Counted from the stretch's first letter, positions 1-64,000 are shown. The stretch is 64,000 nucleotides of DNA from an uncultured Gemmatimonadales bacterium (GCA_963850905.1 CAWKMU010000003.1:320001-384000); one strand, 5' to 3'. The notes: generated by a model from the letters alone, not told the origin. Numbers and translations are program-made.

Positions 1-189
1 CCGGGCGGTCTCGGGACTGACGACGCGGATGACGAGATAGATGATCGCACCGATCAAGAGGACTTTGACCGCTAGGCGGACCAGCCAAAACGTCAAGGCC
101 ATCGCCGTGCCAAACACGCTGAAAACGGTGCCCAGCAGGAAGAATCCAAGCAGGGCGAAAATACCAATCATGAAGACTGTACGGATCAT
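1..189 (-). CDS. small membrane protein (partial, runs off window start)
   Basis: Manual translation from ATG 189: MIRTVFMIGIFALLGFFLLGTVFSVFGTAMALTFWLVRLAVKVLLIGAIIYLVIRVVSPETAR..., two hydrophobic helices, no stop. Confidence 0.7.
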   Translation of the reverse strand, partial: MIRTVFMIGIFALLGFFLLGTVFSVFGTAMALTFWLVRLAVKVLLIGAIIYLVIRVVSPETAR

Positions 190-387
190 CGTCGGCCACT
201 CTGTTCGGGTTCAACCACCAGTACGAACCAACTCCCTACAATGTTTCAGGCGGCTGGGGGACTTGTCCACCCGCCACTCAGCCCCTCCGGATTCGGCCCT
301 GCCGACCACAGGCGCGCCGAGGACGGCTAGGGGCGGCCCAGACGTCGCGGACTTGCACCGTTCCCACCCAGTGGTTAGGGGTCGTCC

Positions 388-1527
388 ATGACCCAATCGG
401 GCGAGGCCGACGTGACGGTGGTCGGCGCGGGGATCATCGGCCTCTGCACGGCGCTCGCGCTTGCCGATCGGGGACTAAGTGTCTACCTGATCGGCGAGAC
501 CCGCTCGGGCGAGGCATCGCCCGCGGCCGCCGGGATCCTGGGCGCGTCGCTCGAGGACACGCATGGCCCGGCAGCCCCGGCTCCGGTGTACGACTTCGCC
601 GTCGCCGCGCGCGATCGCTATGTGACGTACCTGCCCGACCTTGTCGAGCGCTCCGGCGTCTCGGTTCCCTTCAACCGCAATGGCGTGCTGCAGGTCGCCT
701 TCGACGCCGAGGCCGCGGACGCCTTGCGCGGATCGGCCAGCGGGCGATGGCTGGATGCGCCGGCCCTGGCGGCCCTCGAGCCCGCGGTAGCACACGCCAT
801 CGGGGCGATGTTTCATGACCAGGACGGTGCGGTCGACAATGTCGCCATGCTGCGAGCCCTGCGAGACGCAGTGGATTGCGCGTCGCAAATCGCCCGCGTT
901 CAGGCACTGGTCGCAAGCATCTCCGTGCACGAGGACGGCGTGACGTGCACGACCGCGCCGACTCACGAGACGTACCACGCGCCGCGCGCTGTGTTGGCGG
1001 CGGGCGCCTGGGCAGCCGGGATCCCGGGGGTGCCCCGGCCCTTGCCGATCGATCCGTTGCGCGGCCAAATGCTGGCAGTCGCCGCCGGCCACGTGCGGCC
1101 GGGGCACGTCATCTATGGGCCGCAAGCCTACATCGTTCCCCGCGGCGAGCGGATCCTGGTCGGCGCGACGCTCGAGCGCGCCGGATTCGATCCATCGACG
1201 ACCCCGACGGCACTCGCCGCATTGCGCGCAGGCGGCGCCCAGATTCTCCAGGACATCGCGGACGCCCCGCTCCTTTCTTCGTGGGCCGGCCTTCGGCCAG
1301 CGACGCCCGACCTCTTGCCGATCATCGGGCCGGACCCCGACTACCCCGCGCTCACGTACGCCTGCGGGCACTCGCGCAACGGCATTTTGATGGCTCCGCT
1401 TACCGCCGACTGCGTCGCTGCGATCGTCGCGGGCGAGGCGCCCCCTGTCGACATAAGCCCGTTCCGCGTCGATCGTTTCCCCGTCCCGTCCGTGCGCTTT
1501 AGCCGCGGCTCGTCGTCTTCTGACTGA
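388..1527 (+). CDS. thiO: FAD-dependent glycine oxidase ThiO-like (D-amino acid oxidase family)
   Basis: VVGAGIIG Rossmann motif, ASPAAAGIL, RGQM, WAGLRP, GHSRNGILMAP. Confidence 0.8.
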   Translation: MTQSGEADVTVVGAGIIGLCTALALADRGLSVYLIGETRSGEASPAAAGILGASLEDTHGPAAPAPVYDFAVAARDRYVTYLPDLVERSGVSVPFNRNGVLQVAFDAEAADALRGSASGRWLDAPALAALEPAVAHAIGAMFHDQDGAVDNVAMLRALRDAVDCASQIARVQALVASISVHEDGVTCTTAPTHETYHAPRAVLAAGAWAAGIPGVPRPLPIDPLRGQMLAVAAGHVRPGHVIYGPQAYIVPRGERILVGATLERAGFDPSTTPTALAALRAGGAQILQDIADAPLLSSWAGLRPATPDLLPIIGPDPDYPALTYACGHSRNGILMAPLTADCVAAIVAGEAPPVDISPFRVDRFPVPSVRFSRGSSSSD

Positions 1528-1570
1528 GTCGGTGGCCCGGTATATTGCGAGGCCATCGCTTCTTTAGGCC

Positions 1571-2496
1571 GTGTCCGAAATGACAGACACCCTCTACCAA
1601 ATCATGGGGCGCCACCGCGCCGAGCCGCTCCCCGAGCGGAAGCCCTCCTGGCTCAAGGTCCGGGCGCCGGGGGGACCGAACTATGTGCGGCTCAAGTCGC
1701 TGCTCCGTGATCTGGATCTGCACACGGTCTGCGAGGAAGCGCACTGCCCCAACGTCGGCGAGTGCTGGGAGCACGGCACCGCCACGTTCATGATCCTGGG
1801 GGATGTCTGCACCCGCAACTGTGCGTATTGCGCCGTCGCGCACGGTCGGCCGCCGACATACGACGTCGAAGAGCCTGCCCGGGTCGCCGCGGCCGTCGCT
1901 GAATTGCGGTTGCAGCACGCCGTCATCACATCGGTCGATCGCGACGACCTGCCCGACTTCGGCGCGTCGATCTTCGCCGAAACGGTTCGCCAGATCCATG
2001 CGCGCCTTCCCGAGTGCTCCGTCGAGGTCCTCGTGCCCGACTTCCAGGGCACCGAGACATCCATCCGCGCTGTGCTCGAGTCCCGACCACAGATCTACAA
2101 TCACAACACCGAGACCGTACCCCGGCTGTACAAGCGGGTACGGCCCGGCGGACGGTACCCACGCGTGCTCGAGATCTTTCGACTCGCCAAGCGACTGGCG
2201 CCGGAGATTCCGACCAAGACGGGCATCATTCTCGGCATGGGCGAGACGATGGAAGAGGTCGTCGCCGTCATGCGTGATCTGCGCGCCGTCGACGTCGACA
2301 TCCTCACGCTCGGCCAGTATCTCCGGCCATCGGCGGCCCACATCCCGCTCGACCGCTATTACACGCCCGACAGAATTCCGTGAGCTGTATGAGATCGGAA
2401 TGTCCATGGGATTCCGGCACGTGGAGAGCGGCCCGCTGGTCCGCTCGAGCTACCACGCGTGGGAACAAGTGCAAGGCGGCCGCGCGCACTGCATGA
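1571..2496 (+). CDS. lipA: lipoyl synthase (2 apparent +1 frameshifts at ~2370 and ~2473)
   Basis: [20 protein letters not shown] radical-SAM motif, GQYLRP; C-terminal [12 protein letters not shown] in the next frame; TGA overlaps pdhA ATG. Confidence 0.95.
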
Positions 2497-3642
2497 ACAC
2501 GCCGCCGTCCGCATCCGCCTTTTCGTCGCAGCCCGCGCCGCCGGTCGCCAGTCGCGGCGCGACTGCGCCTCCGGCGTCCGCACCGCCCGTCGCGGCGGCC
2601 GCCCCGGCGCCCACCGGCGTGGGTCAGGAACTGGAGACGAGCGACCGCACGCTCCACCGTCAGCTGCTCCGCGCGATGCTGCTGCAGCGCCGCTTCGAGG
2701 AGCGAGCCGCGCGAGGCGTACGCACTCGGCAAGATCGGCGGCTTCTGCCACCTGTACATCGGGCAGGAAGCGACCGGCACGGGCGCGATCTCCGTGCTGC
2801 GCGACGATGATTACGTGATCACGACCTATCGCGACCACGCGCAGGCGATCGCCCGCGGCATCACGCCTCGTGCCGTCATGGCCGAGCTGTTCGGCAAGGC
2901 AACAGGCTGCTCGCACGGCAAGGGCGGCTCGATGCACCTCTTCAGTCGGGAACACAACTTCCTGGGCGGCCACGGCATCGTCGGCGCCAACATCCCGATC
3001 GCGACGGGAGTCGGCTTCGCGATCAAGTATCGCGGCGGCGATCAGGTCTGTCTCTGCTTCTTCGGCGAAGCAGCGGTCAACAGCGGCGCGTTCCACGAAG
3101 CGCTCAACATGGCTGGTCTGTGGCGGCTGCCGGTGGTCTATCGTCATCGAGAACAACCGCTACGGCATGGGCACTGCCGTCGAGCGCGCATCCGCCGTCA
3201 CGGACATCGCCGAGCGCGCCCGTGCGTATGGCATCGCGCATGCGGTCGTCGACGGTCAGGATGTGCTCGCCGTGCGCCGGACAGTGGCCGCGGCGGTAGA
3301 CCGTGCGCGACACGCGCGGACTCCGACGGTGGTCGAAGCGCTGACCTATCGCTTCATGGGACATTCAATGTCCGACGCCGTGAGCGGTACCTATCGCACC
3401 AAGGCCGAGCTGGACGAAAATCTGAAGCGCGACCCGATCGCTGCTCTTGCGTGCCCACATGCACGCGCACGGCGAGATGACCGACGACGAAGTCGCGCAA
3501 ATCGACGCGGAGGTGCGCGCGGTAGTGCGAGGATGCATGGCAGTTCGCCGACCAGTCGCCCGAGCCGGCGCCCGAGGCGCTGCTGGAGGACGTCGTGGTC
3601 GAGTCACGACACGACTCGAACGGCGCTGGCTCGCCTCGCTGA
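2493..3642 (+). CDS. pdhA: pyruvate dehydrogenase E1 alpha (4 apparent frameshifts)
   Basis: [58 protein letters not shown] across frames. Confidence 0.93.
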
Positions 3643-3645
3643 TCC

Positions 3646-4631
3646 GTGCCCGTCCTGACCTATCGCGACGCGCTCAATCAGGCGCTCCGCGAGGAGATGC
3701 AGCGCGACGACCGCGTCTTCCTCATGGGCGAGGAAGTCGGCGTCTACCAGGGCGCGTACAAGGTCTCCAAAGGCCTGCTGCAGGAATTCGGCGAGCAGCG
3801 GGTCGTCGACACGCCGATCACCGAGCTCGGGTTCGCGGGCGTCGGCGTCGGTGCCGCCATGGCCGGGTTGCGGCCCGTCATCGAGTTCATGACGTGGAAC
3901 TTCGCGGTGCTCGCGCTCGACCAGGTGGTGAACGCTGCGGCCAAGATGCTGTACATGTCCGGCGGGCAGTTCCCGATGCCCGATCGTGTTTCGTGGGCCC
4001 AACGGCGCGGCGCTGCAGCTGGGCGCGCAACACTCCCAGGCATGGGAGTCCTGGCTCATGCACATTCCCGGACTCAAGGTCGTGACCCCGGGCACACCTG
4101 CGGACGCCAAGGGCCTGCTCAAGAGCGCCATTCGCGATGAGAACCCGGTGCTCGTGCTGGAGGGCGAGATGCTCTACAACACGAAGGGCGATGTCCCCGA
4201 GGGCGAGCATCTCGTGCCCATCGGCGTCGCCGACATCAAGCGCGAAGGCGACCACTGCTCGATCATCACGAACGGAAAAATGGTGCTCGTCGCCCAACGC
4301 GCGGCCGATGAGCTGGCGAAAGGTGGCATTCGAGCGGAGGTGCTCGATCTGCGAACGGTCCGCCCGATGGACGTCGCGGCGATCACCGCAATCCGTTCGC
4401 AAGACGAATCGCGCGGTCGTGCTCGAGGAGGGATGGGAGATGTGCGGCATCGGCGCGCAGGTCGTCGACTACATTCAGCGCGAGTGTTTCGATGATCTCG
4501 ACGCGCCCGTCCTTCGAGTGCACCAGGCCGATACACCAATGCCGTACGCGAAGAACCTGGAGCGCGCGGCGAAGCCCGACGCTGCCAAGACGATCGCCGC
4601 AGTGAAACGCGTCATGTACCTCCCGTCGTAG
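3646..4631 (+). CDS. pdhB: pyruvate dehydrogenase E1 beta (2 apparent frameshifts)
   Basis: [46 protein letters not shown]. Confidence 0.95.
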
Positions 4632-4641
4632 CGGATCCGCC

Positions 4642-6116
4642 ATGGCCACCAAGGTGCTGATGGAGGCGTTGTCGCCCACGATGGAAGAGGGGCGCCTCGT
4701 GAGCTGGCACAAGGCCGAGGGCGATGCGGTCAAGACAGGCGACATCCTGGCGGAGGTCGAGACCGACAAGGCGATCATGGAGCTGGTCGCACGCGGCTGA
4801 CGGCGTGCTTCGCAAGCGCCTGATCGCCGGACGGGGCGACCGCACCGGTCGGTCAGACTGGTGGGCGTCATCGCGGGACCGGACGAGAACATCGATGCCC
4901 TCGTGGGCGCGACGCCGCCGGCCGCAGCGCCGGCAGAAGCGCGCAGCGTAGCGCCAGTCGCAGCGCCAGTCGCAGCGGCCGCACCAGCCCCCGCGATTCC
5001 CCAGCCCGAGCGAGCGGCCGCCTCGGCGCCCGCAGCGCAGCTCGCGGGAGAGCGGCGAGTGCGTGGCGCGAGTCCGATACCCACGACGCCGGGGCAGTCA
5101 CAGGGCGAAGCGTCGACTCCGCCACAGGAACAGGTGCCGGTGGTTGATCGGCGCGGCGGCACGATCCTGCCGCCGGCCCCGGTTGGAACGGCCGTCGCCC
5201 CCAGCGCCCCCAGCGCCGCCACGATCCCGGCGATCGACCGCCCCGCCCCAGGAAACGGCGGCCGGGTCCGCTCCTCCCCGCTCGCTCGGCGACTGGCGTC
5301 GGAACGAGGGCTCGATCTCCGAGCGATCGCGGGAACGGGGCCCAATGGCCGCGTGGTCAAGCGCGATGTGGAGACGGCCCCGAGCGCGCCGGCGCCACGA
5401 CCCGTCCCGGCGCGTGTCGTGCCCGTGGATGGTGACTTCCATGACGTCGCGCTGACGCAGATCCGCAAGACGATCGCCAAGCGGCTCGCCGAATCGATCG
5501 GGCCGGTGCCGACGTTCTATCTGACCGTCGACCTCGACGTCGAGCGCATCGCGGAGATGCGCGACCGCGATGGCGGCGCAGGGTGAGTCCTTCAAGGTGT
5601 CGGTCAACGATGTCCTGCTCAAGATCGTTGCGACCGCGCTCGCGCAGCACCCCGAGGTCAACGCGCATTGGCTGGGCGATCGGATCCGCTACTTCAATCG
5701 CGTGCACGTCGGCGTGGCCGTGGCGGTCGAGGATGGGCTGATCACGCCCGTGATCTTCGATGCAGACACCAAGGGACTCCGCCAGATCGCCGATGAGGTG
5801 CGCGCACTAGCCGACCGGGCGCGCGCACGGCGGCTGACGCCCGAGGAGTACACCGGCGCGACCATTCTCCATCTCGAATCTGGGTATGTTTGGGATCGAG
5901 GAATTCACCGCTATCATCAATCCGCCCGAAACCGCCATCCTCGCAGTCGGCGCCGTGGAGCCGCGTCCCGTCGTGATCGACGGCGCGATCACCGTGCGAC
6001 GGCGGATGCGCATCACCATGAGTTGCGACCATCGCGTCATCGACGGCGCAACGGGCGCGCGGTTCCTGCAGACGCTGCGGCGACTCGTCGAGAACCCATT
6101 GATGATGGTGTTCTAA
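4642..6116 (+). CDS. pdhC: dihydrolipoamide acetyltransferase E2 (5 apparent frameshifts)
   Basis: LSPTMEEG and VETDKA lipoyl domain, Ala/Pro linker, SPLARRLA E3-binding domain, DHRVIDG catalytic motif. Confidence 0.93.
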
Positions 6117-6174
6117 CTCTCGCCCTTGCTCCGCTAGCAGTTCTTTTCCCCCGACACCCGGAACCCGGCTCTTC

Positions 6175-7578
6175 ATGGCCTCTTACGACGTGATCTTCTT
6201 GGGCGGCGGCCCCGCAGGGTATGTGGGCGCCATTCGCGCGGCACAGCTCGGACTGTCCGTGGGTGTCGTCGAGCGCGAAGGTCTGGGTGGGACCTGTGTG
6301 CTCTGGGGATGCATCCCCGCAAAAGCGCTGCTCGAGAGCGCCTATCTGGCCAACAAGGTCCGCCACGCGGCCGATCACGGCATCACGACTGGCCCGCTCG
6401 CCTTCGATTTCGCGCCGGCGATGAAGCGCTCGCGCGCGATCAGCACCCAGAACTCCAAGGGCGTCGAGTTCCTCTTCAAGAAGAACAAGATCACCTGGAT
6501 CAAGGGACAGGGCACACTCGTCTCGCCGACTACCGTCTCCGTGACGCTGGCCGATGGCAAACAGGAGACCCACGAGGCCAAACGCGGGATCGTCATCTCG
6601 ACGGGCTCCCGCGTGAAGGGTCTGCCCGCGGCCGGCCTGCCGCTCGACCGCAAGACCGTGCTGTCCTCGGACGATGTGCTCGTGCTCGAGCGCGCGCCGA
6701 AATCGATGGCCGTCGTCGGGTGCGGAGCCGTCGGATGCGAGTTCGGCGATGTCTTCGCCTCCTTCGGCACCCAGGTGACCATGATCGAGATCGCGCCGTC
6801 GATGCTGCCGCTCGAGGACGGGGACGTGGCCACCGAGCTCGCGCGCTCGTTCAAGAAGCGCAAGATCGACGTCCTGACCAATGCCAAGGTACGTGACGTA
6901 CAGATCCGGCCGGACGGCGTGTCGATGAAAGTGGACGCGGCCGGGTCAGAGCAGTCGCTCACCGTCGAAAAGGTGCTCGTCGCTGCGGGCCGCGCACCCG
7001 TTGTCGACGGGATCGGCCTGGAGAAGCTGGGCGTGAAGCTGACCGACCGGGGCTTCATCCAGATCAATGACCATATGAAGACGTCGGTCGCGGGTGTGTA
7101 CGCCATCGGCGACGTGGCGGGCCCGCCGATGCTCGCGCACAAGGGCGAGCGCGAAGGGGTCGTCGTGGCCGAAACGCTCGCGGGGCTGCATCCCCACCTC
7201 GTGAACTACGGCAACATCCCCAATGCAACCTACTGCCATCCCGAGGTAGCATCGATCGGACTGACCGAGGCCCAGTGCAAGGAGCGGAAGCTCGCGTACA
7301 AGGTCGGGCGCTTCCCGTTCTCTGCGAGCGGACGCGCGCGCACCGCGGGCGAGACCGAAGGCTTCGTCAAGATCATTGCGGACGCCAAGTATGGGGAGAT
7401 CCTGGGCGCGCACATCATCGGCTCCCACGCGACGGAGATCATCCACGAGCTGGCCGTCGCACGGGAGAACGAATTCACGGTTGAGGAAGTCGACCTCGCC
7501 ATTCACGCCCACCCGACGCTGTCCGAGGCGATCGCCGAGGCAGCGCTCGATACGATGGGACGGACGTTAAGTGCGTGA
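6175..7578 (+). CDS. lpdA: dihydrolipoyl dehydrogenase E3
   Basis: GGGPAGY, GGTCVLWGCIPAK redox disulfide, HAHPTLSE. Confidence 0.96.
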   Translation: MASYDVIFLGGGPAGYVGAIRAAQLGLSVGVVEREGLGGTCVLWGCIPAKALLESAYLANKVRHAADHGITTGPLAFDFAPAMKRSRAISTQNSKGVEFLFKKNKITWIKGQGTLVSPTTVSVTLADGKQETHEAKRGIVISTGSRVKGLPAAGLPLDRKTVLSSDDVLVLERAPKSMAVVGCGAVGCEFGDVFASFGTQVTMIEIAPSMLPLEDGDVATELARSFKKRKIDVLTNAKVRDVQIRPDGVSMKVDAAGSEQSLTVEKVLVAAGRAPVVDGIGLEKLGVKLTDRGFIQINDHMKTSVAGVYAIGDVAGPPMLAHKGEREGVVVAETLAGLHPHLVNYGNIPNATYCHPEVASIGLTEAQCKERKLAYKVGRFPFSASGRARTAGETEGFVKIIADAKYGEILGAHIIGSHATEIIHELAVARENEFTVEEVDLAIHAHPTLSEAIAEAALDTMGRTLSA

Positions 7579-8251
7579 GCTCTGGGTCTCCGACCTCGGC
7601 CAGATGCCGTACGGCGAGGCGTTGGAGCTCCAGCGTGGGGTCGCGCGCGATCGCATCAGCGGTGTGATTCCGGAGGACGTGCTGCTGCTCGTGGAGCATC
7701 CGCCGGTCGTGACGCTCGGTCGCGCGAGCACGTCGGCGACGCACCTGACGGCGCCGGCCGCGCTCCTGGCAGCGCGCGGGGTGGAAGTGTTCGAGGTCGA
7801 ACGCGGAGGGGATGTGACCTTCCACGGGCCAGGCCAGCTCGTCGGCTATCCCATCATCGATCTCAAACGCCACCGGCAGGACCTGCACTGGTACCTCCGA
7901 CAGATCGAGGGCGCGCTGATCGACGCCCTGGCGACACTCGGCGTGAGCGCCACACGTCGCGCCGGCCTCACGGGTGTGTGGACGGCGACGACCCATCGCA
8001 AGATCGCCTCGATCGGGGTCCACGCCCGCGACTGGGTGACCTGGCACGGCTTCGCCCTCAACGTGACGACTGATCTGTCCTACTTCGACCTGATGGTCCC
8101 CTGCGGCATCCCAGACGTCGAGATGACCTCGATCGCCCGCGAGCTTGGCGCCGCGCCGCCCGGGGTGGCCGACGTTGTGGCCAGCGCCGTGGCCACGCGC
8201 TTTGGGCTCACGCCCGCCGAACACGTCGTTGATTCGACTATCGGCCGCTGA
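7571..8251 (+). CDS. lipB: octanoyltransferase
   Basis: EHPPVVTLG, RGGDVTFHGPGQLVGYP, KIASIG, HGFALN, VPCGI. Confidence 0.96.
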   Translation: MRELWVSDLGQMPYGEALELQRGVARDRISGVIPEDVLLLVEHPPVVTLGRASTSATHLTAPAALLAARGVEVFEVERGGDVTFHGPGQLVGYPIIDLKRHRQDLHWYLRQIEGALIDALATLGVSATRRAGLTGVWTATTHRKIASIGVHARDWVTWHGFALNVTTDLSYFDLMVPCGIPDVEMTSIARELGAAPPGVADVVASAVATRFGLTPAEHVVDSTIGR

Positions 8252-8262
8252 TGTGCGTAGAA

Positions 8263-8715
8263 GGGCGACCTGAAGGTCGCCCCTACATGTTGCTGCGAAC
8301 GGCGCCACACCTGGATTCGTCGACCTGCGCCGCAAAAGGCAGGCAGGGTGCTCCGTACGGACACCGCCCCGCCGACATGTAGGGGCGGCATTCATGCCGC
8401 CCACTCGGCACCGCCCGCAGGACGTCGCCAGTTCTCGCACGGTGCGCCACCAAACTTGCCTTGGACCGGTAGGGGCGACGCACCGCGTCGCCCTCTTGTG
8501 CCGTCCGCGCAGACCCGCGGCACGACGTAGGGTGCTCCGGACGGACGCCGCCCCGCCGACATGTAGGGGCGGCATTCATGCCGCCCACTCGGCACCGCCC
8601 GCAGGACGTCGCCAGTTCTCGCACGGTGCGCCACCAAACTTGCCTTGGACCGGTAGGGGCGACGCATCGCGTCGCCCTCTTGTGCCGTCCGCGCAGACCC
8701 GCCGCACGACGTAGG
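8263..8715. repeat. cluster of 5 GTAG-type REP hairpins including a 184-bp tandem duplication (8346-8529 / 8530-8713)
   Basis: REPs at 8263-8286(-), 8379, 8469, 8563, 8653(+); the two units are nearly identical and give the same ORF start at 8394 and 8578. Confidence 0.9.
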
Positions 8716-8805
8716 ACTGCGCACCGCGACCAACCCCGCGATTTGTGCCACCCCAAACCCCAGACCCCAAACCCCAAACCCGTCGTTTCGGGGTATCTTC
8801 CCCCC

Positions 8806-10834
8806 ATGTCCCTCAACCCCGCCCAACAAGCCGCTGCGACGCACGGCGACGGGCCCCTGCTCATCATTGCTGGCGCGGGCACGGGGAAGACGCGCACCCT
8901 CGTACACCGCGTGGCGCACCTCATCGAGCGAGGCGCGACGCCAGAGCGGATCCTGCTGCTCACGTTCACGCGGCGTGCGGCGCAGGAGATGCTCGGTCGC
9001 GTCGAGCGGATCGTCGGATCGGTCAGTCAGCGTGTGCAGGGCGGGACATTTCACGCGACGCGCGCATCGGCTGCTGCGCCGGTTTGGACCGGCCGCGGGG
9101 CTGAGCGGCGACTTCACGATCATGGACCAGGAAGATGCGCAGGACCTCATGCATCTCTCGCGAGTCCAGTTGGGGTATGGCGACAAGACGAAGCGGTTCC
9201 CGAAGAAGGAGACCCTGCACCACGTCTACTCGCGCCACATCAACACCGAGATTCCGGTCGCCACGATTCTGAACGAGGAGTATCCGGCATTCGCGGAGTA
9301 CGTGGCCGATTTCGGGCGCATCTTCGTCGACTACACGCGCCGCAAGGGCGATCGCAATCTGGTCGACTACGATGACCTGCTCGTGTTTTGGGCGCTCGTG
9401 CTCGAGGCTCCGGTCGGTGCGCGGATCGCTGCGCTCTATGATCACGTGCTGGTCGACGAGTATCAGGATACCAACGTCCTGCAGGCCCGCATCCTCCGCG
9501 GGCTCTGTAAGACGCACAGCAACGTCACGGTCGTCGGAGATGACGCGCAGAGCATCTACTCGTTCCGCGGAGCGAGCTTCCGCAACATCCTGGATTTTCC
9601 GCAGCAGTTTCCCGGCGTCCATCAGGTCACGCTCGAGCAGAATTACCGCTCCGTGCAACCGATTCTCGACACGACCAATACGCTCATCGCGCGCGCTCGG
9701 GAGCGGTACACCAAGGAGCTGTGGACCACGCGCGCGGCCGGCGACCGACCCTGGCTGGTCACGGCGCGAGATGAGGACGAGCAGACGCACTTCGTGGTCG
9801 ACCGCATTCTGGAGCTCTACGAATCCGGCACGCCGTTTCGCGAGATGGCCGTGCTGTTCCGTGCCGGCTACATGTCGGCGGCCATCGAGATCGAGCTCGC
9901 CAATCGCAAGATCCCGTTCGAGAAATGGGGCGGCCTCCGCTTCCTCGAGGCCGCACACGTCAAGGACGTGCTCGCATTTCTCCGCGTGCTCGAGAATCCG
10001 CGCGACGAGGTGAGTTGGTATCGGATCTTGTTGCTGTTACCGGGCATCGGCGACCGCACCGCGCGCGCCGCGATTGCCGCGATGGCGCAGGCAGCGTGGG
10101 AATCGGCCGCGTTTGCGCGCTATCCCGCGCCTCCCCGTGCGCGTGCGGCGCATCAGGCGCTCATCACCTTGCTGGACGGCTTGCGGACGGGCGAACAGTC
10201 GGGGTCAGTGAGCGCCGACATCGCGCGAGTGCGCCACCTGTACGACGACATCCTGCGGGAACGCTACGATCAGGTCGAGCCGCGGCTCAACGATCTCGAT
10301 CAGCTGGAGCGCGTCGCGAGCGGCTATCCCAACCGGTCGGCATTCCTCGCGGCGATCGCACTCGAGCCGCCGTCCAACACCCATGACTTCGCCGTGGGCG
10401 ACCACGAGGAAGAGGATGTCCTCGTGTTGAGCACCGCGCACTCGGCCAAAGGCAAGGAGTGGGACGCGGTGTTCCTGATCTGGGCGGTCGACGGCTGGTT
10501 TCCGACCTCGCGTGCGCTGAACGATGACGCCGGACTCGAAGAAGAGCGCCGGCTGATGTACGTCGCGCTCACGCGGGCCCGGCACCACCTGGCCGTCGTC
10601 TACCCGTTGCAGGTGTACGGCAGCAGGCGAGGCGCCAACTACTCCATCGACCAGCTCTCACGCTTCCTCGACCGCGGCGTCCGCGCCACAATGGAACCCA
10701 TCGTGATCGGTCGTCCCGACGCCGACCCCACCGGGCCATCACCGGTCGGGCCACTGGATCTACGGTCGGTGATGCAGAATCGCGATTGGGGATTGGGGAT
10801 CGGCGAACGCCAACGACCCATATCATCCCCATGA
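8806..10834 (+). CDS. UvrD/PcrA-family ATP-dependent DNA helicase (1 apparent frameshift at ~9060)
   Basis: AGAGTGKT, LTFTRRAA, GTFH, VDEYQD, VGDDAQSIYSFRGA, NYRS, HSAKGKEW, EERRLMYVALTRA. Confidence 0.92.
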
Positions 10835-10850
10835 CGCTGTGAATCGGCGG

Positions 10851-11031
10851 GTAGGGTCGACGCCATGCGTGGCCCGCCGTTGCGTGTCGCGCCGCACAAT
10901 CTCTGTTTCGACGGTAGGGCACGCCCGTTGCTGGGCATCACGGGATCGCGCGGAAATGGGCAAACGTCGGTGGACCACCTCTGCAGACTCCTCGTCCACA
11001 CCGACATGTAGGGGCGGCCTTCAGGCCGCCC
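10851..11031 (+). repeat. two REP hairpins between convergent genes
   Basis: Degenerate GTAGGGTCGACGCCATGCGTGGCCC (10851) and GTAGGGGCGGCCTTCAGGCCGCCC (11008). Confidence 0.75.
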
Positions 11032-11059
11032 ATTTGGATGCGTGATCAACACACCGCCT

Positions 11060-12259
11060 TCAGGACCCACCGTTGTGTTTGACCCAAGATTCCAAACCCC
11101 CCAACGGATCGTCGCGATTTCCCCGCGCAATCCCAATGATCCGCTGCACCGCGACCCGGAGGTCGTCGTTGGACGCATGATACACAGCGTCGAATTGATC
11201 CAGGTCCGTCAGATAGATGCGTCGAGCCAGTAGCGCCGCGTTGTCGAGGCGGGCACGCGCGAGCGCCTCGACGGGAATCGTTCGAATGCGCTGGGGGAGA
11301 CTCGTCGTGAGGGAGTCACGCGCGTGGCGAAAGATCGTGTCGCGCGCGGCGAGCCGAGTGGCGCGCGACACACTGTCCTCGCCAGGGTGAGCCCGAAACG
11401 CGGAATCCAGCTGATCGAACACCTGCCGCCAGAACGCCCCCAACGTCTTCTCATCGGCCCACCGCGCCGCAGCCTGCCGCTCCAGTGCCGTGTCACCGCG
11501 GGATCGGAAGAACTGCTCTGCGCCACGGGCACCGACGAAATTCGCGAACGACTCGTTGAACACGGTCTGGCCGCTGGCGTAGAACGTGTTGTGCGTCGTC
11601 TCGTGAATGACCGTGTTCGCCAGCTCGATGGAATCGTCGCCGAGCGATGTCGAGACGACCGGATCGTCGAACCAGCCGAGGGTGCTGAACGCGGGCGAGG
11701 GGCGCACATAGGCATCGAGCCCGAGGCGATGCAGATCGGTCGCCGCCCGAACCGCCGCCTGGAAATCGAAGTACCCTTTGTAGGGGACGCGTCCGACGAT
11801 CGGGAACCACCACGTGATCGGCAGCAGCCGATCGCGGTACGCGCCCGAAAGCACGAGCACCAGGGTGTCGTGCTCCAGCTTCGTGTAGGTGCTGAAGCTG
11901 CCCTTGACCCGCAACCCGATCGAATCCGCGGCGAACGCACGCGCAGCGCGCACGAGTTCGAGCTGCGCCCGAACGTGTGACGGTGTGTGCGGATCGGCGA
12001 TGACGGCATCGATCGGACGACGACGGGCGAGGATGTGCGCCTCCGCCCACGCCGCGCGCACCAGATAGCGCACGGTCGGGCTCACGATCGATCCGGCTGC
12101 CAGCACCAGCGCGAGCCCGGCCCCCACGGCACATCCAGCACGACCTGCGCGACTCTTCGGCCGCAGGAACGACTCACCCGTCACAAGTTCACGCACGCGC
12201 GCTGTATCGCGCCCCGAGAAAGTAGCACCACAAAAGGTAGACAGTAGCGCCGCCCGCAA
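11060..12259 (-). CDS. secreted zinc-dependent putative aminopeptidase (start uncertain, probably downstream of 12259)
   Basis: WWFPIVGRVPYKGYF, AFSTLGWFDDP, IHETTH (HExxH), FNESFA; N-terminal hydrophobic segment. Confidence 0.8.
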   Translation of the reverse strand: MRAALLSTFCGATFSGRDTARVRELVTGESFLRPKSRAGRAGCAVGAGLALVLAAGSIVSPTVRYLVRAAWAEAHILARRRPIDAVIADPHTPSHVRAQLELVRAARAFAADSIGLRVKGSFSTYTKLEHDTLVLVLSGAYRDRLLPITWWFPIVGRVPYKGYFDFQAAVRAATDLHRLGLDAYVRPSPAFSTLGWFDDPVVSTSLGDDSIELANTVIHETTHNTFYASGQTVFNESFANFVGARGAEQFFRSRGDTALERQAAARWADEKTLGAFWRQVFDQLDSAFRAHPGEDSVSRATRLAARDTIFRHARDSLTTSLPQRIRTIPVEALARARLDNAALLARRIYLTDLDQFDAVYHASNDDLRVAVQRIIGIARGNRDDPLGGLESWVKHNGGS

Positions 12260-12428
12260 ACGGTCCGTGGAAGGGCGGGTATGGGCGACGCAAGGCGTCG
12301 CCCGCGGAAAGGAGACGGACCGGCGAGAGTCGTGTTCGACTCTCGCCTTCTGGCTCTCTGCGCTCGACGGCGCGCGAGCGCTCGCCGCGCTCGCGCGCCC
12401 TCGCCACGGCAGCTAGTTTGCAATCCCC

Positions 12429-15400
12429 ATGGGATTCGTCCATCTCCATTGTCACTCGGAGTATTCCCTCCTCGACGGCGCCAACCGGATCGATGACCTG
12501 ATCGAGCGGGCTCTGGAGTTCGAGCAGCCCGCGCTCGCCATCACCGATCACGGTAACATGCACGCGGCCTGGGAGTTCCAGGAAAAGGCCAAGAAGGCCA
12601 AGCTCAAGCCCATCATCGGGATGGAGGCGTACGTGGCGCCTGGCGACCGGCGCGCCCGCCAACGGCCCCTCCCCGGCGTCAAGCCGTACTTCCATCTCGT
12701 CGTCCTGGCACAGAACGCCGTCGGCTACCAGAACCTCGTCAAGCTGTCATCGCTCGGATACCTCGAGGGCTTCTACTCCAGGCCACGAGTCGACCGGGAA
12801 CTGCTCACGAAGTTCGGCGAGGGGCTCATCATCTCGTCGGCCTGCATGGCGGGGGAGGTCGCGGCCCATCTGCTGGCACGCGAGTACGACGCCGCCCAGG
12901 AGGCGGCGGCCTGGTACGCCAACGCATTCCCGGGTCGCTACTACCTCGAGGTCCAGGCGCACAACTCGCCGGGCCAACGCGAGCTCAATGAGCAGGTCTT
13001 CCGCCTCGCCGCGGAGCTGGGGCTCCCCGTCATCGCGACGAACGACGCGCATTTCCTTCGCCGCGAGGACCACGACGCCCACGACGTCCTCCTGTGCATC
13101 GGCCTCGGAAAGGATCGCGCCGACGCGGACCGCATGCGCTACGATCGCGGGCTGTACTTCAAGAGCGCCGGCGAGATCGCCGCACACTTCCCGGACCATC
13201 CCGAGGTGCTCTCGCACACCCTCGAGATCGCGGACCGGGTCGACATCCCCTTCTCCAAGACGTACCGCGTCCCCTCCTTCCCGCTGCCAAGCGGCGTCGA
13301 GTCGGAGAACGCGCTACTGGTGCAACTGGCGACCGAGGGCGCGAAGAACCGCTACGGAGATCCGCTGCCGGATGCGGCCCGCGAGCGACTGGAGTATGAG
13401 CTCGGTGTCATCACCAAGACGGGCTACGCCGGCTACTTCCTGATCGTCGCCGACTTCATCAAGGCCGCGCGCGACCAGGGGATCCCCGTTGGGCCGGGCC
13501 GAGGATCGGCTGCCGGCTCGCTCGTCGCGTATGCCCTTCGCATCACCAATGTCTGTCCTCTCAAGTTCGATCTGCTCTTCGAGCGATTTCTCAATCCCGA
13601 ACGGATTTCGATGCCGGACATCGACGTCGACTTCTGCTTCGAGCGACGCGGTGAGGTGATCGAGTACGTCCGGCAGAAGTACGGCCGCGATTCGGTGGGA
13701 CAGATCGTCACGTTCGGGACACTCAAATCCCGCGCGGCGATCAAGGACGTTGGTCGGACGCTGGGCTTCACGCCAGCCGAGACCGACGCGCTCGCCAAGC
13801 TCGATCCCCAATCAGCCCAATTACTCGCTGACGATTCGGGAGGCGACCGAGCAGATCTCCGAGATTCGCCGTCTGTACGAAGGCGATGAGCGGTACCGGC
13901 AGCTGCTCGATTACGCCATGGCGCTCGAAGGGCTGGCTCGCCACTCGGGCGTCCACGCAGCGGGCGTCGTCATCGCGCCGGGGCCGCTCGACGATTACGT
14001 GCCCGTGTTCACGACGACGACGAAAGGAGCTGGCAGTACGGCGGTCCGATTTGGCGATCGCGCCGGCGAGCGGGCCGAGGACGAGACGGTCGTGGTGACG
14101 CAGTACGACATGAACGCGCTGGAGAAAGTCGGTCTGCTCAAGATGGACTTCCTCGGCTTGACGACGCTGACCGTCCTCTCCGACGCGGTCGCGTCGATCC
14201 ACGCGCGCACAGGCACGCACATCGATCTCGATTCGCTGCCACTCGACGACGACGCCACGTACCGGATGCTCCGCAGCGGCCGGACTGGCCGGCGTCTTCC
14301 AGTTCGAGTCGCCACTGGCAACCGATCTGTTGCGCAGCATGCGATGCGACCGGTTCGACGACCTCGTGGCCTCCAACGCACTCATGCGCCCAGGCCCGCT
14401 CGATACCGGCATGCACCGGGTCTTCATCCGCCGCAAGCGCGGCGAGGAGCCGGTCTCGTATCCGCTGCCGGAGCTCGAGCCGATCCTCGAGAGTACGCTC
14501 GGCGTGATCACCTATCAGGAACAGGTGATGCGAATCGCCCAGGTCCTGGCCGGCATCTCGCTCGCGGAAGCCGACGTCCTGCGCAAAGCGGTCGGCAAAA
14601 AGGATCCCGAGCTGATCCGCTTGGAGCTTGGCAAGTTCGTCGAGAAGGCCGTCGCCCGCGGGCTTCCGCGCCCGGTCATCACCGAGATCGCGGCGCAGAT
14701 CGAGACGTTCGGACGCTATGGGTTCAACCTCTCGCACAGCGTCGCGTACTCGATCCTGTCGTACCAGACCGCGTGGCTCAAGACGCACAATCCCGCCGAC
14801 TTCATGGCGGCGCTGCTCTCGTCACAGATCGGCGACACGGACGCAGTGGTCAAGTACATCAATGAAGCCCGCGAGGTTGGACTCGAGGTCCTGCCACCGG
14901 ACGTCAACGAGTCGGGCTATCGCTTTACCGTGGTTGCCGACCGCCGGTTGCGCTTCGGACTCGGCGCAATTCGCAACGTCGGGCGCGCCGCGATCGAATC
15001 GATCGTCGCCGCCCGGACGGTTGCACCGTTCACCTCACTCTTCGACCTGTGCGCGCGCGTCGACCTGCGCATGTGCAACAAACGAGTCTTCGAGGCCCTG
15101 GTCCATGCCGGCGCCCTCGACTCGCTCGGTGGGCACCGGGCCCAATATCTCGCCGTCCTCGATCACGCCCTGCAAGAGGCCGCTCTCCGTCAGCACGAGG
15201 CGACTACGGGCCAAGGCTCGCTGTTTGGCGCCCCGCCGGCCGACGACCAAGCGAGCTCAACAGCTGAGCACTCTGCTCCCACCCTCCCCTCCATGGCGCC
15301 ATTGCCGGAAACGGAGCGCCTGGCGAGGGAGAAAGACGCCCTCGGATTCTACGCGTCCGGGCATCCCCTCGAGCCCTTCCGAACGGAGGCCGAGCTGTTC

Positions 15401-15967
15401 GCGACCCACACCGTCGCACAGCTCGGCAACTGGGTCAACGGGCCTCTCAAGCTGGCAGTGGTGGTCACCGCGATCAAACGCCAGGTTAGCAAGCGGTCAG
15501 GGGCCGAGTTTGCCCGGTTGACAGTGGAGGATTTTTCGGGATCTTCCGAGGTACTAGTGTTTCCGGAGGCCTGGGCGGCGCTGTCCGATCGGGTCCGGCC
15601 GGAGGTACCAGTCCTGCTCGAGGGCGGGTATTCGAGACGCGATCAGGGAGGCGACAATCCAACTTTTATCGTCGAAGCGATAACGAAACTGACCGAGCTG
15701 CGCACAAACGGCCGCGTCGTCGTGGCCATTGATCTCGACCCGGCGATGACCGGGCCCGCGCTGTCTCCGCACGTGATGGTCGATGTTCGCGCGGTCGCCG
15801 AAGCCTATCCCGGCTCCGCACCGCTGGAGGTGCGGTGGAGCGATGGCAATGGGGTGCGGGTCCGATTCCGTTCGAGTTCCGCAGCCGTCAGCGCATCACC
15901 GGCAGCCCTCAATGATCTCCGGGCGCTCCTGGGCTCCGAGCGCGTACGCCTTGTGCGTGCGAATTGA
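12429..15967 (+). CDS. dnaE: DNA polymerase III alpha subunit (2 apparent frameshifts at ~13802 and ~14286)
   Basis: FVHLHCHSEYSLLDG PHP domain, GPGRGSAAGS, ERFLNPERISMPDIDVDF, LLKMDFLGL, YGFNLSH, OB fold. Confidence 0.97.
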
Positions 15968-16076
15968 TGCCGTGAGCGATTTGCCACTTCTAATGATTGG
16001 CGTTCGCCGTTGGCGAACCACGTTCGCACGGCCCCTCGGGTCGCGCGTCGTTCGCGCGTCCTGAACGACAGGCCAT

Positions 16077-17052
16077 ATGGCTACATCCGCTAACACCCTC
16101 GAATTCGAGCGTCCCATCGTCGAGCTGGAGCGACAGATCGACGAGTTGAAGAAGATGGCGGGTGATCAGCAGTTGCATGTGAGCGACGAGATCGCCCCGC
16201 TGGAGCGCAAACTCACTGAGCTGCGATCCGAGATCTACCGCAACCTGACGCCATTCCAGCGCGTGCAAGTCGCGCGAAGCAGTAGGCGGCCGTTCACGCT
16301 CGACTACATCCGCCTCGCTCTCACCGACTTCATCGAGCTGCACGGCGACCGCGCATTCCGCGATGACGCAGCCATCATCGGCGGCTGGGCCCGTCTCGAC
16401 GGCGAGACGGTCATGGTGATCGGGCACCAGCGCGGCCGCGATGCGAAGGAGAATCTGCACCGCAACTTCGGCATGCCCCACCCCGAGGGATACCGGAAGG
16501 CGCTGCGCCTCATGAAAATGGCCGAGAAGTTCCACGTGCCCGTGATCACCTTCATCGACACGCAAGGCGCGTGGGCGGGACTGGGCGCCGAAGAGCGAGG
16601 CCAGTCGGAGGCCATCGCACGCAACCTGTACGAGATGAGCCGGCTCGAGGTGCCCGATCATCGCGACGGTCATCGGCGAGGGTGGATCCGGCGGCGCGCT
16701 CGCGCTGGGCGTCGGCGACCGGGTGCTCATGCTCGAGAACGCCGTCTATTCCGTCATCACCGTCGAAGGCTGCGCGATCATTCTGTGGAAGGACGGCAAG
16801 AGTCCTGGAGATGCGCGAAAAGGCGGCGGCCGCGCTTACACATCACCGCGCAGGACTTGCTCGAGCTGCGGGTGGTCGATGAGATCGTGCCCGAGCCCGC
16901 CGGCGGAGCCCAGGCCGACCATGAGGTCATCGTCCAAGACGCTGCAGCAGGCTCTCGTCCGGAACCTGGACGACCTCAGACACCTCAAGCCCGATAAACT
17001 CGTCCGCCGCCGCCGCGAGAAGTATTTTAGGATGGGGCAGTTTTCTGAGTGA
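16077..17052 (+). CDS. accA: acetyl-CoA carboxylase carboxyltransferase alpha (4 apparent frameshifts)
   Basis: [48 protein letters not shown]. Confidence 0.95.
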
Positions 17053-17083
17053 TGGAACAACTCTCTAAGTAGGGCCTAACGGC

Positions 17084-17199
17084 GGGGTCAGGGATCAGGG
17101 GTCAGGGATCAGGGAACTGCACCCGAGGCCAGTCGTCCGTTGCCACTGCTGGCCGCTGCGGTTCGTTCCCTGACCCCTGGCCCCGACCCCTGATCCCTG
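17084..17199. repeat. inverted heptamer-repeat arms (GGGGTCA/GGGATCA versus TGACCCC/TGATCCC) forming a long hairpin
   Basis: 4 heptamers on the left, complementary heptamers on the right; inner GAACTGCA/TGCGGTTC and GGCCAG/CTGGCC also pair. Confidence 0.7.
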
Positions 17200-17205
17200 G
17201 CTTTT

Positions 17206-18630
17206 ATGCATCTGATCGAAGTCGCATTCAAAGGCAATCGCAAAGAGTTCTACGCCTGGGAGGGCGAGGAGCCGCCGGCGGTCCGTGCCTCGATCATTGT
17301 CGAAGCAGACCGGGGTGAGGACCTGGGCGTCGTGCACGCGGTGGGTGAGCACGCACAAAAGCGCTGCGTCGGGTGCTCGCACGGGCTGGGGTCGGGCGAG
17401 CCAACCCGTAAGGCGTTGCGCGTCGCCTCGACCCGCGAGGTCCGGCAGCATCGAGAGGTCCGCGCGCAGGACGAAACCGCCCGCCAAAAAGCTACGGGCC
17501 TGGTCAAGACGCATGGCCTCGTGATGAAGCTGTCGGACGCCGAATGGCAGTGGGACCGCAAGAAGCTCACGTTCTACTTCACCGCCGACAAACGCGTCGA
17601 CTTCCGGGACCTGGTCCGGGACCTCGCCGCGACGTTCCGCGCGCGGATCGAGCTGAAGCAAATCGGCGTCCGCGACGAGGCGAAGCGACTGGACGGCGTT
17701 GGACGCTGCGGCCGGCAGTTTTGTTCCGCGTCATGGCTCCCCGAGCTTCGCCCAGTCAACCTCGGCGTGGCCAAGGACCAACATCTCTCGCTCAACCCCT
17801 CGCAGATCTCCGGCGCCTGCGGGCGGCTCATGTGCTGTCTGCGCTATGAGCACGAGTTCTACGTCGAGAGTCGCAAGCGATTTCCCAAGGAGGGGAAGAC
17901 CCTGGTCACGGCCCAAGGCGAGGAAAAAGTCGTCGCCAACGAGATTTTCAATGAACGGGTCACGCTCCGCTCTGCGGACGGAGAGAGCCGGGTCATCTCC
18001 CTGACCCAGCTGCGGCGCGAGCTCGGTGCTGCCGGCCAGCCGCTCGCCGGCGCCGAGACTTCGGCAGGGGATTCGGCTGACCTGGCCGCGGCATCAGCCG
18101 AGTCGAGTGAGTTGGAATCAGAGCTCGTCAGCGAGGTGACCGAGTCATACGAGAGTGTCGACACGTTCGATCTTGAGGTCGAAGAGCCTCCCGTCGCTGA
18201 TCGCCGCGGAAGCGACGAGAGCGGCCCGCAGCGACCGGGCTCTCGAGCCGCTGGCCCGGGGGCCGCCGGCCGCGGTGATTGGACCCCACGGTCGCGCACG
18301 GGTGGCGATCGTCGAGGCCAGAGTCGCGAGACACCAGCGGCGCCCGATCCTCGTACTCCAGCGGCCACTCAGGCGACCGGCGCATTGGACACGCCATCGC
18401 CCGGGTCGGTCGCCCAATCGCCCGCCCAACCTGACGAGCCAGCCGCGGCGGGTAATGCCCCGCGCCGTCGTCGAGGACGTCGCGGCGGCCGCCGCGGACG
18501 CGGGAAGGGGGGTGGGGGTGGGAACGGCAATGCCTCGTCTGGACCCGACGGGCAGAACCCGCCGGACGGTTCGTCCGGCACGTCTGCGGGTGGGGAGCCG
18601 CCGCAGTCGCCGCCATCGGGCGCGTCGTGA
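17206..18630 (+). CDS. ricT: PSP1/RicT (YaaT)-family protein with long disordered C-terminal tail
   Basis: FYFTADKRVDFRDLV, RIELKQIGVRDEA, GRCGRQFC, ISGACGRLMCCLRYE; adjacent to metG. Confidence 0.88.
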   Translation: MHLIEVAFKGNRKEFYAWEGEEPPAVRASIIVEADRGEDLGVVHAVGEHAQKRCVGCSHGLGSGEPTRKALRVASTREVRQHREVRAQDETARQKATGLVKTHGLVMKLSDAEWQWDRKKLTFYFTADKRVDFRDLVRDLAATFRARIELKQIGVRDEAKRLDGVGRCGRQFCSASWLPELRPVNLGVAKDQHLSLNPSQISGACGRLMCCLRYEHEFYVESRKRFPKEGKTLVTAQGEEKVVANEIFNERVTLRSADGESRVISLTQLRRELGAAGQPLAGAETSAGDSADLAAASAESSELESELVSEVTESYESVDTFDLEVEEPPVADRRGSDESGPQRPGSRAAGPGAAGRGDWTPRSRTGGDRRGQSRETPAAPDPRTPAATQATGALDTPSPGSVAQSPAQPDEPAAAGNAPRRRRGRRGGRRGRGKGGGGGNGNASSGPDGQNPPDGSSGTSAGGEPPQSPPSGAS

Positions 18631-20175
18631 ACCGACCGTTCTACATCACCACCGCGATCGACTACGCGAATGGTGACCCGCACCTGGGCCATGCGATAGA
18701 GAAGATCGGCGCCGATACCATCGCGAGATACCACCGGCTCCGCGGCGACGCCGTGCACTTCCTGATCGGGATGGACGAGCACGGGCAGAAGGTGGCCCAG
18801 GCCGCCGGCGCCCAGGGGCTTTCGCCGCAGGCGCTCACGGACCGCGTGGCCGACGTCTTCTCGGCCACGTGGGAACGACTCCGCATCTCGAACGATCAAT
18901 TCATCCGCACCACAGCGCCCGAGCACCGCGCGGGCGTCCGCTCGCTCATCGAGCGGATCTTTGAGCGATCGCCGGACGATTTCTATCAGAAGACGTACTC
19001 GGGCTGGTATTGCGTGGGATGCGAGGCATTCAAGACGGAGGCCGAAATCTCGGAGGGGCACTGCGTGCTGCACCCCACCCGAACGCTCGAGTGGGTCGAA
19101 GAGCGGAACTGGTTCTTCCGCCTCAGTCGCTACACGGACTTCCTCCGCGCGCATTTCGCCGAGCATCCGGCATTTCTGGCCCCCGAGAGCCGCCGCAACG
19201 AGATCCTGGCTCTCCTCGACGGAGGGCTGGAGGACATCTCAGCCAGCCGGGCACGCTTGGGGTGGGGCATCCCCTTTCCGCGGCCCACGAGTGACGGCGA
19301 GCCGCAAACGACCTATGTCTGGTTTGACGCTCTCCCCAACTATCTGACCGCGACCGGGTTCCCCGACCCGGGCTTCGGCACGCGATGGCCGGCGCAGCTC
19401 CACGTGATCGGCAAGGACATTACCCGTTTCCATTGTGTGATCTGGCCGGCGATGCTCCGCGCGGCCGACCTGCCCCTGCCGGAGCGCGTGTGGGCCCATG
19501 GCTTCGTGACGCTGGCGAGCGGCGAGCGATTCAGCAAATCCGCCGGCGTCCGGGTGGAGCTCCCGGAAGCCATCGATCGTCACGGCGCGGACGCGTTCCG
19601 CTACTTCATGCTCCGCGAGATCCCCTTCGACGCCGACGGCGCATTCTCCTGGGAGCGCTTCGACGAGCGATACACCGCGGACCTGGCCAACGCATTCGGC
19701 AATCTGCTGAGCAGAACTGTCGCGATGATAGAGCGATACTGCGGCGGTACTGTTCCATCTGGCAGGCCGAATGAGGTCGATATCGCGGATTCGGGCGATT
19801 ACGACCGCTATCGCCAATCCATGGATGGTGGCCGCGGGTACCTGCTCCACGAGGCGCTGCGACATGTCTGGTCCACGGTCGCGCGAGGCAACGAGTACGT
19901 CGACCGCCAGGCGCCCTGGAAGCTGGCAAAGGATCCTGCGCAGCGGTCGGCACTCGACGCCGTGCTGGCCACGCTGGTGCGCCAGTTGGCGCGCCAGGCC
20001 ATCCACCTCGCGCCATTCATGCCCGACCGCGCCGAGGAGGTCTGGCGCCAGCTCGGCGCCCCCGGGTCCGTCCACGACCAACGCTTGGGCGAGCTGGCCG
20101 CGCCCCTCGATCCCACGGGGTGGAAGGTGGTGCGCGGGCGACCCGTTGTTTCCAAAGGTGGAAACGGCGGCCTGA
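18627..20175 (+). CDS. metG: methionyl-tRNA synthetase, short form (1 apparent frameshift at ~20135)
   Basis: FYITTAIDYANGDPHLGH, GMDEHGQK, YVWFDAL, GKDI, RFSKS; corrected end GDPLFPKVETAA*. Confidence 0.95.
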
Positions 20176-20206
20176 GAGGCCGCGGCACTACAACGGCTCT
20201 TGCCAC

Positions 20207-20350
20207 CCGGCGGGTAGGGGCGACGCAATGCGTCGCCCTACGGTCCGGCGAACGACGCCGAATTTCGGACCCCCGTGCCCCCGACGCGCCGGAACCGTGG
20301 TCGGTTGCGCCAAACGGCGGGCGACGCATTGCGTCGCCCCTACCCGCCGG
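20207..20350. repeat. REPIN-like doublet: two inverted REPs with GTAG ends facing outward
   Basis: CCGGCGGGTAGGGGCGACGCAATGCGTCGCCC ... GGGCGACGCATTGCGTCGCCCCTACCCGCCGG, perfect 32-bp inverted arms. Confidence 0.9.
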
Positions 20351-20599
20351 TCCTCAAATATCGGAGGCGTTCCCAGACACCTGATCTGACCCCGCGTTCG
20401 TCTTCGCCACGCCATTACGCCCCTGGTCATATCCATCACTTTCTACCCATCCCGTCTCGGACCAAGACGGGAGACGGCGGGCCTGACTCCCATCGTATCC
20501 CCGCGGGGCGTGGCGCCTCTTGTCACGGCTCGCCAGGCGCTGCTTGGCTTTTTGGCGTTCCTGGCCCGGTGGGGATTCCGTTGATCGGAGGGGCTCGCG

Positions 20600-21442
20600 A
20601 TGGCGGGTCGGAGTTGGACGGTTGTGGTGGTGCCGAGGGGGAGCGACGCACCCCGCACGCTCGAGATCACGGAACGGGGAGTCAAGCGGACGCTCTGGAC
20701 GCTCGGCGTACTCGCGGGCGTTGGCATCGCCGCCATCGCGGTGATGGCCATCCGCCTCAGCACTATGCCGGTCTTTGCGGCCTTCTTGACCCCCGCCGAC
20801 AAGCAGCTGGCCGACCTCCGGAGCCACATGGCCGAGCTCCGCGACACGATCGCGATCATTGACAAGCGCGACGCGGACATCCGGCTGCTGGCGGGGCTGC
20901 CCGATCCGGACTCCGGTCTCATCGTGGCGCAGTTGCCGCTGGATGTCGACACGCTGATCGAGCGTGCAAATGCCCTCTCCGCAAACTTCGCCGCGGTCTC
21001 GACGACACTGTCCAAGAACAACGCGCGGCTGTCCGCCACGCCGTCCATCATGCCGACCCGCGGATGGCTCTCCAGTCAGTTCTCACTCGCGCGCTTCCAT
21101 CCGATTCTGCACCGCACGCGCCCGCATGAGGGCATTGATGTCGCGGCGCCGTACGGTGCGCCGGTTGTCGCACCCGCCGCGGGGACCGTGACGCGGATCA
21201 GTCGCCAGACGGGCTATGGGCTCGTGCTCGACATCGACCACGGCAACGGGATTGCGACCAAGTACGCGCACCTTTCACGGATCGTAGTGCGTGAAGGTCA
21301 GCACGTCGTTCGTGGCCAGCCGATCGCCGCCGTCGGAAACAGCGGCCTCTCCACTGGCCCGCACCTGCACTACGAAGTGCACGTGAACGGCAAGGTCGTG
21401 GACCCGCTGACCTACGTGCTGCCTGGGGCAATACCGGATTAG
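20600..21442 (+). CDS. M23 family metallopeptidase with N-terminal TM helix
   Basis: HEGID, YAHL, GNSGLSTGPHLHYEV. Confidence 0.92.
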   Translation: MAGRSWTVVVVPRGSDAPRTLEITERGVKRTLWTLGVLAGVGIAAIAVMAIRLSTMPVFAAFLTPADKQLADLRSHMAELRDTIAIIDKRDADIRLLAGLPDPDSGLIVAQLPLDVDTLIERANALSANFAAVSTTLSKNNARLSATPSIMPTRGWLSSQFSLARFHPILHRTRPHEGIDVAAPYGAPVVAPAAGTVTRISRQTGYGLVLDIDHGNGIATKYAHLSRIVVREGQHVVRGQPIAAVGNSGLSTGPHLHYEVHVNGKVVDPLTYVLPGAIPD

Positions 21443-21478
21443 AGGCTAGACGCTAGACGCTGGACGCTGGAGACAAAC

Positions 21479-21517
21479 CTCGAGGGCCAGCTACAGGTCG
21501 CGTAGCTGGCCCTCGAG
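21479..21517. terminator. perfect 16-bp hairpin between convergent genes, flanked by CTAGACG/CGTCTAG heptamers
   Basis: CTCGAGGGCCAGCTAC-AGGTCGC-GTAGCTGGCCCTCGAG; U-tract weak. Confidence 0.6.
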
Positions 21518-21556
21518 CTATCTCCAACGTCTAGTATTTGCGTCTAGCGTCTAACG

Positions 21557-23110
21557 TCAAGAACATGTAGTCGCCGTGCTGCCGTTCCGCGCCGACACGT
21601 CGCCAATCGGAATCGGCTCGACCATCGTGTGAAGGTCCGTCTTCCCCCACGTGGTCGTGTACTGGTCGATCAGGCCGTAATCCCGGATCAAGATCGTGCG
21701 ATACTCGCCACTCTCCAGGAGGTTGGACGCCCGGAACTCGTACAGCAACTGCTTTTGGACCGCGGTGAATCCCGCGAGAGTCACGGGAGTCGCGCCCGCG
21801 GCCGAGCGGACCGCGTTGATCAGAATCGCGGCCTGCCCCGTATTCCCCAACCCCAACTGGATCGCTGCGTCGAGGAGGACCATGTCCTCGTTGCGAACGA
21901 TCGGAATCGGCGAGTTCGCGCTCGTGTACGTCCCAATCGTTTGCGCCAAAGACACCACGGAATTGAATGTCGGTTGGCCCGGCGACCCGCCCCCGATGAT
22001 CTTATTGATGCGCGGATCACCCAACATTGCGCTGTCCGCCGCATTCAATACGAACATGGTGGTGAGACCCGTGAACACCGGATTCGGTTGGTCGCCCGAT
22101 GCACCACTGTAAGAGTGGTACACACCGAGCGGGTCGCCGTAGTCCGTCGCCGCGAGCTGGACGTATTCGACCGTGCCACCGTTGAAAATGAACGACGCTT
22201 TCGCCGCGACGTCTGCGGCTTGCAGTGCGCTCACCAATGGCGCCCCCTGGGGGTTCGTGCTGCTCGGCGGCGTACCACCCGGGGAACGCGCGACCGCGTA
22301 CGCGTATTCGAGCTCCGCTTTGGCTTGGAGCGCTCGGTTGAAACCCGCAAACGTGCCGGGCGTGCCCGGCGGCCCAGCCAGGCTGGCCGCGTTGAACCCT
22401 GGCGGCAGGCTCACCGGGAGTGGGCCCGTGCCCGTCTTCGGCGATCCAGCGACCAGATCCGCCTCGCCGGAGTCGAGCAACGCCGTGATGTACGCCCACA
22501 CGTCCTTGTTGCAGAGAATCGGCGCGACCCCGCCGGGCGCCATATCGACGCCGTAGACCGGGACCCCGTTGCTGTCGCGCGTCTCGGCCAGCAGCATGTA
22601 GTTGTACGCCTTCCACGTCTGCGTGACGCCCGCGATGAGGTTTGCGTCTGACGCGCTGTACGCCGGTGTCACGCTCGGCAAGTTCGTGAGGATGAGATTC
22701 GCGTTCTTCGCGACGCGAAACTCGTTGTCCCACACGACCCCGCCGTAGAAGTCACTGTTCGGGATCGGCGTGCCGTTCCCGAGCCACTCCGTGACGTAGC
22801 GCGAGTCAGTGTTCGTGAAGTTGCCCGCATCGCGCCCGAACGACGACATTGCTTGCACGTAGTAGAACAGGTCGGTCCCGCTTTCCGACGACCCGCGAGT
22901 GGCCGAGATGATACCCGTGACCTGCTGCTGGATCGACGACTGCGCTGTCGGGTTGAGTGTGGGCGAGTTGTAGTTCGGGACTGCCGGATCGTTGCAGGCA
23001 GCGAGTGTGCACAACGCGACCGCGGCCGTGGCGCCTCGGGACCAGCCGAGCCCACGACTCCGCGTGCCGCTGGAAGGCTGCCCAGCAGCGAGAAGAGAGA
23101 TGTGAGTCAT
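21557..23110 (-). CDS. SusD/RagB-family outer-membrane lipoprotein
   Basis: Lipobox TLAAC, PIPIVRNEDMVLLDA, INAVR, directly downstream of SusC-like gene. Confidence 0.85.
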   Translation of the reverse strand: MTHISLLAAGQPSSGTRSRGLGWSRGATAAVALCTLAACNDPAVPNYNSPTLNPTAQSSIQQQVTGIISATRGSSESGTDLFYYVQAMSSFGRDAGNFTNTDSRYVTEWLGNGTPIPNSDFYGGVVWDNEFRVAKNANLILTNLPSVTPAYSASDANLIAGVTQTWKAYNYMLLAETRDSNGVPVYGVDMAPGGVAPILCNKDVWAYITALLDSGEADLVAGSPKTGTGPLPVSLPPGFNAASLAGPPGTPGTFAGFNRALQAKAELEYAYAVARSPGGTPPSSTNPQGAPLVSALQAADVAAKASFIFNGGTVEYVQLAATDYGDPLGVYHSYSGASGDQPNPVFTGLTTMFVLNAADSAMLGDPRINKIIGGGSPGQPTFNSVVSLAQTIGTYTSANSPIPIVRNEDMVLLDAAIQLGLGNTGQAAILINAVRSAAGATPVTLAGFTAVQKQLLYEFRASNLLESGEYRTILIRDYGLIDQYTTTWGKTDLHTMVEPIPIGDVSARNGSTATTCS

Positions 23111-23112
23111 GG

Positions 23113-26100
23113 TTAGAATCCCAAGTCGAGAGAGATGAAGAAGCTGCGGGCCGGCGGATACGGCGTGACCTCCTGGCCACGGTTGACTTGCTGATTGCCG
23201 AAGTTGCTCACCTCGGGGTCGAGCCCGAGGTAGTTCGGATAGATATTGATGAGGTTCCGCCCCGACAGCTGCAGTCGCGCTGAGGTGAAGCGCAGACTCG
23301 GGATGCGAAGCAGCCACGAATTCGGCAAATCGTAGCTCAACGTGACTTCACGCAGCTTGAGATACGTCCCCGGCTCGAGGTACGGCGCGAGGCCGTTGTT
23401 TGCTTCCGACACCAACTGTTGGGCCACTGCCTGGTTGCCGTAGAGGCCGGGGCCGGGGGCGAAGTATCCCATGGTCAGGTCCGACGTACTGCCGCCCTTG
23501 ACCCAGTCCCACAACCCGTACACATGCCAGCGCTGGAAATTGAACTCGTTGGACCAGCTCGCGACGAAATCCGGCTGAGCGTTACCCACGCCGATCGGGT
23601 TCCCCTGCGCATCCACCTGACTGGTGTTGACAATCCACGTGACCGGCTTGCCCTGCTGGATGTAGTACGTGCCAAAGGGGCCACCGAACTGCGCGCCGGC
23701 AGCGTACGCCGGAACGGGCAGGTAATTGACGGTGCTGTAGTTCCGCGCAAACGTGCCGGTCGTGACCCACGTGAGGCTGTTCTTCAGCTGAATGGGCGTG
23801 ACTGCGAGCGAGATTTCCGCGCCCTTGTTGGTGAACTCGCCACCGTTGAACCACTGTGCGTCGGTGCCCGAGCTCGGCGCGATGCTCGCCTCGAGCAGCA
23901 GGCTGCTGATGCGCTTCTGGTACACCGTGAACCCGAGCTGCGCCCGCGAGTTGAACATGGTCGCGTCGAAGCCCGTCTCGATCTCCGCGTTCGTCTCGGG
24001 CTTGATGTTCGCGTCGTTGGTGATTTCCGACGTGACGACGCCGGGAGCACCAGCATTGTGCTGCAGGAGCAAGTTGTCGTATCCGGTGTAGCTCAGCCCG
24101 TAGAGTGGGTCCGTTCCGGACACGCCGTAGGCCGCGCGCAGCTTGAGGTCGTTAATGAAGCTGGCGAACTGCGGCAGGCGATACGAGGCCGCGTACTTCG
24201 GATATACGTAGTATTTGTTGACGTCGCCGTTGGCCGTGCTGCGCTGCGCGGTCAGACCGCCCGTGACCGTGAGCGTCTGGTTCAACGTGATGAACTGTTC
24301 CTGCCCGTAGAACGCCATCGTGCGGGAAGCTGTCCGGGTGTCGAACACTGTCTGGACGGACGCCGCGGTCGGCGAGGAGATGCCGCTCGGGAGACCCTGC
24401 CCGACGTTGTACGGGTTGCTGAAGGTACGCTGGTCACGCGTCCACCCGACTGACGTCGTGGCGTCGATGTATTGGCCGCTCGTGTAGTGGTGGACGAGGT
24501 TGAGCGCCCAGTTGGTGTAGTTGGTCGCGCTCGAGAGGTTGGTCGTCGTGCCATCGAGCGCCTTGAACTGCTCGATCTGCAGTTGCGGCGGCGAGTAGAT
24601 GCGCACGCCCTCGTTCGCGAGGTCGGCGCCACCCAGCGCAGTGAAGTTCAAGCTCTGATTCTCGTTGGTGAAAATCCGCCAAGCGATGTTGCCGCCGCCA
24701 ATGAAGCGGTCGACTTCGTCGGGCGTCTCGATCAAGCTGGCGTCGGCAAAGGCGTTGCCGAATCCATACGGATTGAAGGCGTAGCCGCCGTAGTTGGCGC
24801 TCGACGGCCCGGAGTGCTGGCTCATGTTGAAGAACTGCGGCGTCGTCGAGAAGACGTCGTACGGCGAGATGCCGACGTTGTCGTTGCCCGAAATGCCGCG
24901 GACCGTGAGCGAGTGCGCGTAGTACACGTTGGCAGTCGCCGTGAGGCTCTGCGACATCGACTGCGTGATGTTGGCGCGGGCCGCCTGCTTGTTGTACCCG
25001 GTGTTGATCAGGATGCCGTTGTCATACTTCGACATCGCCGACACGAAGTACTGCGTGCCCCCCTGCGCGCCGCGCACGCTGAGGTCCCCCTCGTACGACG
25101 CCTGGCCGCCACCGAATAGCTCGTTCTGGAAATCGCAGTTGCACTGATACGTGCCGGCTGGCATCGTCCCGCCCACGTACGTGGTCCACCAAGCCTGCGC
25201 CGACGCTTCCGTCGGGAAGGTGGTGATGTCCATGGTGTGCCCGTTCGTGAACGTCCCGAGCTTGCCGGAGAGATCCCACTTGGCCTTGCCCGGCTCGCCT
25301 TTTTTCGTGGTGATCACGACGACGCCGGATCCCGCGCGGGATCCGTAGATCGCGGACGCGGAGGCGCCCTTCAACACCTGAATCGACTCGATGTCGGCCG
25401 GGTTCAGGTCGGCGATCCGGTTGGGGCTGTTGTCCTGCATGTCCTGGGCGATCCCGTTGTTGCCCGCGCCCGTGACGGCGTTCTCACCCGAGTTGACCGT
25501 CTCGTTGTCGACGATCACGCCGTCGATCACGTACAACGGTGAGGCATCCGCGTTGATCGAAGTAACCCCGCGAATCTGGATCTGCATCCCACCGCCCGGA
25601 GCGCCACCGTTGTTCTGCTGGATCTCGGCCCCCGGGATCTTGCCCTGTAACGCGTTCTCGATCGTCGGTGCGGGAACCTGGTTGATCTGATCCGCGTTCA
25701 GCACCGTGATGCTCTGCGGCGAGTTCCGTGTCGAGATGCTCGTCGCGGCACCCGTGATGACCTGTGCCTCGAGTTGCAGCACATCCTGCGTCATCGCGAG
25801 GGTGACTTCGTTCTGATCGGCCGCGACGGGCAACGTCAATGGTTGATAGCCGATGCGTCGTGCCGTGAGCGTGATGGCCGTCGCGGGTACGTTGTTGATC
25901 CGGAACGTACCACTGTCGGTCGTCGTCGCCCCCAACTGCGTGCCGGTCACTAGCACCGCGACCCCCGCCACTGGTGCGTTGTTCCCGGCATCGGTGACTC
26001 GCCCGGAGACCTGCCGCTGCGCCTGGCCCGTAGCCACGACGGCAATTGTGCCGACGGCTACGCCCAGAAGCATGCGCCCGATCCGGGGCACTACTCCTAC

Positions 26101-26115
26101 CACGTGTCTGTTCAC
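23113..26115 (-). CDS. SusC/RagA-family TonB-dependent outer-membrane transporter
   Basis: GTG start with GGAGG RBS; N-terminal carboxypeptidase-like domain, PLYVIDG, LNPADIESIQVLKGASASAIYGSRAGSGVVVITTK, ends LDLGF. Confidence 0.93.
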   Translation of the reverse strand: MNRHVVGVVPRIGRMLLGVAVGTIAVVATGQAQRQVSGRVTDAGNNAPVAGVAVLVTGTQLGATTTDSGTFRINNVPATAITLTARRIGYQPLTLPVAADQNEVTLAMTQDVLQLEAQVITGAATSISTRNSPQSITVLNADQINQVPAPTIENALQGKIPGAEIQQNNGGAPGGGMQIQIRGVTSINADASPLYVIDGVIVDNETVNSGENAVTGAGNNGIAQDMQDNSPNRIADLNPADIESIQVLKGASASAIYGSRAGSGVVVITTKKGEPGKAKWDLSGKLGTFTNGHTMDITTFPTEASAQAWWTTYVGGTMPAGTYQCNCDFQNELFGGGQASYEGDLSVRGAQGGTQYFVSAMSKYDNGILINTGYNKQAARANITQSMSQSLTATANVYYAHSLTVRGISGNDNVGISPYDVFSTTPQFFNMSQHSGPSSANYGGYAFNPYGFGNAFADASLIETPDEVDRFIGGGNIAWRIFTNENQSLNFTALGGADLANEGVRIYSPPQLQIEQFKALDGTTTNLSSATNYTNWALNLVHHYTSGQYIDATTSVGWTRDQRTFSNPYNVGQGLPSGISSPTAASVQTVFDTRTASRTMAFYGQEQFITLNQTLTVTGGLTAQRSTANGDVNKYYVYPKYAASYRLPQFASFINDLKLRAAYGVSGTDPLYGLSYTGYDNLLLQHNAGAPGVVTSEITNDANIKPETNAEIETGFDATMFNSRAQLGFTVYQKRISSLLLEASIAPSSGTDAQWFNGGEFTNKGAEISLAVTPIQLKNSLTWVTTGTFARNYSTVNYLPVPAYAAGAQFGGPFGTYYIQQGKPVTWIVNTSQVDAQGNPIGVGNAQPDFVASWSNEFNFQRWHVYGLWDWVKGGSTSDLTMGYFAPGPGLYGNQAVAQQLVSEANNGLAPYLEPGTYLKLREVTLSYDLPNSWLLRIPSLRFTSARLQLSGRNLINIYPNYLGLDPEVSNFGNQQVNRGQEVTPYPPARSFFISLDLGF

Positions 26116-26563
26116 GTACCCTCCCGTGTCGACCCTTCTGGAGGAAAAGAGACCCAGGCCACCCGGCCGCCGCACAGAGGCTGGCATCCAGGAAACCCGG
26201 GCAGGAATGGCGCAAGTCTGGCCGGTCGACAAACGGATGTCAAGCGCGCATCAGTAGATATCACAGTGACATAACGGCTCCTGCCGGACCACGTCGGCGC
26301 GCCAAAAGCCGCCCCGCATACCCGTTGCATAGATGTGCAGAACCCTCCCTCTTGTATGCGAAGGAATGCACCCGTTCTGCATATCAGATGGGCCGCCGAC
26401 GTCGCAGCAGAGCCTGTCAGTTAAGCTTTCGTAAAAAGCAGGTAGACCAAGGAACAGTTGACTGGTCGCGGAGGAGGGCGGCGGTCAGACAGCAGACAGC
26501 GGGGTCAGCGGTGAGGGGTAACGGAAAAGCCGGTCACGGTGCGCAGTGACCGGCCTTGGACCG

Positions 26564-26686
26564 GTAGGGGCGACGCCTTGCGTCGCCCGTCGTTGTCGTT
26601 GCGCCGGTAGGGGCGACGCATTGCGTCGCCCGTCGTTGTCGTTGCGATTGTAGTTCCCAGACCCCAAACCCGAAACCCCAGACCCC
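26564..26686 (+). repeat. two tandem REPs (43-bp period) plus CCCAGAC/CCCAAAC heptamers
   Basis: GTAGGGGCGACGC(N3)GCGTCGCCC at 26564 and 26607, each followed by GTCGTTGTCGTTGCG. Confidence 0.85.
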
Positions 26687-26707
26687 GTCGTTTTCTGTTT
26701 CGACCCC

Positions 26708-27301
26708 TCAACTACTCGGCGTCGAGAAATTCACCTTGGGTGCTTCCTGCGCGGCAGCCGTGGCGTTGAAGTACGCGTGCGCCTTGGAGCCGATCGCCCG
26801 CGCCGTCAGCACCTGCGGGAACTGGCGAATGTAGGCGTTATACGTCTCGACCGACTGGTTATAGTCGGTCCTGGCCACCGCAATCCGGTTTTCGGTCCCC
26901 GTGAGCTCGTCCTGCAGCCGCAGAAATGCTTGGTCCGACTTGAGTTGTGGATAGGCTTCCGTCACCGACCGATTGAGGATGGTCACCTGCGAGGAGAGCG
27001 CGAGGTTCGCGTCCGCCTCCTTGGCCGGATCGTGGCTGGCCACCGCGTCCGCCAGCCCGGCGCGCGCCTGGGCCACGCCCTTGAAGACATCGAGCTCCTG
27101 CTTCGCCTGCCCGCGCACCGTCTCGACCAGGTTGCCAATGAGATCGCTCCGGCGCTGGAGCTGGACCTCAATGTTGTGCTGGTTCTGGTTCGCCTGCTCG
27201 TCGAGATTCTGGATCGTGTTGTACCCACACCCCGAGAGCATCACGGTGACACTCGCCATCGCGAGCGCACGTAGCCACCCAGCCCTTTTCACCTTCCCCA
27301 T
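26708..27301 (-). CDS. lemA: LemA family lipoprotein
   Basis: LSGCGYN, QLQRRSDLI, EAYPQLKSD, LQDELTGTENRIAVAR, YNAYIRQFP. Confidence 0.93.
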   Translation of the reverse strand: MGKVKRAGWLRALAMASVTVMLSGCGYNTIQNLDEQANQNQHNIEVQLQRRSDLIGNLVETVRGQAKQELDVFKGVAQARAGLADAVASHDPAKEADANLALSSQVTILNRSVTEAYPQLKSDQAFLRLQDELTGTENRIAVARTDYNQSVETYNAYIRQFPQVLTARAIGSKAHAYFNATAAAQEAPKVNFSTPSS

Positions 27302-27322
27302 ACGCTCCGCCCCCCTTTTAGG

Positions 27323-27381
27323 TCGAACGTCGAACGTCGAACGTCTAGCCGTCTAGCGTCCAGCGTCTAGCGTCTAACGTC
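27323..27381. repeat. heptamer tandem repeats (TCGAACG then CGTCTAG variants)
   Basis: About 8 consecutive 7-mers fill the intergenic gap. Confidence 0.75.
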
Positions 27382-27912
27382 TCACTCACCGCGAAAACTG
27401 AGTTGGACCACGTATTTCCCCGGTTTGATAGTCGCATCACCTAGCTTCCAGGCCAAGCGGGCCTTCTCGTTCAAGCATTGGTTGACCTGTTCGCCAGGCG
27501 CCTTCGCCGACCACCGGGAGTTCGCCACCTTGGCGTCTTCCACACTGTTGTCCGAGATCGTGACCAGCACGGCCACCCCACCCCGCAGGGAAGGGTCCGC
27601 CTTCTGGCCGAACTCTTCGTAGCAGAAACGCGTGAACGCCTGTTCACGCTGCACCGACGCGAGCAGTGCCGCCGGCGCCGGCGGGTAGTCGACGGGCAGC
27701 ACGTCGGGCTGCGGCTTCGGTCGCGTAAAGGTGTCGGGCGCGGCCGGCGGCAACGCCGTCTGCACCTTCGACAGGTCGGTCGGCGTGGTGTCGACCGGTG
27801 GCGGAGCGACCGCGACCGTGGACACCGGCGGGTTCTTCTTGTCGCCATGACAGGCAACTACGGCCGCAGTAAGCGCCAACACGATCAATGGCCACCGTAC
27901 GCACGCGTGCAT
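27382..27912 (-). CDS. lipoprotein with AgmX/PglI C-terminal (TonB-C-like) domain
   Basis: Lipobox VVAC, Pro-rich linker, RFCYEEFGQKADPSLRGGV...NQCL, alignable by eye to the C-terminus of 30159-31139. Confidence 0.75.
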   Translation of the reverse strand: MHACVRWPLIVLALTAAVVACHGDKKNPPVSTVAVAPPPVDTTPTDLSKVQTALPPAAPDTFTRPKPQPDVLPVDYPPAPAALLASVQREQAFTRFCYEEFGQKADPSLRGGVAVLVTISDNSVEDAKVANSRWSAKAPGEQVNQCLNEKARLAWKLGDATIKPGKYVVQLSFRGE

Positions 27913-28159
27913 AGCAAGCCTCGTCAAAGACAAAGGGGAAGTGGGCCGGGCTGCCTCTCAGGCGCAGTATCCCCTCTGGGGCACTACGCTCACTACTACA
28001 GGACGGTTCCACCGTCACCGGACGTCACACCCCCTTTTTTTCTCTCCTATCTCCCTTTTTTCGTCTCCTCTCCCCTTTCTCCCTTCTCGGGCGCCAAGCG
28101 CCCGTGCCCGTCCCCTGACCCCTGACCCCTGACCCCTGACCCCTGATCCCTGCGGGTCT

Positions 28160-29038
28160 TTACCAGCTGGCTCCCCCACCGCCACCACCGCCTCCACCGC
28201 CGCCTCCAAACCCCCCAAACCCACCACCACCACCGCCAAAGCCGCCACCACCGCCCCAACCTCCACCCCCTCCCCAACCACCACCATAAGGAAGGAAGAT
28301 CGGCAGGCACCCGCGCCGCCCGCCGCCGCGCCGAGCAATCGCGCTCAGGATGATGAAGATCGCGAGCAGCAGGAAGAACAGTGCCTCGGGCGGGATCCCG
28401 CCGCCTTCCTGACCTGAGCTGCCGGGCGCCGGCGCTAGCGCGGGCAGCGTATTGGTGAAGGTGAAGTGATACTCGTTGGCAAACCGTTGGGCGGTCGAAT
28501 CGGTCACGAGCTCGAGCCCGGCCCCGTAGTTCTGGGTGCGGAAGAACGGGATGGCCGCTCGGCAGATGTCGCCCGCGTCGGCATCGGTAATGAAGCCTTC
28601 TGTGCCATACCCCGTGCTAACGAAGCAGTGGCCGCGCCCGTCCGAGCTGGTCTCCTTTGGCACGAGTAGGATCACCGCTCCGACGTTCCGGGCGGTATCA
28701 CCCGGATTCCCCTTCTTTCCCACACCCCATTGGCGAAGAACAGTCAGGGCCACGTCGGCTGGCGCCCGATCGCCGATGTCTGGGAGCGTCACGATCGCGA
28801 TCTCCCCCGACGATTTCGACTGTACCTGCTGCGCGACCGCGTTGATGTGCGCCGCGTTCTCCGAAGGAATGACGTTCGCGTAGTCGTTCAGGAAGTTCGT
28901 CGGCCGCGGGGGGATCTTGATCGCCCCGGGGTTGAGCTGCGCGTCCGCGACTGCCGGCCTGAGGGTTGTAAGGAAGGCGAGAAGCGCGACGACGAGCCAC
29001 GTGCGCGTCCGCCCGATGCGCGTGCCCGGTTCACCCAT
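28160..29038 (-). CDS. TPM-domain (YgcG-like) membrane protein with Gly-rich tail
   Basis: NDYANVI, EIAIVT, WGVGKKG, GYGTEGFITD, TM helix, GGFGGGG...GASW. Confidence 0.9.
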   Translation of the reverse strand: MGEPGTRIGRTRTWLVVALLAFLTTLRPAVADAQLNPGAIKIPPRPTNFLNDYANVIPSENAAHINAVAQQVQSKSSGEIAIVTLPDIGDRAPADVALTVLRQWGVGKKGNPGDTARNVGAVILLVPKETSSDGRGHCFVSTGYGTEGFITDADAGDICRAAIPFFRTQNYGAGLELVTDSTAQRFANEYHFTFTNTLPALAPAPGSSGQEGGGIPPEALFFLLLAIFIILSAIARRGGGRRGCLPIFLPYGGGWGGGGGWGGGGGFGGGGGGFGGFGGGGGGGGGGGGASW

Positions 29039-29141
29039 GCGCTGCCAGAGCCCCTGTGGCTGGGCACATCTGCGTCCACTCATACCAATCCAATGGATTT
29101 CCTTGCTCAGCCGCCGCGTCCTCAATAGTTTCGCCCGCTCG

Positions 29142-29564
29142 ATGCCGGTGAGCTCCCGGAGTGCCGCATGGCGCCAGCATTTCAGGTGCGGCAGCGCGGC
29201 CGTTGCGCTAGCGGCGATCGCGTGCGCTCAGCCACACGACCACGCCGCGCGCGGCGATTCTGCCGAGCGAGTGGCACACATCGATAGTAGCGGAAGAAGC
29301 GAGAGCGTGGTAGCGGGCCGCGCCAGCCCCGCGCCCTCGCTGTCCCCCGCGGCCGAAAGCGCAGTCGTCCTCGACCAGGCGTACCAGACTGCCCGGTCGG
29401 CCATCAACGCCGAGGCGTATGCGCTCGACACCCTCCCGGTGATCGCGCGGCACTCACCCAACTACGCCCGCCGCTTCGATGCCCTCCGCCACGCCACCGC
29501 CACCGCCGACAGCCTGCGCCGTGCGAGAGATCACGAACGGGCGCTGGCCGCGAAGGGGCGGTGA
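29142..29564 (+). CDS. hypothetical lipoprotein
   Basis: ALAAIAC lipobox-like motif, helical C-terminus; fills the gap between genes. Confidence 0.5.
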   Translation: MPVSSRSAAWRQHFRCGSAAVALAAIACAQPHDHAARGDSAERVAHIDSSGRSESVVAGRASPAPSLSPAAESAVVLDQAYQTARSAINAEAYALDTLPVIARHSPNYARRFDALRHATATADSLRRARDHERALAAKGR

Positions 29565-29624
29565 GGGGAAACGACTGGGTGACGGGTGACGGGTTGTTCA
29601 TACGCAGGGCCAAACCCACACAAC

Positions 29625-29764
29625 GGGCGGGCTAAAGCCCGCCCCTACATGTTGCTGTGGACGGCGGTACCCCCGGATTCGCCTACACTCGGCCAGGTGC
29701 CGGTAGGGCACTCCGGGGTTTCACCGTCCACGCCGACATGTAGGGGCGACGCTTTGCGTCGCCC
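29625..29764. repeat. 140-bp composite REP element (GTAG ends inward), homologous to 8263-8402
   Basis: ...CCCCTACATGTTGCTG...GGATTCG...CTCCG...CACCG..CGCCGACATGTAGGGG... shared by both copies. Confidence 0.85.
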
Positions 29765-29827
29765 GTTGTTGTCGTAGCGGTTGTCGTTCCCTGATCTCTG
29801 ACCCGTGATCCCTGACCCCTGTCGTTC

Positions 29828-29968
29828 TCATTCCCCCCTCAGCAACGCGGACGGCTGCACGGACAACGCCCGTCTTGCGGGGATCCACGTCGCGACGAAG
29901 CCGGGCGACTTCCGCAACGCCCTGACCGCGTAGCGCAGGTCCTCTCGAAACGAGTCGAGCAGGTGCAC
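29828..29968 (-). pseudogene. 46-codon internally deleted ABC permease (ADOP/MacB-like) remnant
   Basis: GGAGG RBS, GTG start; MHLLDSFREDLRYAVRALRKSPGFVATWIPARRALSVQPSALLRGE*, the typical N- and C-terminal permease motifs joined in frame. Confidence 0.75.
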
Positions 29969-30073
29969 GGTCCCTCCGGCGCCGTTTGGTCTATTTTGGA
30001 CAACGGCCCGGGGGAATGGGCGGTTTCAGGGGGTCGGGAGCGCGCTCTGGATCGCGGCTGTCCACGCCGACAT

Positions 30074-30097
30074 GTAGGGGCGGCCTTCAGGCCGCCC
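30074..30097 (+). repeat. REP hairpin
   Basis: GTAGGGGCGGCCTTCAGGCCGCCC preceded by TCCACGCCGACAT, same core as 11008. Confidence 0.85.
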
Positions 30098-30158
30098 ACC
30101 CGCCGCCGCCGTGCGGTGGCCGTTCTCGTCACCCGTTACCCGGCTTCTCGCTCTCGCC

Positions 30159-31139
30159 CTATCTCGAAAAATTGAACGAAAACTCAAACGTCCCCGCGCC
30201 CGTGCTCGATGGCGGGAACTGCCAGGCACGCGCCTTCTCGAGGATGCAGCCCTCCGCGGGGGCGGCCCCCGGGCCCGACCACGTGCGCCGGCTGACCTTC
30301 GCGTTCGTGACCGTGCCGTTCACGGCCAAGGTCAGCGCGACGGTCACCGATCCCGCGAGGTCCGGGTTCACCTTGAGCCCGTACTCGTCGTAGCAGAAGC
30401 GGAGCTGCGACTCGTGCTCACGCACGGACGTCCCCAGTGCCCCCACATCGCGCGTCGGTGCCCCGAACCCCGCGACGTCGATCGCACGCGGTGCGGATAC
30501 GCTCACACCTTCGTGGCCAATGCCTCCACCGCCATTCACACCCCCGATGGCGCCCACCGCGCCCGCGCCGCCCATGTCGCTGCGCCCCGGAGTCCGCACA
30601 CCCTGACCACCCTGGCCGTAGGCCAACACGGTCTTGCCGACCGCCTCGCCCGGCCTGGGCGCGCCGGCGTTCGCGACTGCCACGCCGCGCAACACGTTGG
30701 ACACGTCCCCGACGGGCCCGTTCTTGGGCGCGGCCCCGCCGAAAGCGGAGCTGAACGCCGCGGCGCGTTTCGCTTCCTTCTCGGCCGCCGTGGGCTGCGG
30801 CTTGGGCGCCGCCGGCGCAGGAGCCGGCTTCGGAGCTGGAGCGGGCGCCGCGGCGACGGGCTCCGGCTTCGGCGGCGCCGGAGGCGGCGGCTCGAATTTC
30901 ACGTCGATCGGACGCTCCTCCGGCGGGAGCAGATGGGTCACATCGGTGGTCGGCCCGAATGCCACCAAAAGGACCCACAGCACCCCGACCGTGCCGGAAA
31001 TGACCCACGAACCGAGAAGACCGCGACCTTCTTCGTCGGCCAGCTCGTAGCGCAGGTTCCGCGTGAACGTCGCCTCGTCCCGCACGGGCGCGGGCCGACT
31101 GACGCGGCGCGGCGTGGTCCGGCGCTCAGCCTGCGGCAT
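30159..31139 (-). CDS. TonB/TolA-like energy transducer with AgmX/PglI C-terminal domain (GltG-like)
   Basis: Single TM, Pro/Ala linker, Gly-rich region, LRFCYDEYGLKVNPDLAGSV...GCILEKARAWQFP...FSFNF. Confidence 0.85.
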   Translation of the reverse strand: MPQAERRTTPRRVSRPAPVRDEATFTRNLRYELADEEGRGLLGSWVISGTVGVLWVLLVAFGPTTDVTHLLPPEERPIDVKFEPPPPAPPKPEPVAAAPAPAPKPAPAPAAPKPQPTAAEKEAKRAAAFSSAFGGAAPKNGPVGDVSNVLRGVAVANAGAPRPGEAVGKTVLAYGQGGQGVRTPGRSDMGGAGAVGAIGGVNGGGGIGHEGVSVSAPRAIDVAGFGAPTRDVGALGTSVREHESQLRFCYDEYGLKVNPDLAGSVTVALTLAVNGTVTNAKVSRRTWSGPGAAPAEGCILEKARAWQFPPSSTGAGTFEFSFNFSR

Positions 31140-31668
31140 CAGTCACCCGACGCACTTGCAGCGACAGATTGCGGAACCCGGCCATGCGCGCCGTCTGCAT
31201 GATCCGAGACAGCAGGTCGTAGCGCATGGTGCGATCACCCTGAATCGCCAGCGGTGCATCGACGGGCTGGTCAGCCGGCTTCCGCGTCACGGCCCGGATC
31301 GAGTCCGCTCTGGATCGGAGTGCCGTATAGAGCGTTGGAATCAGGAGCGGCTCGCTCGGATCGTCGGACACCGATTGCGCAGCGTCGATCGTGTTCATGA
31401 CCGTCGTGCCAGCGAGCGTCACTTGCCGGCCGACGCCGAGAGTGAGTTGCTGCAGCGCGTTCGTGCCGACGCGTGCTTCCGGCAGGGTGACGCCTGAAAC
31501 GACTGGTGCGAGCTCGCCCACCGTTGCCGTCACCAGCGCGAAGAAGACGATGGACACGAGCGTGTCCACGAGGGGAACGAGATTCAACTCGACAAGTCTG
31601 AACTTCTGAAATTGCTTCGCGCGCCGCATCTCGCGCGCGGCTCGGGCTCGGCTGATGTGTTGCGACAT
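31126..31668 (-). CDS. ExbD/TolR family protein
   Basis: ELNLVPLVDTLVSIVFF with conserved Asp; IQGDRTMRY...AGF. Confidence 0.9.
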   Translation of the reverse strand: MSQHISRARAAREMRRAKQFQKFRLVELNLVPLVDTLVSIVFFALVTATVGELAPVVSGVTLPEARVGTNALQQLTLGVGRQVTLAGTTVMNTIDAAQSVSDDPSEPLLIPTLYTALRSRADSIRAVTRKPADQPVDAPLAIQGDRTMRYDLLSRIMQTARMAGFRNLSLQVRRVTDAAG

Positions 31669-31671
31669 GGC

Positions 31672-32214
31672 TCAGGCCCCTCCAGCCGCGGTCGCCGGAG
31701 CCGCTCGCGACCGCGTCCCGAGTCCGACGTTGGGGAACCGCGCCATCTTGAGGCGCTCGAGCACATGCACGACGTTGTCGTAACTGACCTCGTCCGCCGG
31801 GATCACGAGGACGTCGTTGTTCTGCGGATAGCGATCATGAATGTCCGCCATGACCGACTGCAGTGTGTCCAGCGACGTCGGGCCTAATCCCATAATCTCC
31901 CGGTGGTATCCGCCTTCCCCTGAGTGCTCGATCATCAGGCGATCTGCCTGGATGCGCACCGCGAGCAGCAGATTCAGTTGATCCTTGTCCGCCGTCGAGG
32001 GTTGCGGCTGCTCAGCCGTGACGATCATTGGCGGCAAGGCAAGATCAAATGATGTGAGCTCCGCCAACAGCCCCTGATAGGACACGAGGCTGAAAAACAC
32101 GATCGATGTGAGCACATCGATCAACGGGACGAGGTTGATGCCTCCGTGACCGAGCGTCGATGTCGCGCGCTCAGCTCTGCGGAGCTTGGCTCGGTGAAAC
32201 CGTGAAGCCGGCAT
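31672..32214 (-). CDS. ExbD/TolR family protein
   Basis: INLVPLIDVLTSIVFF with conserved Asp; VSYDNVVHVLE...FPNV. Confidence 0.9.
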   Translation of the reverse strand: MPASRFHRAKLRRAERATSTLGHGGINLVPLIDVLTSIVFFSLVSYQGLLAELTSFDLALPPMIVTAEQPQPSTADKDQLNLLLAVRIQADRLMIEHSGEGGYHREIMGLGPTSLDTLQSVMADIHDRYPQNNDVLVIPADEVSYDNVVHVLERLKMARFPNVGLGTRSRAAPATAAGGA

Positions 32215-32274
32215 GGGGGCCGCTAGGATCGGGGCGTCGAAGCCGCGCGTCGCTGCTTGTGTGCAGCGCGCGCG

Positions 32275-32913
32275 CTAACGCCCGATCCGAACGTCGGGGC
32301 GCTCCACCAGCGCGTTGATCAGTCGGACAGAGAACTCGTCGACTTGCTCGATGATCTCCTCAGCCTGCGAAGCGAGATACGAGTGCGCCAGCGTCAATGG
32401 AATCGCTGTGGCCAAGCCGAACCCAGTCGCATTCAACGCGATCGCGATACCCTCGGCGAGTTTGTCCGAACGTTGCGCCGCCGATGCAGCCGCGACGGAC
32501 GCGAACGCCGCTTTGAGTCCGAAGATCGTCCCAAAGAGCCCGATCAGCGTAGCCACGTTGGCGAGCACGGGAAGGTACTGCAGGCGCCGTGTCAGTCGCG
32601 GAATCACCGACAGCGAGGCCGCGTCCGCCACGTTCTGTAGGTCGCCCTCCTCCCGACTCTTGCTCCGGAGAATCAGGAGCCCGATGTCGGGCAGCGGGGC
32701 GTGCGATTGCGCGCACAGCCGCATCGCATCCTCCGGCTTTTGCGCCCGGACGAGCTGCATCACGCGTTCGATGAACGCTGGCCCGTTGATCCGTGACCGG
32801 ACGATGATCACGTAGAAGCGTTCGAGAAACACGGCAAGGCCCGCGAGCGCGACCAGGAGGATCGGCCACATGATCGGGCCGCCATTTCGGAACCACTCGA
32901 GCAGGGATTGCAT
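32275..32913 (-). CDS. MotA/TolQ/ExbB proton channel protein
   Basis: GGPIMWPI, LER, ATLIGLFGTIFGL, GIAIALNATGFGLATAIP. Confidence 0.93.
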   Translation of the reverse strand: MQSLLEWFRNGGPIMWPILLVALAGLAVFLERFYVIIVRSRINGPAFIERVMQLVRAQKPEDAMRLCAQSHAPLPDIGLLILRSKSREEGDLQNVADAASLSVIPRLTRRLQYLPVLANVATLIGLFGTIFGLKAAFASVAAASAAQRSDKLAEGIAIALNATGFGLATAIPLTLAHSYLASQAEEIIEQVDEFSVRLINALVERPDVRIGR

Positions 32914-33392
32914 CACTTCTCCCGTGGGGCGTTCGATGTCGGACCCTGTGCCGCGTCGCCGGCCTTTGCGCGCGGAGACGGCTCAGAGTTGGGGGACGGC
33001 GTGTTACCCGAGCCAATGGGGCGCGCGGATGAGTCCGCCGGAGGACGATGGCTGCTATCGGCTGGCAACGCGGGCGCCGTCCAGGCGACCGGTGCCGTGC
33101 CAGCGGCCGTCGACAGATCTGGCACGATCTGGTACGGCGCCGTCAGCGATTCCCAGAAGTGCCGGTCGTAGAAGGCCGGCGTCAGCACCTCTCGACTGAA
33201 GATCGGGATCTGGCGCGGACGCACCGTTACCACCTGCGGCGTCGGCACTTGCCCGCGGATCTCGATAGGCTGGACGCCCTTGGCCTTGGACGGCGCGGGC
33301 GCCGGATTGCCCGGTTGCTGGGCGCTCGCACTGGCCGCCGCGAGCACGAGGCCGACCGACGCCCAGACGAGGCGCGCGCGCTCAGAGATCAT
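32913..33392 (-). CDS. small secreted protein, GltF/CglF-like motif
   Basis: Signal peptide ASASA-Q; IEIRGQVPTPQVVTVRPR; overlaps both neighbours. Confidence 0.65.
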   Translation of the reverse strand: MISERARLVWASVGLVLAAASASAQQPGNPAPAPSKAKGVQPIEIRGQVPTPQVVTVRPRQIPIFSREVLTPAFYDRHFWESLTAPYQIVPDLSTAAGTAPVAWTAPALPADSSHRPPADSSARPIGSGNTPSPNSEPSPRAKAGDAAQGPTSNAPREK

Positions 33393-36300
33393 CGGGCACC
33401 TTCCCCTGCAGGCCGTCGTGAGCCATGTCGATCCACTTGTTGGCGATCTTTTGCTGCGCGGCCTTGTCGACCAGGGCCTGCCAGGTCTTCTGGGCCTGGT
33501 CGAAGTAGCTCGCGGCCTGGCGTGCGGCACCGTCCTTTGCGGCCGAACGCTCGGCATCGCTCAGAGCCGCCGGTAGTTGGGCGTCCTTCAGGAAGTTGCC
33601 GTATTCCCACTGGGCCGCACCGATATAATAGGTAGCCGCCGAGAGATAGTCCGGATCACCCGCTTCGATGGCTCGGGTGAATGTCTTCGTCAGGCCGTTG
33701 AGCAACTCGAGCTTCGGCGCAGATGCACGCTTGACGCCCAGAGCTGTCAGTTGCGACGTCCTGGCGATGACGAGTCGGATCGGGCGATACCGCTGGAACT
33801 GTTGCACGCCTTCCGCAAAGGCTGCTCGACCCGCCCGGGCCGCGCAATCGGCCTTGAGGTCAGGTGGTGGCGTGGCCGTACACATGGCGGCGAGCTCGGT
33901 GTTGACGGCACTCGTGTCACCCACCGTCTTGAGGAGCGTCACCCGCAACGAACGCGCCGATGTCGCCCGGCTGTCGAGCGGGTAGCGGCGGGCGAAGTCA
34001 CCGAGCGTCCGCGCCGCAGTCGCCGTGTCGCGCGCTTCGAGATAGGTCGCCGCGGCATTGTACAGAGCGTCGCTGGCACGCTTGTCGTGCGGATAGTCGA
34101 CCGCAAACTGCTCGTACGCGATGGCCGCCTCTTTCTGCCGATGCAGCGAGTCCAGACGCACGGCCAGGCGGATCTCGGCGTCCGCTCGACCGTGCCACTC
34201 CGGATTGTCCTCGATCATCTTCCGCAAGGCGTCGATCGACTCGTCGCCCTTGCCGATTTCGGCCAAGAGATCCGCATACAACGTCTGGTACTGCAGCCGG
34301 TACCGGTACAGCGGATATTGCGTGATCAGTCGCTTGGAGAGCTCCGCCGCGTGCCCGCGGGCGTCCTTCGACGCGGCCAGATCGCCCTTCCCGCGCGCGA
34401 CGCTGTCCGCGAGCATGTAGGTCTCGATGGCGTCGCGCAGCGCATCGGCTGCCTTTTCGCTCGTGGGATTCGCATCCGCATAGGCCACGTACACGTCTTG
34501 CGCCGCCTGCTGATACTGCCCGGCCTTGACGAGTGAGTCGGCGTATGTCGACGCGGCGGCCGCCTGGATGCGCTTCACGGAGTCCGCCAGCGCCTGATGA
34601 CCATTGTGCACGGCGCTCGCGTACGCCGAATCCCACTGCGCCTGCGCGGTCCCGTACTTGCCGGCCTTGTACATCGCGTCACCGACGAGCTTCATCGCCG
34701 TCGGCGTGTATGCGTCCTGCGGGTATTGCGATGCGTATTGCCGGAACGCTGATGCCATCACGTCCCAGCGTCCCGACTCCGACGCCCGGCGGCCTTCCTC
34801 GATCAGCGCCCGCTTCGCGACATCGGTGTGCGGGTAATGCTCGGCGTATGCGTTGATCACCGAGAACAGCGAGTCCTGCAGCGACCGGTCGGCCTTGCGC
34901 GCACTCAGCGCCGAGTCGTACGCGACGATCGCGTTCTGCGCCGCGCGCTGCTCGGACGCCGTCACCGCCTTGCTCGTGTCCTCGGGGAATCCGTACGCCG
35001 TGCGCGCGTATTCGGCACCCGCGCGTGAATACTGGCCGTCACCGAACAGCGCCTCGGCGTACAGGTTGTCGACGGCACGTGCACTGTCCGACGCCCCATA
35101 GTCCGCCATGTACTTCGCATACAGTCGCGCCGCCTCGGCGAAGTGCTGGCGGGTCGCTGCCAGTGCGACGCCCGTCGCCGGGCCGCTGCCGAACGCCGAC
35201 GCCGCCTGCGACCGGCGCCGCGTCCGCGTCGCGTCTGATCCGGCGACGCCCTCCGCCTTCGCCAACTCATACTGCGCGCTCTCCCGCAACGCCGACTCGC
35301 GCGCGTCGCGGGATTCTTTGGAAAGGCTCGGATTCGCCCCGGTCCACGAGAACCCGGGCGTGAACTTGTCGACGAGCGCCAGCCGCGCGCTCTGTGCCTT
35401 GTCCGGCTCCAGCGTGCGATTCTGATAAATGTCGATGACCTCTCGCGACACACTGAGGGCGATGGAGTCGTTTGGCGCCTCGATGAGCAGCTCGCGATAC
35501 GCGTCCACCGCGCGACCGAAATCGCCCTGGTCCCGCAGCCGCGCCGCGACGCGCCGCAACACCTGCGCTTTGTAGCCCGTGTCGACACGACCGGTGAAGT
35601 AGTGATTCATCGCATCGGCCCCGCCGACCTGCGTGAACGAGACAGCCATGTAGTCCATGGTCTCGTCACGCAGTCCGAGGCGCGCCTGTCGGTCCGTCGG
35701 GAGCTTGTCGTAGGCCTCGACCAGTCGTCCGAAGACATCGACGGCCTGCCGGTACCCGTCCTGGTTTTGCTGCGACGCCTGGCTGTAGTAGGACCAGCCC
35801 AGCTTGTAGAGGGCCAGATAGTAGATGTCACCCGTCGCCGGGGCGATCGCGGCCGCTTGCTCGTACGCTGCAGCCGCTTTGCCAAACATTGCCTGCCGCG
35901 GCGCGCCCCGCGCCGCGCTCGCCATCTCGAACCGCGCATCGCCAAGCCGGAACCACGACTCCGCGCGCAACGGAGAATCCTGAATGCCGCTCACCTTCTC
36001 GAACATCCCGGCCGCATCGGTATAATGCTCCTCGGCGCCGTACAACGTGCCCAGGGTGTACGTGGCTCCGTCCAACTGCGGGAAGGTCGGATAGTGTTGC
36101 ACCAACTCCTCGAGTCGTGCGATCGCCACTGCATAGTCCGGGTGAGCCGAAGCCTCCCCGCGCGCAGCACGGCTCGTATCGTTTACCGTGGCCCGCTGCG
36201 CGGCTGCGAACCGCTCGTCGGCGCGCCGGACCAGCAGCTCTCCAAGCTCGTAGAGTGCGCCCGCACGCGCCGGGCTGTTGGGATAGCGTGCGATCACCTG

Positions 36301-38580
36301 CTCGAGCGTGGCGATCGCCGAATCCGGCAGCGGGTCCCCCGAGCGGCTCGACCCGTTGGCGGCGGCGTCGCTCGCGATCTGGCGGAAGAAGCCGGCACCT
36401 GCCGCGCCAAAGTCTGCCGCTTCGACGCTCCGGCGGGCCTCCTCCGCGACCACGGCGCCACGCACGCTCAGGTCTCGCTCGACCAGTGACGTCACACTCG
36501 CGGCTGCTTGCTCCTGATGCGCCGCCGACGCCGTCAGGAACGACCGGAGCGCGCCGCGCAAACTGTCGCCCTGCGTCACACGCGCCATCTGGTCATCGAC
36601 GGCAGCCTCGCCCGATGTCACCGCTCGCCGCGTCTGGATGAGAAGTTCCCGCGTGCGCTCCCCTCGGAGCCGCACCGTATCGCGCAACGCGAAGGCCGGA
36701 TGCGCGGCGATCGCAGCCGCGAGACCTTGATCGATCACGTCGGCCACATGCGAGTATTCCGCAGCGGTCGCGGCTTCGCGGTCCAGCGTCTCCAGATCCT
36801 CCGGAGAGCCGGCTTTCCCGACCATTTGCCGCACACTGTCGATCTGTCGGATGTTCTCGCTCGCCAGAGTCCGCGTGCTCGTCAGCTGCGGGTTGAACAG
36901 GTCGCGGAGGCGCACGCCCGCTTCGTCCACCCGTTGCGTCACCCTCGCGAGCGAATCCTCGTCGCGCGACAGTCTGTTGAACATCGGCCCCAGGCTGTCA
37001 CCCGCCGCAGTAATGCTGGCCCGTTCCCGCTCCAGCAGCTGGATCTGCAGCGCGAGGTTGCTGCGACGGCTCGCCAGCGCGGCGTTCCCCACAGCGACTT
37101 CGACATCGGCCGCGTGCAGCGCGTGGACGCCGCGGTCCAAATCGGCTCGCGCCGAACGACCGGCTGCGTCCGAGGGTTCGGAGACAAACACGGCCTGGCG
37201 GAGGTTGTCGCGTTCCGCCGGGGTAAGTCCTTCGCTCGAACGGTTTGCAAGGGAATCCACGCGGACGGTGACGCTCGCGACGGAGAGGATAGCCGGCGGA
37301 GCGAAGTTCGGGGACAACCCCGTTTTCGCGCCATTGCCCGCGGTCTGCAGCGCCTCAGCTTGCGCGCCGGCGCTGTCAGCGAACACCCACGTCTTACCCA
37401 ATGACACATCCGGGACGAGCAGCACGTCGGCCGCGCGTGCGGTGACCAGCGCACGCGCAGTTGCTCCTGGTGCTGCCGCCCACTGCGCGGTGTGCTGTGC
37501 CGCCGTGCCAGCCGAGTCCGCCACCGCGCGGAAGGCACCCTCGGCGTCGCGCGCGCGATCCTGCACCAAGAGCCCTTGCGCCGCCATGAGGCGGTCCTCA
37601 TTGCGTCGCGGCAATTGCGGATAGCGGTCGGCGACGTCGTCGAAAGCCTCTGCCGAAAGGTCGGGATGATCACCGCGCGTGAGGGCCCAGGCACGGACGG
37701 TCCTGGCCGCCGCGTCGGACGCACTGCGCGGATCCACGCGACTCGCGGCGGCAGCCGCCTGCTCGTACGATCCCGCGTCGGCGGTCAGTTCCGCGCTCGC
37801 AAGCCGCAGCTGGTCAGCCGCGTCCCCCGTTGCCGTCATCAAGGCGGCATCGACGGACGCGATCGCCGCGGATGCATGCGCCGTGTCCGCGCGCGCGGCG
37901 GCAATCGCGTTCATGTACCGAGCGTAGTCAGCATACGGGCCCGTGCCCGCGAGTTGCTGCGCGCGCGTGAAGGCGGCGTGCGCCGCGTTCAGGTCGCCGC
38001 TCTGATACTCGATCAGTCCGGTGACCAGTGCCGATGCCGTTGTCTGCTCATCGTGGCTGACGTCTTTCAGGACGCTGAGCCCGCGAGTCAGATCGCCGGT
38101 GCGATAGGCGCTAAAGAGGAGCTGCGTGCGCAGGACTGCGCCGTAACGACCAGCTGCCGGGCCCGCCAGCACCGCCTCCGCCGCCACGCGCATGCTGTCA
38201 TCCATGCCCAGGCGATAGAAGGATTCGGCCAGGAGAAACTGGCGGTCAGGCTCGCCGCGCCACTGCGCACCGTCATTGCCCGCCGGCGGAGGCACGACCG
38301 ATCGGAGTCGGGCCAGCGCGGCGATCGCCTGGCCGTTGAGGACATCGAACAGAGCAACCCGGATTTCCGCATCGGCCGCACGTCCCTCGTTCAACTCCGG
38401 GATGAGCGCCGTGTCAGCCGTTGGCGCGACCCTCCGCGCCGGCAATGAATCGATCGCCGGTTGGCTCGCGCGGGTCCGCGCCAGCGTTGACGTGTCGCGC
38501 GTGGCCCGTCCAGCCTGCGCCATGACGGGAGAGGCAACGGCTGCAACGGCCAGCAGCCCAAGGATGCGCAGGCACGTCAT
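33382..38580 (-). CDS. giant secreted TPR-repeat protein (~1732 aa, GltD-like)
   Basis: Signal peptide MTCLRILGLLAVAAVASPVMA; many YP..ALY.LG repeats (ALYELGELL, ALYKLGWSYY, ALYNAA). Confidence 0.85.
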   Translation of the reverse strand: MTCLRILGLLAVAAVASPVMAQAGRATRDTSTLARTRASQPAIDSLPARRVAPTADTALIPELNEGRAADAEIRVALFDVLNGQAIAALARLRSVVPPPAGNDGAQWRGEPDRQFLLAESFYRLGMDDSMRVAAEAVLAGPAAGRYGAVLRTQLLFSAYRTGDLTRGLSVLKDVSHDEQTTASALVTGLIEYQSGDLNAAHAAFTRAQQLAGTGPYADYARYMNAIAAARADTAHASAAIASVDAALMTATGDAADQLRLASAELTADAGSYEQAAAAASRVDPRSASDAAARTVRAWALTRGDHPDLSAEAFDDVADRYPQLPRRNEDRLMAAQGLLVQDRARDAEGAFRAVADSAGTAAQHTAQWAAAPGATARALVTARAADVLLVPDVSLGKTWVFADSAGAQAEALQTAGNGAKTGLSPNFAPPAILSVASVTVRVDSLANRSSEGLTPAERDNLRQAVFVSEPSDAAGRSARADLDRGVHALHAADVEVAVGNAALASRRSNLALQIQLLERERASITAAGDSLGPMFNRLSRDEDSLARVTQRVDEAGVRLRDLFNPQLTSTRTLASENIRQIDSVRQMVGKAGSPEDLETLDREAATAAEYSHVADVIDQGLAAAIAAHPAFALRDTVRLRGERTRELLIQTRRAVTSGEAAVDDQMARVTQGDSLRGALRSFLTASAAHQEQAAASVTSLVERDLSVRGAVVAEEARRSVEAADFGAAGAGFFRQIASDAAANGSSRSGDPLPDSAIATLEQVIARYPNSPARAGALYELGELLVRRADERFAAAQRATVNDTSRAARGEASAHPDYAVAIARLEELVQHYPTFPQLDGATYTLGTLYGAEEHYTDAAGMFEKVSGIQDSPLRAESWFRLGDARFEMASAARGAPRQAMFGKAAAAYEQAAAIAPATGDIYYLALYKLGWSYYSQASQQNQDGYRQAVDVFGRLVEAYDKLPTDRQARLGLRDETMDYMAVSFTQVGGADAMNHYFTGRVDTGYKAQVLRRVAARLRDQGDFGRAVDAYRELLIEAPNDSIALSVSREVIDIYQNRTLEPDKAQSARLALVDKFTPGFSWTGANPSLSKESRDARESALRESAQYELAKAEGVAGSDATRTRRRSQAASAFGSGPATGVALAATRQHFAEAARLYAKYMADYGASDSARAVDNLYAEALFGDGQYSRAGAEYARTAYGFPEDTSKAVTASEQRAAQNAIVAYDSALSARKADRSLQDSLFSVINAYAEHYPHTDVAKRALIEEGRRASESGRWDVMASAFRQYASQYPQDAYTPTAMKLVGDAMYKAGKYGTAQAQWDSAYASAVHNGHQALADSVKRIQAAAASTYADSLVKAGQYQQAAQDVYVAYADANPTSEKAADALRDAIETYMLADSVARGKGDLAASKDARGHAAELSKRLITQYPLYRYRLQYQTLYADLLAEIGKGDESIDALRKMIEDNPEWHGRADAEIRLAVRLDSLHRQKEAAIAYEQFAVDYPHDKRASDALYNAAATYLEARDTATAARTLGDFARRYPLDSRATSARSLRVTLLKTVGDTSAVNTELAAMCTATPPPDLKADCAARAGRAAFAEGVQQFQRYRPIRLVIARTSQLTALGVKRASAPKLELLNGLTKTFTRAIEAGDPDYLSAATYYIGAAQWEYGNFLKDAQLPAALSDAERSAAKDGAARQAASYFDQAQKTWQALVDKAAQQKIANKWIDMAHDGLQGKVPDDL

Positions 38581-38675
38581 GGGAGAGACGCACCGCGACA
38601 CCCCCAGCTCACGGGCGCGGATCGGTCCGCCCTGCTCCGCGACTGCTCGGGACTCGAGGTCCGGCGCGCGCCCAA

Positions 38676-39435
38676 TTAGGGCGACGTTCCGCTGCGATTG
38701 GACCACGTGCTCAGCACGAGTTGGCCGTTGCGTACGGCGAACTGCACGTACGTGATGGCGGCCGTAGGGACATCGACGTTCGCAGCCTTCGTCAGCGACG
38801 CGCCGTTGACGACAGCTGTAGCCGAGACCGTATGCGTCGCCGGGAGGACGTTCGAGTGATACGCCTCGTCGACGGCGCCCGCGTTGAGGGCGTCGACCGC
38901 GCCCACACTGTAGTGGCGCACGACGGCAGGGGCGCTGTCCACCTGCACGGAGATGTTGTCGAATGCGCTGCACTTGCGCACTCGAATCGACCCGGATGAC
39001 GACGACCAGCTCGGCAGCCGCCCGGCGACGAACCGCTTCGCCCAACGACAAGAATCGATCTCGCTGCGCCAGCAGGTTGTCCTGCGACGCGGTGAGCACA
39101 GAATCGAGCGATCGGAGCGCCGTGGTCTCGTGGGACAAGAGCAGCTGGCTGGCACGCGCTTCCGACGCCTTGGCCGCGACGCTCTCGACTCGAGACTCGA
39201 GCTTGATGCGCTCGCTGCGCAACTCGGCCAGCTTCCGCTCTGCCGATCGAATGTCGTTCAGCTCAGCCTGGCGCTTCGTGAGGTACTCTTGTTCGGCCGC
39301 GGCCGCGGCGTGACTCGACGATGTATCCGGTATCCGATGGGCCGCCGTGTCCTGAGCCGCGACCGTTGTCCCGATACTGACGAGCGCGATGAGGGCCCCG
39401 AGCACACTGCGCCAGGAGCGCGAACCCATGTTCAT
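38676..39435 (-). CDS. secreted coiled-coil plus beta-sandwich protein (1 apparent frameshift at ~38962)
   Basis: Signal peptide, heptad region; continues as DNISVQVDSAPAVVRHYS...ALNAGAV...SN..PATH in ORF 38676-39155. Confidence 0.75.
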
Positions 39436-40739
39436 GGCGCGTGCTCGCTGTTGGGGGGCGCCGATGGCGGCGTCGATGGCGGCGTCGCCGGTGGTGTCGT
39501 GGGTGGTGTTGTGGACGTTGGGGCCGACGAGGAGCCGCTACTCCCCTCGGTCTCGGACTCGATGCGGCGCAGCCGGTCCTCGAGGTGGTGGAGCGCGTCG
39601 GTCTCCGTCTCCAGTTGGTTCTGCGCCTGGGCGCGCCGCTCCTCGAGCTCGAGCAGGTTCTGCGCCTCGTACCGATGGATCTCACCCTGCAGCTGCGCGA
39701 TGCGCAGCTGGTGTTCCCCGATTTGGGTCAACAGCTCGTCGCGTTGCTTCTTGAGCGCGGCGACCCGGTTCTCCAACACGTTGCCGTGGACCAGCGCCAG
39801 GAAGTTGCTCTCCCAGCCCAGGGAGAAGTTGAGCTTCGTGTAGCGATACAGTGCCGATGCCGGGTCGCTGGCCACGAACTTCGGATTCCCCGCGCCGAGC
39901 TCGGTCACCGCTACGCCAGCCCGCAACCCGCGATAGGACACGTACGTGCCCACATTGAAGTCCCAGGCATTGTTCTCCGCCATCACCGACAGGAGCGTGT
40001 TCGGCGTCGGCCGGAAATCCGTCTTGATACCATAGAAGAAGCCCCCGGTCGCGTCCGCCGCATAGTCGCGCGTCGGCAGTGACCCGTGATTCGAGAAGAG
40101 GCCATTGCCGTATCCGAGCGACAGGCTGACGCCAACGTCGGGCCACGTCGAGCGCAGATCGGTCAAGGAGAAGCTCTTGGTCGCGACGCCATAGACCGTG
40201 TTGGCGGTCGAGAAGCCGCGATGCACCGAATCCGCTCCGATGACCGGCGCCGTGCCGCCGCCGGGGTTGAACCCTTGGGCATACCCCAAGCCGAACCGAT
40301 CGATATGATCGTAGGGGCCAATGTTCCGCATACCGATGGCGAGCGACGGCAGGAATGACCCCGTTCGGCCACGGAAATTCTCCGCATTCCACAACAGGAC
40401 ACGCCCATAGAACCCGTGCTCGAAGTCCTTGGATAGGACCGACATCCCGAGTTCGACATGCTGGAAGAGGGACACGCCGAGGGAGCCCGTCCCGACCATC
40501 GAGTTCTGGTATTGCGGCACCGTGGGCGATGTTTGCAACGCCGTCCCGGACCAATTGAGCGAGAAGTCGCCCGACATCGGCGAGACCCAGGCGGCCGGGA
40601 TGTCGATCAACCCAGTGTCCCAATGCAGGGTCTGGGCAAACTCGGGTTGCGCTTGCACACGGCGCCCCAAGAGCATGGCGACGGCGAGCAGCACCACGCT
40701 CCAGCGGTGCACCGCTCGCGAGGCGTCAGGTCGGGTCAC
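39432..40739 (-). CDS. YjbH-like outer-membrane beta-barrel protein with C-terminal coiled coil
   Basis: Signal peptide; TGLIDIPAAWVSP; amphipathic beta strands; ~70-aa heptad tail; paralog of next gene. Confidence 0.65.
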   Translation of the reverse strand: MTRPDASRAVHRWSVVLLAVAMLLGRRVQAQPEFAQTLHWDTGLIDIPAAWVSPMSGDFSLNWSGTALQTSPTVPQYQNSMVGTGSLGVSLFQHVELGMSVLSKDFEHGFYGRVLLWNAENFRGRTGSFLPSLAIGMRNIGPYDHIDRFGLGYAQGFNPGGGTAPVIGADSVHRGFSTANTVYGVATKSFSLTDLRSTWPDVGVSLSLGYGNGLFSNHGSLPTRDYAADATGGFFYGIKTDFRPTPNTLLSVMAENNAWDFNVGTYVSYRGLRAGVAVTELGAGNPKFVASDPASALYRYTKLNFSLGWESNFLALVHGNVLENRVAALKKQRDELLTQIGEHQLRIAQLQGEIHRYEAQNLLELEERRAQAQNQLETETDALHHLEDRLRRIESETEGSSGSSSAPTSTTPPTTPPATPPSTPPSAPPNSEHAP

Positions 40740-41974
40740 TGCGGCTGCCCTCCCTGGAGCTGCTTGAGCCGGTCATTCGCCTTCTGGATCGCGTCGCGCT
40801 CGGCCTGCAACTCTTTCTCCAGTTGGTCTCGCTGTTTGGCGACGTCTCCAACCTCGCTCTGTTGCAGCGTGGCGAGACGGGTCTGCAGCTGCGCGACCAT
40901 CTGCGCACGGTGGGACACCTGCACGCGAAGCTCTTGCTCCTCGCGCTCCAGGGAGGTGATCTGCGTGCGCAGCACATGCCCGTTGATCACGTCATGGATG
41001 TTTCCACTGTACCCGAGCGCGATATCCCACTTACGGTAGTTGTAGAGGTTCAAGCTCGCCGGACTGACGGTCGAGCCCTTATCCAGCTCGGTCGCGTAAA
41101 TGCCCGCGGACAACCCTCGCCACGCCCCGAGCACGCCTGCGTTCCAGTCCCACCCATTGTTTTCTCCGACGAGCGAGATAGTCGTATTCGGCGTCGGATG
41201 CGTTACGGTCCGTGCGCCGAAGAACAGCCCCCGGACGACAGTCCCGGACTTGTCGTACGCGGCCCCAAGGCCGCCGTCGTCGCTGAACAATCCATTGCCG
41301 CCACCAATCGTGAGACTGATGCTCGAGAGCGCCTTGGTGTTGATCGCAATGGCTTTCGTCGCGACGGCGTAGAAGGTGGGTGCAGTCTCGAACTTCTTGA
41401 AGTACGGCGCCGTCTCTTCGTGCGTCTGGCCCCCGCTATCAACGGCGACGTCGCTGCCGATCAGGAAGCGCTCCTCATGATTGAACGGGCCAAGGTTGCG
41501 GACCCCTACGGCGATCGCCGGCATGAAGGAGGCGAATTGCCCATCGCGGACCGCCAGGACCTGACCGAAGAAACCCCATTCGGGATTGTTGCTGTAGACC
41601 GAGAGCCCCACATCGAACCGCTGCAGCCAGTGCGTGTCGATCGCGATGTTGCCGTTCCAGTGCGATGGCGTGCCGACCCCGCTGGGCGGTGCATTCATAT
41701 GCATTGCCCCGTAGGAGAGCCAGAAATCGGACGAATTGGGAGAGATCCAGGCGACCGGCACGGTGATCAGCCCCGTACCGAAGTCGAGTGTGGCGGGATA
41801 CCACTCTTCCGCCGCCGGAGGGGCCGAAGAGCCGCTTGGCGCGACATGCGTGCTGTCGGACGCAATGGCCTGCCCATGGGCGGCCGTGGCCGTCCAAGCC
41901 AGGACCCCAAGGAGTCCGGCAGCAATACGACACCAGTGCGCCGGACGGGAGTGTCCGCGCCGCAACCTCTGCAT
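40736..41974 (-). CDS. YjbH-like outer-membrane beta-barrel protein with C-terminal coiled coil
   Basis: TGLITVPVAWISP, PAIAVGVRNLGP, YAVATK, GGGNGLFS, ENNGWDWNAG; heptad tail. Confidence 0.65.
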   Translation of the reverse strand: MQRLRRGHSRPAHWCRIAAGLLGVLAWTATAAHGQAIASDSTHVAPSGSSAPPAAEEWYPATLDFGTGLITVPVAWISPNSSDFWLSYGAMHMNAPPSGVGTPSHWNGNIAIDTHWLQRFDVGLSVYSNNPEWGFFGQVLAVRDGQFASFMPAIAVGVRNLGPFNHEERFLIGSDVAVDSGGQTHEETAPYFKKFETAPTFYAVATKAIAINTKALSSISLTIGGGNGLFSDDGGLGAAYDKSGTVVRGLFFGARTVTHPTPNTTISLVGENNGWDWNAGVLGAWRGLSAGIYATELDKGSTVSPASLNLYNYRKWDIALGYSGNIHDVINGHVLRTQITSLEREEQELRVQVSHRAQMVAQLQTRLATLQQSEVGDVAKQRDQLEKELQAERDAIQKANDRLKQLQGGQPQ

Positions 41975-42139
41975 CAGTCCTCCTGCTCCAAACGACAGCA
42001 GTGGCTTCGTCGACCCGACGTTCGCAGGATGCCTTGCACGCCCGATCGACCGACGCCTATGATGTTCATATCCGGACTACACTTCGCGCAACGGCAAATT
42101 GGTCATTTTGTCCGGGCGATCCCCCCTCCCCGACTCTCA

Positions 42140-42940
42140 ATGACGACAGATAGACCGAAATCGTTGCACACAAGGCCACGCTATCCGGACGGCTGGAACG
42201 TCGCAACCGCAACGCTAAATGCGAGACGGGGATGGGCCCCCGCGGCGGGCACCCCGAGGCGCGCCGCCCTCACGGCTGCCGCATGCGCCCTCTTGGCCGT
42301 GGGACCTGCCTGTCGCTCGGGTGGGAACGGAGGGTCCGCGCATGCAGCTAGCCAGCCCTCCCAGACACCCCCGGCGGCCGGAAAGGGGACGGACACCCTC
42401 ACGACGCGGATGGACCTCTCCCGGATCCTGGGGGACAGCTCCGCGCGGGTGTGGTTCGTCGTTGCGAGCGACTTTCAGTGTCCCTACTGCAAGCAGTTCC
42501 ACGATCAGTCGTTCGGGGCCATCCGCGATCAATACGTGTCCACGGGCAAGGTGCGTATCGCCTACATCAACTATCCCCTGCCTATCCACGCCAACGCCTG
42601 GCCATCGGCGGAAGCGGCGATGTGCGCCGGCGCGCAGGGCAAGTTCTGGCAGATGCACGACGGGCTGTTTGCGTCCCAGCAGCGGTGGGAGGACAAGCAC
42701 CCACCGACTGCCGTGCTCGACTCTGTCGCACATGCGATCGGGGTCGACACCACCGCCATGAACGCGTGTATGACGGGGCCACAGGTGCACGCGTTGATCG
42801 AAGCGGACCGAGACCGCGCCGACCAGTCGGGCGTGAATGCGACTCCAACGATCATCATCGGCCGCAACCTGATGCCCGGCGTCGAACCGATCCAGAACTA
42901 CCGTCACGTACTCGACTCCGCCCTCGCGGCAAGTCGGTAG
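42140..42940 (+). CDS. DsbA-family thioredoxin-fold lipoprotein (start uncertain)
   Basis: SDFQCPYC, QGKFWQMHD, GVNATPT. Confidence 0.88.
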   Translation: MTTDRPKSLHTRPRYPDGWNVATATLNARRGWAPAAGTPRRAALTAAACALLAVGPACRSGGNGGSAHAASQPSQTPPAAGKGTDTLTTRMDLSRILGDSSARVWFVVASDFQCPYCKQFHDQSFGAIRDQYVSTGKVRIAYINYPLPIHANAWPSAEAAMCAGAQGKFWQMHDGLFASQQRWEDKHPPTAVLDSVAHAIGVDTTAMNACMTGPQVHALIEADRDRADQSGVNATPTIIIGRNLMPGVEPIQNYRHVLDSALAASR

Positions 42941-42968
42941 CGGCCGCGCATCGGCCGCAGGCGCCTGC

Positions 42969-44288
42969 GTGAACGCCCTGGTCGGCGCCGCGTACAGGAT
43001 TGCAGGGACCCTCGCCGCGGGTATCGCCGATATCGCCGGCGGCTTCCCGGGCGAGGGCAAGCTGCTCCGAACGCTCCGCGCCCGCCGTGGTCTGCTGGCG
43101 CGCTACGACACGTGGGCCGCGTCTGAGCGCGTCCGTACCAGACCGCTCCTGTGGATGCACGCCCCGTCGGTCGGTGAAGGGTTGCAGGCGCGACCGGTTC
43201 TCGAGCAGATGCGTCGACGCCACCCCACCCTGCAACTCGCCTACACCTACTTCTCACCGAGCGCCGAGCCATTTGCCCAGGGACTCCGGGCCGACGGCGT
43301 CGCGGACTTCGCCGATTACCTGCCATGGGACACCGCGCACGACATGCGACAGGCGCTGGTAGCGCTCGCACCGACTGCACTGGTTTTTTCGAAGCTCGAC
43401 GTGTGGCCGGTGCTGGTCCAGGCCGCCGCGGACCGACACACGCGACTCGGGCTCATTAGCGCGACATTGAGCGCGGTCTCGGGCCGGCGCTCGCGCGCGG
43501 CCGTTGCCCTGCTTCGCGATGCGTACGCACGGCTCGACGCAGTGGGCGCGATCACCGAGGCGGACGCGGAGCGCTTGCGGGCGCTGGGAGTTCGTCAGCA
43601 GGCGTTGCGTGTGACGGGCGACACCCGGTACGACCAGGTGTGGGCCAGGGCGCAGCGCGTGGACCGCACCGCCATGCCTGTCGCAGCGTTGTTGACGCCG
43701 CGACGACCGACGCTCGTCGCCGGCTCGACCTGGCCGTCGGACGAGCGCATCGTCCTCGCCGGGTGGGCCGCGCTGCGCGGTCGATTTCCATCGCTGCGGC
43801 TCGTGCTGGCGCCGCACGAGCCAACGCCCGCACATCTGGCACCGGTCGAGCAGTGGGCGAGTGCCCGGGGCTATCGCTGCGCCCGACTGGATGCTCGCGA
43901 CCTGTCCAGCGCGGACGTGGTGATCGTCGATCGCGTCGGCGTGCTAGGCGTTCTGTATGCGGCAGCCGACGTCGCCTTCGTCGGCGGCGGTTTTCACGGG
44001 GCCGGTCTGCATTCGGTCGTCGAACCGGCGGCGTTCGGCGCACCCGTGGTGTTTGGCCCGCACCATCAATCGAGCGCCGACGCCCAGCGTCTCCTCGCCG
44101 CCGGCGGTGCGCGGGTGGCTGTCGACGCCGAGACCTTTGCCACGATCATGGGCGCATGGCTCGCCGACGACGCCGCCCGCCGCGACGCCGGCGCCCGCGC
44201 CCGTCAGGTCGTCGAGTCAGGCCTCGGCGCGACCGATCGGTCGGTAGAGATGGTTGAGGAACTGCTGGAGCTAGACGTTGGACGTTAG
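42969..44288 (+). CDS. waaA: Kdo transferase
   Basis: WMHAPSVGE, YLPWD, GDTRYD, AGSTW, APHEP, FVGGGF..GLHSVVEPA. Confidence 0.88.
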   Translation: MNALVGAAYRIAGTLAAGIADIAGGFPGEGKLLRTLRARRGLLARYDTWAASERVRTRPLLWMHAPSVGEGLQARPVLEQMRRRHPTLQLAYTYFSPSAEPFAQGLRADGVADFADYLPWDTAHDMRQALVALAPTALVFSKLDVWPVLVQAAADRHTRLGLISATLSAVSGRRSRAAVALLRDAYARLDAVGAITEADAERLRALGVRQQALRVTGDTRYDQVWARAQRVDRTAMPVAALLTPRRPTLVAGSTWPSDERIVLAGWAALRGRFPSLRLVLAPHEPTPAHLAPVEQWASARGYRCARLDARDLSSADVVIVDRVGVLGVLYAAADVAFVGGGFHGAGLHSVVEPAAFGAPVVFGPHHQSSADAQRLLAAGGARVAVDAETFATIMGAWLADDAARRDAGARARQVVESGLGATDRSVEMVEELLELDVGR

Positions 44289-45529
44289 ACGTCCTTATCG
44301 CCTTTCAGGAAGTACCCCTGTACCAAATGCACCCCGAGATCCTGTAGCGTCGCCAGCTCTTCGGCACGCTCCACGCCCTCGGCGATCACACGCGTGCTCT
44401 GCTCGTTGGCAAACCGCACCATCGTCTCGACGAGATTCTGCTTCACCGCGTTGCCGTCGATACCCGCGATGAGCGACATGTCGAGCTTGATGAAGTCCGG
44501 CTCGAGGTTGGCAATCGAACCCAGGCCCGAGTAGCCACTCCCCGCGTCATCGACGGCGAAGCGGTAGCCGAGCTCGCGGAAGGCGCGCATCCGCTCGCGC
44601 ATCGTCGGGTAGTCGGTGATCGCCGTGCGCTCGGTGATCTCGATGACCACTTGATGCGGATCATGCGACCCCGCAGGCCCGGCGGCGGCGCCGGGCAACG
44701 CCGCGGTCTCGCTTGCGAATTCCGGGTCCGCGAAATCCTGCGGGTCGGCGTTCACGAACAGGAGTTGGTCGGGTCCCAGGCGGTCGTGCATGCCCTCGTA
44801 CGCCTTCGCCCGGCAGAGTCGACTCAGCTCCCAGTGCAGGTTGCCCTCGGCGGCGAGCGAGAACATCACTTCCGGGTTCCGCAGTGTGCGCACCACGCCC
44901 CGCGCCAACGCCTCGTATCCGAATACCGTGCCCGTCTCGGCCACCACGATCGGATCGTACTCGATGTAGACCGCGCGGTCACGCAGGCTCGCGCGCAGCT
45001 GCGCCAGCTGCCGGGCGCGGTCTCGCTGTGCGACACTGCGCGCCGCGGCGGCCGCCTCGCGGACGCCACGATAGATCAGTCGCTCCACGCGCAGCTTGGG
45101 GTCGACCATCACGTGGGAGCGACCAATGAACACGTCGACCAGCGTCGCGATCTCGGCACCATGCACCGCCTCCACACGCCCGGCCACCGCGGCTTGCAAC
45201 CCACGCGCAAGACGGGCGACGTCCGCCTCGACCTTGATGGCGACGCCGACGCCGGACACTGGTGGGATGTCGAGGCACACGACGTCCTCGTCGTGCGGAA
45301 TGACCGTGGCGGCTCGCAGACGGTGCGGACCATCCGGCGATCGCAGCTCGCGCAGTCGATCGACCACCGCCGCCTGGGCGGTCTCGAGTACGGCATCGAG
45401 TTTTTCCCAGCCGTAGACCTTTTCTAATTTGGCAAAACGGCCAAATGAGAGGTACAGGACCGTCACCTCACCGCGCGCACTGATCTCCGCGCGTGCCTCG
45501 CCGACTACGTCATTGAGGGAGGGAAGCAC
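44285..45529 (-). CDS. EAL-domain c-di-GMP phosphodiesterase with degenerate GGDEF-like N-terminus
   Basis: YEALAR, LFVN, EITE, AVDDAGSGYS, PDFIKLD, AEGVE, QGY. Confidence 0.88.
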   Translation of the reverse strand: MLPSLNDVVGEARAEISARGEVTVLYLSFGRFAKLEKVYGWEKLDAVLETAQAAVVDRLRELRSPDGPHRLRAATVIPHDEDVVCLDIPPVSGVGVAIKVEADVARLARGLQAAVAGRVEAVHGAEIATLVDVFIGRSHVMVDPKLRVERLIYRGVREAAAAARSVAQRDRARQLAQLRASLRDRAVYIEYDPIVVAETGTVFGYEALARGVVRTLRNPEVMFSLAAEGNLHWELSRLCRAKAYEGMHDRLGPDQLLFVNADPQDFADPEFASETAALPGAAAGPAGSHDPHQVVIEITERTAITDYPTMRERMRAFRELGYRFAVDDAGSGYSGLGSIANLEPDFIKLDMSLIAGIDGNAVKQNLVETMVRFANEQSTRVIAEGVERAEELATLQDLGVHLVQGYFLKGDKDV

Positions 45530-45565
45530 CGTCCACGCTGCGCAGAGCGCCGCAACTCATCGGCG

Positions 45566-46294
45566 TTACGGTCGGCGCAAGCCTGGTGGCTGCCACGCCA
45601 CACCGATCCCGATGGTGTTGTCGAGGTTCGCAATCGTCGACCGATTGAACGCCGCCTCCAGACGCGCCGACAAGGCAGGCGTGAACTGGAAGTTGGCCCC
45701 AAGGCCGAATGATGCGCCGAGACCGGCCTGGGCCGAGCCGCCTCGCACCTGAATGATGCAATGACCGGCACCGCAGAAGTCGAGCGACGCTTCCGGATGA
45801 ACGTAGGGCGTCAAGGACATGCCATTATCCAATCCGAAACAATGCCCGAGCGAGACCGCGAAAGGCAACCGCGTGAACGGCGTCCCGCCATGGGCGAACG
45901 ACAGCGTGACGCCGACCGTGCCCAGCAGGCCGAAGGCCTCGGAGTCCGTTTGCGGCGCCAGCAGGTAGCCGTAGCGTCCACCCACGAACGTGACCGCGTG
46001 GCCGTTGACGTTCGGCGCGTTACCGGCATCGAAGATGAATTCGCTCCGCCGTTGGAGCTCCTCCCGCCACTGGAAGATGAAGCTCGTCCCGTCATACCCG
46101 CCATCCGCCACAGCCAGGGTGAACTCCCGGTTCACCACGTAGGGCTCCTGGAAGCTGGGGTAGATCCAGGCTTGGGCCTCGGCCACCGCCGGACGCGCGA
46201 GTCCCCACACACCGGCCGCCGCGCACACGGCTATCCACAAGAGGCTGGCGCGCGAACGCGCAGCCGCAGGAGCACCAGGCAGAGGCAGTGGCAT
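45566..46294 (-). CDS. hypothetical secreted/outer-membrane beta-barrel protein
   Basis: Signal peptide AEAQA, alternating beta strands, GIGVAW near C-terminus. Confidence 0.65.
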   Translation of the reverse strand: MPLPLPGAPAAARSRASLLWIAVCAAAGVWGLARPAVAEAQAWIYPSFQEPYVVNREFTLAVADGGYDGTSFIFQWREELQRRSEFIFDAGNAPNVNGHAVTFVGGRYGYLLAPQTDSEAFGLLGTVGVTLSFAHGGTPFTRLPFAVSLGHCFGLDNGMSLTPYVHPEASLDFCGAGHCIIQVRGGSAQAGLGASFGLGANFQFTPALSARLEAAFNRSTIANLDNTIGIGVAWQPPGLRRP

Positions 46295-46311
46295 GCGCGG
46301 CCGCGGGGTGC

Positions 46312-46566
46312 CTAGGTCACGGCGCGGGCCGACTCGGTCACGATGCGCACAATGTCGTCCGCCACCTGAAGGAAACCGCCGTCGACCTCGAAGCGGCGCG
46401 TGCCGCCTTCGACGCCGTCGAGTCGCAGCACACCGCGACCGAGGAGTGTCACGAGCGGAGCATGCCGGGCCAGCACGCCAACCTCGCCGTCGAAGGCAGG
46501 AGCCACGACGGACGTCACACTACCGTCGAACAACATCCGCTCCGGAGAAATGACGGAGGCGTGCAC
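46312..46566 (-). CDS. atpC: ATP synthase F1 epsilon, short (84 aa)
   Basis: VISPER, GEVGVLARHAPL, GGFLQV; follows atpD. Confidence 0.9.
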   Translation of the reverse strand: MHASVISPERMLFDGSVTSVVAPAFDGEVGVLARHAPLVTLLGRGVLRLDGVEGGTRRFEVDGGFLQVADDIVRIVTESARAVT

Positions 46567-46568
46567 GA

Positions 46569-48940
<2,372 letters not shown>

Positions 48941-48969
48941 GTCGGGGTCTCAGCGAGCTCGCGCCGCCA

Positions 48970-50592
48970 TCACGGCGACGCCGCGGCCGCCGCGGCCGCG
49001 GGACGGGCCGACGCGCTCGTGCGTCGCAGGAAGTCCTGCGTGAACCGCTCGATCGCCTGACGCAGCTGTGCCTCGGTCTCCTTGGACAGCGTTTTCTCCT
49101 TCCGGATGCGCTCCCCGATTTGCGGAGCCTGTGCGTCCATCGCGTCGTGGAACTCCCGCTCCCACTGGCGGACGCGGCTCACCTCGATGCCATCGAGATA
49201 GCCGTTGGTCACCGCGAAGATGCTCATCACCTGCTTGTCGACCGGCATCGGCTGGTATTGCGGCTGCTTGAGGATCTCGACGGTCCGAGCACCACGGTCG
49301 AGCTGCTTCTTCGTGGCCGCGTCGAGATCCGACGCGAACGCCGCGAACGCCTCGAGCTCGCGGTATTGCGCGAGATCGAGGCGGAGGCGACCAGCCACCG
49401 CCTTCATGGCCTTGATCTGTGCCGATCCACCGACGCGTGAGACGGAGATTCCGACGTTGATCGCCGGCCGGACGCCGGCGTAGAACAGGTCGGACTCGAG
49501 GAAGATCTGCCCGTCGGTGATGGAGATGACGTTGGTCGGGATGTACGCCGACACGTCGCCACCCTGAGTCTCGATAATCGGCAAGGCGGTGAGTGAGCCG
49601 CCCGGCTTGAAGATCGTCTTGTTGTCGACGATGCTCGGGTCTTCGCTCAACTTGGCGGCGCGCTCGAGCAGTCGCGAGTGGAGATAGAACACATCGCCCG
49701 GATAAGCCTCGCGACCGGGGGGGCGCCGCAGCACGAGCGAGATCTCGCGGTACGCGGCCGCCTGTTTCGTGAGATCGTCGTACACGCAGAGCGTCGGCTT
49801 CCCCTCGTGGTACATGAAGTACTCCGCCATTGCACAGCCGGAGTATGGCGCGATGTACTGCATGGGAGCGGGATCAGACGCGGAGGCGTTGACGATGATC
49901 GTGTAGGCCATCGCACCTGCTTCGCGCAACTTCGCCTCGACCGATCGCACGGTCGAAGCTTTCTGGCCGATCGCGACGTACACGCAGATGACGCCCGTAC
50001 CCTTCTGATTGATGATCGTATCGATCGCGATCGCTGTCTTCCCGATCCCTCGGTCACCGATGATGAGCTCGCGCTGCCCGCGGCCGATGGGGATCATCGA
50101 GTCCACCGCCTTGAGCCCAGTTTGGAGGGGCTCCTTCACCGGCTGCCTGACGATGATGCCTGGGGCCGGCGACTCGACCTTCCGAGTGACGGTGGTGCGG
50201 ATCTCGCCGAGTCCATCGATCGGGCGCCCGAGCGCGTCGACCACTCGGCCGATGAGCGCGGGGCCGACGGGGACTTCCAGCACGCGGCCAGTCCGGCGCA
50301 CATCGTCACCTTCGCGGAGGACGAGGTAGTCGCCAAGGATCACCGCGCCGATGTTGTCTTCCTCGAGATTGAGCGCGAGCGCCGTGATGACGTCGCCGGT
50401 CTCGGATGAGGTGATCTCGAGCATCTCACCGGCCATCGCCTTCTCGAGTCCGTAGATTCGCGCGATGCCGTCACGCACTTCGAGGACGGTGCCGACTTCT
50501 TGGATGTCCAACTCGGCGAGATCCGCGGCCTCGATCTCGCGGAGCAGGATACCCTTTATTTCGCCGGGTCGGAGCGTTGTGTCAGTGGCCAT
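48970..50592 (-). CDS. atpA: ATP synthase F1 alpha
   Basis: [40 protein letters not shown]. Confidence 0.99.
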
Positions 50593-50883
50593 GGACAGTC
50601 AGGGGAATCGTAAGGTCCGGAAGTCGTGCCACCAAGAACCGTCGTACGGGCGGGCATATCGGCGAGGCATGCCTCGCCTTTTTCCCGCCCGTTCCTCGGG
50701 CGGCGGGCCACTATCAATAAGCGGCCTGGTCCGGTACAGATTGTGAAAAATATCACAAGAAGACTGCGCCCGCTAGCTGCGGACATTGGCGATGATAGCA
50801 CGGGCAGCGAGCGCGCAGCAGTAATGAATAATCGTATGGTGCCCCGCCTCGCGAGTGAACGAACGCTCGTCGGGGCCTAGGTC

Positions 50884-51798
50884 CTATTGCTTTTTTCGCT
50901 CGATCGGTCGGCCCGCGCTGGCAGCCGGTGTCTTGCTTCGACCGCGGCCGGCGGCGAAGCGGCCGATCAAGTCGACGGCCCGGAGGCGTGCGAGAGAGGG
51001 CGGCTTGAGACCGACGATCCGTTGCGTCGTGCTCGACAGATGGGAGGCTGAGGCAAAGCCGAGGACGGCGGCCACGTCCCGGAGGTCGTACCCGGGATTC
51101 TTGGCAAGCTCCGCCGCCGCGACGAGTCGCACGAGATCGATCACACGCTTCAGGTTCGGGGCCCGGGCTGTCGCGAACGCGCGGCTCAGATGCTCGCGCG
51201 TCACGCCGACGACGCGGGCGACCGTATCAGTCCGGACCGGCAGACCGGCGTGCTCGACGACACATCGCCAAGTCTTGTGCTGGAGGGCGGTCGAGAGCGC
51301 CAATGCGGCGGGCGGCTCCTGCAGGGCCGCCGCGAAGCGAGCGCGAAACGTCACCGGCAGGACCATCGCGCGCACGACCGCATCGTCGACACCCTCGATG
51401 ATGACATCCGCGAGATCGAGGCGGGCAGCGCGGGCGACGATCGGCGCGTCGGCCGATCGGAGCGGAGACACACCGAAGAAGGGCGCACTGGGGAACTCGC
51501 GCGCGCAGGCGACCGCGATCCAGACATCGTCGGTTCCCCCGCCGAGATCGATGAGCGCCGCGTCGATGAGTGCTTTGCGAAATGCGGCCGCGAACTCCTT
51601 GGCCGTGCGCGCGATGATGAGTCGAGCCTGGCGGCGCGGAAACGCCGCACGGGCGAGCGCGCGCACGCGATCGCGGGGCGCGTAGACCGCGACGCACGGG
51701 ATGGTGACCCGGCTGAGCGATGCCGCCGTTCGCCGCGTCCGCGTCCGGGTTCGCTTCGCCGGCGCTGCCGGTATCCCTCCGGGGTGCGAGCGCCTCAT
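50884..51798 (-). CDS. AraC-type HTH regulator with receiver-like N-terminal domain
   Basis: VARVVGVTREHLSRAF, VAAVLGFASASHLS; ATG overlaps NUDIX stop (ATGA). Confidence 0.8.
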   Translation of the reverse strand: MRRSHPGGIPAAPAKRTRTRTRRTAASLSRVTIPCVAVYAPRDRVRALARAAFPRRQARLIIARTAKEFAAAFRKALIDAALIDLGGGTDDVWIAVACAREFPSAPFFGVSPLRSADAPIVARAARLDLADVIIEGVDDAVVRAMVLPVTFRARFAAALQEPPAALALSTALQHKTWRCVVEHAGLPVRTDTVARVVGVTREHLSRAFATARAPNLKRVIDLVRLVAAAELAKNPGYDLRDVAAVLGFASASHLSSTTQRIVGLKPPSLARLRAVDLIGRFAAGRGRSKTPAASAGRPIERKKQ

Positions 51799-52409
51799 AC
51801 GCTGCCGTCGGCCTGCGCGCCGGTCAGCATCGCGTACCCACGCGTGAGCACGCCCCTCGCATTGGCGTACGACAAGCGCCCGAGCGCCGTCTCGTAGGGC
51901 AGCCACTCGCAGGCGGAAATGCCCTCGGCCCGTTGCGGCGTCGTCTCGGCAGACGTGCCAGGTTGAACGACCATCAGATAGAAGTCGCACACCTTGTGAA
52001 TCAGCCGACCGCGGAAGCGGAACCACCAGTCGATCGTGTCGACGAGTCCGCGGATCTCGAGGCCTGACAGACCCGTCTCTTCCTCGACCTCGCGCATTGC
52101 CGCGTGATCTGCGGGTTCGCCAGACTCGATGTGTCCTTTGGGAAAACCCCAGTTGTCGTAACTGTCGCGGATGAGGAGCACGAGCGGCTGATCGGCCTCG
52201 CGCGTTGCGCGCATGACGATGCCACCGGCAGAACGCTCGACATGGCCGCGCGGGCGCGCAGCGCCGGCCGGTGCGCCCGCGGCGCCGCGGCCGCGCTTCT
52301 TGGCCGTCGTCTCATGGCGGGCCTTCGGCCCGCCACCATCCTTTGGTTCAGCCGTTGATTCAGACGAGTGGGACCGATCGCCCCCACCCGTTCGTGGCCG
52401 CTTCGGCAC
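51795..52409 (-). CDS. NUDIX hydrolase (Ap4A hydrolase-like)
   Basis: SAGG, WGFPKGHIESGE...AAMREVEEETGL. Confidence 0.9.
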   Translation of the reverse strand: MPKRPRTGGGDRSHSSESTAEPKDGGGPKARHETTAKKRGRGAAGAPAGAARPRGHVERSAGGIVMRATREADQPLVLLIRDSYDNWGFPKGHIESGEPADHAAMREVEEETGLSGLEIRGLVDTIDWWFRFRGRLIHKVCDFYLMVVQPGTSAETTPQRAEGISACEWLPYETALGRLSYANARGVLTRGYAMLTGAQADGSV

Positions 52410-52411
52410 GC

Positions 52412-53158
52412 TCAGTCGTTCGCCGTCGCGAGCGACGCACGTCCCTCGATGAATTGCCGGACGACCGGGTCCGATGTCTGCTGGATCTCGCGAACCGTGC
52501 CGACCTGACGCACTCGGCCTTCGTACAGCATCGCGATGCGCGTCCCCACGGCGTAGGCGCTGTGCATGTCGTGCGTGATCACGATGCTCGTGACGCCAAG
52601 TTGTCGCTGCATCCGGAGCATGAGATCGTCGATCACGGCGCTCGTCACCGGGTCGAGACCTGTGGTGGGCTCATCGTACAGAATGTACTTCGGCCGGAGC
52701 GCGATGGCACGCGCGAGCCCTGCGCGCTTGCGCATGCCGCCTGAGAGCTCCGCGGGCGCCAGATCCGCGACGTCCGGCAAGTCGACCAATTCCAACGCCT
52801 CATGCACGCGGCTATCGATCTCGCCCGGCGTCAGGTCGCCCTGCTTGCGCAGCCCCATCGCCACGTTGTCGCCCACCGTCATTGAGTCGAACAGCGCGGC
52901 GAATTGGAAGACGTAGGCGATCCTCGCCCGGACCTGATAGAGCTCTCGTCTCGTCAGCGACGGGATGCTGATGCCGTCGACGAGTACATCGCCGGAGTCC
53001 GGCTCGAGCAGCCCCACGATGTGCTTGATCGCAACGGACTTTCCGCTCCCCGAGAAGCCGATGATGATCATCGTCTCCCCTTCCATGACGTCAAGGGAGA
53101 ACCCGTTGAGGACGTGCTTGGCCCCGAAGGACTTGTAGACGTCGCGAAGCGAGATCAT
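52412..53158 (-). CDS. MlaF/Mkl-like ABC transporter ATP-binding protein
   Basis: GFSGSGKS, FQFAALFDSMTV, LSGGMRKRAGLARAIA, YDEPTTGLDP. Confidence 0.9.
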   Translation of the reverse strand: MISLRDVYKSFGAKHVLNGFSLDVMEGETMIIIGFSGSGKSVAIKHIVGLLEPDSGDVLVDGISIPSLTRRELYQVRARIAYVFQFAALFDSMTVGDNVAMGLRKQGDLTPGEIDSRVHEALELVDLPDVADLAPAELSGGMRKRAGLARAIALRPKYILYDEPTTGLDPVTSAVIDDLMLRMQRQLGVTSIVITHDMHSAYAVGTRIAMLYEGRVRQVGTVREIQQTSDPVVRQFIEGRASLATAND

Positions 53159-53209
53159 TAGAGTGTCCCGCGACGTCGCGGCCGCGAGCGGAGAGCCTGC
53201 AGTGGACCG

Positions 53210-53234
53210 GTAGGGGCGACGCACTGCGTCGCCC
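53210..53234 (+). repeat. REP hairpin
   Basis: GTAGGGGCGACGCACTGCGTCGCCC preceded by TGGACCG. Confidence 0.85.
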
Positions 53235-53358
53235 TGCGACGCGTCGCCGCCCGCACCGATGGAAAGTAGACGAACACCACTATCGCCAAGATAGCGGCTT
53301 TCGTCTACTCTCTACTTTCTGAGGGTCTACTTTCTCGCGCGCCCCACATCGGTCCCGA

Positions 53359-54378
53359 CTAGGCCGCGAAACTCCCGAGCGCGCGCCCTACGTCGCCCTC
53401 TCGGAGGCGCTTGAGCGCGCGGTCTCGCAGTTGGCGCACGCGCTCGCGAGTGACGCCCAGCATGGCCCCGATCTCCTCGAGCGTGTGCTCACGCCCGCCT
53501 TCGAGACCGAAATACAAGCGGAGCACCTTCGCGTCGCGCGCAGGGAGCGTGCCGAGCGCCTGCTCGATCTCATCGTTGAGGAAACGATTCATCGCTTCCT
53601 CTTCGGCGTCCGGCATCTCATCAGCGACGAAGCGCTCGATGAGCGAGCGGTCGCCTTCGGGGTCCATCGGCGCGTCGAGCCGTACGTCACCGGTGTTGAG
53701 TGCGGCGAGCGACTGCACCACGTCCACCGACAGCCCGGTGAGATGCGCGAGTTCCTGCGGATTCGGTTCGCGCCGGAGCTTCTGCCGAAGGATCTCGGAG
53801 GCCTTGATGATGCGCGAGAGATCGGCCGTTCGGTTGAGCGGCACACGCACCGTCCGACCTTGTCGGGCGAGCGACGAGAGAATCGCCTGTCGAATCCACC
53901 ACACGGCGTACGAGATGAACTTGACGCCCTGGTCCGGATCGAACTTGCGAGCAGCGGTGAGCAGCCCGACGTTGCCCTCGCCAATCAGATCAATGAGTGG
54001 CAGTCCCCGGTTCTGATATTTCTTGGCGACGGAGATGACGAAACGGAGATTCCGCTTCACGAGCTCCTGGAGTGCGTCTGGATCACCCGCGCGGATCTTG
54101 CGCGCGAGGTCCAGCTCCTCAGTGCCCTTGAGGAGCGGATACGTGCTGACTTCGTACAGATACTGGTCGAGAATGTCGCGTTCGGGCTCGCTCGGAGCGA
54201 TCCCGGAGGGCGTGGTGGCCCCGCGACGGCGGCGCACCGTTCCCTTGACCGGAATCGGGCCGGTAGTCCCCGGAACGGGGACGAGTTGCTCGGCGGTGAC
54301 GACGGGCTTGGCGGGCGCGGTCATCGGGGAGCGGGACGAGGGACCTGGCTTCTCGAGCTGCTGCTGCAGTTCGGGCAT
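53359..54378 (-). CDS. sigma-70 family RpoD/SigA-like sigma factor lacking region 1.1
   Basis: NLRFVISVAKKY, DLIGEGNVGL, KFISYAVWWIRQAI, TLEEIG...TRERVRQ. Confidence 0.93.
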   Translation of the reverse strand: MPELQQQLEKPGPSSRSPMTAPAKPVVTAEQLVPVPGTTGPIPVKGTVRRRRGATTPSGIAPSEPERDILDQYLYEVSTYPLLKGTEELDLARKIRAGDPDALQELVKRNLRFVISVAKKYQNRGLPLIDLIGEGNVGLLTAARKFDPDQGVKFISYAVWWIRQAILSSLARQGRTVRVPLNRTADLSRIIKASEILRQKLRREPNPQELAHLTGLSVDVVQSLAALNTGDVRLDAPMDPEGDRSLIERFVADEMPDAEEEAMNRFLNDEIEQALGTLPARDAKVLRLYFGLEGGREHTLEEIGAMLGVTRERVRQLRDRALKRLREGDVGRALGSFAA

Positions 54379-54677
54379 GTTGTGGGAGTCCTGGCTATGC
54401 GATCAAGGGGGCGAGTGAAGCGAGCGAGAGTACGTCGAGACGAGACAACGGCGACACGCAATCCTTCAGTTGTCAGAACAGGCCATCGGAACACCGAGGC
54501 GGACAAAGGTCATCACATCCCGCAATTATCGAGCGAACGTGACGGGTACCAGCAACACGCCACCACTACCTTTGGTCGACCGCGCACGCGCACAACCGAG
54601 GCCGGTCTGTCTTCTGCGCGTGGTCCAAGAAATCGTGCAAATTATCGGCCGAGAAGATTTTCGCTAGACCCACTCGA

Positions 54678-54706
54678 TTGACACCCGACATACACACGGA
54701 TACGTT
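54678..54706 (+). promoter_or_regulatory. sigma-70-type promoter pointing at the tRNA cluster
   Basis: TTGACA (54678-83), 17-bp spacer, TACGTT (54701-06). Confidence 0.6.
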
Positions 54707-54906
54707 CAGAGGTTCCGTTGCGAAAAACCGTGCGCGCGTGCCAAAAGTCGTGCCGCGGCGCAGCGCTCCGACCGGGACGACAGCGGGGCAGCGCCCACTC
54801 GGCGGACTGAGGTACGCTGCCGGCGATGCGAGGGGCGCAAGACCAAGGCGTGCTCGGCATGCGCGGACAGGCCTTGGGCAAGGAACGAGCGACAGAGAAT
54901 GCCCGG

Positions 54907-54979
54907 GGGGGCGTAGCTCAGTTGGGAGAGCGCGTGAATGGCATTCACGAGGTCAGGGGTTCGATTCCCCTCGCCTCCA
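54907..54979 (+). tRNA. tRNA-Ala(GGC)
   Basis: GGGGGCG/CGCCTCC acceptor with G3:U70, CGTGA-ATGGCAT-TCACG, TTCGA; CCA not encoded. Confidence 0.96.
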
Positions 54980-55079
54980 TTTCCCGGGCGCGAGTGGGAT
55001 CGGTTGTACGACAGCGGGTGATCGTCATTGGTCCGGTCCGCCAAGCAGAACGGTTGCAGTAGCGGGAATCGGGGATCGG

Positions 55080-55198
55080 GTAGGGGCGACGCGTGCGTCG
55101 CCCGGTTCCTGGATCGGCTGGCAGGGGCGACGCAATGCGTCGCCCGCCGTCGGTTCGGTCAGGCAAGGGGTTGGTAGGGGGACGCCGATGCGTCGCCC
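55080..55198 (+). repeat. three REP hairpins between tRNA-Ala and tRNA-Val
   Basis: Copies at 55080, 55121 (GCAG variant) and 55174 (degenerate). Confidence 0.8.
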
Positions 55199-55208
55199 GC
55201 GGCAAGAC

Positions 55209-55282
55209 GGGCGGTTAGCTCAGTTGGTTAGAGCGCCACGTTGACATCGTGGAGGTCAGATGTTCGAGTCTTGTACCGCCCA
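55209..55282 (+). tRNA. tRNA-Val(GAC), T-stem with two mismatches
   Basis: GGGCGGT/ACCGCCC acceptor, CCACG-TTGACAT-CGTGG; T-stem AGATG/CTTGT. Confidence 0.9.
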
Positions 55283-55341
55283 TTCCCGCACGCGATCGCC
55301 GCAGGCCCAGCTACATTTGTTTATCTCAGGTTCAGCTCCAA

Positions 55342-55415
<74 letters not shown>

Positions 55416-55467
55416 TCGTTGTGGTTATTGTTTCCGGTCCATTGCGTCAGCACTACAGCACTACCCT

Positions 55468-55541
55468 CGGGGCGTAGCTTAGCCCGGTAGAGCGCCTGCT
55501 TCGGGAGCAGGAGGTCGCTGGTTCAAATCCAGTCGCCCCGA
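55468..55541 (+). tRNA. tRNA-Pro(CGG)
   Basis: CGGGGCG/CGCCCCG acceptor, CCTGC-TTCGGGA-GCAGG. Confidence 0.96.
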
Positions 55542-55948
55542 CTGGCCGCTTCGCGGCTTCGTAGAAAGGAGAAAGGTGAAAGGAGAGAGGAGACAACGGC
55601 ACCGCCTACGCGCGGTCATCGTGTCTCCTTTCTCCTTTCTGTAGGTCTCCTCTCTCGGGCGCGCCAGCGCCCGCGGCGTGGTCACAGCACGGATGTGAGC
55701 GCGCGCGCCGTATCCGGCGCCGGTCAGTGCGCCAGCGTACGCGCGCCGCGCAGGGTACCAAAACCGCCCGTCAGCCGGTAGAACGGCCGCGACAGGACGC
55801 GACCAGGCGCTGCCGTCGACACGTGCTCGCCCTGACAAAGCACGGGGGGTATCCTTCCCACCCAGCGCGATTCACAGGTGGCGCGCACACGCCCGAGCGT
55901 CGCTCGGACAGCGCGTTCCTCGATGGCCAAGACGACCAGAGATGGACC

Positions 55949-57619
55949 GTGGAAGTGATCTCACCTGAGCACGACAAAGCCGAGGCAACAGTGGAACGCC
56001 GCGTTCACGCGGCGGATCTGCTCGACGTGCTCGTGGCCCACGTGAAAGAGTATGCGATCTTCGCGCTGGACCCCGACGGGCAGATCCTCAGCTGGAACGC
56101 CGGAGCCGAACGACTGAAGGGGTACGCAGCCGGCGAGATTATCGGCCGGCATTTTTCGACCTTCTATCCGGCGGAAGATCTCGCGGCCGGGAAGCCGGCG
56201 CGCCTGCTCGATCTCGCCATGGCACGAGGTCAGATCGAGGACGAAGGCTGGAGGGTGCGGAAGGATGGATCGCGCTTCTGGGCAAACGTCCTCATCACGT
56301 CCCTCCGGGACGACGATGGGCAACTGCTCGGCTTCACGAAGGTCACGCGAGACCTCACCCAACAGCGCGTGGCAGCGGACGAGCTCCGTCGAAGCGAGGA
56401 GCGATTCCGGCTCCTCGTCCAGAGCGTGAAGGATTATGCGATCTTCATGCTCGATTCAACCGGCCACATCGTCACGTGGAACGAGGGCGCGCAGCGCATC
56501 AAAGGCTATACGGCCTCCGACATCATTGGCAGGCATTTCTCGGTGTTCTACCCGCAAGCGGATATCTCGGCCGGCAAACCCGAGCGCGAGCTCGTGATCG
56601 CGACCGACACGGGTGAGTATAAGGAAGAAGGGTGGCGAATCCGAAAGGATGGGTCGCTCTTCTGGGCAAGCGTGGTCATTACCGCAATACGCGACTCCCA
56701 GAACCGGCTGACTGGCTTCGCGAAGGTCACGCGCGATCTGACCGAACGCCAGGCTGCAATCGAGCGCATGCTGGCGGATGCGAGTTCCATCGAGAATGAA
56801 GCAGCCGCACGCGCCGTGGCTGAACGGCGCAGCCACGACCTGCGAGAGCTGGCAGACCGCCTCCGAGCGTCTGCGACCGAGCTTGAAGAGCGCAGCCGAG
56901 AGGCCGAAGCAGCCAATCGAGTGAAGACCGAGTTCCTCGCCGCAATGTCCCACGAGCTCCGGACTCCACTCAATGCGATCGCCGGGTACGCACAGCTTCT
57001 GCAGCTCGGCGTGGGCGGTCCCGTGACTCCCCAACAGCTGACACACCTGGAACGCATCCAGCGCAGTCAGGAGCATCTGCTGGGCCTCATCAACAGCATT
57101 CTCAACTTCAGCCGCATCGAGGCTGGACAAATTGTTTACGACAGTCACCCCATCAGCATCAAGGAGATCGTGCAGGCGGTCGCTCCGATGGTCGCTCCAC
57201 AAGCCGAAGCAAAGCAGGTCAGGTTGACGACTGGACGCTGTGCATCCGACGTCCTGGCCCAGGGCGATCGATCCAAGGTCGAGCAGATTCTCCTGAACCT
57301 GCTCTCCAATTCGGTGAAGTTCACGCCGCCCGAAGGGACGATCGTGATCGAGTGGGGTGGTGAGCGCGACCACACCTGGCTGCGTGTACGAGATTCGGGA
57401 ATCGGTATCCCGGCGGATCAGCTCGAAGCTGTCTTTACACCCTTCGTGCAGGTCGGGCGGAAGCTGTCGAGTCCCCAGGAGGGCACGGGGTTGGGATTGT
57501 CCATCAGTCGGCAACTCGCGCGTGGCATGGGCGGGGACCTGGTGGCAGCCAGTGGCCCGGAAGCTGGCACCACTGTCACCCTGACGTTGCCGATAGCGAC
57601 CAAGGCAGCACTGTCCTGA
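55949..57619 (+). CDS. cytoplasmic double-PAS sensor histidine kinase (start approximate)
   Basis: Two YAIF.LD..G.I..WN.GA..KGY...GWR.RKDGS.FWA repeats, MSHELRTPLN, NLLSNSVKF, DSGIG, GTGLGL. Confidence 0.92.
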   Translation: MEVISPEHDKAEATVERRVHAADLLDVLVAHVKEYAIFALDPDGQILSWNAGAERLKGYAAGEIIGRHFSTFYPAEDLAAGKPARLLDLAMARGQIEDEGWRVRKDGSRFWANVLITSLRDDDGQLLGFTKVTRDLTQQRVAADELRRSEERFRLLVQSVKDYAIFMLDSTGHIVTWNEGAQRIKGYTASDIIGRHFSVFYPQADISAGKPERELVIATDTGEYKEEGWRIRKDGSLFWASVVITAIRDSQNRLTGFAKVTRDLTERQAAIERMLADASSIENEAAARAVAERRSHDLRELADRLRASATELEERSREAEAANRVKTEFLAAMSHELRTPLNAIAGYAQLLQLGVGGPVTPQQLTHLERIQRSQEHLLGLINSILNFSRIEAGQIVYDSHPISIKEIVQAVAPMVAPQAEAKQVRLTTGRCASDVLAQGDRSKVEQILLNLLSNSVKFTPPEGTIVIEWGGERDHTWLRVRDSGIGIPADQLEAVFTPFVQVGRKLSSPQEGTGLGLSISRQLARGMGGDLVAASGPEAGTTVTLTLPIATKAALS

Positions 57620-57631
57620 TCGGCCAAAGCG

Positions 57632-57664
57632 CTTCCGCGACGCGCGCGCCACGCGTCGCGGAAG
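57632..57664. terminator. 13-bp GC hairpin between convergent genes
   Basis: CTTCCGCGACGCG-N7-CGCGTCGCGGAAG; no clear U-tract. Confidence 0.45.
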
Positions 57665-57742
57665 AACGAACTGCGCTTCGTCATCGAAACCAGCCGCACG
57701 CGCATCCCTCGGGTTCCGAGCGGGCGCGCCCGCTCACCGCGG

Positions 57743-58891
57743 TTATTGCTTGTCGCCCTTGTGCGGCGGTTGCTGCTTCGCTTTCAACGCCTGCAACTGT
57801 TGCGCGTGTTTTTGCGCCAACTGCTGCGTTTGCTGCTGATGCTGCTGCTCCAACCGCTGCGTGGTCCCAGCATCAGCGTTCTGTTGCTGCAACCGTTGGT
57901 GGTCCTGGTCCTGCTTCTTTTGCAGCTGGACTCGTTCCTGGTTCTGTTGTGCGAGCAGCTTTGCTTGCTGATCCTGGTATTGCTGGTCCAGCTTCGGATT
58001 GCCCGTGTTGGGGGCAGCAGGGTGCTCGACAGGCGGCAGGTCGTTGGGATGCACCGCCGTGTTGGCGCGCGAGCCGTTGTTTTCTGCTAGAGCAGGCGAC
58101 CCATGCATAGCACCCGCGCCTGTCGCCGCCACAACACCGGACTCACCGAACGCCCCAGGTTTGGGCGTCGCGGCGATCGGCGGCTTGCCCTGGTTCGCCG
58201 AAGCCCGTAATTGCGGGTTCGATTGAGCAGCCCGGACGTGCTCGGTTTGCGCAGCGACCGGGGGAAGGTGTCGCTCCTGTGCAGCAGTCTGCTCGTCGGA
58301 TGTCGGCCTTGCAGTGATCCCGCCGTTCCCGCCGTTGTAGCTCACGCGAGTCGTCGTGTTATTCACAATCGTTGTGTTATTCACAACCGTTGTGTTGTAC
58401 ACGTTGTGAACGACAGTCACGTCCACATTGTTGACCGAGCGGTTGTAGGCGAAGTGTCCGTTGTCCCAGCGCCCGCCTTCATACCCTTGGCCCGGGTAGC
58501 CGTAGCCGTAGTTGATGCCGCCGTAGAACCCGACGTGCTCACCCCAGTAGCCCTGATGAAACACGTATCCGTTGCCACCCCAACCCCAATATCCCGGAGT
58601 CCAAAGGTAGCCGACTTGTGGCGCCTCCACCCATGTGCCAGGTACCCAGTAGTAGTCCGCACCACTCCAGGCCCAATAACCGGGCGTCCAGACATACCCG
58701 TCGCCGGGACACACCGGCTGCTCGTAGACCGGTAGGTCGGGCGGGGCGGTGGCGATCACGACGCTCGCCGAGCTGTAGCTGGGCGCGACATCACCGTCAG
58801 GCGGCGGGCCCGCGTACGAACTACAGGCGGCGAGTGCCACGAACGCGAACGAGAAAGTGCCCATCGCCGGGATCGTACGCGTGCGCATCAT
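57743..58891 (-). CDS. YXWGXW-repeat lipoprotein with Gln-rich C-terminus
   Basis: Lipobox LAAC; YVWTPGYW, YYWVPGTW, YLWTPGYW, FHQGYW; Q-rich tail. Confidence 0.85.
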   Translation of the reverse strand: MMRTRTIPAMGTFSFAFVALAACSSYAGPPPDGDVAPSYSSASVVIATAPPDLPVYEQPVCPGDGYVWTPGYWAWSGADYYWVPGTWVEAPQVGYLWTPGYWGWGGNGYVFHQGYWGEHVGFYGGINYGYGYPGQGYEGGRWDNGHFAYNRSVNNVDVTVVHNVYNTTVVNNTTIVNNTTTRVSYNGGNGGITARPTSDEQTAAQERHLPPVAAQTEHVRAAQSNPQLRASANQGKPPIAATPKPGAFGESGVVAATGAGAMHGSPALAENNGSRANTAVHPNDLPPVEHPAAPNTGNPKLDQQYQDQQAKLLAQQNQERVQLQKKQDQDHQRLQQQNADAGTTQRLEQQHQQQTQQLAQKHAQQLQALKAKQQPPHKGDKQ

Positions 58892-59155
58892 CAGTGCTCC
58901 TGCCCGATCAACAGGGCGCTCGAGATACCTCTCCTTGGACACCGCCAATTCCGATCCGGTCGAATGCTCAATATTGCCGTTCCAAAGCGGCCATCGCTCG
59001 GCTTCTAGAGGGTGACGCCCGACCTGCGCTGACGTTAAGCATGACACGTGCCTTCGCCACATGCGAAGCCGCACTGGGCTCAGGGATATCGGAGCACCGA
59101 GAAGGTCGCCGCGCTCCGGATCATGACAATCCTGTTGTTCGGCGACTGGACCGCA

Positions 59156-60412
59156 CTATGCGAGGCCCGACGACTCGGCGATCGGCAGGCGTCCAGTGCC
59201 ATGGGAGCGGAGCCAGGTCCGACCTTCTTTGGGGTCGCGGCCGCCCAGGAACTCGCCAATCGGCGCGAGCACTGCGATGTGGTCGCAGAGGATCTTGAAC
59301 GCCGCCAGGAGTGGTACGGCCAGCAACGCGCCGGCAATACCCCAGACCCACCACCAAAAAGCGAGTCCGACAAACAAGGCCACCGGATTCAGCGTCAATC
59401 GCCTGCTCATTACGAGAGGGCTCACCAGGTTGCCTTGCACGAAATTGATCGCGACGAGAAGGCCCGGCGCCGCGAGTGCGTGCGGCAGACTGGCGAATGT
59501 TGTAAGCCCGGCGACGGCGAGCACCGCGACGGCGACCGCCACGCCGATATAGGGAATGAACTCCAAGCAGGCGACCATGGCGCCCCACACGTACGGCGTC
59601 GGCAGGCCGAGCGCCCACATCGCGAGCGTCACCACCGCCCCTTCGCCCACATTGATGGCTGCGGTCGTGAGGAGATAGGTCGAGATCGACGACTCGATCG
59701 CGCGGGCGATGCTCACTGCCTTGCGCTTGTCTCCCAGCTGGGGCAGCACCTTGACCATTTTCTCGAGGAAGAAATCGCCCGCCGCCAACAAGAAATACAG
59801 CAGCACGACCACCTCGATCGCGCCTTCCGCCAGCGCCTGCGTCGTGCCAAAGAAGCGAGCGGCGAGCGTCGGGCCCTGGACGACCACTTGCGGGGCCGCG
59901 GTTGGCGCGTCGACGACGGTGACCCGTTCGACTTGGTCCGCGGCCCTCGTGACTTGGCCGACGGGCCGCGCGAGAACGCGGAGCCGCGCGCCGGCCTTTC
60001 GCATCGTGTCAGGAGCGTGCGTGACCCAGCCCTGAACGGGTCCTGCCAGCGCATAAATGGCCACACCCGTCACCGCGATGAGGGACAGCACGAGCAGCGC
60101 TGCCGCCGCGGGAGCCGCTATGTGCACCTTCCCCAACGCGCGGATCAGTGGGCTCAGGAAGAACATGAGCAACAACGCGAAGGCCAGTGGAAGCAGGAAG
60201 GCTCGCGCAAAGTAGAGGGTATAGAGCACCGCCAGAACTGCCAAGACGGTGACACCCGCCACGATCACCTTGGGTGTGTCGGCCGTCAGCCCGTTGTCAG
60301 CGTGCTTCGACGAGTCAGGCTGCGCGCCATCAGCAGTACCGAGTCGCGCCTGCCGCAGCGCCGGGCGCGACGAGACCGTTTGGCTATCGTCGGACTCGTC
60401 TCTCGTCGCCAT
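59156..60412 (-). CDS. AI-2E family transporter
   Basis: Multiple TM helices; FIPYIG, GNLVSPLVM...LNP, WGIAGALLAVP. Confidence 0.9.
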   Translation of the reverse strand: MATRDESDDSQTVSSRPALRQARLGTADGAQPDSSKHADNGLTADTPKVIVAGVTVLAVLAVLYTLYFARAFLLPLAFALLLMFFLSPLIRALGKVHIAAPAAAALLVLSLIAVTGVAIYALAGPVQGWVTHAPDTMRKAGARLRVLARPVGQVTRAADQVERVTVVDAPTAAPQVVVQGPTLAARFFGTTQALAEGAIEVVVLLYFLLAAGDFFLEKMVKVLPQLGDKRKAVSIARAIESSISTYLLTTAAINVGEGAVVTLAMWALGLPTPYVWGAMVACLEFIPYIGVAVAVAVLAVAGLTTFASLPHALAAPGLLVAINFVQGNLVSPLVMSRRLTLNPVALFVGLAFWWWVWGIAGALLAVPLLAAFKILCDHIAVLAPIGEFLGGRDPKEGRTWLRSHGTGRLPIAESSGLA

Positions 60413-60699
60413 GCATACCTCGGGGTGTGGCACATAGGCGATGCATCCCAAGCGATGCTCCGCCATGTCGATCGACAAGACGCTCGCACGCGGCCACCTG
60501 CTACCGATCGACGCGCGCCGTAATCGCGACAGGCGACGGCGTCCGCACGCCGGGGCCAGAAGGGCATTTCCTGTGCCGCCTAAATCCGACGCCTGTTACG
60601 TCGCTTCCGGCGTACCACGACGGCCGGCGTACGCCGGTCTCCTTTCACCTTTCGCCTTTCTCCCCTCTACGAAGCCGCGAAGCGGCGAGTCGCGGCGAG

Positions 60700-61260
60700 T
60701 CACGGGCGCCAGGTCGTGAACCCAGCAGCAGACTCGCGCTTTCTTGGCGGTGGGAGCTGTGCCACCTCGCCCACGTTGACCACAGCCACGATGCGCTCGC
60801 CCTCACCGACACCCGCAGCAGTGCGCGCCGCCGCGTCGCCCATGATGCCGCCGGTCTTGATATGGGTGCCCAACCCGAGCGCGACCGCGGCCAGGGACAG
60901 GTTCTCGACCGCCATCATCGCGGCGGCGTAGTCCTCCTCACGTGTCTCGAGGTTGTCGCTTTGAACAATGGACACGGCGATCATGCAGGGCAGGTCCCTG
61001 TGCTCAGCCGCCACCGTCTGGCGCAGCGTGCGCGCGGCCTCGGCGTGCTCGAGCTTCCGTGCCTTCCGTTCGCCGAGCGCGAAGCCGTAGGCGTACCGGG
61101 ATTCAGGGCCCAGGACGTAGAAGCGCCAGGGCCGCGTGAGCCGATGATTCGGCGCTAAGACCGCCGCGTCGAGTAGCGTCTCGATCTCCTCGCGGGAGAC
61201 GGGACGTTTCGTGAACGTCTTGATGGAACGGCGATCTTGGATGATGTCGGGAATTGGCAT
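60700..61260 (-). CDS. nitroreductase family protein
   Basis: RRSIKTF, APNHRLTRPWRF, ENLSLAAVALGLG. Confidence 0.9.
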   Translation of the reverse strand: MPIPDIIQDRRSIKTFTKRPVSREEIETLLDAAVLAPNHRLTRPWRFYVLGPESRYAYGFALGERKARKLEHAEAARTLRQTVAAEHRDLPCMIAVSIVQSDNLETREEDYAAAMMAVENLSLAAVALGLGTHIKTGGIMGDAAARTAAGVGEGERIVAVVNVGEVAQLPPPRKRESAAGFTTWRP

Positions 61261-61367
61261 GGAGGCAAGCTACCGGGCGAGCTAGCCCACATGCGAGCGC
61301 GACGTCGTGGCCGTGGCCGCCTTTCTCGCTGGCGCTTCGCTTTGCTCAGGCGACGCAGGCGTCGCCC

Positions 61368-61934
61368 CTACGCCGCGATCTCGTCGTTCGGTGCCGCCAG
61401 CAGCGCGCGGATACCCGGCGCCAGGTGCGACTGCTCCGACTCGAGGTAGTCCACCAGTCGTCCGCGACGACCATCATCGAACGCCACGACGGTGTGGGCG
61501 AAAAACGCCTCGGAATGCGTCTGGAATCCGGCGGCCACTGCGGCCAACGCCGAGTCGAGCCACTGCACGAGATGCCACCACGCGACCCGCTCGGCGTGCT
61601 CCAACTTCCGCGAATCGTAGCCGCTCGCCGGGATTCGCTGCGCAGACCCCTCCCCAACGGGTTGAGGCTCATGCTGTGGCCGCGAGGAAGGCCGCCCGAA
61701 GAGGCGGTCGTACACGCGGCGCACGTCGATCGGCAGCTGGACCGCCACCTCGTGCGCCGCGGTCGGCGTGCTGTCCGGCACGACGAAGCTCACCGTGATC
61801 CTGCCGCTCGTACAGTCGCGCGCGTAAGCAAATCCCTTGGCACCATGGCGCCGGAGCACCTGCTCGACCTCGACGCGCGATTGCTCCCGTGACTCGCACG
61901 GGCTCGCTGCGGGCTGGGTTGGATCGGTAGGCAT
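61368..61934 (-). CDS. hypothetical protein resembling a conserved phage-associated family; bracketed by REPs
   Basis: SRVEVEQVLRRHGA, HAERVAWWHLVQWL..AL.AV.AG.....EAF.AH; REPs at 61349-61371(-) and 61964-61988(+). Confidence 0.6.
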   Translation of the reverse strand: MPTDPTQPAASPCESREQSRVEVEQVLRRHGAKGFAYARDCTSGRITVSFVVPDSTPTAAHEVAVQLPIDVRRVYDRLFGRPSSRPQHEPQPVGEGSAQRIPASGYDSRKLEHAERVAWWHLVQWLDSALAAVAAGFQTHSEAFFAHTVVAFDDGRRGRLVDYLESEQSHLAPGIRALLAAPNDEIAA

Positions 61935-62258
61935 ACGACTCGGGTAATGGGTCGGTTGGACCGATAGGGGCGACGCTTTGCGTCGCCCGTTGTTGTCGTG
62001 GCGGTGGCGCGCCGAGAGCTCGGCGAAGACGCCTTCATCAAGAGCAATCGCAAAGGAGGCCGCGCACCCGACAACCACCTCCGAACGTGCCATTGCGTTT
62101 TGGTACTGGCCTCCGACCCCTGGCTCCTGCCCCCGCCGTTTAGCCTTGGTAACAATCCAGCCACGCCTGCAACATCGCGTGCAACAACTCGGTCGCGCTG
62201 TTCTCTCCGGCGAGCAGAAGGCAAGCGGCCCGCCGGCAAAGCGCTATGCTCTGGGTCA

Positions 62259-63554
62259 ATGACGCGAGTCGGACTCGAGCTCGGGACCTCCCGTGTCCGA
62301 GCGGTCGTGCTGCCGCCGGGACTGCCACCGCGCCCACGGGTCGTCGATGTGCCCTACGGCGCCAACCGCCTCGATGAGGCGCTCGCCGCCCTGCGACCAT
62401 ACCTCGGGAAACCGCGACGCATCGCGCTGGCGATCGATCTCCACCTCCTCGCCGTCAAGCGTCTGACACTCCCGGCGGTCCCGGCGCAGGAGCGGCGGAA
62501 CATCATCCGACTCGAGCCCGAGCGCTTCTTCGCAATCCGCGACGAGGATATCGTCGCTGCCGTCCGCGCGGACGACAACCTCGTGTTCGCCGCTACCGCG
62601 TCTGCGCTGGACCACTGGATCGAGCTGATCGAGGCCGTTGCGCCCATCGACGTCATCGAGCCGACACCGGTCGCGCTGGCCCGGGCACTCGCGACCGTGC
62701 CGATCGCCGACGCTGCCGTGCTGTTCGACGACCACGCTGCAGGCCTGGCGCTCGCAGTGATTGAGCGGGGCCGTGTAACGCGCGCGCGCCGCCTCTTCGG
62801 CACCCTTGCGCAGAACGTCCCAGCACTCGCCGCCGAAGAGCTCGCGAGCCCCCGCGTGGTGCTGTTGGACCCATGGAACGACGAGCGGCGAGCTGCGCTC
62901 GAGGCGCTGGGACTCGGCGCGTCGATCGGACCGGTGCCGGAGCTGGAGCGGTGGGGCGGCGCCATCCCCGGGCCATTCGCCACGGCCTTCGGGGCTGCCC
63001 TGGCACTGGAGCACCCGCCAATCACCACCGACATGCTGCTCGCTGGGTCGCACGAATCCCGCATCCGGGCCCGACGGATCCGCGGCGGGGCGGTGTCCAT
63101 GGCGGCCTGCACTGCCGCGCTCTGCTTCGCAATCTCGTCGCTCGCGGATCGACAGGATCGCGCGCTCCGCGACCTGGACGCTGAGACTGCCGTGTTGAGC
63201 ACCCGGGCGGCGCCCGCACTCGCGATGCAGACGGAGCTCACGACGCTCGATCGCCGCGCCGCGGCCGTCCGCACCGTCGCGGGCGAGCGCCGCGATCCAC
63301 TCCACGTGCTTCGGGCGTTGTCGGCCGCGCTTCCCGCCGGAGCCTTCGTACGCCAAATCCGCGCGACGGGTGCGGATTGGCAGGTCGATGGCTACGCGCC
63401 CAACGCGTCCGCGGTGCTGACCGCACTTGGCACGGGATCCGATTTCCGTGACGTGCACTTTCTGTCGGCCACGAGCCGAGCGCAGATCGCCAACAAACAA
63501 TATGAAAGCTTCGCTCTCGCTTTCCGATTTGGCGCGACGCCTCGAGCCCCGTGA
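62259..63554 (+). CDS. GspL-like / PilM-PilN fusion-type protein
   Basis: VGLELGTSRVRAV actin-like start, TM helix, coiled coil, LSAALP..AFV...VDGYA...F.DV.F PilN domain. Confidence 0.75.
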   Translation: MTRVGLELGTSRVRAVVLPPGLPPRPRVVDVPYGANRLDEALAALRPYLGKPRRIALAIDLHLLAVKRLTLPAVPAQERRNIIRLEPERFFAIRDEDIVAAVRADDNLVFAATASALDHWIELIEAVAPIDVIEPTPVALARALATVPIADAAVLFDDHAAGLALAVIERGRVTRARRLFGTLAQNVPALAAEELASPRVVLLDPWNDERRAALEALGLGASIGPVPELERWGGAIPGPFATAFGAALALEHPPITTDMLLAGSHESRIRARRIRGGAVSMAACTAALCFAISSLADRQDRALRDLDAETAVLSTRAAPALAMQTELTTLDRRAAAVRTVAGERRDPLHVLRALSAALPAGAFVRQIRATGADWQVDGYAPNASAVLTALGTGSDFRDVHFLSATSRAQIANKQYESFALAFRFGATPRAP

Positions 63555-64000
63555 GCGGCGCGTCGTCCTTGCGGGTGCGCTCGTGAGCGCTGTGGCGCTT
63601 GCGGTCGCGTGGTTCGGCGTGCCGTTCGCCCTACGATGGACCAGTCGCAACGCCCAACTCACCGCGACCCGGGATCGGTGGGCCAGGCTCACGACATTGG
63701 TGGCGAGCACCAATCGGGTGCGACTGGCACTCGACGCGGCATTGCGGACGTCCGGCGCCGACCAATCCCGGCTCATCAATGGTGCGACACCGGCACTCGC
63801 TGCCTCCGCGCTCCAGGAGGTGCTCCAGCACGATGCGAGTCAGAGCGCGGTGCAGCTGGAGCGGGTCGATGCGGCGGGCGATCCCCAGCCCGCTCAACCC
63901 GGGTTGCTCGCGATACCGGTGCAGCTCCAGGCGCACGGCGACTTGTACGCGTTGGTCGACTTCCTGGGACGCCTCGAGACCGGCACGCCGCTACTCGTGG
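63502..64000 (+). CDS. GspM/PilO-like protein (partial, runs off window end)
   Basis: LEPRERRVVLAG plus TM helix, TPALAASALQ, GDLYALVDFLGRLE. Confidence 0.75.
   Translation, partial: MKASLSLSDLARRLEPRERRVVLAGALVSAVALAVAWFGVPFALRWTSRNAQLTATRDRWARLTTLVASTNRVRLALDAALRTSGADQSRLINGATPALAASALQEVLQHDASQSAVQLERVDAAGDPQPAQPGLLAIPVQLQAHGDLYALVDFLGRLETGTPLLV

Follow-up and report, generated by a model that had tools for sequence, protein, structure and literature searches.

Nine co-oriented genes were confirmed on the minus strand, from 41974 to 30159, of the analysed stretch of DNA (64,000 nucleotides from an uncultured Gemmatimonadales bacterium; hereafter the window), as the original prediction had placed them at 30159..41974. 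All nine are real, but the unit is incomplete as first drawn, as a tenth gene (Lip) belongs to it too. The features are as follows.

40736..41974, minus strand: barrel 1 (B1), 412 aa, with a signal-peptide-like start (by eye) and a predicted 12-stranded beta-barrel of FapF/YjbH-N type
39432..40739, minus strand: barrel 2 (B2), 435 aa, tandem paralogue of B1 (about 34% identity) with a like barrel and coil layout
38676..39435, minus strand: gene 3 (C3), about 252 aa in relatives, with a helical/coiled-coil part of about 100 aa and a transthyretin-like beta-sandwich
38962..38963, minus strand: one surplus T that frameshifts gene 3, a probable assembly error
33382..38580, minus strand: giant TPR scaffold, 1732 aa, a GltC-like N-half (about aa 1-745) fused to a GltD-like C-half
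32913..33392, minus strand: small secreted protein (S5), 159 aa, largely disordered, with one short invariant motif; positional equivalent of GltF
32275..32916, minus strand: ExbB/TolQ-family subunit of the AglR clade, 212-213 aa, PF01618 over cut-off
31672..32214, minus strand: ExbD-like 1, 180 aa, TM Asp33 invariant, PF02472 over cut-off
31126..31668, minus strand: ExbD-like 2, 180 aa, TM Asp35 invariant, PF02472 over cut-off
30159..31139, minus strand: GltG-like TonB-type transducer, 326 aa, with one TM helix (41-59), Pro/Ala and Gly linkers and an AgmX/PglI C-terminal domain
27382..27933, minus strand: Lip, the tenth gene, 183 aa, encoding a predicted lipoprotein that carries a second AgmX/PglI-like domain
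26232-21557, same strand as the operon and 4 kb downstream: SusC/SusD-like pair (SusC/RagA TIGR04056, 425 bits)

The junctions quoted earlier were all recovered, namely GTGA (40736-39), ATGA (39432-35), ATGATCTCTGA (33382-92), TGATG (32911-15) and a 14-nt overlap (31126-39); five of the eight junctions overlap, and the remaining gaps are 95, about 60 and 3 nt. A promoter scan returned no sigma-70 sites, and the number of terminators was close to that expected by chance (13 vs 8.1 ± 3.3). The operon is not a chance arrangement, since all six upstream units were kept in 46 of the 48 related loci whose sequence extends 9.5 kb or more upstream of ExbB. Both barrels were absent from the other two loci and were not found elsewhere in those genomes; the motor can therefore persist without them. 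The locus survey covered the best 80 of 159 loci in the genome collection, of which 79 were titled Gemmatimonadota, and is therefore silent on other phyla. The viral collection contained no relative, and no RNA holder was among the matches listed.

Lip, which lies outside the range of the original prediction and is new here, travels with the cassette and is co-inherited with it. Its orthologues (E<1e-30) occur in 16 of 301 genomes, all 16 of which carry cassette barrels or ExbB, and it was absent beside lemA in five of five cassette-less genomes. The AgmX/PglI-like domain of Lip is about 36% identical to the transducer C-terminal domain (NF033768 E 8e-5, under cut-off), and a lipobox-like motif is present in 46 of 54 Lip ORFs. 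The neighbouring TPM-domain gene, nucleotidyltransferase-like gene, lemA, dsbA and kdtA were rejected as machine parts because the same block is found in 5/5 cassette-less genomes, where dsbA directly adjoins TPM in four and a SusC gene lies between them in one.

Gene 3 exists where a secreted coiled-coil protein had been predicted, but its one-base frameshift had gone unreported. Owing to the extra T, a mechanical caller fuses the first half of gene 3 with the TPR gene into a 2017-aa ORF, which we rejected as a genuine protein. The extra base is missing from a 94%-identical relative (G278) and from one contig of short reads at least 99% alike (depth 2.8), and the gene is unbroken in 14/14 relatives. 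Because rpoB and coxL are likewise broken in the assembly carrying the operon, the frameshift is probably an assembly error. Profile comparison (HHalign E 2.9e-5 over 131 columns; 72 of 150 C3 profile matches closer to the gamma profile) identifies C3 as homologous to the unnamed gene that occupies the corresponding place in gamma core loci. The AF2 model of C3 has a pLDDT of 83; its fold matches to Bacteroides fimbrial/adhesion proteins (TM about 0.3) reflect a generic transthyretin-like sandwich and were given no weight as a sign of an adhesin.

The residues expected of a functional channel are kept, as had been proposed: the TM Asp in 75/75 ExbD1 and 72/72 ExbD2 rows, and T130 and T164 of ExbB in 81/81. 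ExbB aligned with the gamma AglR-like profile at E 1.1e-43 (HHalign), and in a quick tree with long E. coli branches and no myxobacterial sequence, 14 cassette and 24 gamma-type rows separated from 31 housekeeping paralogues and E. coli TolQ/ExbB (SH-aLRT 100). This position off the Ton and Tol branches, with the five upstream genes syntenic in 46/48 loci, agrees with the original claim of an Agl/Glt-like rather than a Ton or Tol machine. ExbD1 was closest to the first gamma ExbD (E 2.2e-12) and ExbD2 to the second (E 1.2e-21), which points to two distinct TolR/ExbD subunits of AglQ and AglS type. The transducer aligned with the gamma GltG-like profile (HHalign E 4.2e-12) and matched the GltG model at E 1.6e-9, far under that model's cut-off; only 40 aa, a short cytoplasmic N-terminus, precede its TM helix, and the predicted lack of an FHA extension was borne out.

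The giant TPR protein, previously read as GltD, is GltD-like in its C-half only, and its N-half is GltC-like, so that it represents a fusion. The C-half matched the gamma GltD-position family, named from position and size, at E 1.9e-51 over 853 columns, and the N-half the gamma GltC-position family with a probability of 95 (E 2.4e-8, 289 columns from the N-terminus). The GltC assignment is moderately supported, since generic TPR cross-matches reach E 1e-6 and NF033756 had no match in the giant protein. Among 59 related loci, GltC and GltD are split into two genes in 51, fused in four and unclear in four. Profile comparison did not confirm S5 as GltF: its motif lines up with that of the gamma small protein at a non-significant HHalign probability of 0.09, and no NCBIfam model matched S5.

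The AF2 model of B1 (pLDDT 76) contains 12 strands and two long helices, and a C-terminal coiled coil of about 85 aa would lie on the periplasmic side. Its top Foldseek match was FapF (E 1.4e-5, TM 0.36/0.46), and it matched a YjbH PF06082 cluster of the ESM Atlas at 0.93; the link of the barrels to E. coli YjbH is weak (30 columns, E 0.0012, probability 19.5), and Pfam PF06082 gave no match over the gathering score at the barrel genes. Pfam and NCBIfam assigned no family to B1, B2, C3 or S5, yielding coiled-coil noise only, and in PDB sequence searches the barrels matched only coiled coils, and ExbB matched TolQ/ExbB. Profile comparison detected no homology between B1/B2 and the TIGR04565 barrels of gamma loci, in keeping with the prediction that the machine has its own outer-membrane module. 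GltA/B/H-type barrels (TIGR04565) and GltJ (NF033761, N-terminal 300 positions unmatched) were over cut-off in none of five cassette genomes. In place of the GltA/B-type barrels, the cassette has two predicted 12-stranded barrels of FapF/YjbH-like type, each with a coiled-coil stalk on the periplasmic side, a feature new here. YjbH/GfcD, with a predicted N-terminal FapF-family barrel, has been tied to capsule export (PMC8346858).

The original prediction had also stated that the operon contains no receptor, which is correct, although a SusC receptor, seemingly incidental, lies 4 kb downstream. Its presence on the same strand would suit a specialised Ton-like energiser serving nutrient uptake through SusC-type receptors or the cassette's own barrels, as would the occurrence of SusC after lemA in 31 of the best 80 loci (many truncated) against 0/5 cassette-less genomes, and a similar Fibrobacter TPR-TPR-ExbB-ExbD-ExbD-TonB cluster, whose expression rises on cellulose and for which a role in cellodextrin import has been proposed (PMC6851124). 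However, comparison of 24 downstream SusCs gave at least three groups with a mutual identity of only 24-29%, so that they are not one dedicated receptor; as non-orthologues they do not support the neighbouring SusC in that role. About 25 SusC-like loci and a separate exbBD locus are present in the genome, and none of five gamma core loci inspected has such a receptor. The transducer domain scored 17.9 against TIGR01352 (cut-off 27.1) but 59.3 bits against NF033768 AgmX/PglI (cut-off 40), and the ExbB clade, TonB_C domain and dedicated receptor of a Ton system were not found. We consider uptake improbable.

The cassette almost never co-occurs with flagellar genes, a strong negative association that is new here. 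Among 121 family genomes, 47 carry the cassette, 37 carry FliG, 38 carry neither and one carries both (14.4 expected). Pagel's test on an RpoB tree of 88 genomes gave p 0.006, 0.002 and 0.003 for three roots, and p 0.005 on 75 genomes after removal of the 13 least complete or most contaminated; an independent-evolution simulation, with three exbB-only relics still under earlier labels, gave P 0.004. CoxL, a soil-linked control, overlapped FliG as expected (9 vs 8.6, p 0.34), and the sister genomes G234 (cassette without FliG/FlhA) and G099 (the reverse) are opposite.

These data bear on whether the cassette takes the place of the flagellum as a machine for gliding or surface motility, the motor dragging barrel-bound adhesins along the cell. 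They favour it, yet independent pairs number just 3:0 (p 0.25, not significant) and 2.5:0.2, and many genomes have neither system, while G318 has a complete cassette with FliG and FlhA. Flagella in the phylum track aquatic habitats (PMC10581226), so habitat may confound the exclusion, which a single control trait is insufficient to settle. GltJ and GltA/B-type models are under cut-off in five cassette genomes, the transducer has no FHA domain, Roadblock/MglB-like genes are also present in cassette-less genomes, and the core alone is probably insufficient for gliding (Luciano 2011, PMC3169522). Motility is, in our estimate, rather unlikely. The more specific proposal is offered as a still more doubtful conjecture: non-flagellated soil Gemmatimonadaceae would move over surfaces with a minimal Agl/Glt-core motor that is traded against the flagellum and was turned to motility, separately from Myxococcus, when it recruited YjbH/FapF-type barrels and a second lipoprotein with a TonB domain.

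A second Tol-like system for tethering or remodelling the outer membrane, with the barrel stalks as spacers, could draw on family f7, in which the same barrel is fused to a linker rich in Pro and then a C-terminal domain of OmpA/Pal-like type (sequences read by eye), an arrangement fitting an envelope tether, and on the TolQR-like modelling of AglRQS (PMC11761067). Against this, tolB and pal are absent from the operon, and a full tolQ-tolR-tolB-pal-cpoB locus (L243) lies elsewhere in the same genome, as does the separate exbBD locus. The cassette is dispensable, having been lost repeatedly, with exbB-only relics, and tethering leaves the cassette-flagella exclusion unexplained; we judge it highly improbable.

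Our preferred reading, to which we assign a probability of about 0.45, is a proton-driven surface-transport motor of Agl/Glt-core type that moves or positions surface cargo at its own barrel pair. It is based on the parts list, the one-to-one core homology, the intact channel residues, co-inheritance and the near-exclusion with flagellar genes, together with the separate tol-pal and exbBD loci, the FapF/YjbH-N-like barrels and the presence of the cassette in non-flagellated lineages. Because of its own barrel pair and its near-absence alongside flagellar genes, the operon is likely to move cargo on the surface, and it possibly moves the cell as well. As surface transport systems, Agl-Glt/Nfs act on polysaccharide, and the core has been proposed as basal transport machinery (PMC3858216). 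That the core was judged unlikely to power motility by itself (Luciano 2011) also fits the transport reading. No cargo, polysaccharide gene or adhesin was linked to the operon among the cassette genes and five neighbours in the best 80 of 159 loci.

In the proposed surface-transport mechanism, proton flow would be converted into a mechanical pull across the periplasm on a polymer or adhesin at B1/B2. Five ExbB would enclose an ExbD1/ExbD2 heterodimer and the GltG-like TM helix would take up the stroke, by analogy with Tol/Ton and AlphaFold Agl-Glt models (PMC11761067). The transducer linker and AgmX/PglI domain may take hold of the TPR scaffold at its GltD-like half; the S5 motif would extend the AgmX/PglI domain by one strand, as modelled for GltF, and the GltC-like half and the C3 coiled coil would dock on the periplasmic stalks of B1/B2. 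Through the second AgmX/PglI domain, Lip could offer another point of grip, anchored in the membrane, and so stand in for the missing GltE/GltJ. Such output would suit cells that live attached to surfaces and do not swim; compare Agl-Nfs, which spreads spore-coat polysaccharide.

What the Agl/Glt core complex does has been an open question since 2011, and this lineage offers a natural experiment: at one chromosomal site, the cassette may be complete, barrel-less, reduced to an exbB-only relic or missing altogether, and it shows a strong negative association with flagella. The swapped outer-membrane module shows that unrelated barrels can be accommodated by the unit of motor and scaffold. If the association with flagella is functional, it would be the first comparative hint, in an abundant soil group, that the core complex can serve surface life or motility without myxobacterial add-ons; if it reflects habitat only, the locus simply adds another variant to a known system.

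An Agl/Glt-like machine outside myxobacteria had been presented as a surprise, but its kind was described in 2011, when core-complex operons consisting of the Group B genes aglR, aglQ, aglS, gltC, gltD, gltE and gltG plus one additional gene were reported in Gammaproteobacteria, Geobacter and Fibrobacter (Luciano et al. 2011, PMC3169522). C3 is probably that additional gene, which has no myxobacterial homologue. Among the matches listed in literature searches of non-subscription journals, none was a printed description of such a cassette in Gemmatimonadota. Seven of eight core-derived units match gamma Agl/Glt core loci one-to-one and in order by profile comparison (the unnamed gene, GltC-like, GltD-like, AglR, two ExbDs and GltG-like), and both form a single operon with a small secreted protein ahead of ExbB. 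The cassette is a soil-Gemmatimonadaceae version of the proton-driven core known from the Myxococcus gliding machine. New here are the fusion of GltC with GltD and the missing GltE: as predicted, no GltE-like TPR lipoprotein was seen in the cassette in the best 80 of 159 loci, and genome-wide searches of five genomes gave generic TPR matches only, none over cut-off. Lacking GltE, the cassette is a variant rather than a strict core-complex member. It also differs in its extra lipoprotein with a second AgmX/PglI domain, its near-exclusion with flagella, and its two stalked FapF/YjbH-like barrels where gamma locus L144 has TIGR04565 barrels.

Myxococcus xanthus Agl-Glt and the Agl-Nfs spore-coat system share with it one TolQ-like and two TolR-like subunits, a TonB-CTD transducer, TPR scaffolds and outer-membrane barrels, a link drawn through NCBIfam models and the 2011 paper (PMC3169522); GltA/B-type barrels, GltJ, GltE and the FHA domain of GltG set Agl-Glt apart. 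YjbH/GfcD (PF06082) and FapF resemble B1/B2 in the predicted 12-stranded barrel, the top structural match, the ESM-feature match and a similar short N-terminal motif, but YjbH/GfcD is a 698-aa two-part protein, whereas B1 and B2 each have one barrel of about 270 aa followed by a coiled coil, fall under every Pfam threshold, reach a TM-score to FapF of just 0.36-0.46, and have no capsule genes seen nearby. With Ton (ExbB-ExbD-TonB) and Tol-Pal the cassette shares the proton-channel superfamily and the conserved Asp/Thr residues, and it differs from both by its separate ExbB clade, two distinct ExbDs and TPR scaffolds.

Nine genes occupy positions 41974–30159 of the minus strand in a source genome of 4.49 Mb (6 contigs, 82% complete), and the gene junctions quoted in the original prediction match the sequence exactly. 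Among named organisms, the genome is nearest to Gemmatimonadaceae/Gemmatimonadales. The GC content of this cassette is at the level of the remaining window. A single surplus base was found at 38962–63 in gene 3 (a secreted coiled-coil protein gene), the same point at which the GC3 frame change falls. The base is absent from a 94%-identical relative and from one near-identical contig of low depth, and the reading frame is whole in 14/14 relatives; judged from these sequences, an assembly error is its probable cause. The actual start of the giant TPR gene is at 38580, giving a product of 1732 aa.

A plasmid search yielded a degenerate Vibrio locus laid out as in the cassette. This locus (L046) is a degenerate core-complex operon at 7260–14464 of the Vibrio alginolyticus plasmid pMBL287 and adjoins large Ig-like domain genes; ExbBs related to its own are widespread in Vibrio. 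The plasmid ExbB led to proteins of Marinobacter, Hahella, Oceanobacter and Agarilytica, and then to 80 metagenome loci with GltE-like and GltG-like genes and, in one, TIGR04565 barrels. These were taken as the gammaproteobacterial core complex described in the accessible text of PMC3169522, from whose main text the word "gemmatimonad" is absent. Profiles of the Gemmatimonadaceae loci matched the gammaproteobacterial (gamma) loci in the same gene order, and the profile–profile scores were diagonal.

Profile–profile matches of cassette proteins to gamma families
Gene 3 protein, unnamed gene: E 2.9e-5
N-terminal half of the TPR protein, GltC-like: E 2.4e-8
C-terminal half of the TPR protein, GltD-like: E 1.9e-51
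ExbB, AglR-like: E 1.1e-43
ExbD1, first ExbD: E 2.2e-12
ExbD2, second ExbD: E 1.2e-21
AgmX/PglI-domain transducer, GltG-like: E 4.2e-12

The small secreted protein had no significant profile–profile match to the gamma small protein, and the two barrel and coil proteins (B1 and B2) had no counterpart among the gamma profiles. When 1.84 billion representatives were searched with gene 3, 72 of the 150 listed matches were nearer the gamma profile, and the named members include Gammaproteobacteria and one Krumholzibacteria protein. Longer homologues (P0309, P0311 and P0329, one named Krumholzibacteria; the Atlas also has an Eisenbacteria cluster) suggest further variants in neighbouring phyla.

In a 71-row ExbB tree, from a quick search with long E. 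coli branches and no myxobacterial rows, a branch with SH-aLRT 100 separates cassette ExbBs and gamma AglR-like proteins from E. coli TolQ/ExbB and both Gemmatimonadales housekeeping paralogues. The source genome has two other exbB/tolQ loci: one pairs exbB with exbD, and the other consists of tolQ-tolR-tolB-pal-cpoB. Tol-like tethering by the cassette itself ranks third among the alternatives and is improbable.

B1, B2 and gene 3 were present in 14/69 genomes of the source family, and gene 3 in 0/231 genomes across eleven other families of the phylum. A scan of the genome collection gave 159 ExbB loci, the best 80 of which were mapped; among the 48 of these 80 having at least 9.5 kb upstream, 46 contained all six upstream units and two lacked both barrels, with no barrel found elsewhere in either genome. 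Genome G342 has the same barrel-less layout and may not be a further distinct genome. The TPR gene was split into products of about 760 and 1000 aa in 51/59 loci, fused in four and unclear in four.

A second sample comprised 121 genomes of the family. Cassette ExbB was present in 50 of them; in three it is a lone exbB flanked by dsbA and the TPM gene, leaving 47 cassette genomes, most counted by cassette ExbB and not gene by gene. The lone genes (L347–L349, in G383, G344 and G327) are diverged with an open frame, and each may be a cassette relic or a retained orphan channel subunit. The flanks were unchanged in five cassette-less genomes, with the site empty in four. On the RpoB tree the trait required 13 changes, at least eight forced by well-supported branches, and the midpoint-rooted fit was loss-only; we infer that the cassette was ancestral at one site and then lost repeatedly. 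The 121-genome tallies take in two unpublished genomes (G157 and G332), neither in the tree, and the conclusions are independent of them.

Features of the source genome outside the nine-gene span
28160–29125, minus strand: TPM-domain gene, conserved family-wide
27933–27382, minus strand: Lip, predicted lipoprotein bearing a second AgmX/PglI-like domain
26708–27301, minus strand: lemA, conserved family-wide
23113–26232, minus strand: SusC/RagA receptor (TIGR04056, 425 bits)
21557–23317, minus strand: SusD-like lipoprotein, by eye, no family match
Region G000:C3:1114836-1116416 (L041, L241:9836-11416): third AgmX/PglI gene

Relatives have a nucleotidyltransferase-like gene between the TPM gene and lemA; none was seen in the window, where Lip lies instead. 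Between the TPM gene and Lip is a short tandem repeat of about six 7-bp units (about 28060–28110), not found in genome G278. On the other side, a DsbA-like gene (about 42147–42940) divergently adjoins the cassette, followed by an ordinary conserved neighbourhood at 42969–50592 (kdtA, an EAL-domain gene, a small OMP barrel and ATP synthase genes). Upstream of gamma core loci L144, L146, L171 and L190, thioredoxin-like, ApbE-like and small GGGCGCN-ending genes were seen by eye.

Non-orthologous SusC genes occupy the post-lemA site in many cassette genomes, and this site is a possible insertion hotspot. A Ton-like energiser for uptake is placed second among the alternatives because of the SusC neighbour and Fibrobacter proteomics (accessible text of PMC6851124), but that SusC is non-orthologous between cassette genomes, and we consider this function unlikely.

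Lip orthologues numbered 16 among 301 genomes (a tally including G157), every one a cassette genome, and Lip is immediately 3' of the transducer gene in L033, L034 and L350. The third AgmX/PglI-domain protein is stand-alone, Pro/Ala-rich and 526 aa long (GltG model, E 5e-16), and several cassette genomes have similar stand-alone copies.

Across the 121 genomes, FliG was present in 37, the cassette in 47, both in one and neither in 38, a co-occurrence somewhat reduced by MAG incompleteness. In the sole overlap genome, G318, a full cassette occurs alongside both FliG and FlhA. The RpoB tree covered 89 of the genomes, or 88 once one short long-branch row was dropped. Pagel's test, which over-calls where independent events are few, gave p 0.002–0.006 over three roots and without 13 poorer genomes; independent pairs were only 3:0, a number at which significance is out of reach. 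A CoxL control had no exclusion pattern with FliG (overlap 9 observed, 8.6 expected). In the accessible text of PMC10581226, CoxL is soil-enriched in Gemmatimonadota and flagella occur mainly in wastewater and freshwater genomes of the phylum, so habitat is a possible common cause of the exclusion. Because of this near-exclusion, a gliding or surface-motility machine ranks first among the alternatives, as a tentative reading that we regard as rather doubtful.

The reading we favour is a proton-driven motor moving surface cargo at two outer-membrane barrels. Its force path would be a proton-driven pull across the periplasm, by analogy with the AlphaFold Agl-Glt model (PMC11761067, in part). Its output is taken to be surface-cargo movement because this activity is common to Agl-Glt and Agl-Nfs (PMC3858216, in part), because the cassette barrels resemble export-type barrels, and because known motility add-ons were not found. 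The AlphaFold barrel model shows 12 strands and, after them, two long helices; FapF was its top structural match, a modest one, and the ESM Atlas match was a YjbH cluster. An N-terminal barrel of the FapF family is predicted for YjbH/GfcD (PMC8346858, in part), and "YjbH-like" denotes resemblance only, since direct sequence support is weak. In another family of the phylum (f7), a single weak barrel homologue occurs in 25/47 genomes; by eye, the barrel in most of six copies (L035–L040) is fused to a linker rich in Pro and a domain resembling OmpA/Pal, and this fusion is possibly a major envelope-tether protein.

The operon is real and conserved, was correctly called Agl/Glt-like, and is a variant of the known core complex, not a new machine. 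Because a search for GltE was negative, whereas the gamma core loci have a GltE-like gene, we place the operon as a variant rather than among the strict members. Searches of cassette loci bore out the predicted absence of GltE and of FHA on GltG; compared with Myxococcus Agl-Glt, GltJ, a GltA/B-type barrel and FHA were not found for the cassette. Relative to the core complex, Lip is extra, the outer-membrane barrels are of another kind, and the fusion of GltC and GltD is a feature of the cassette in this window.
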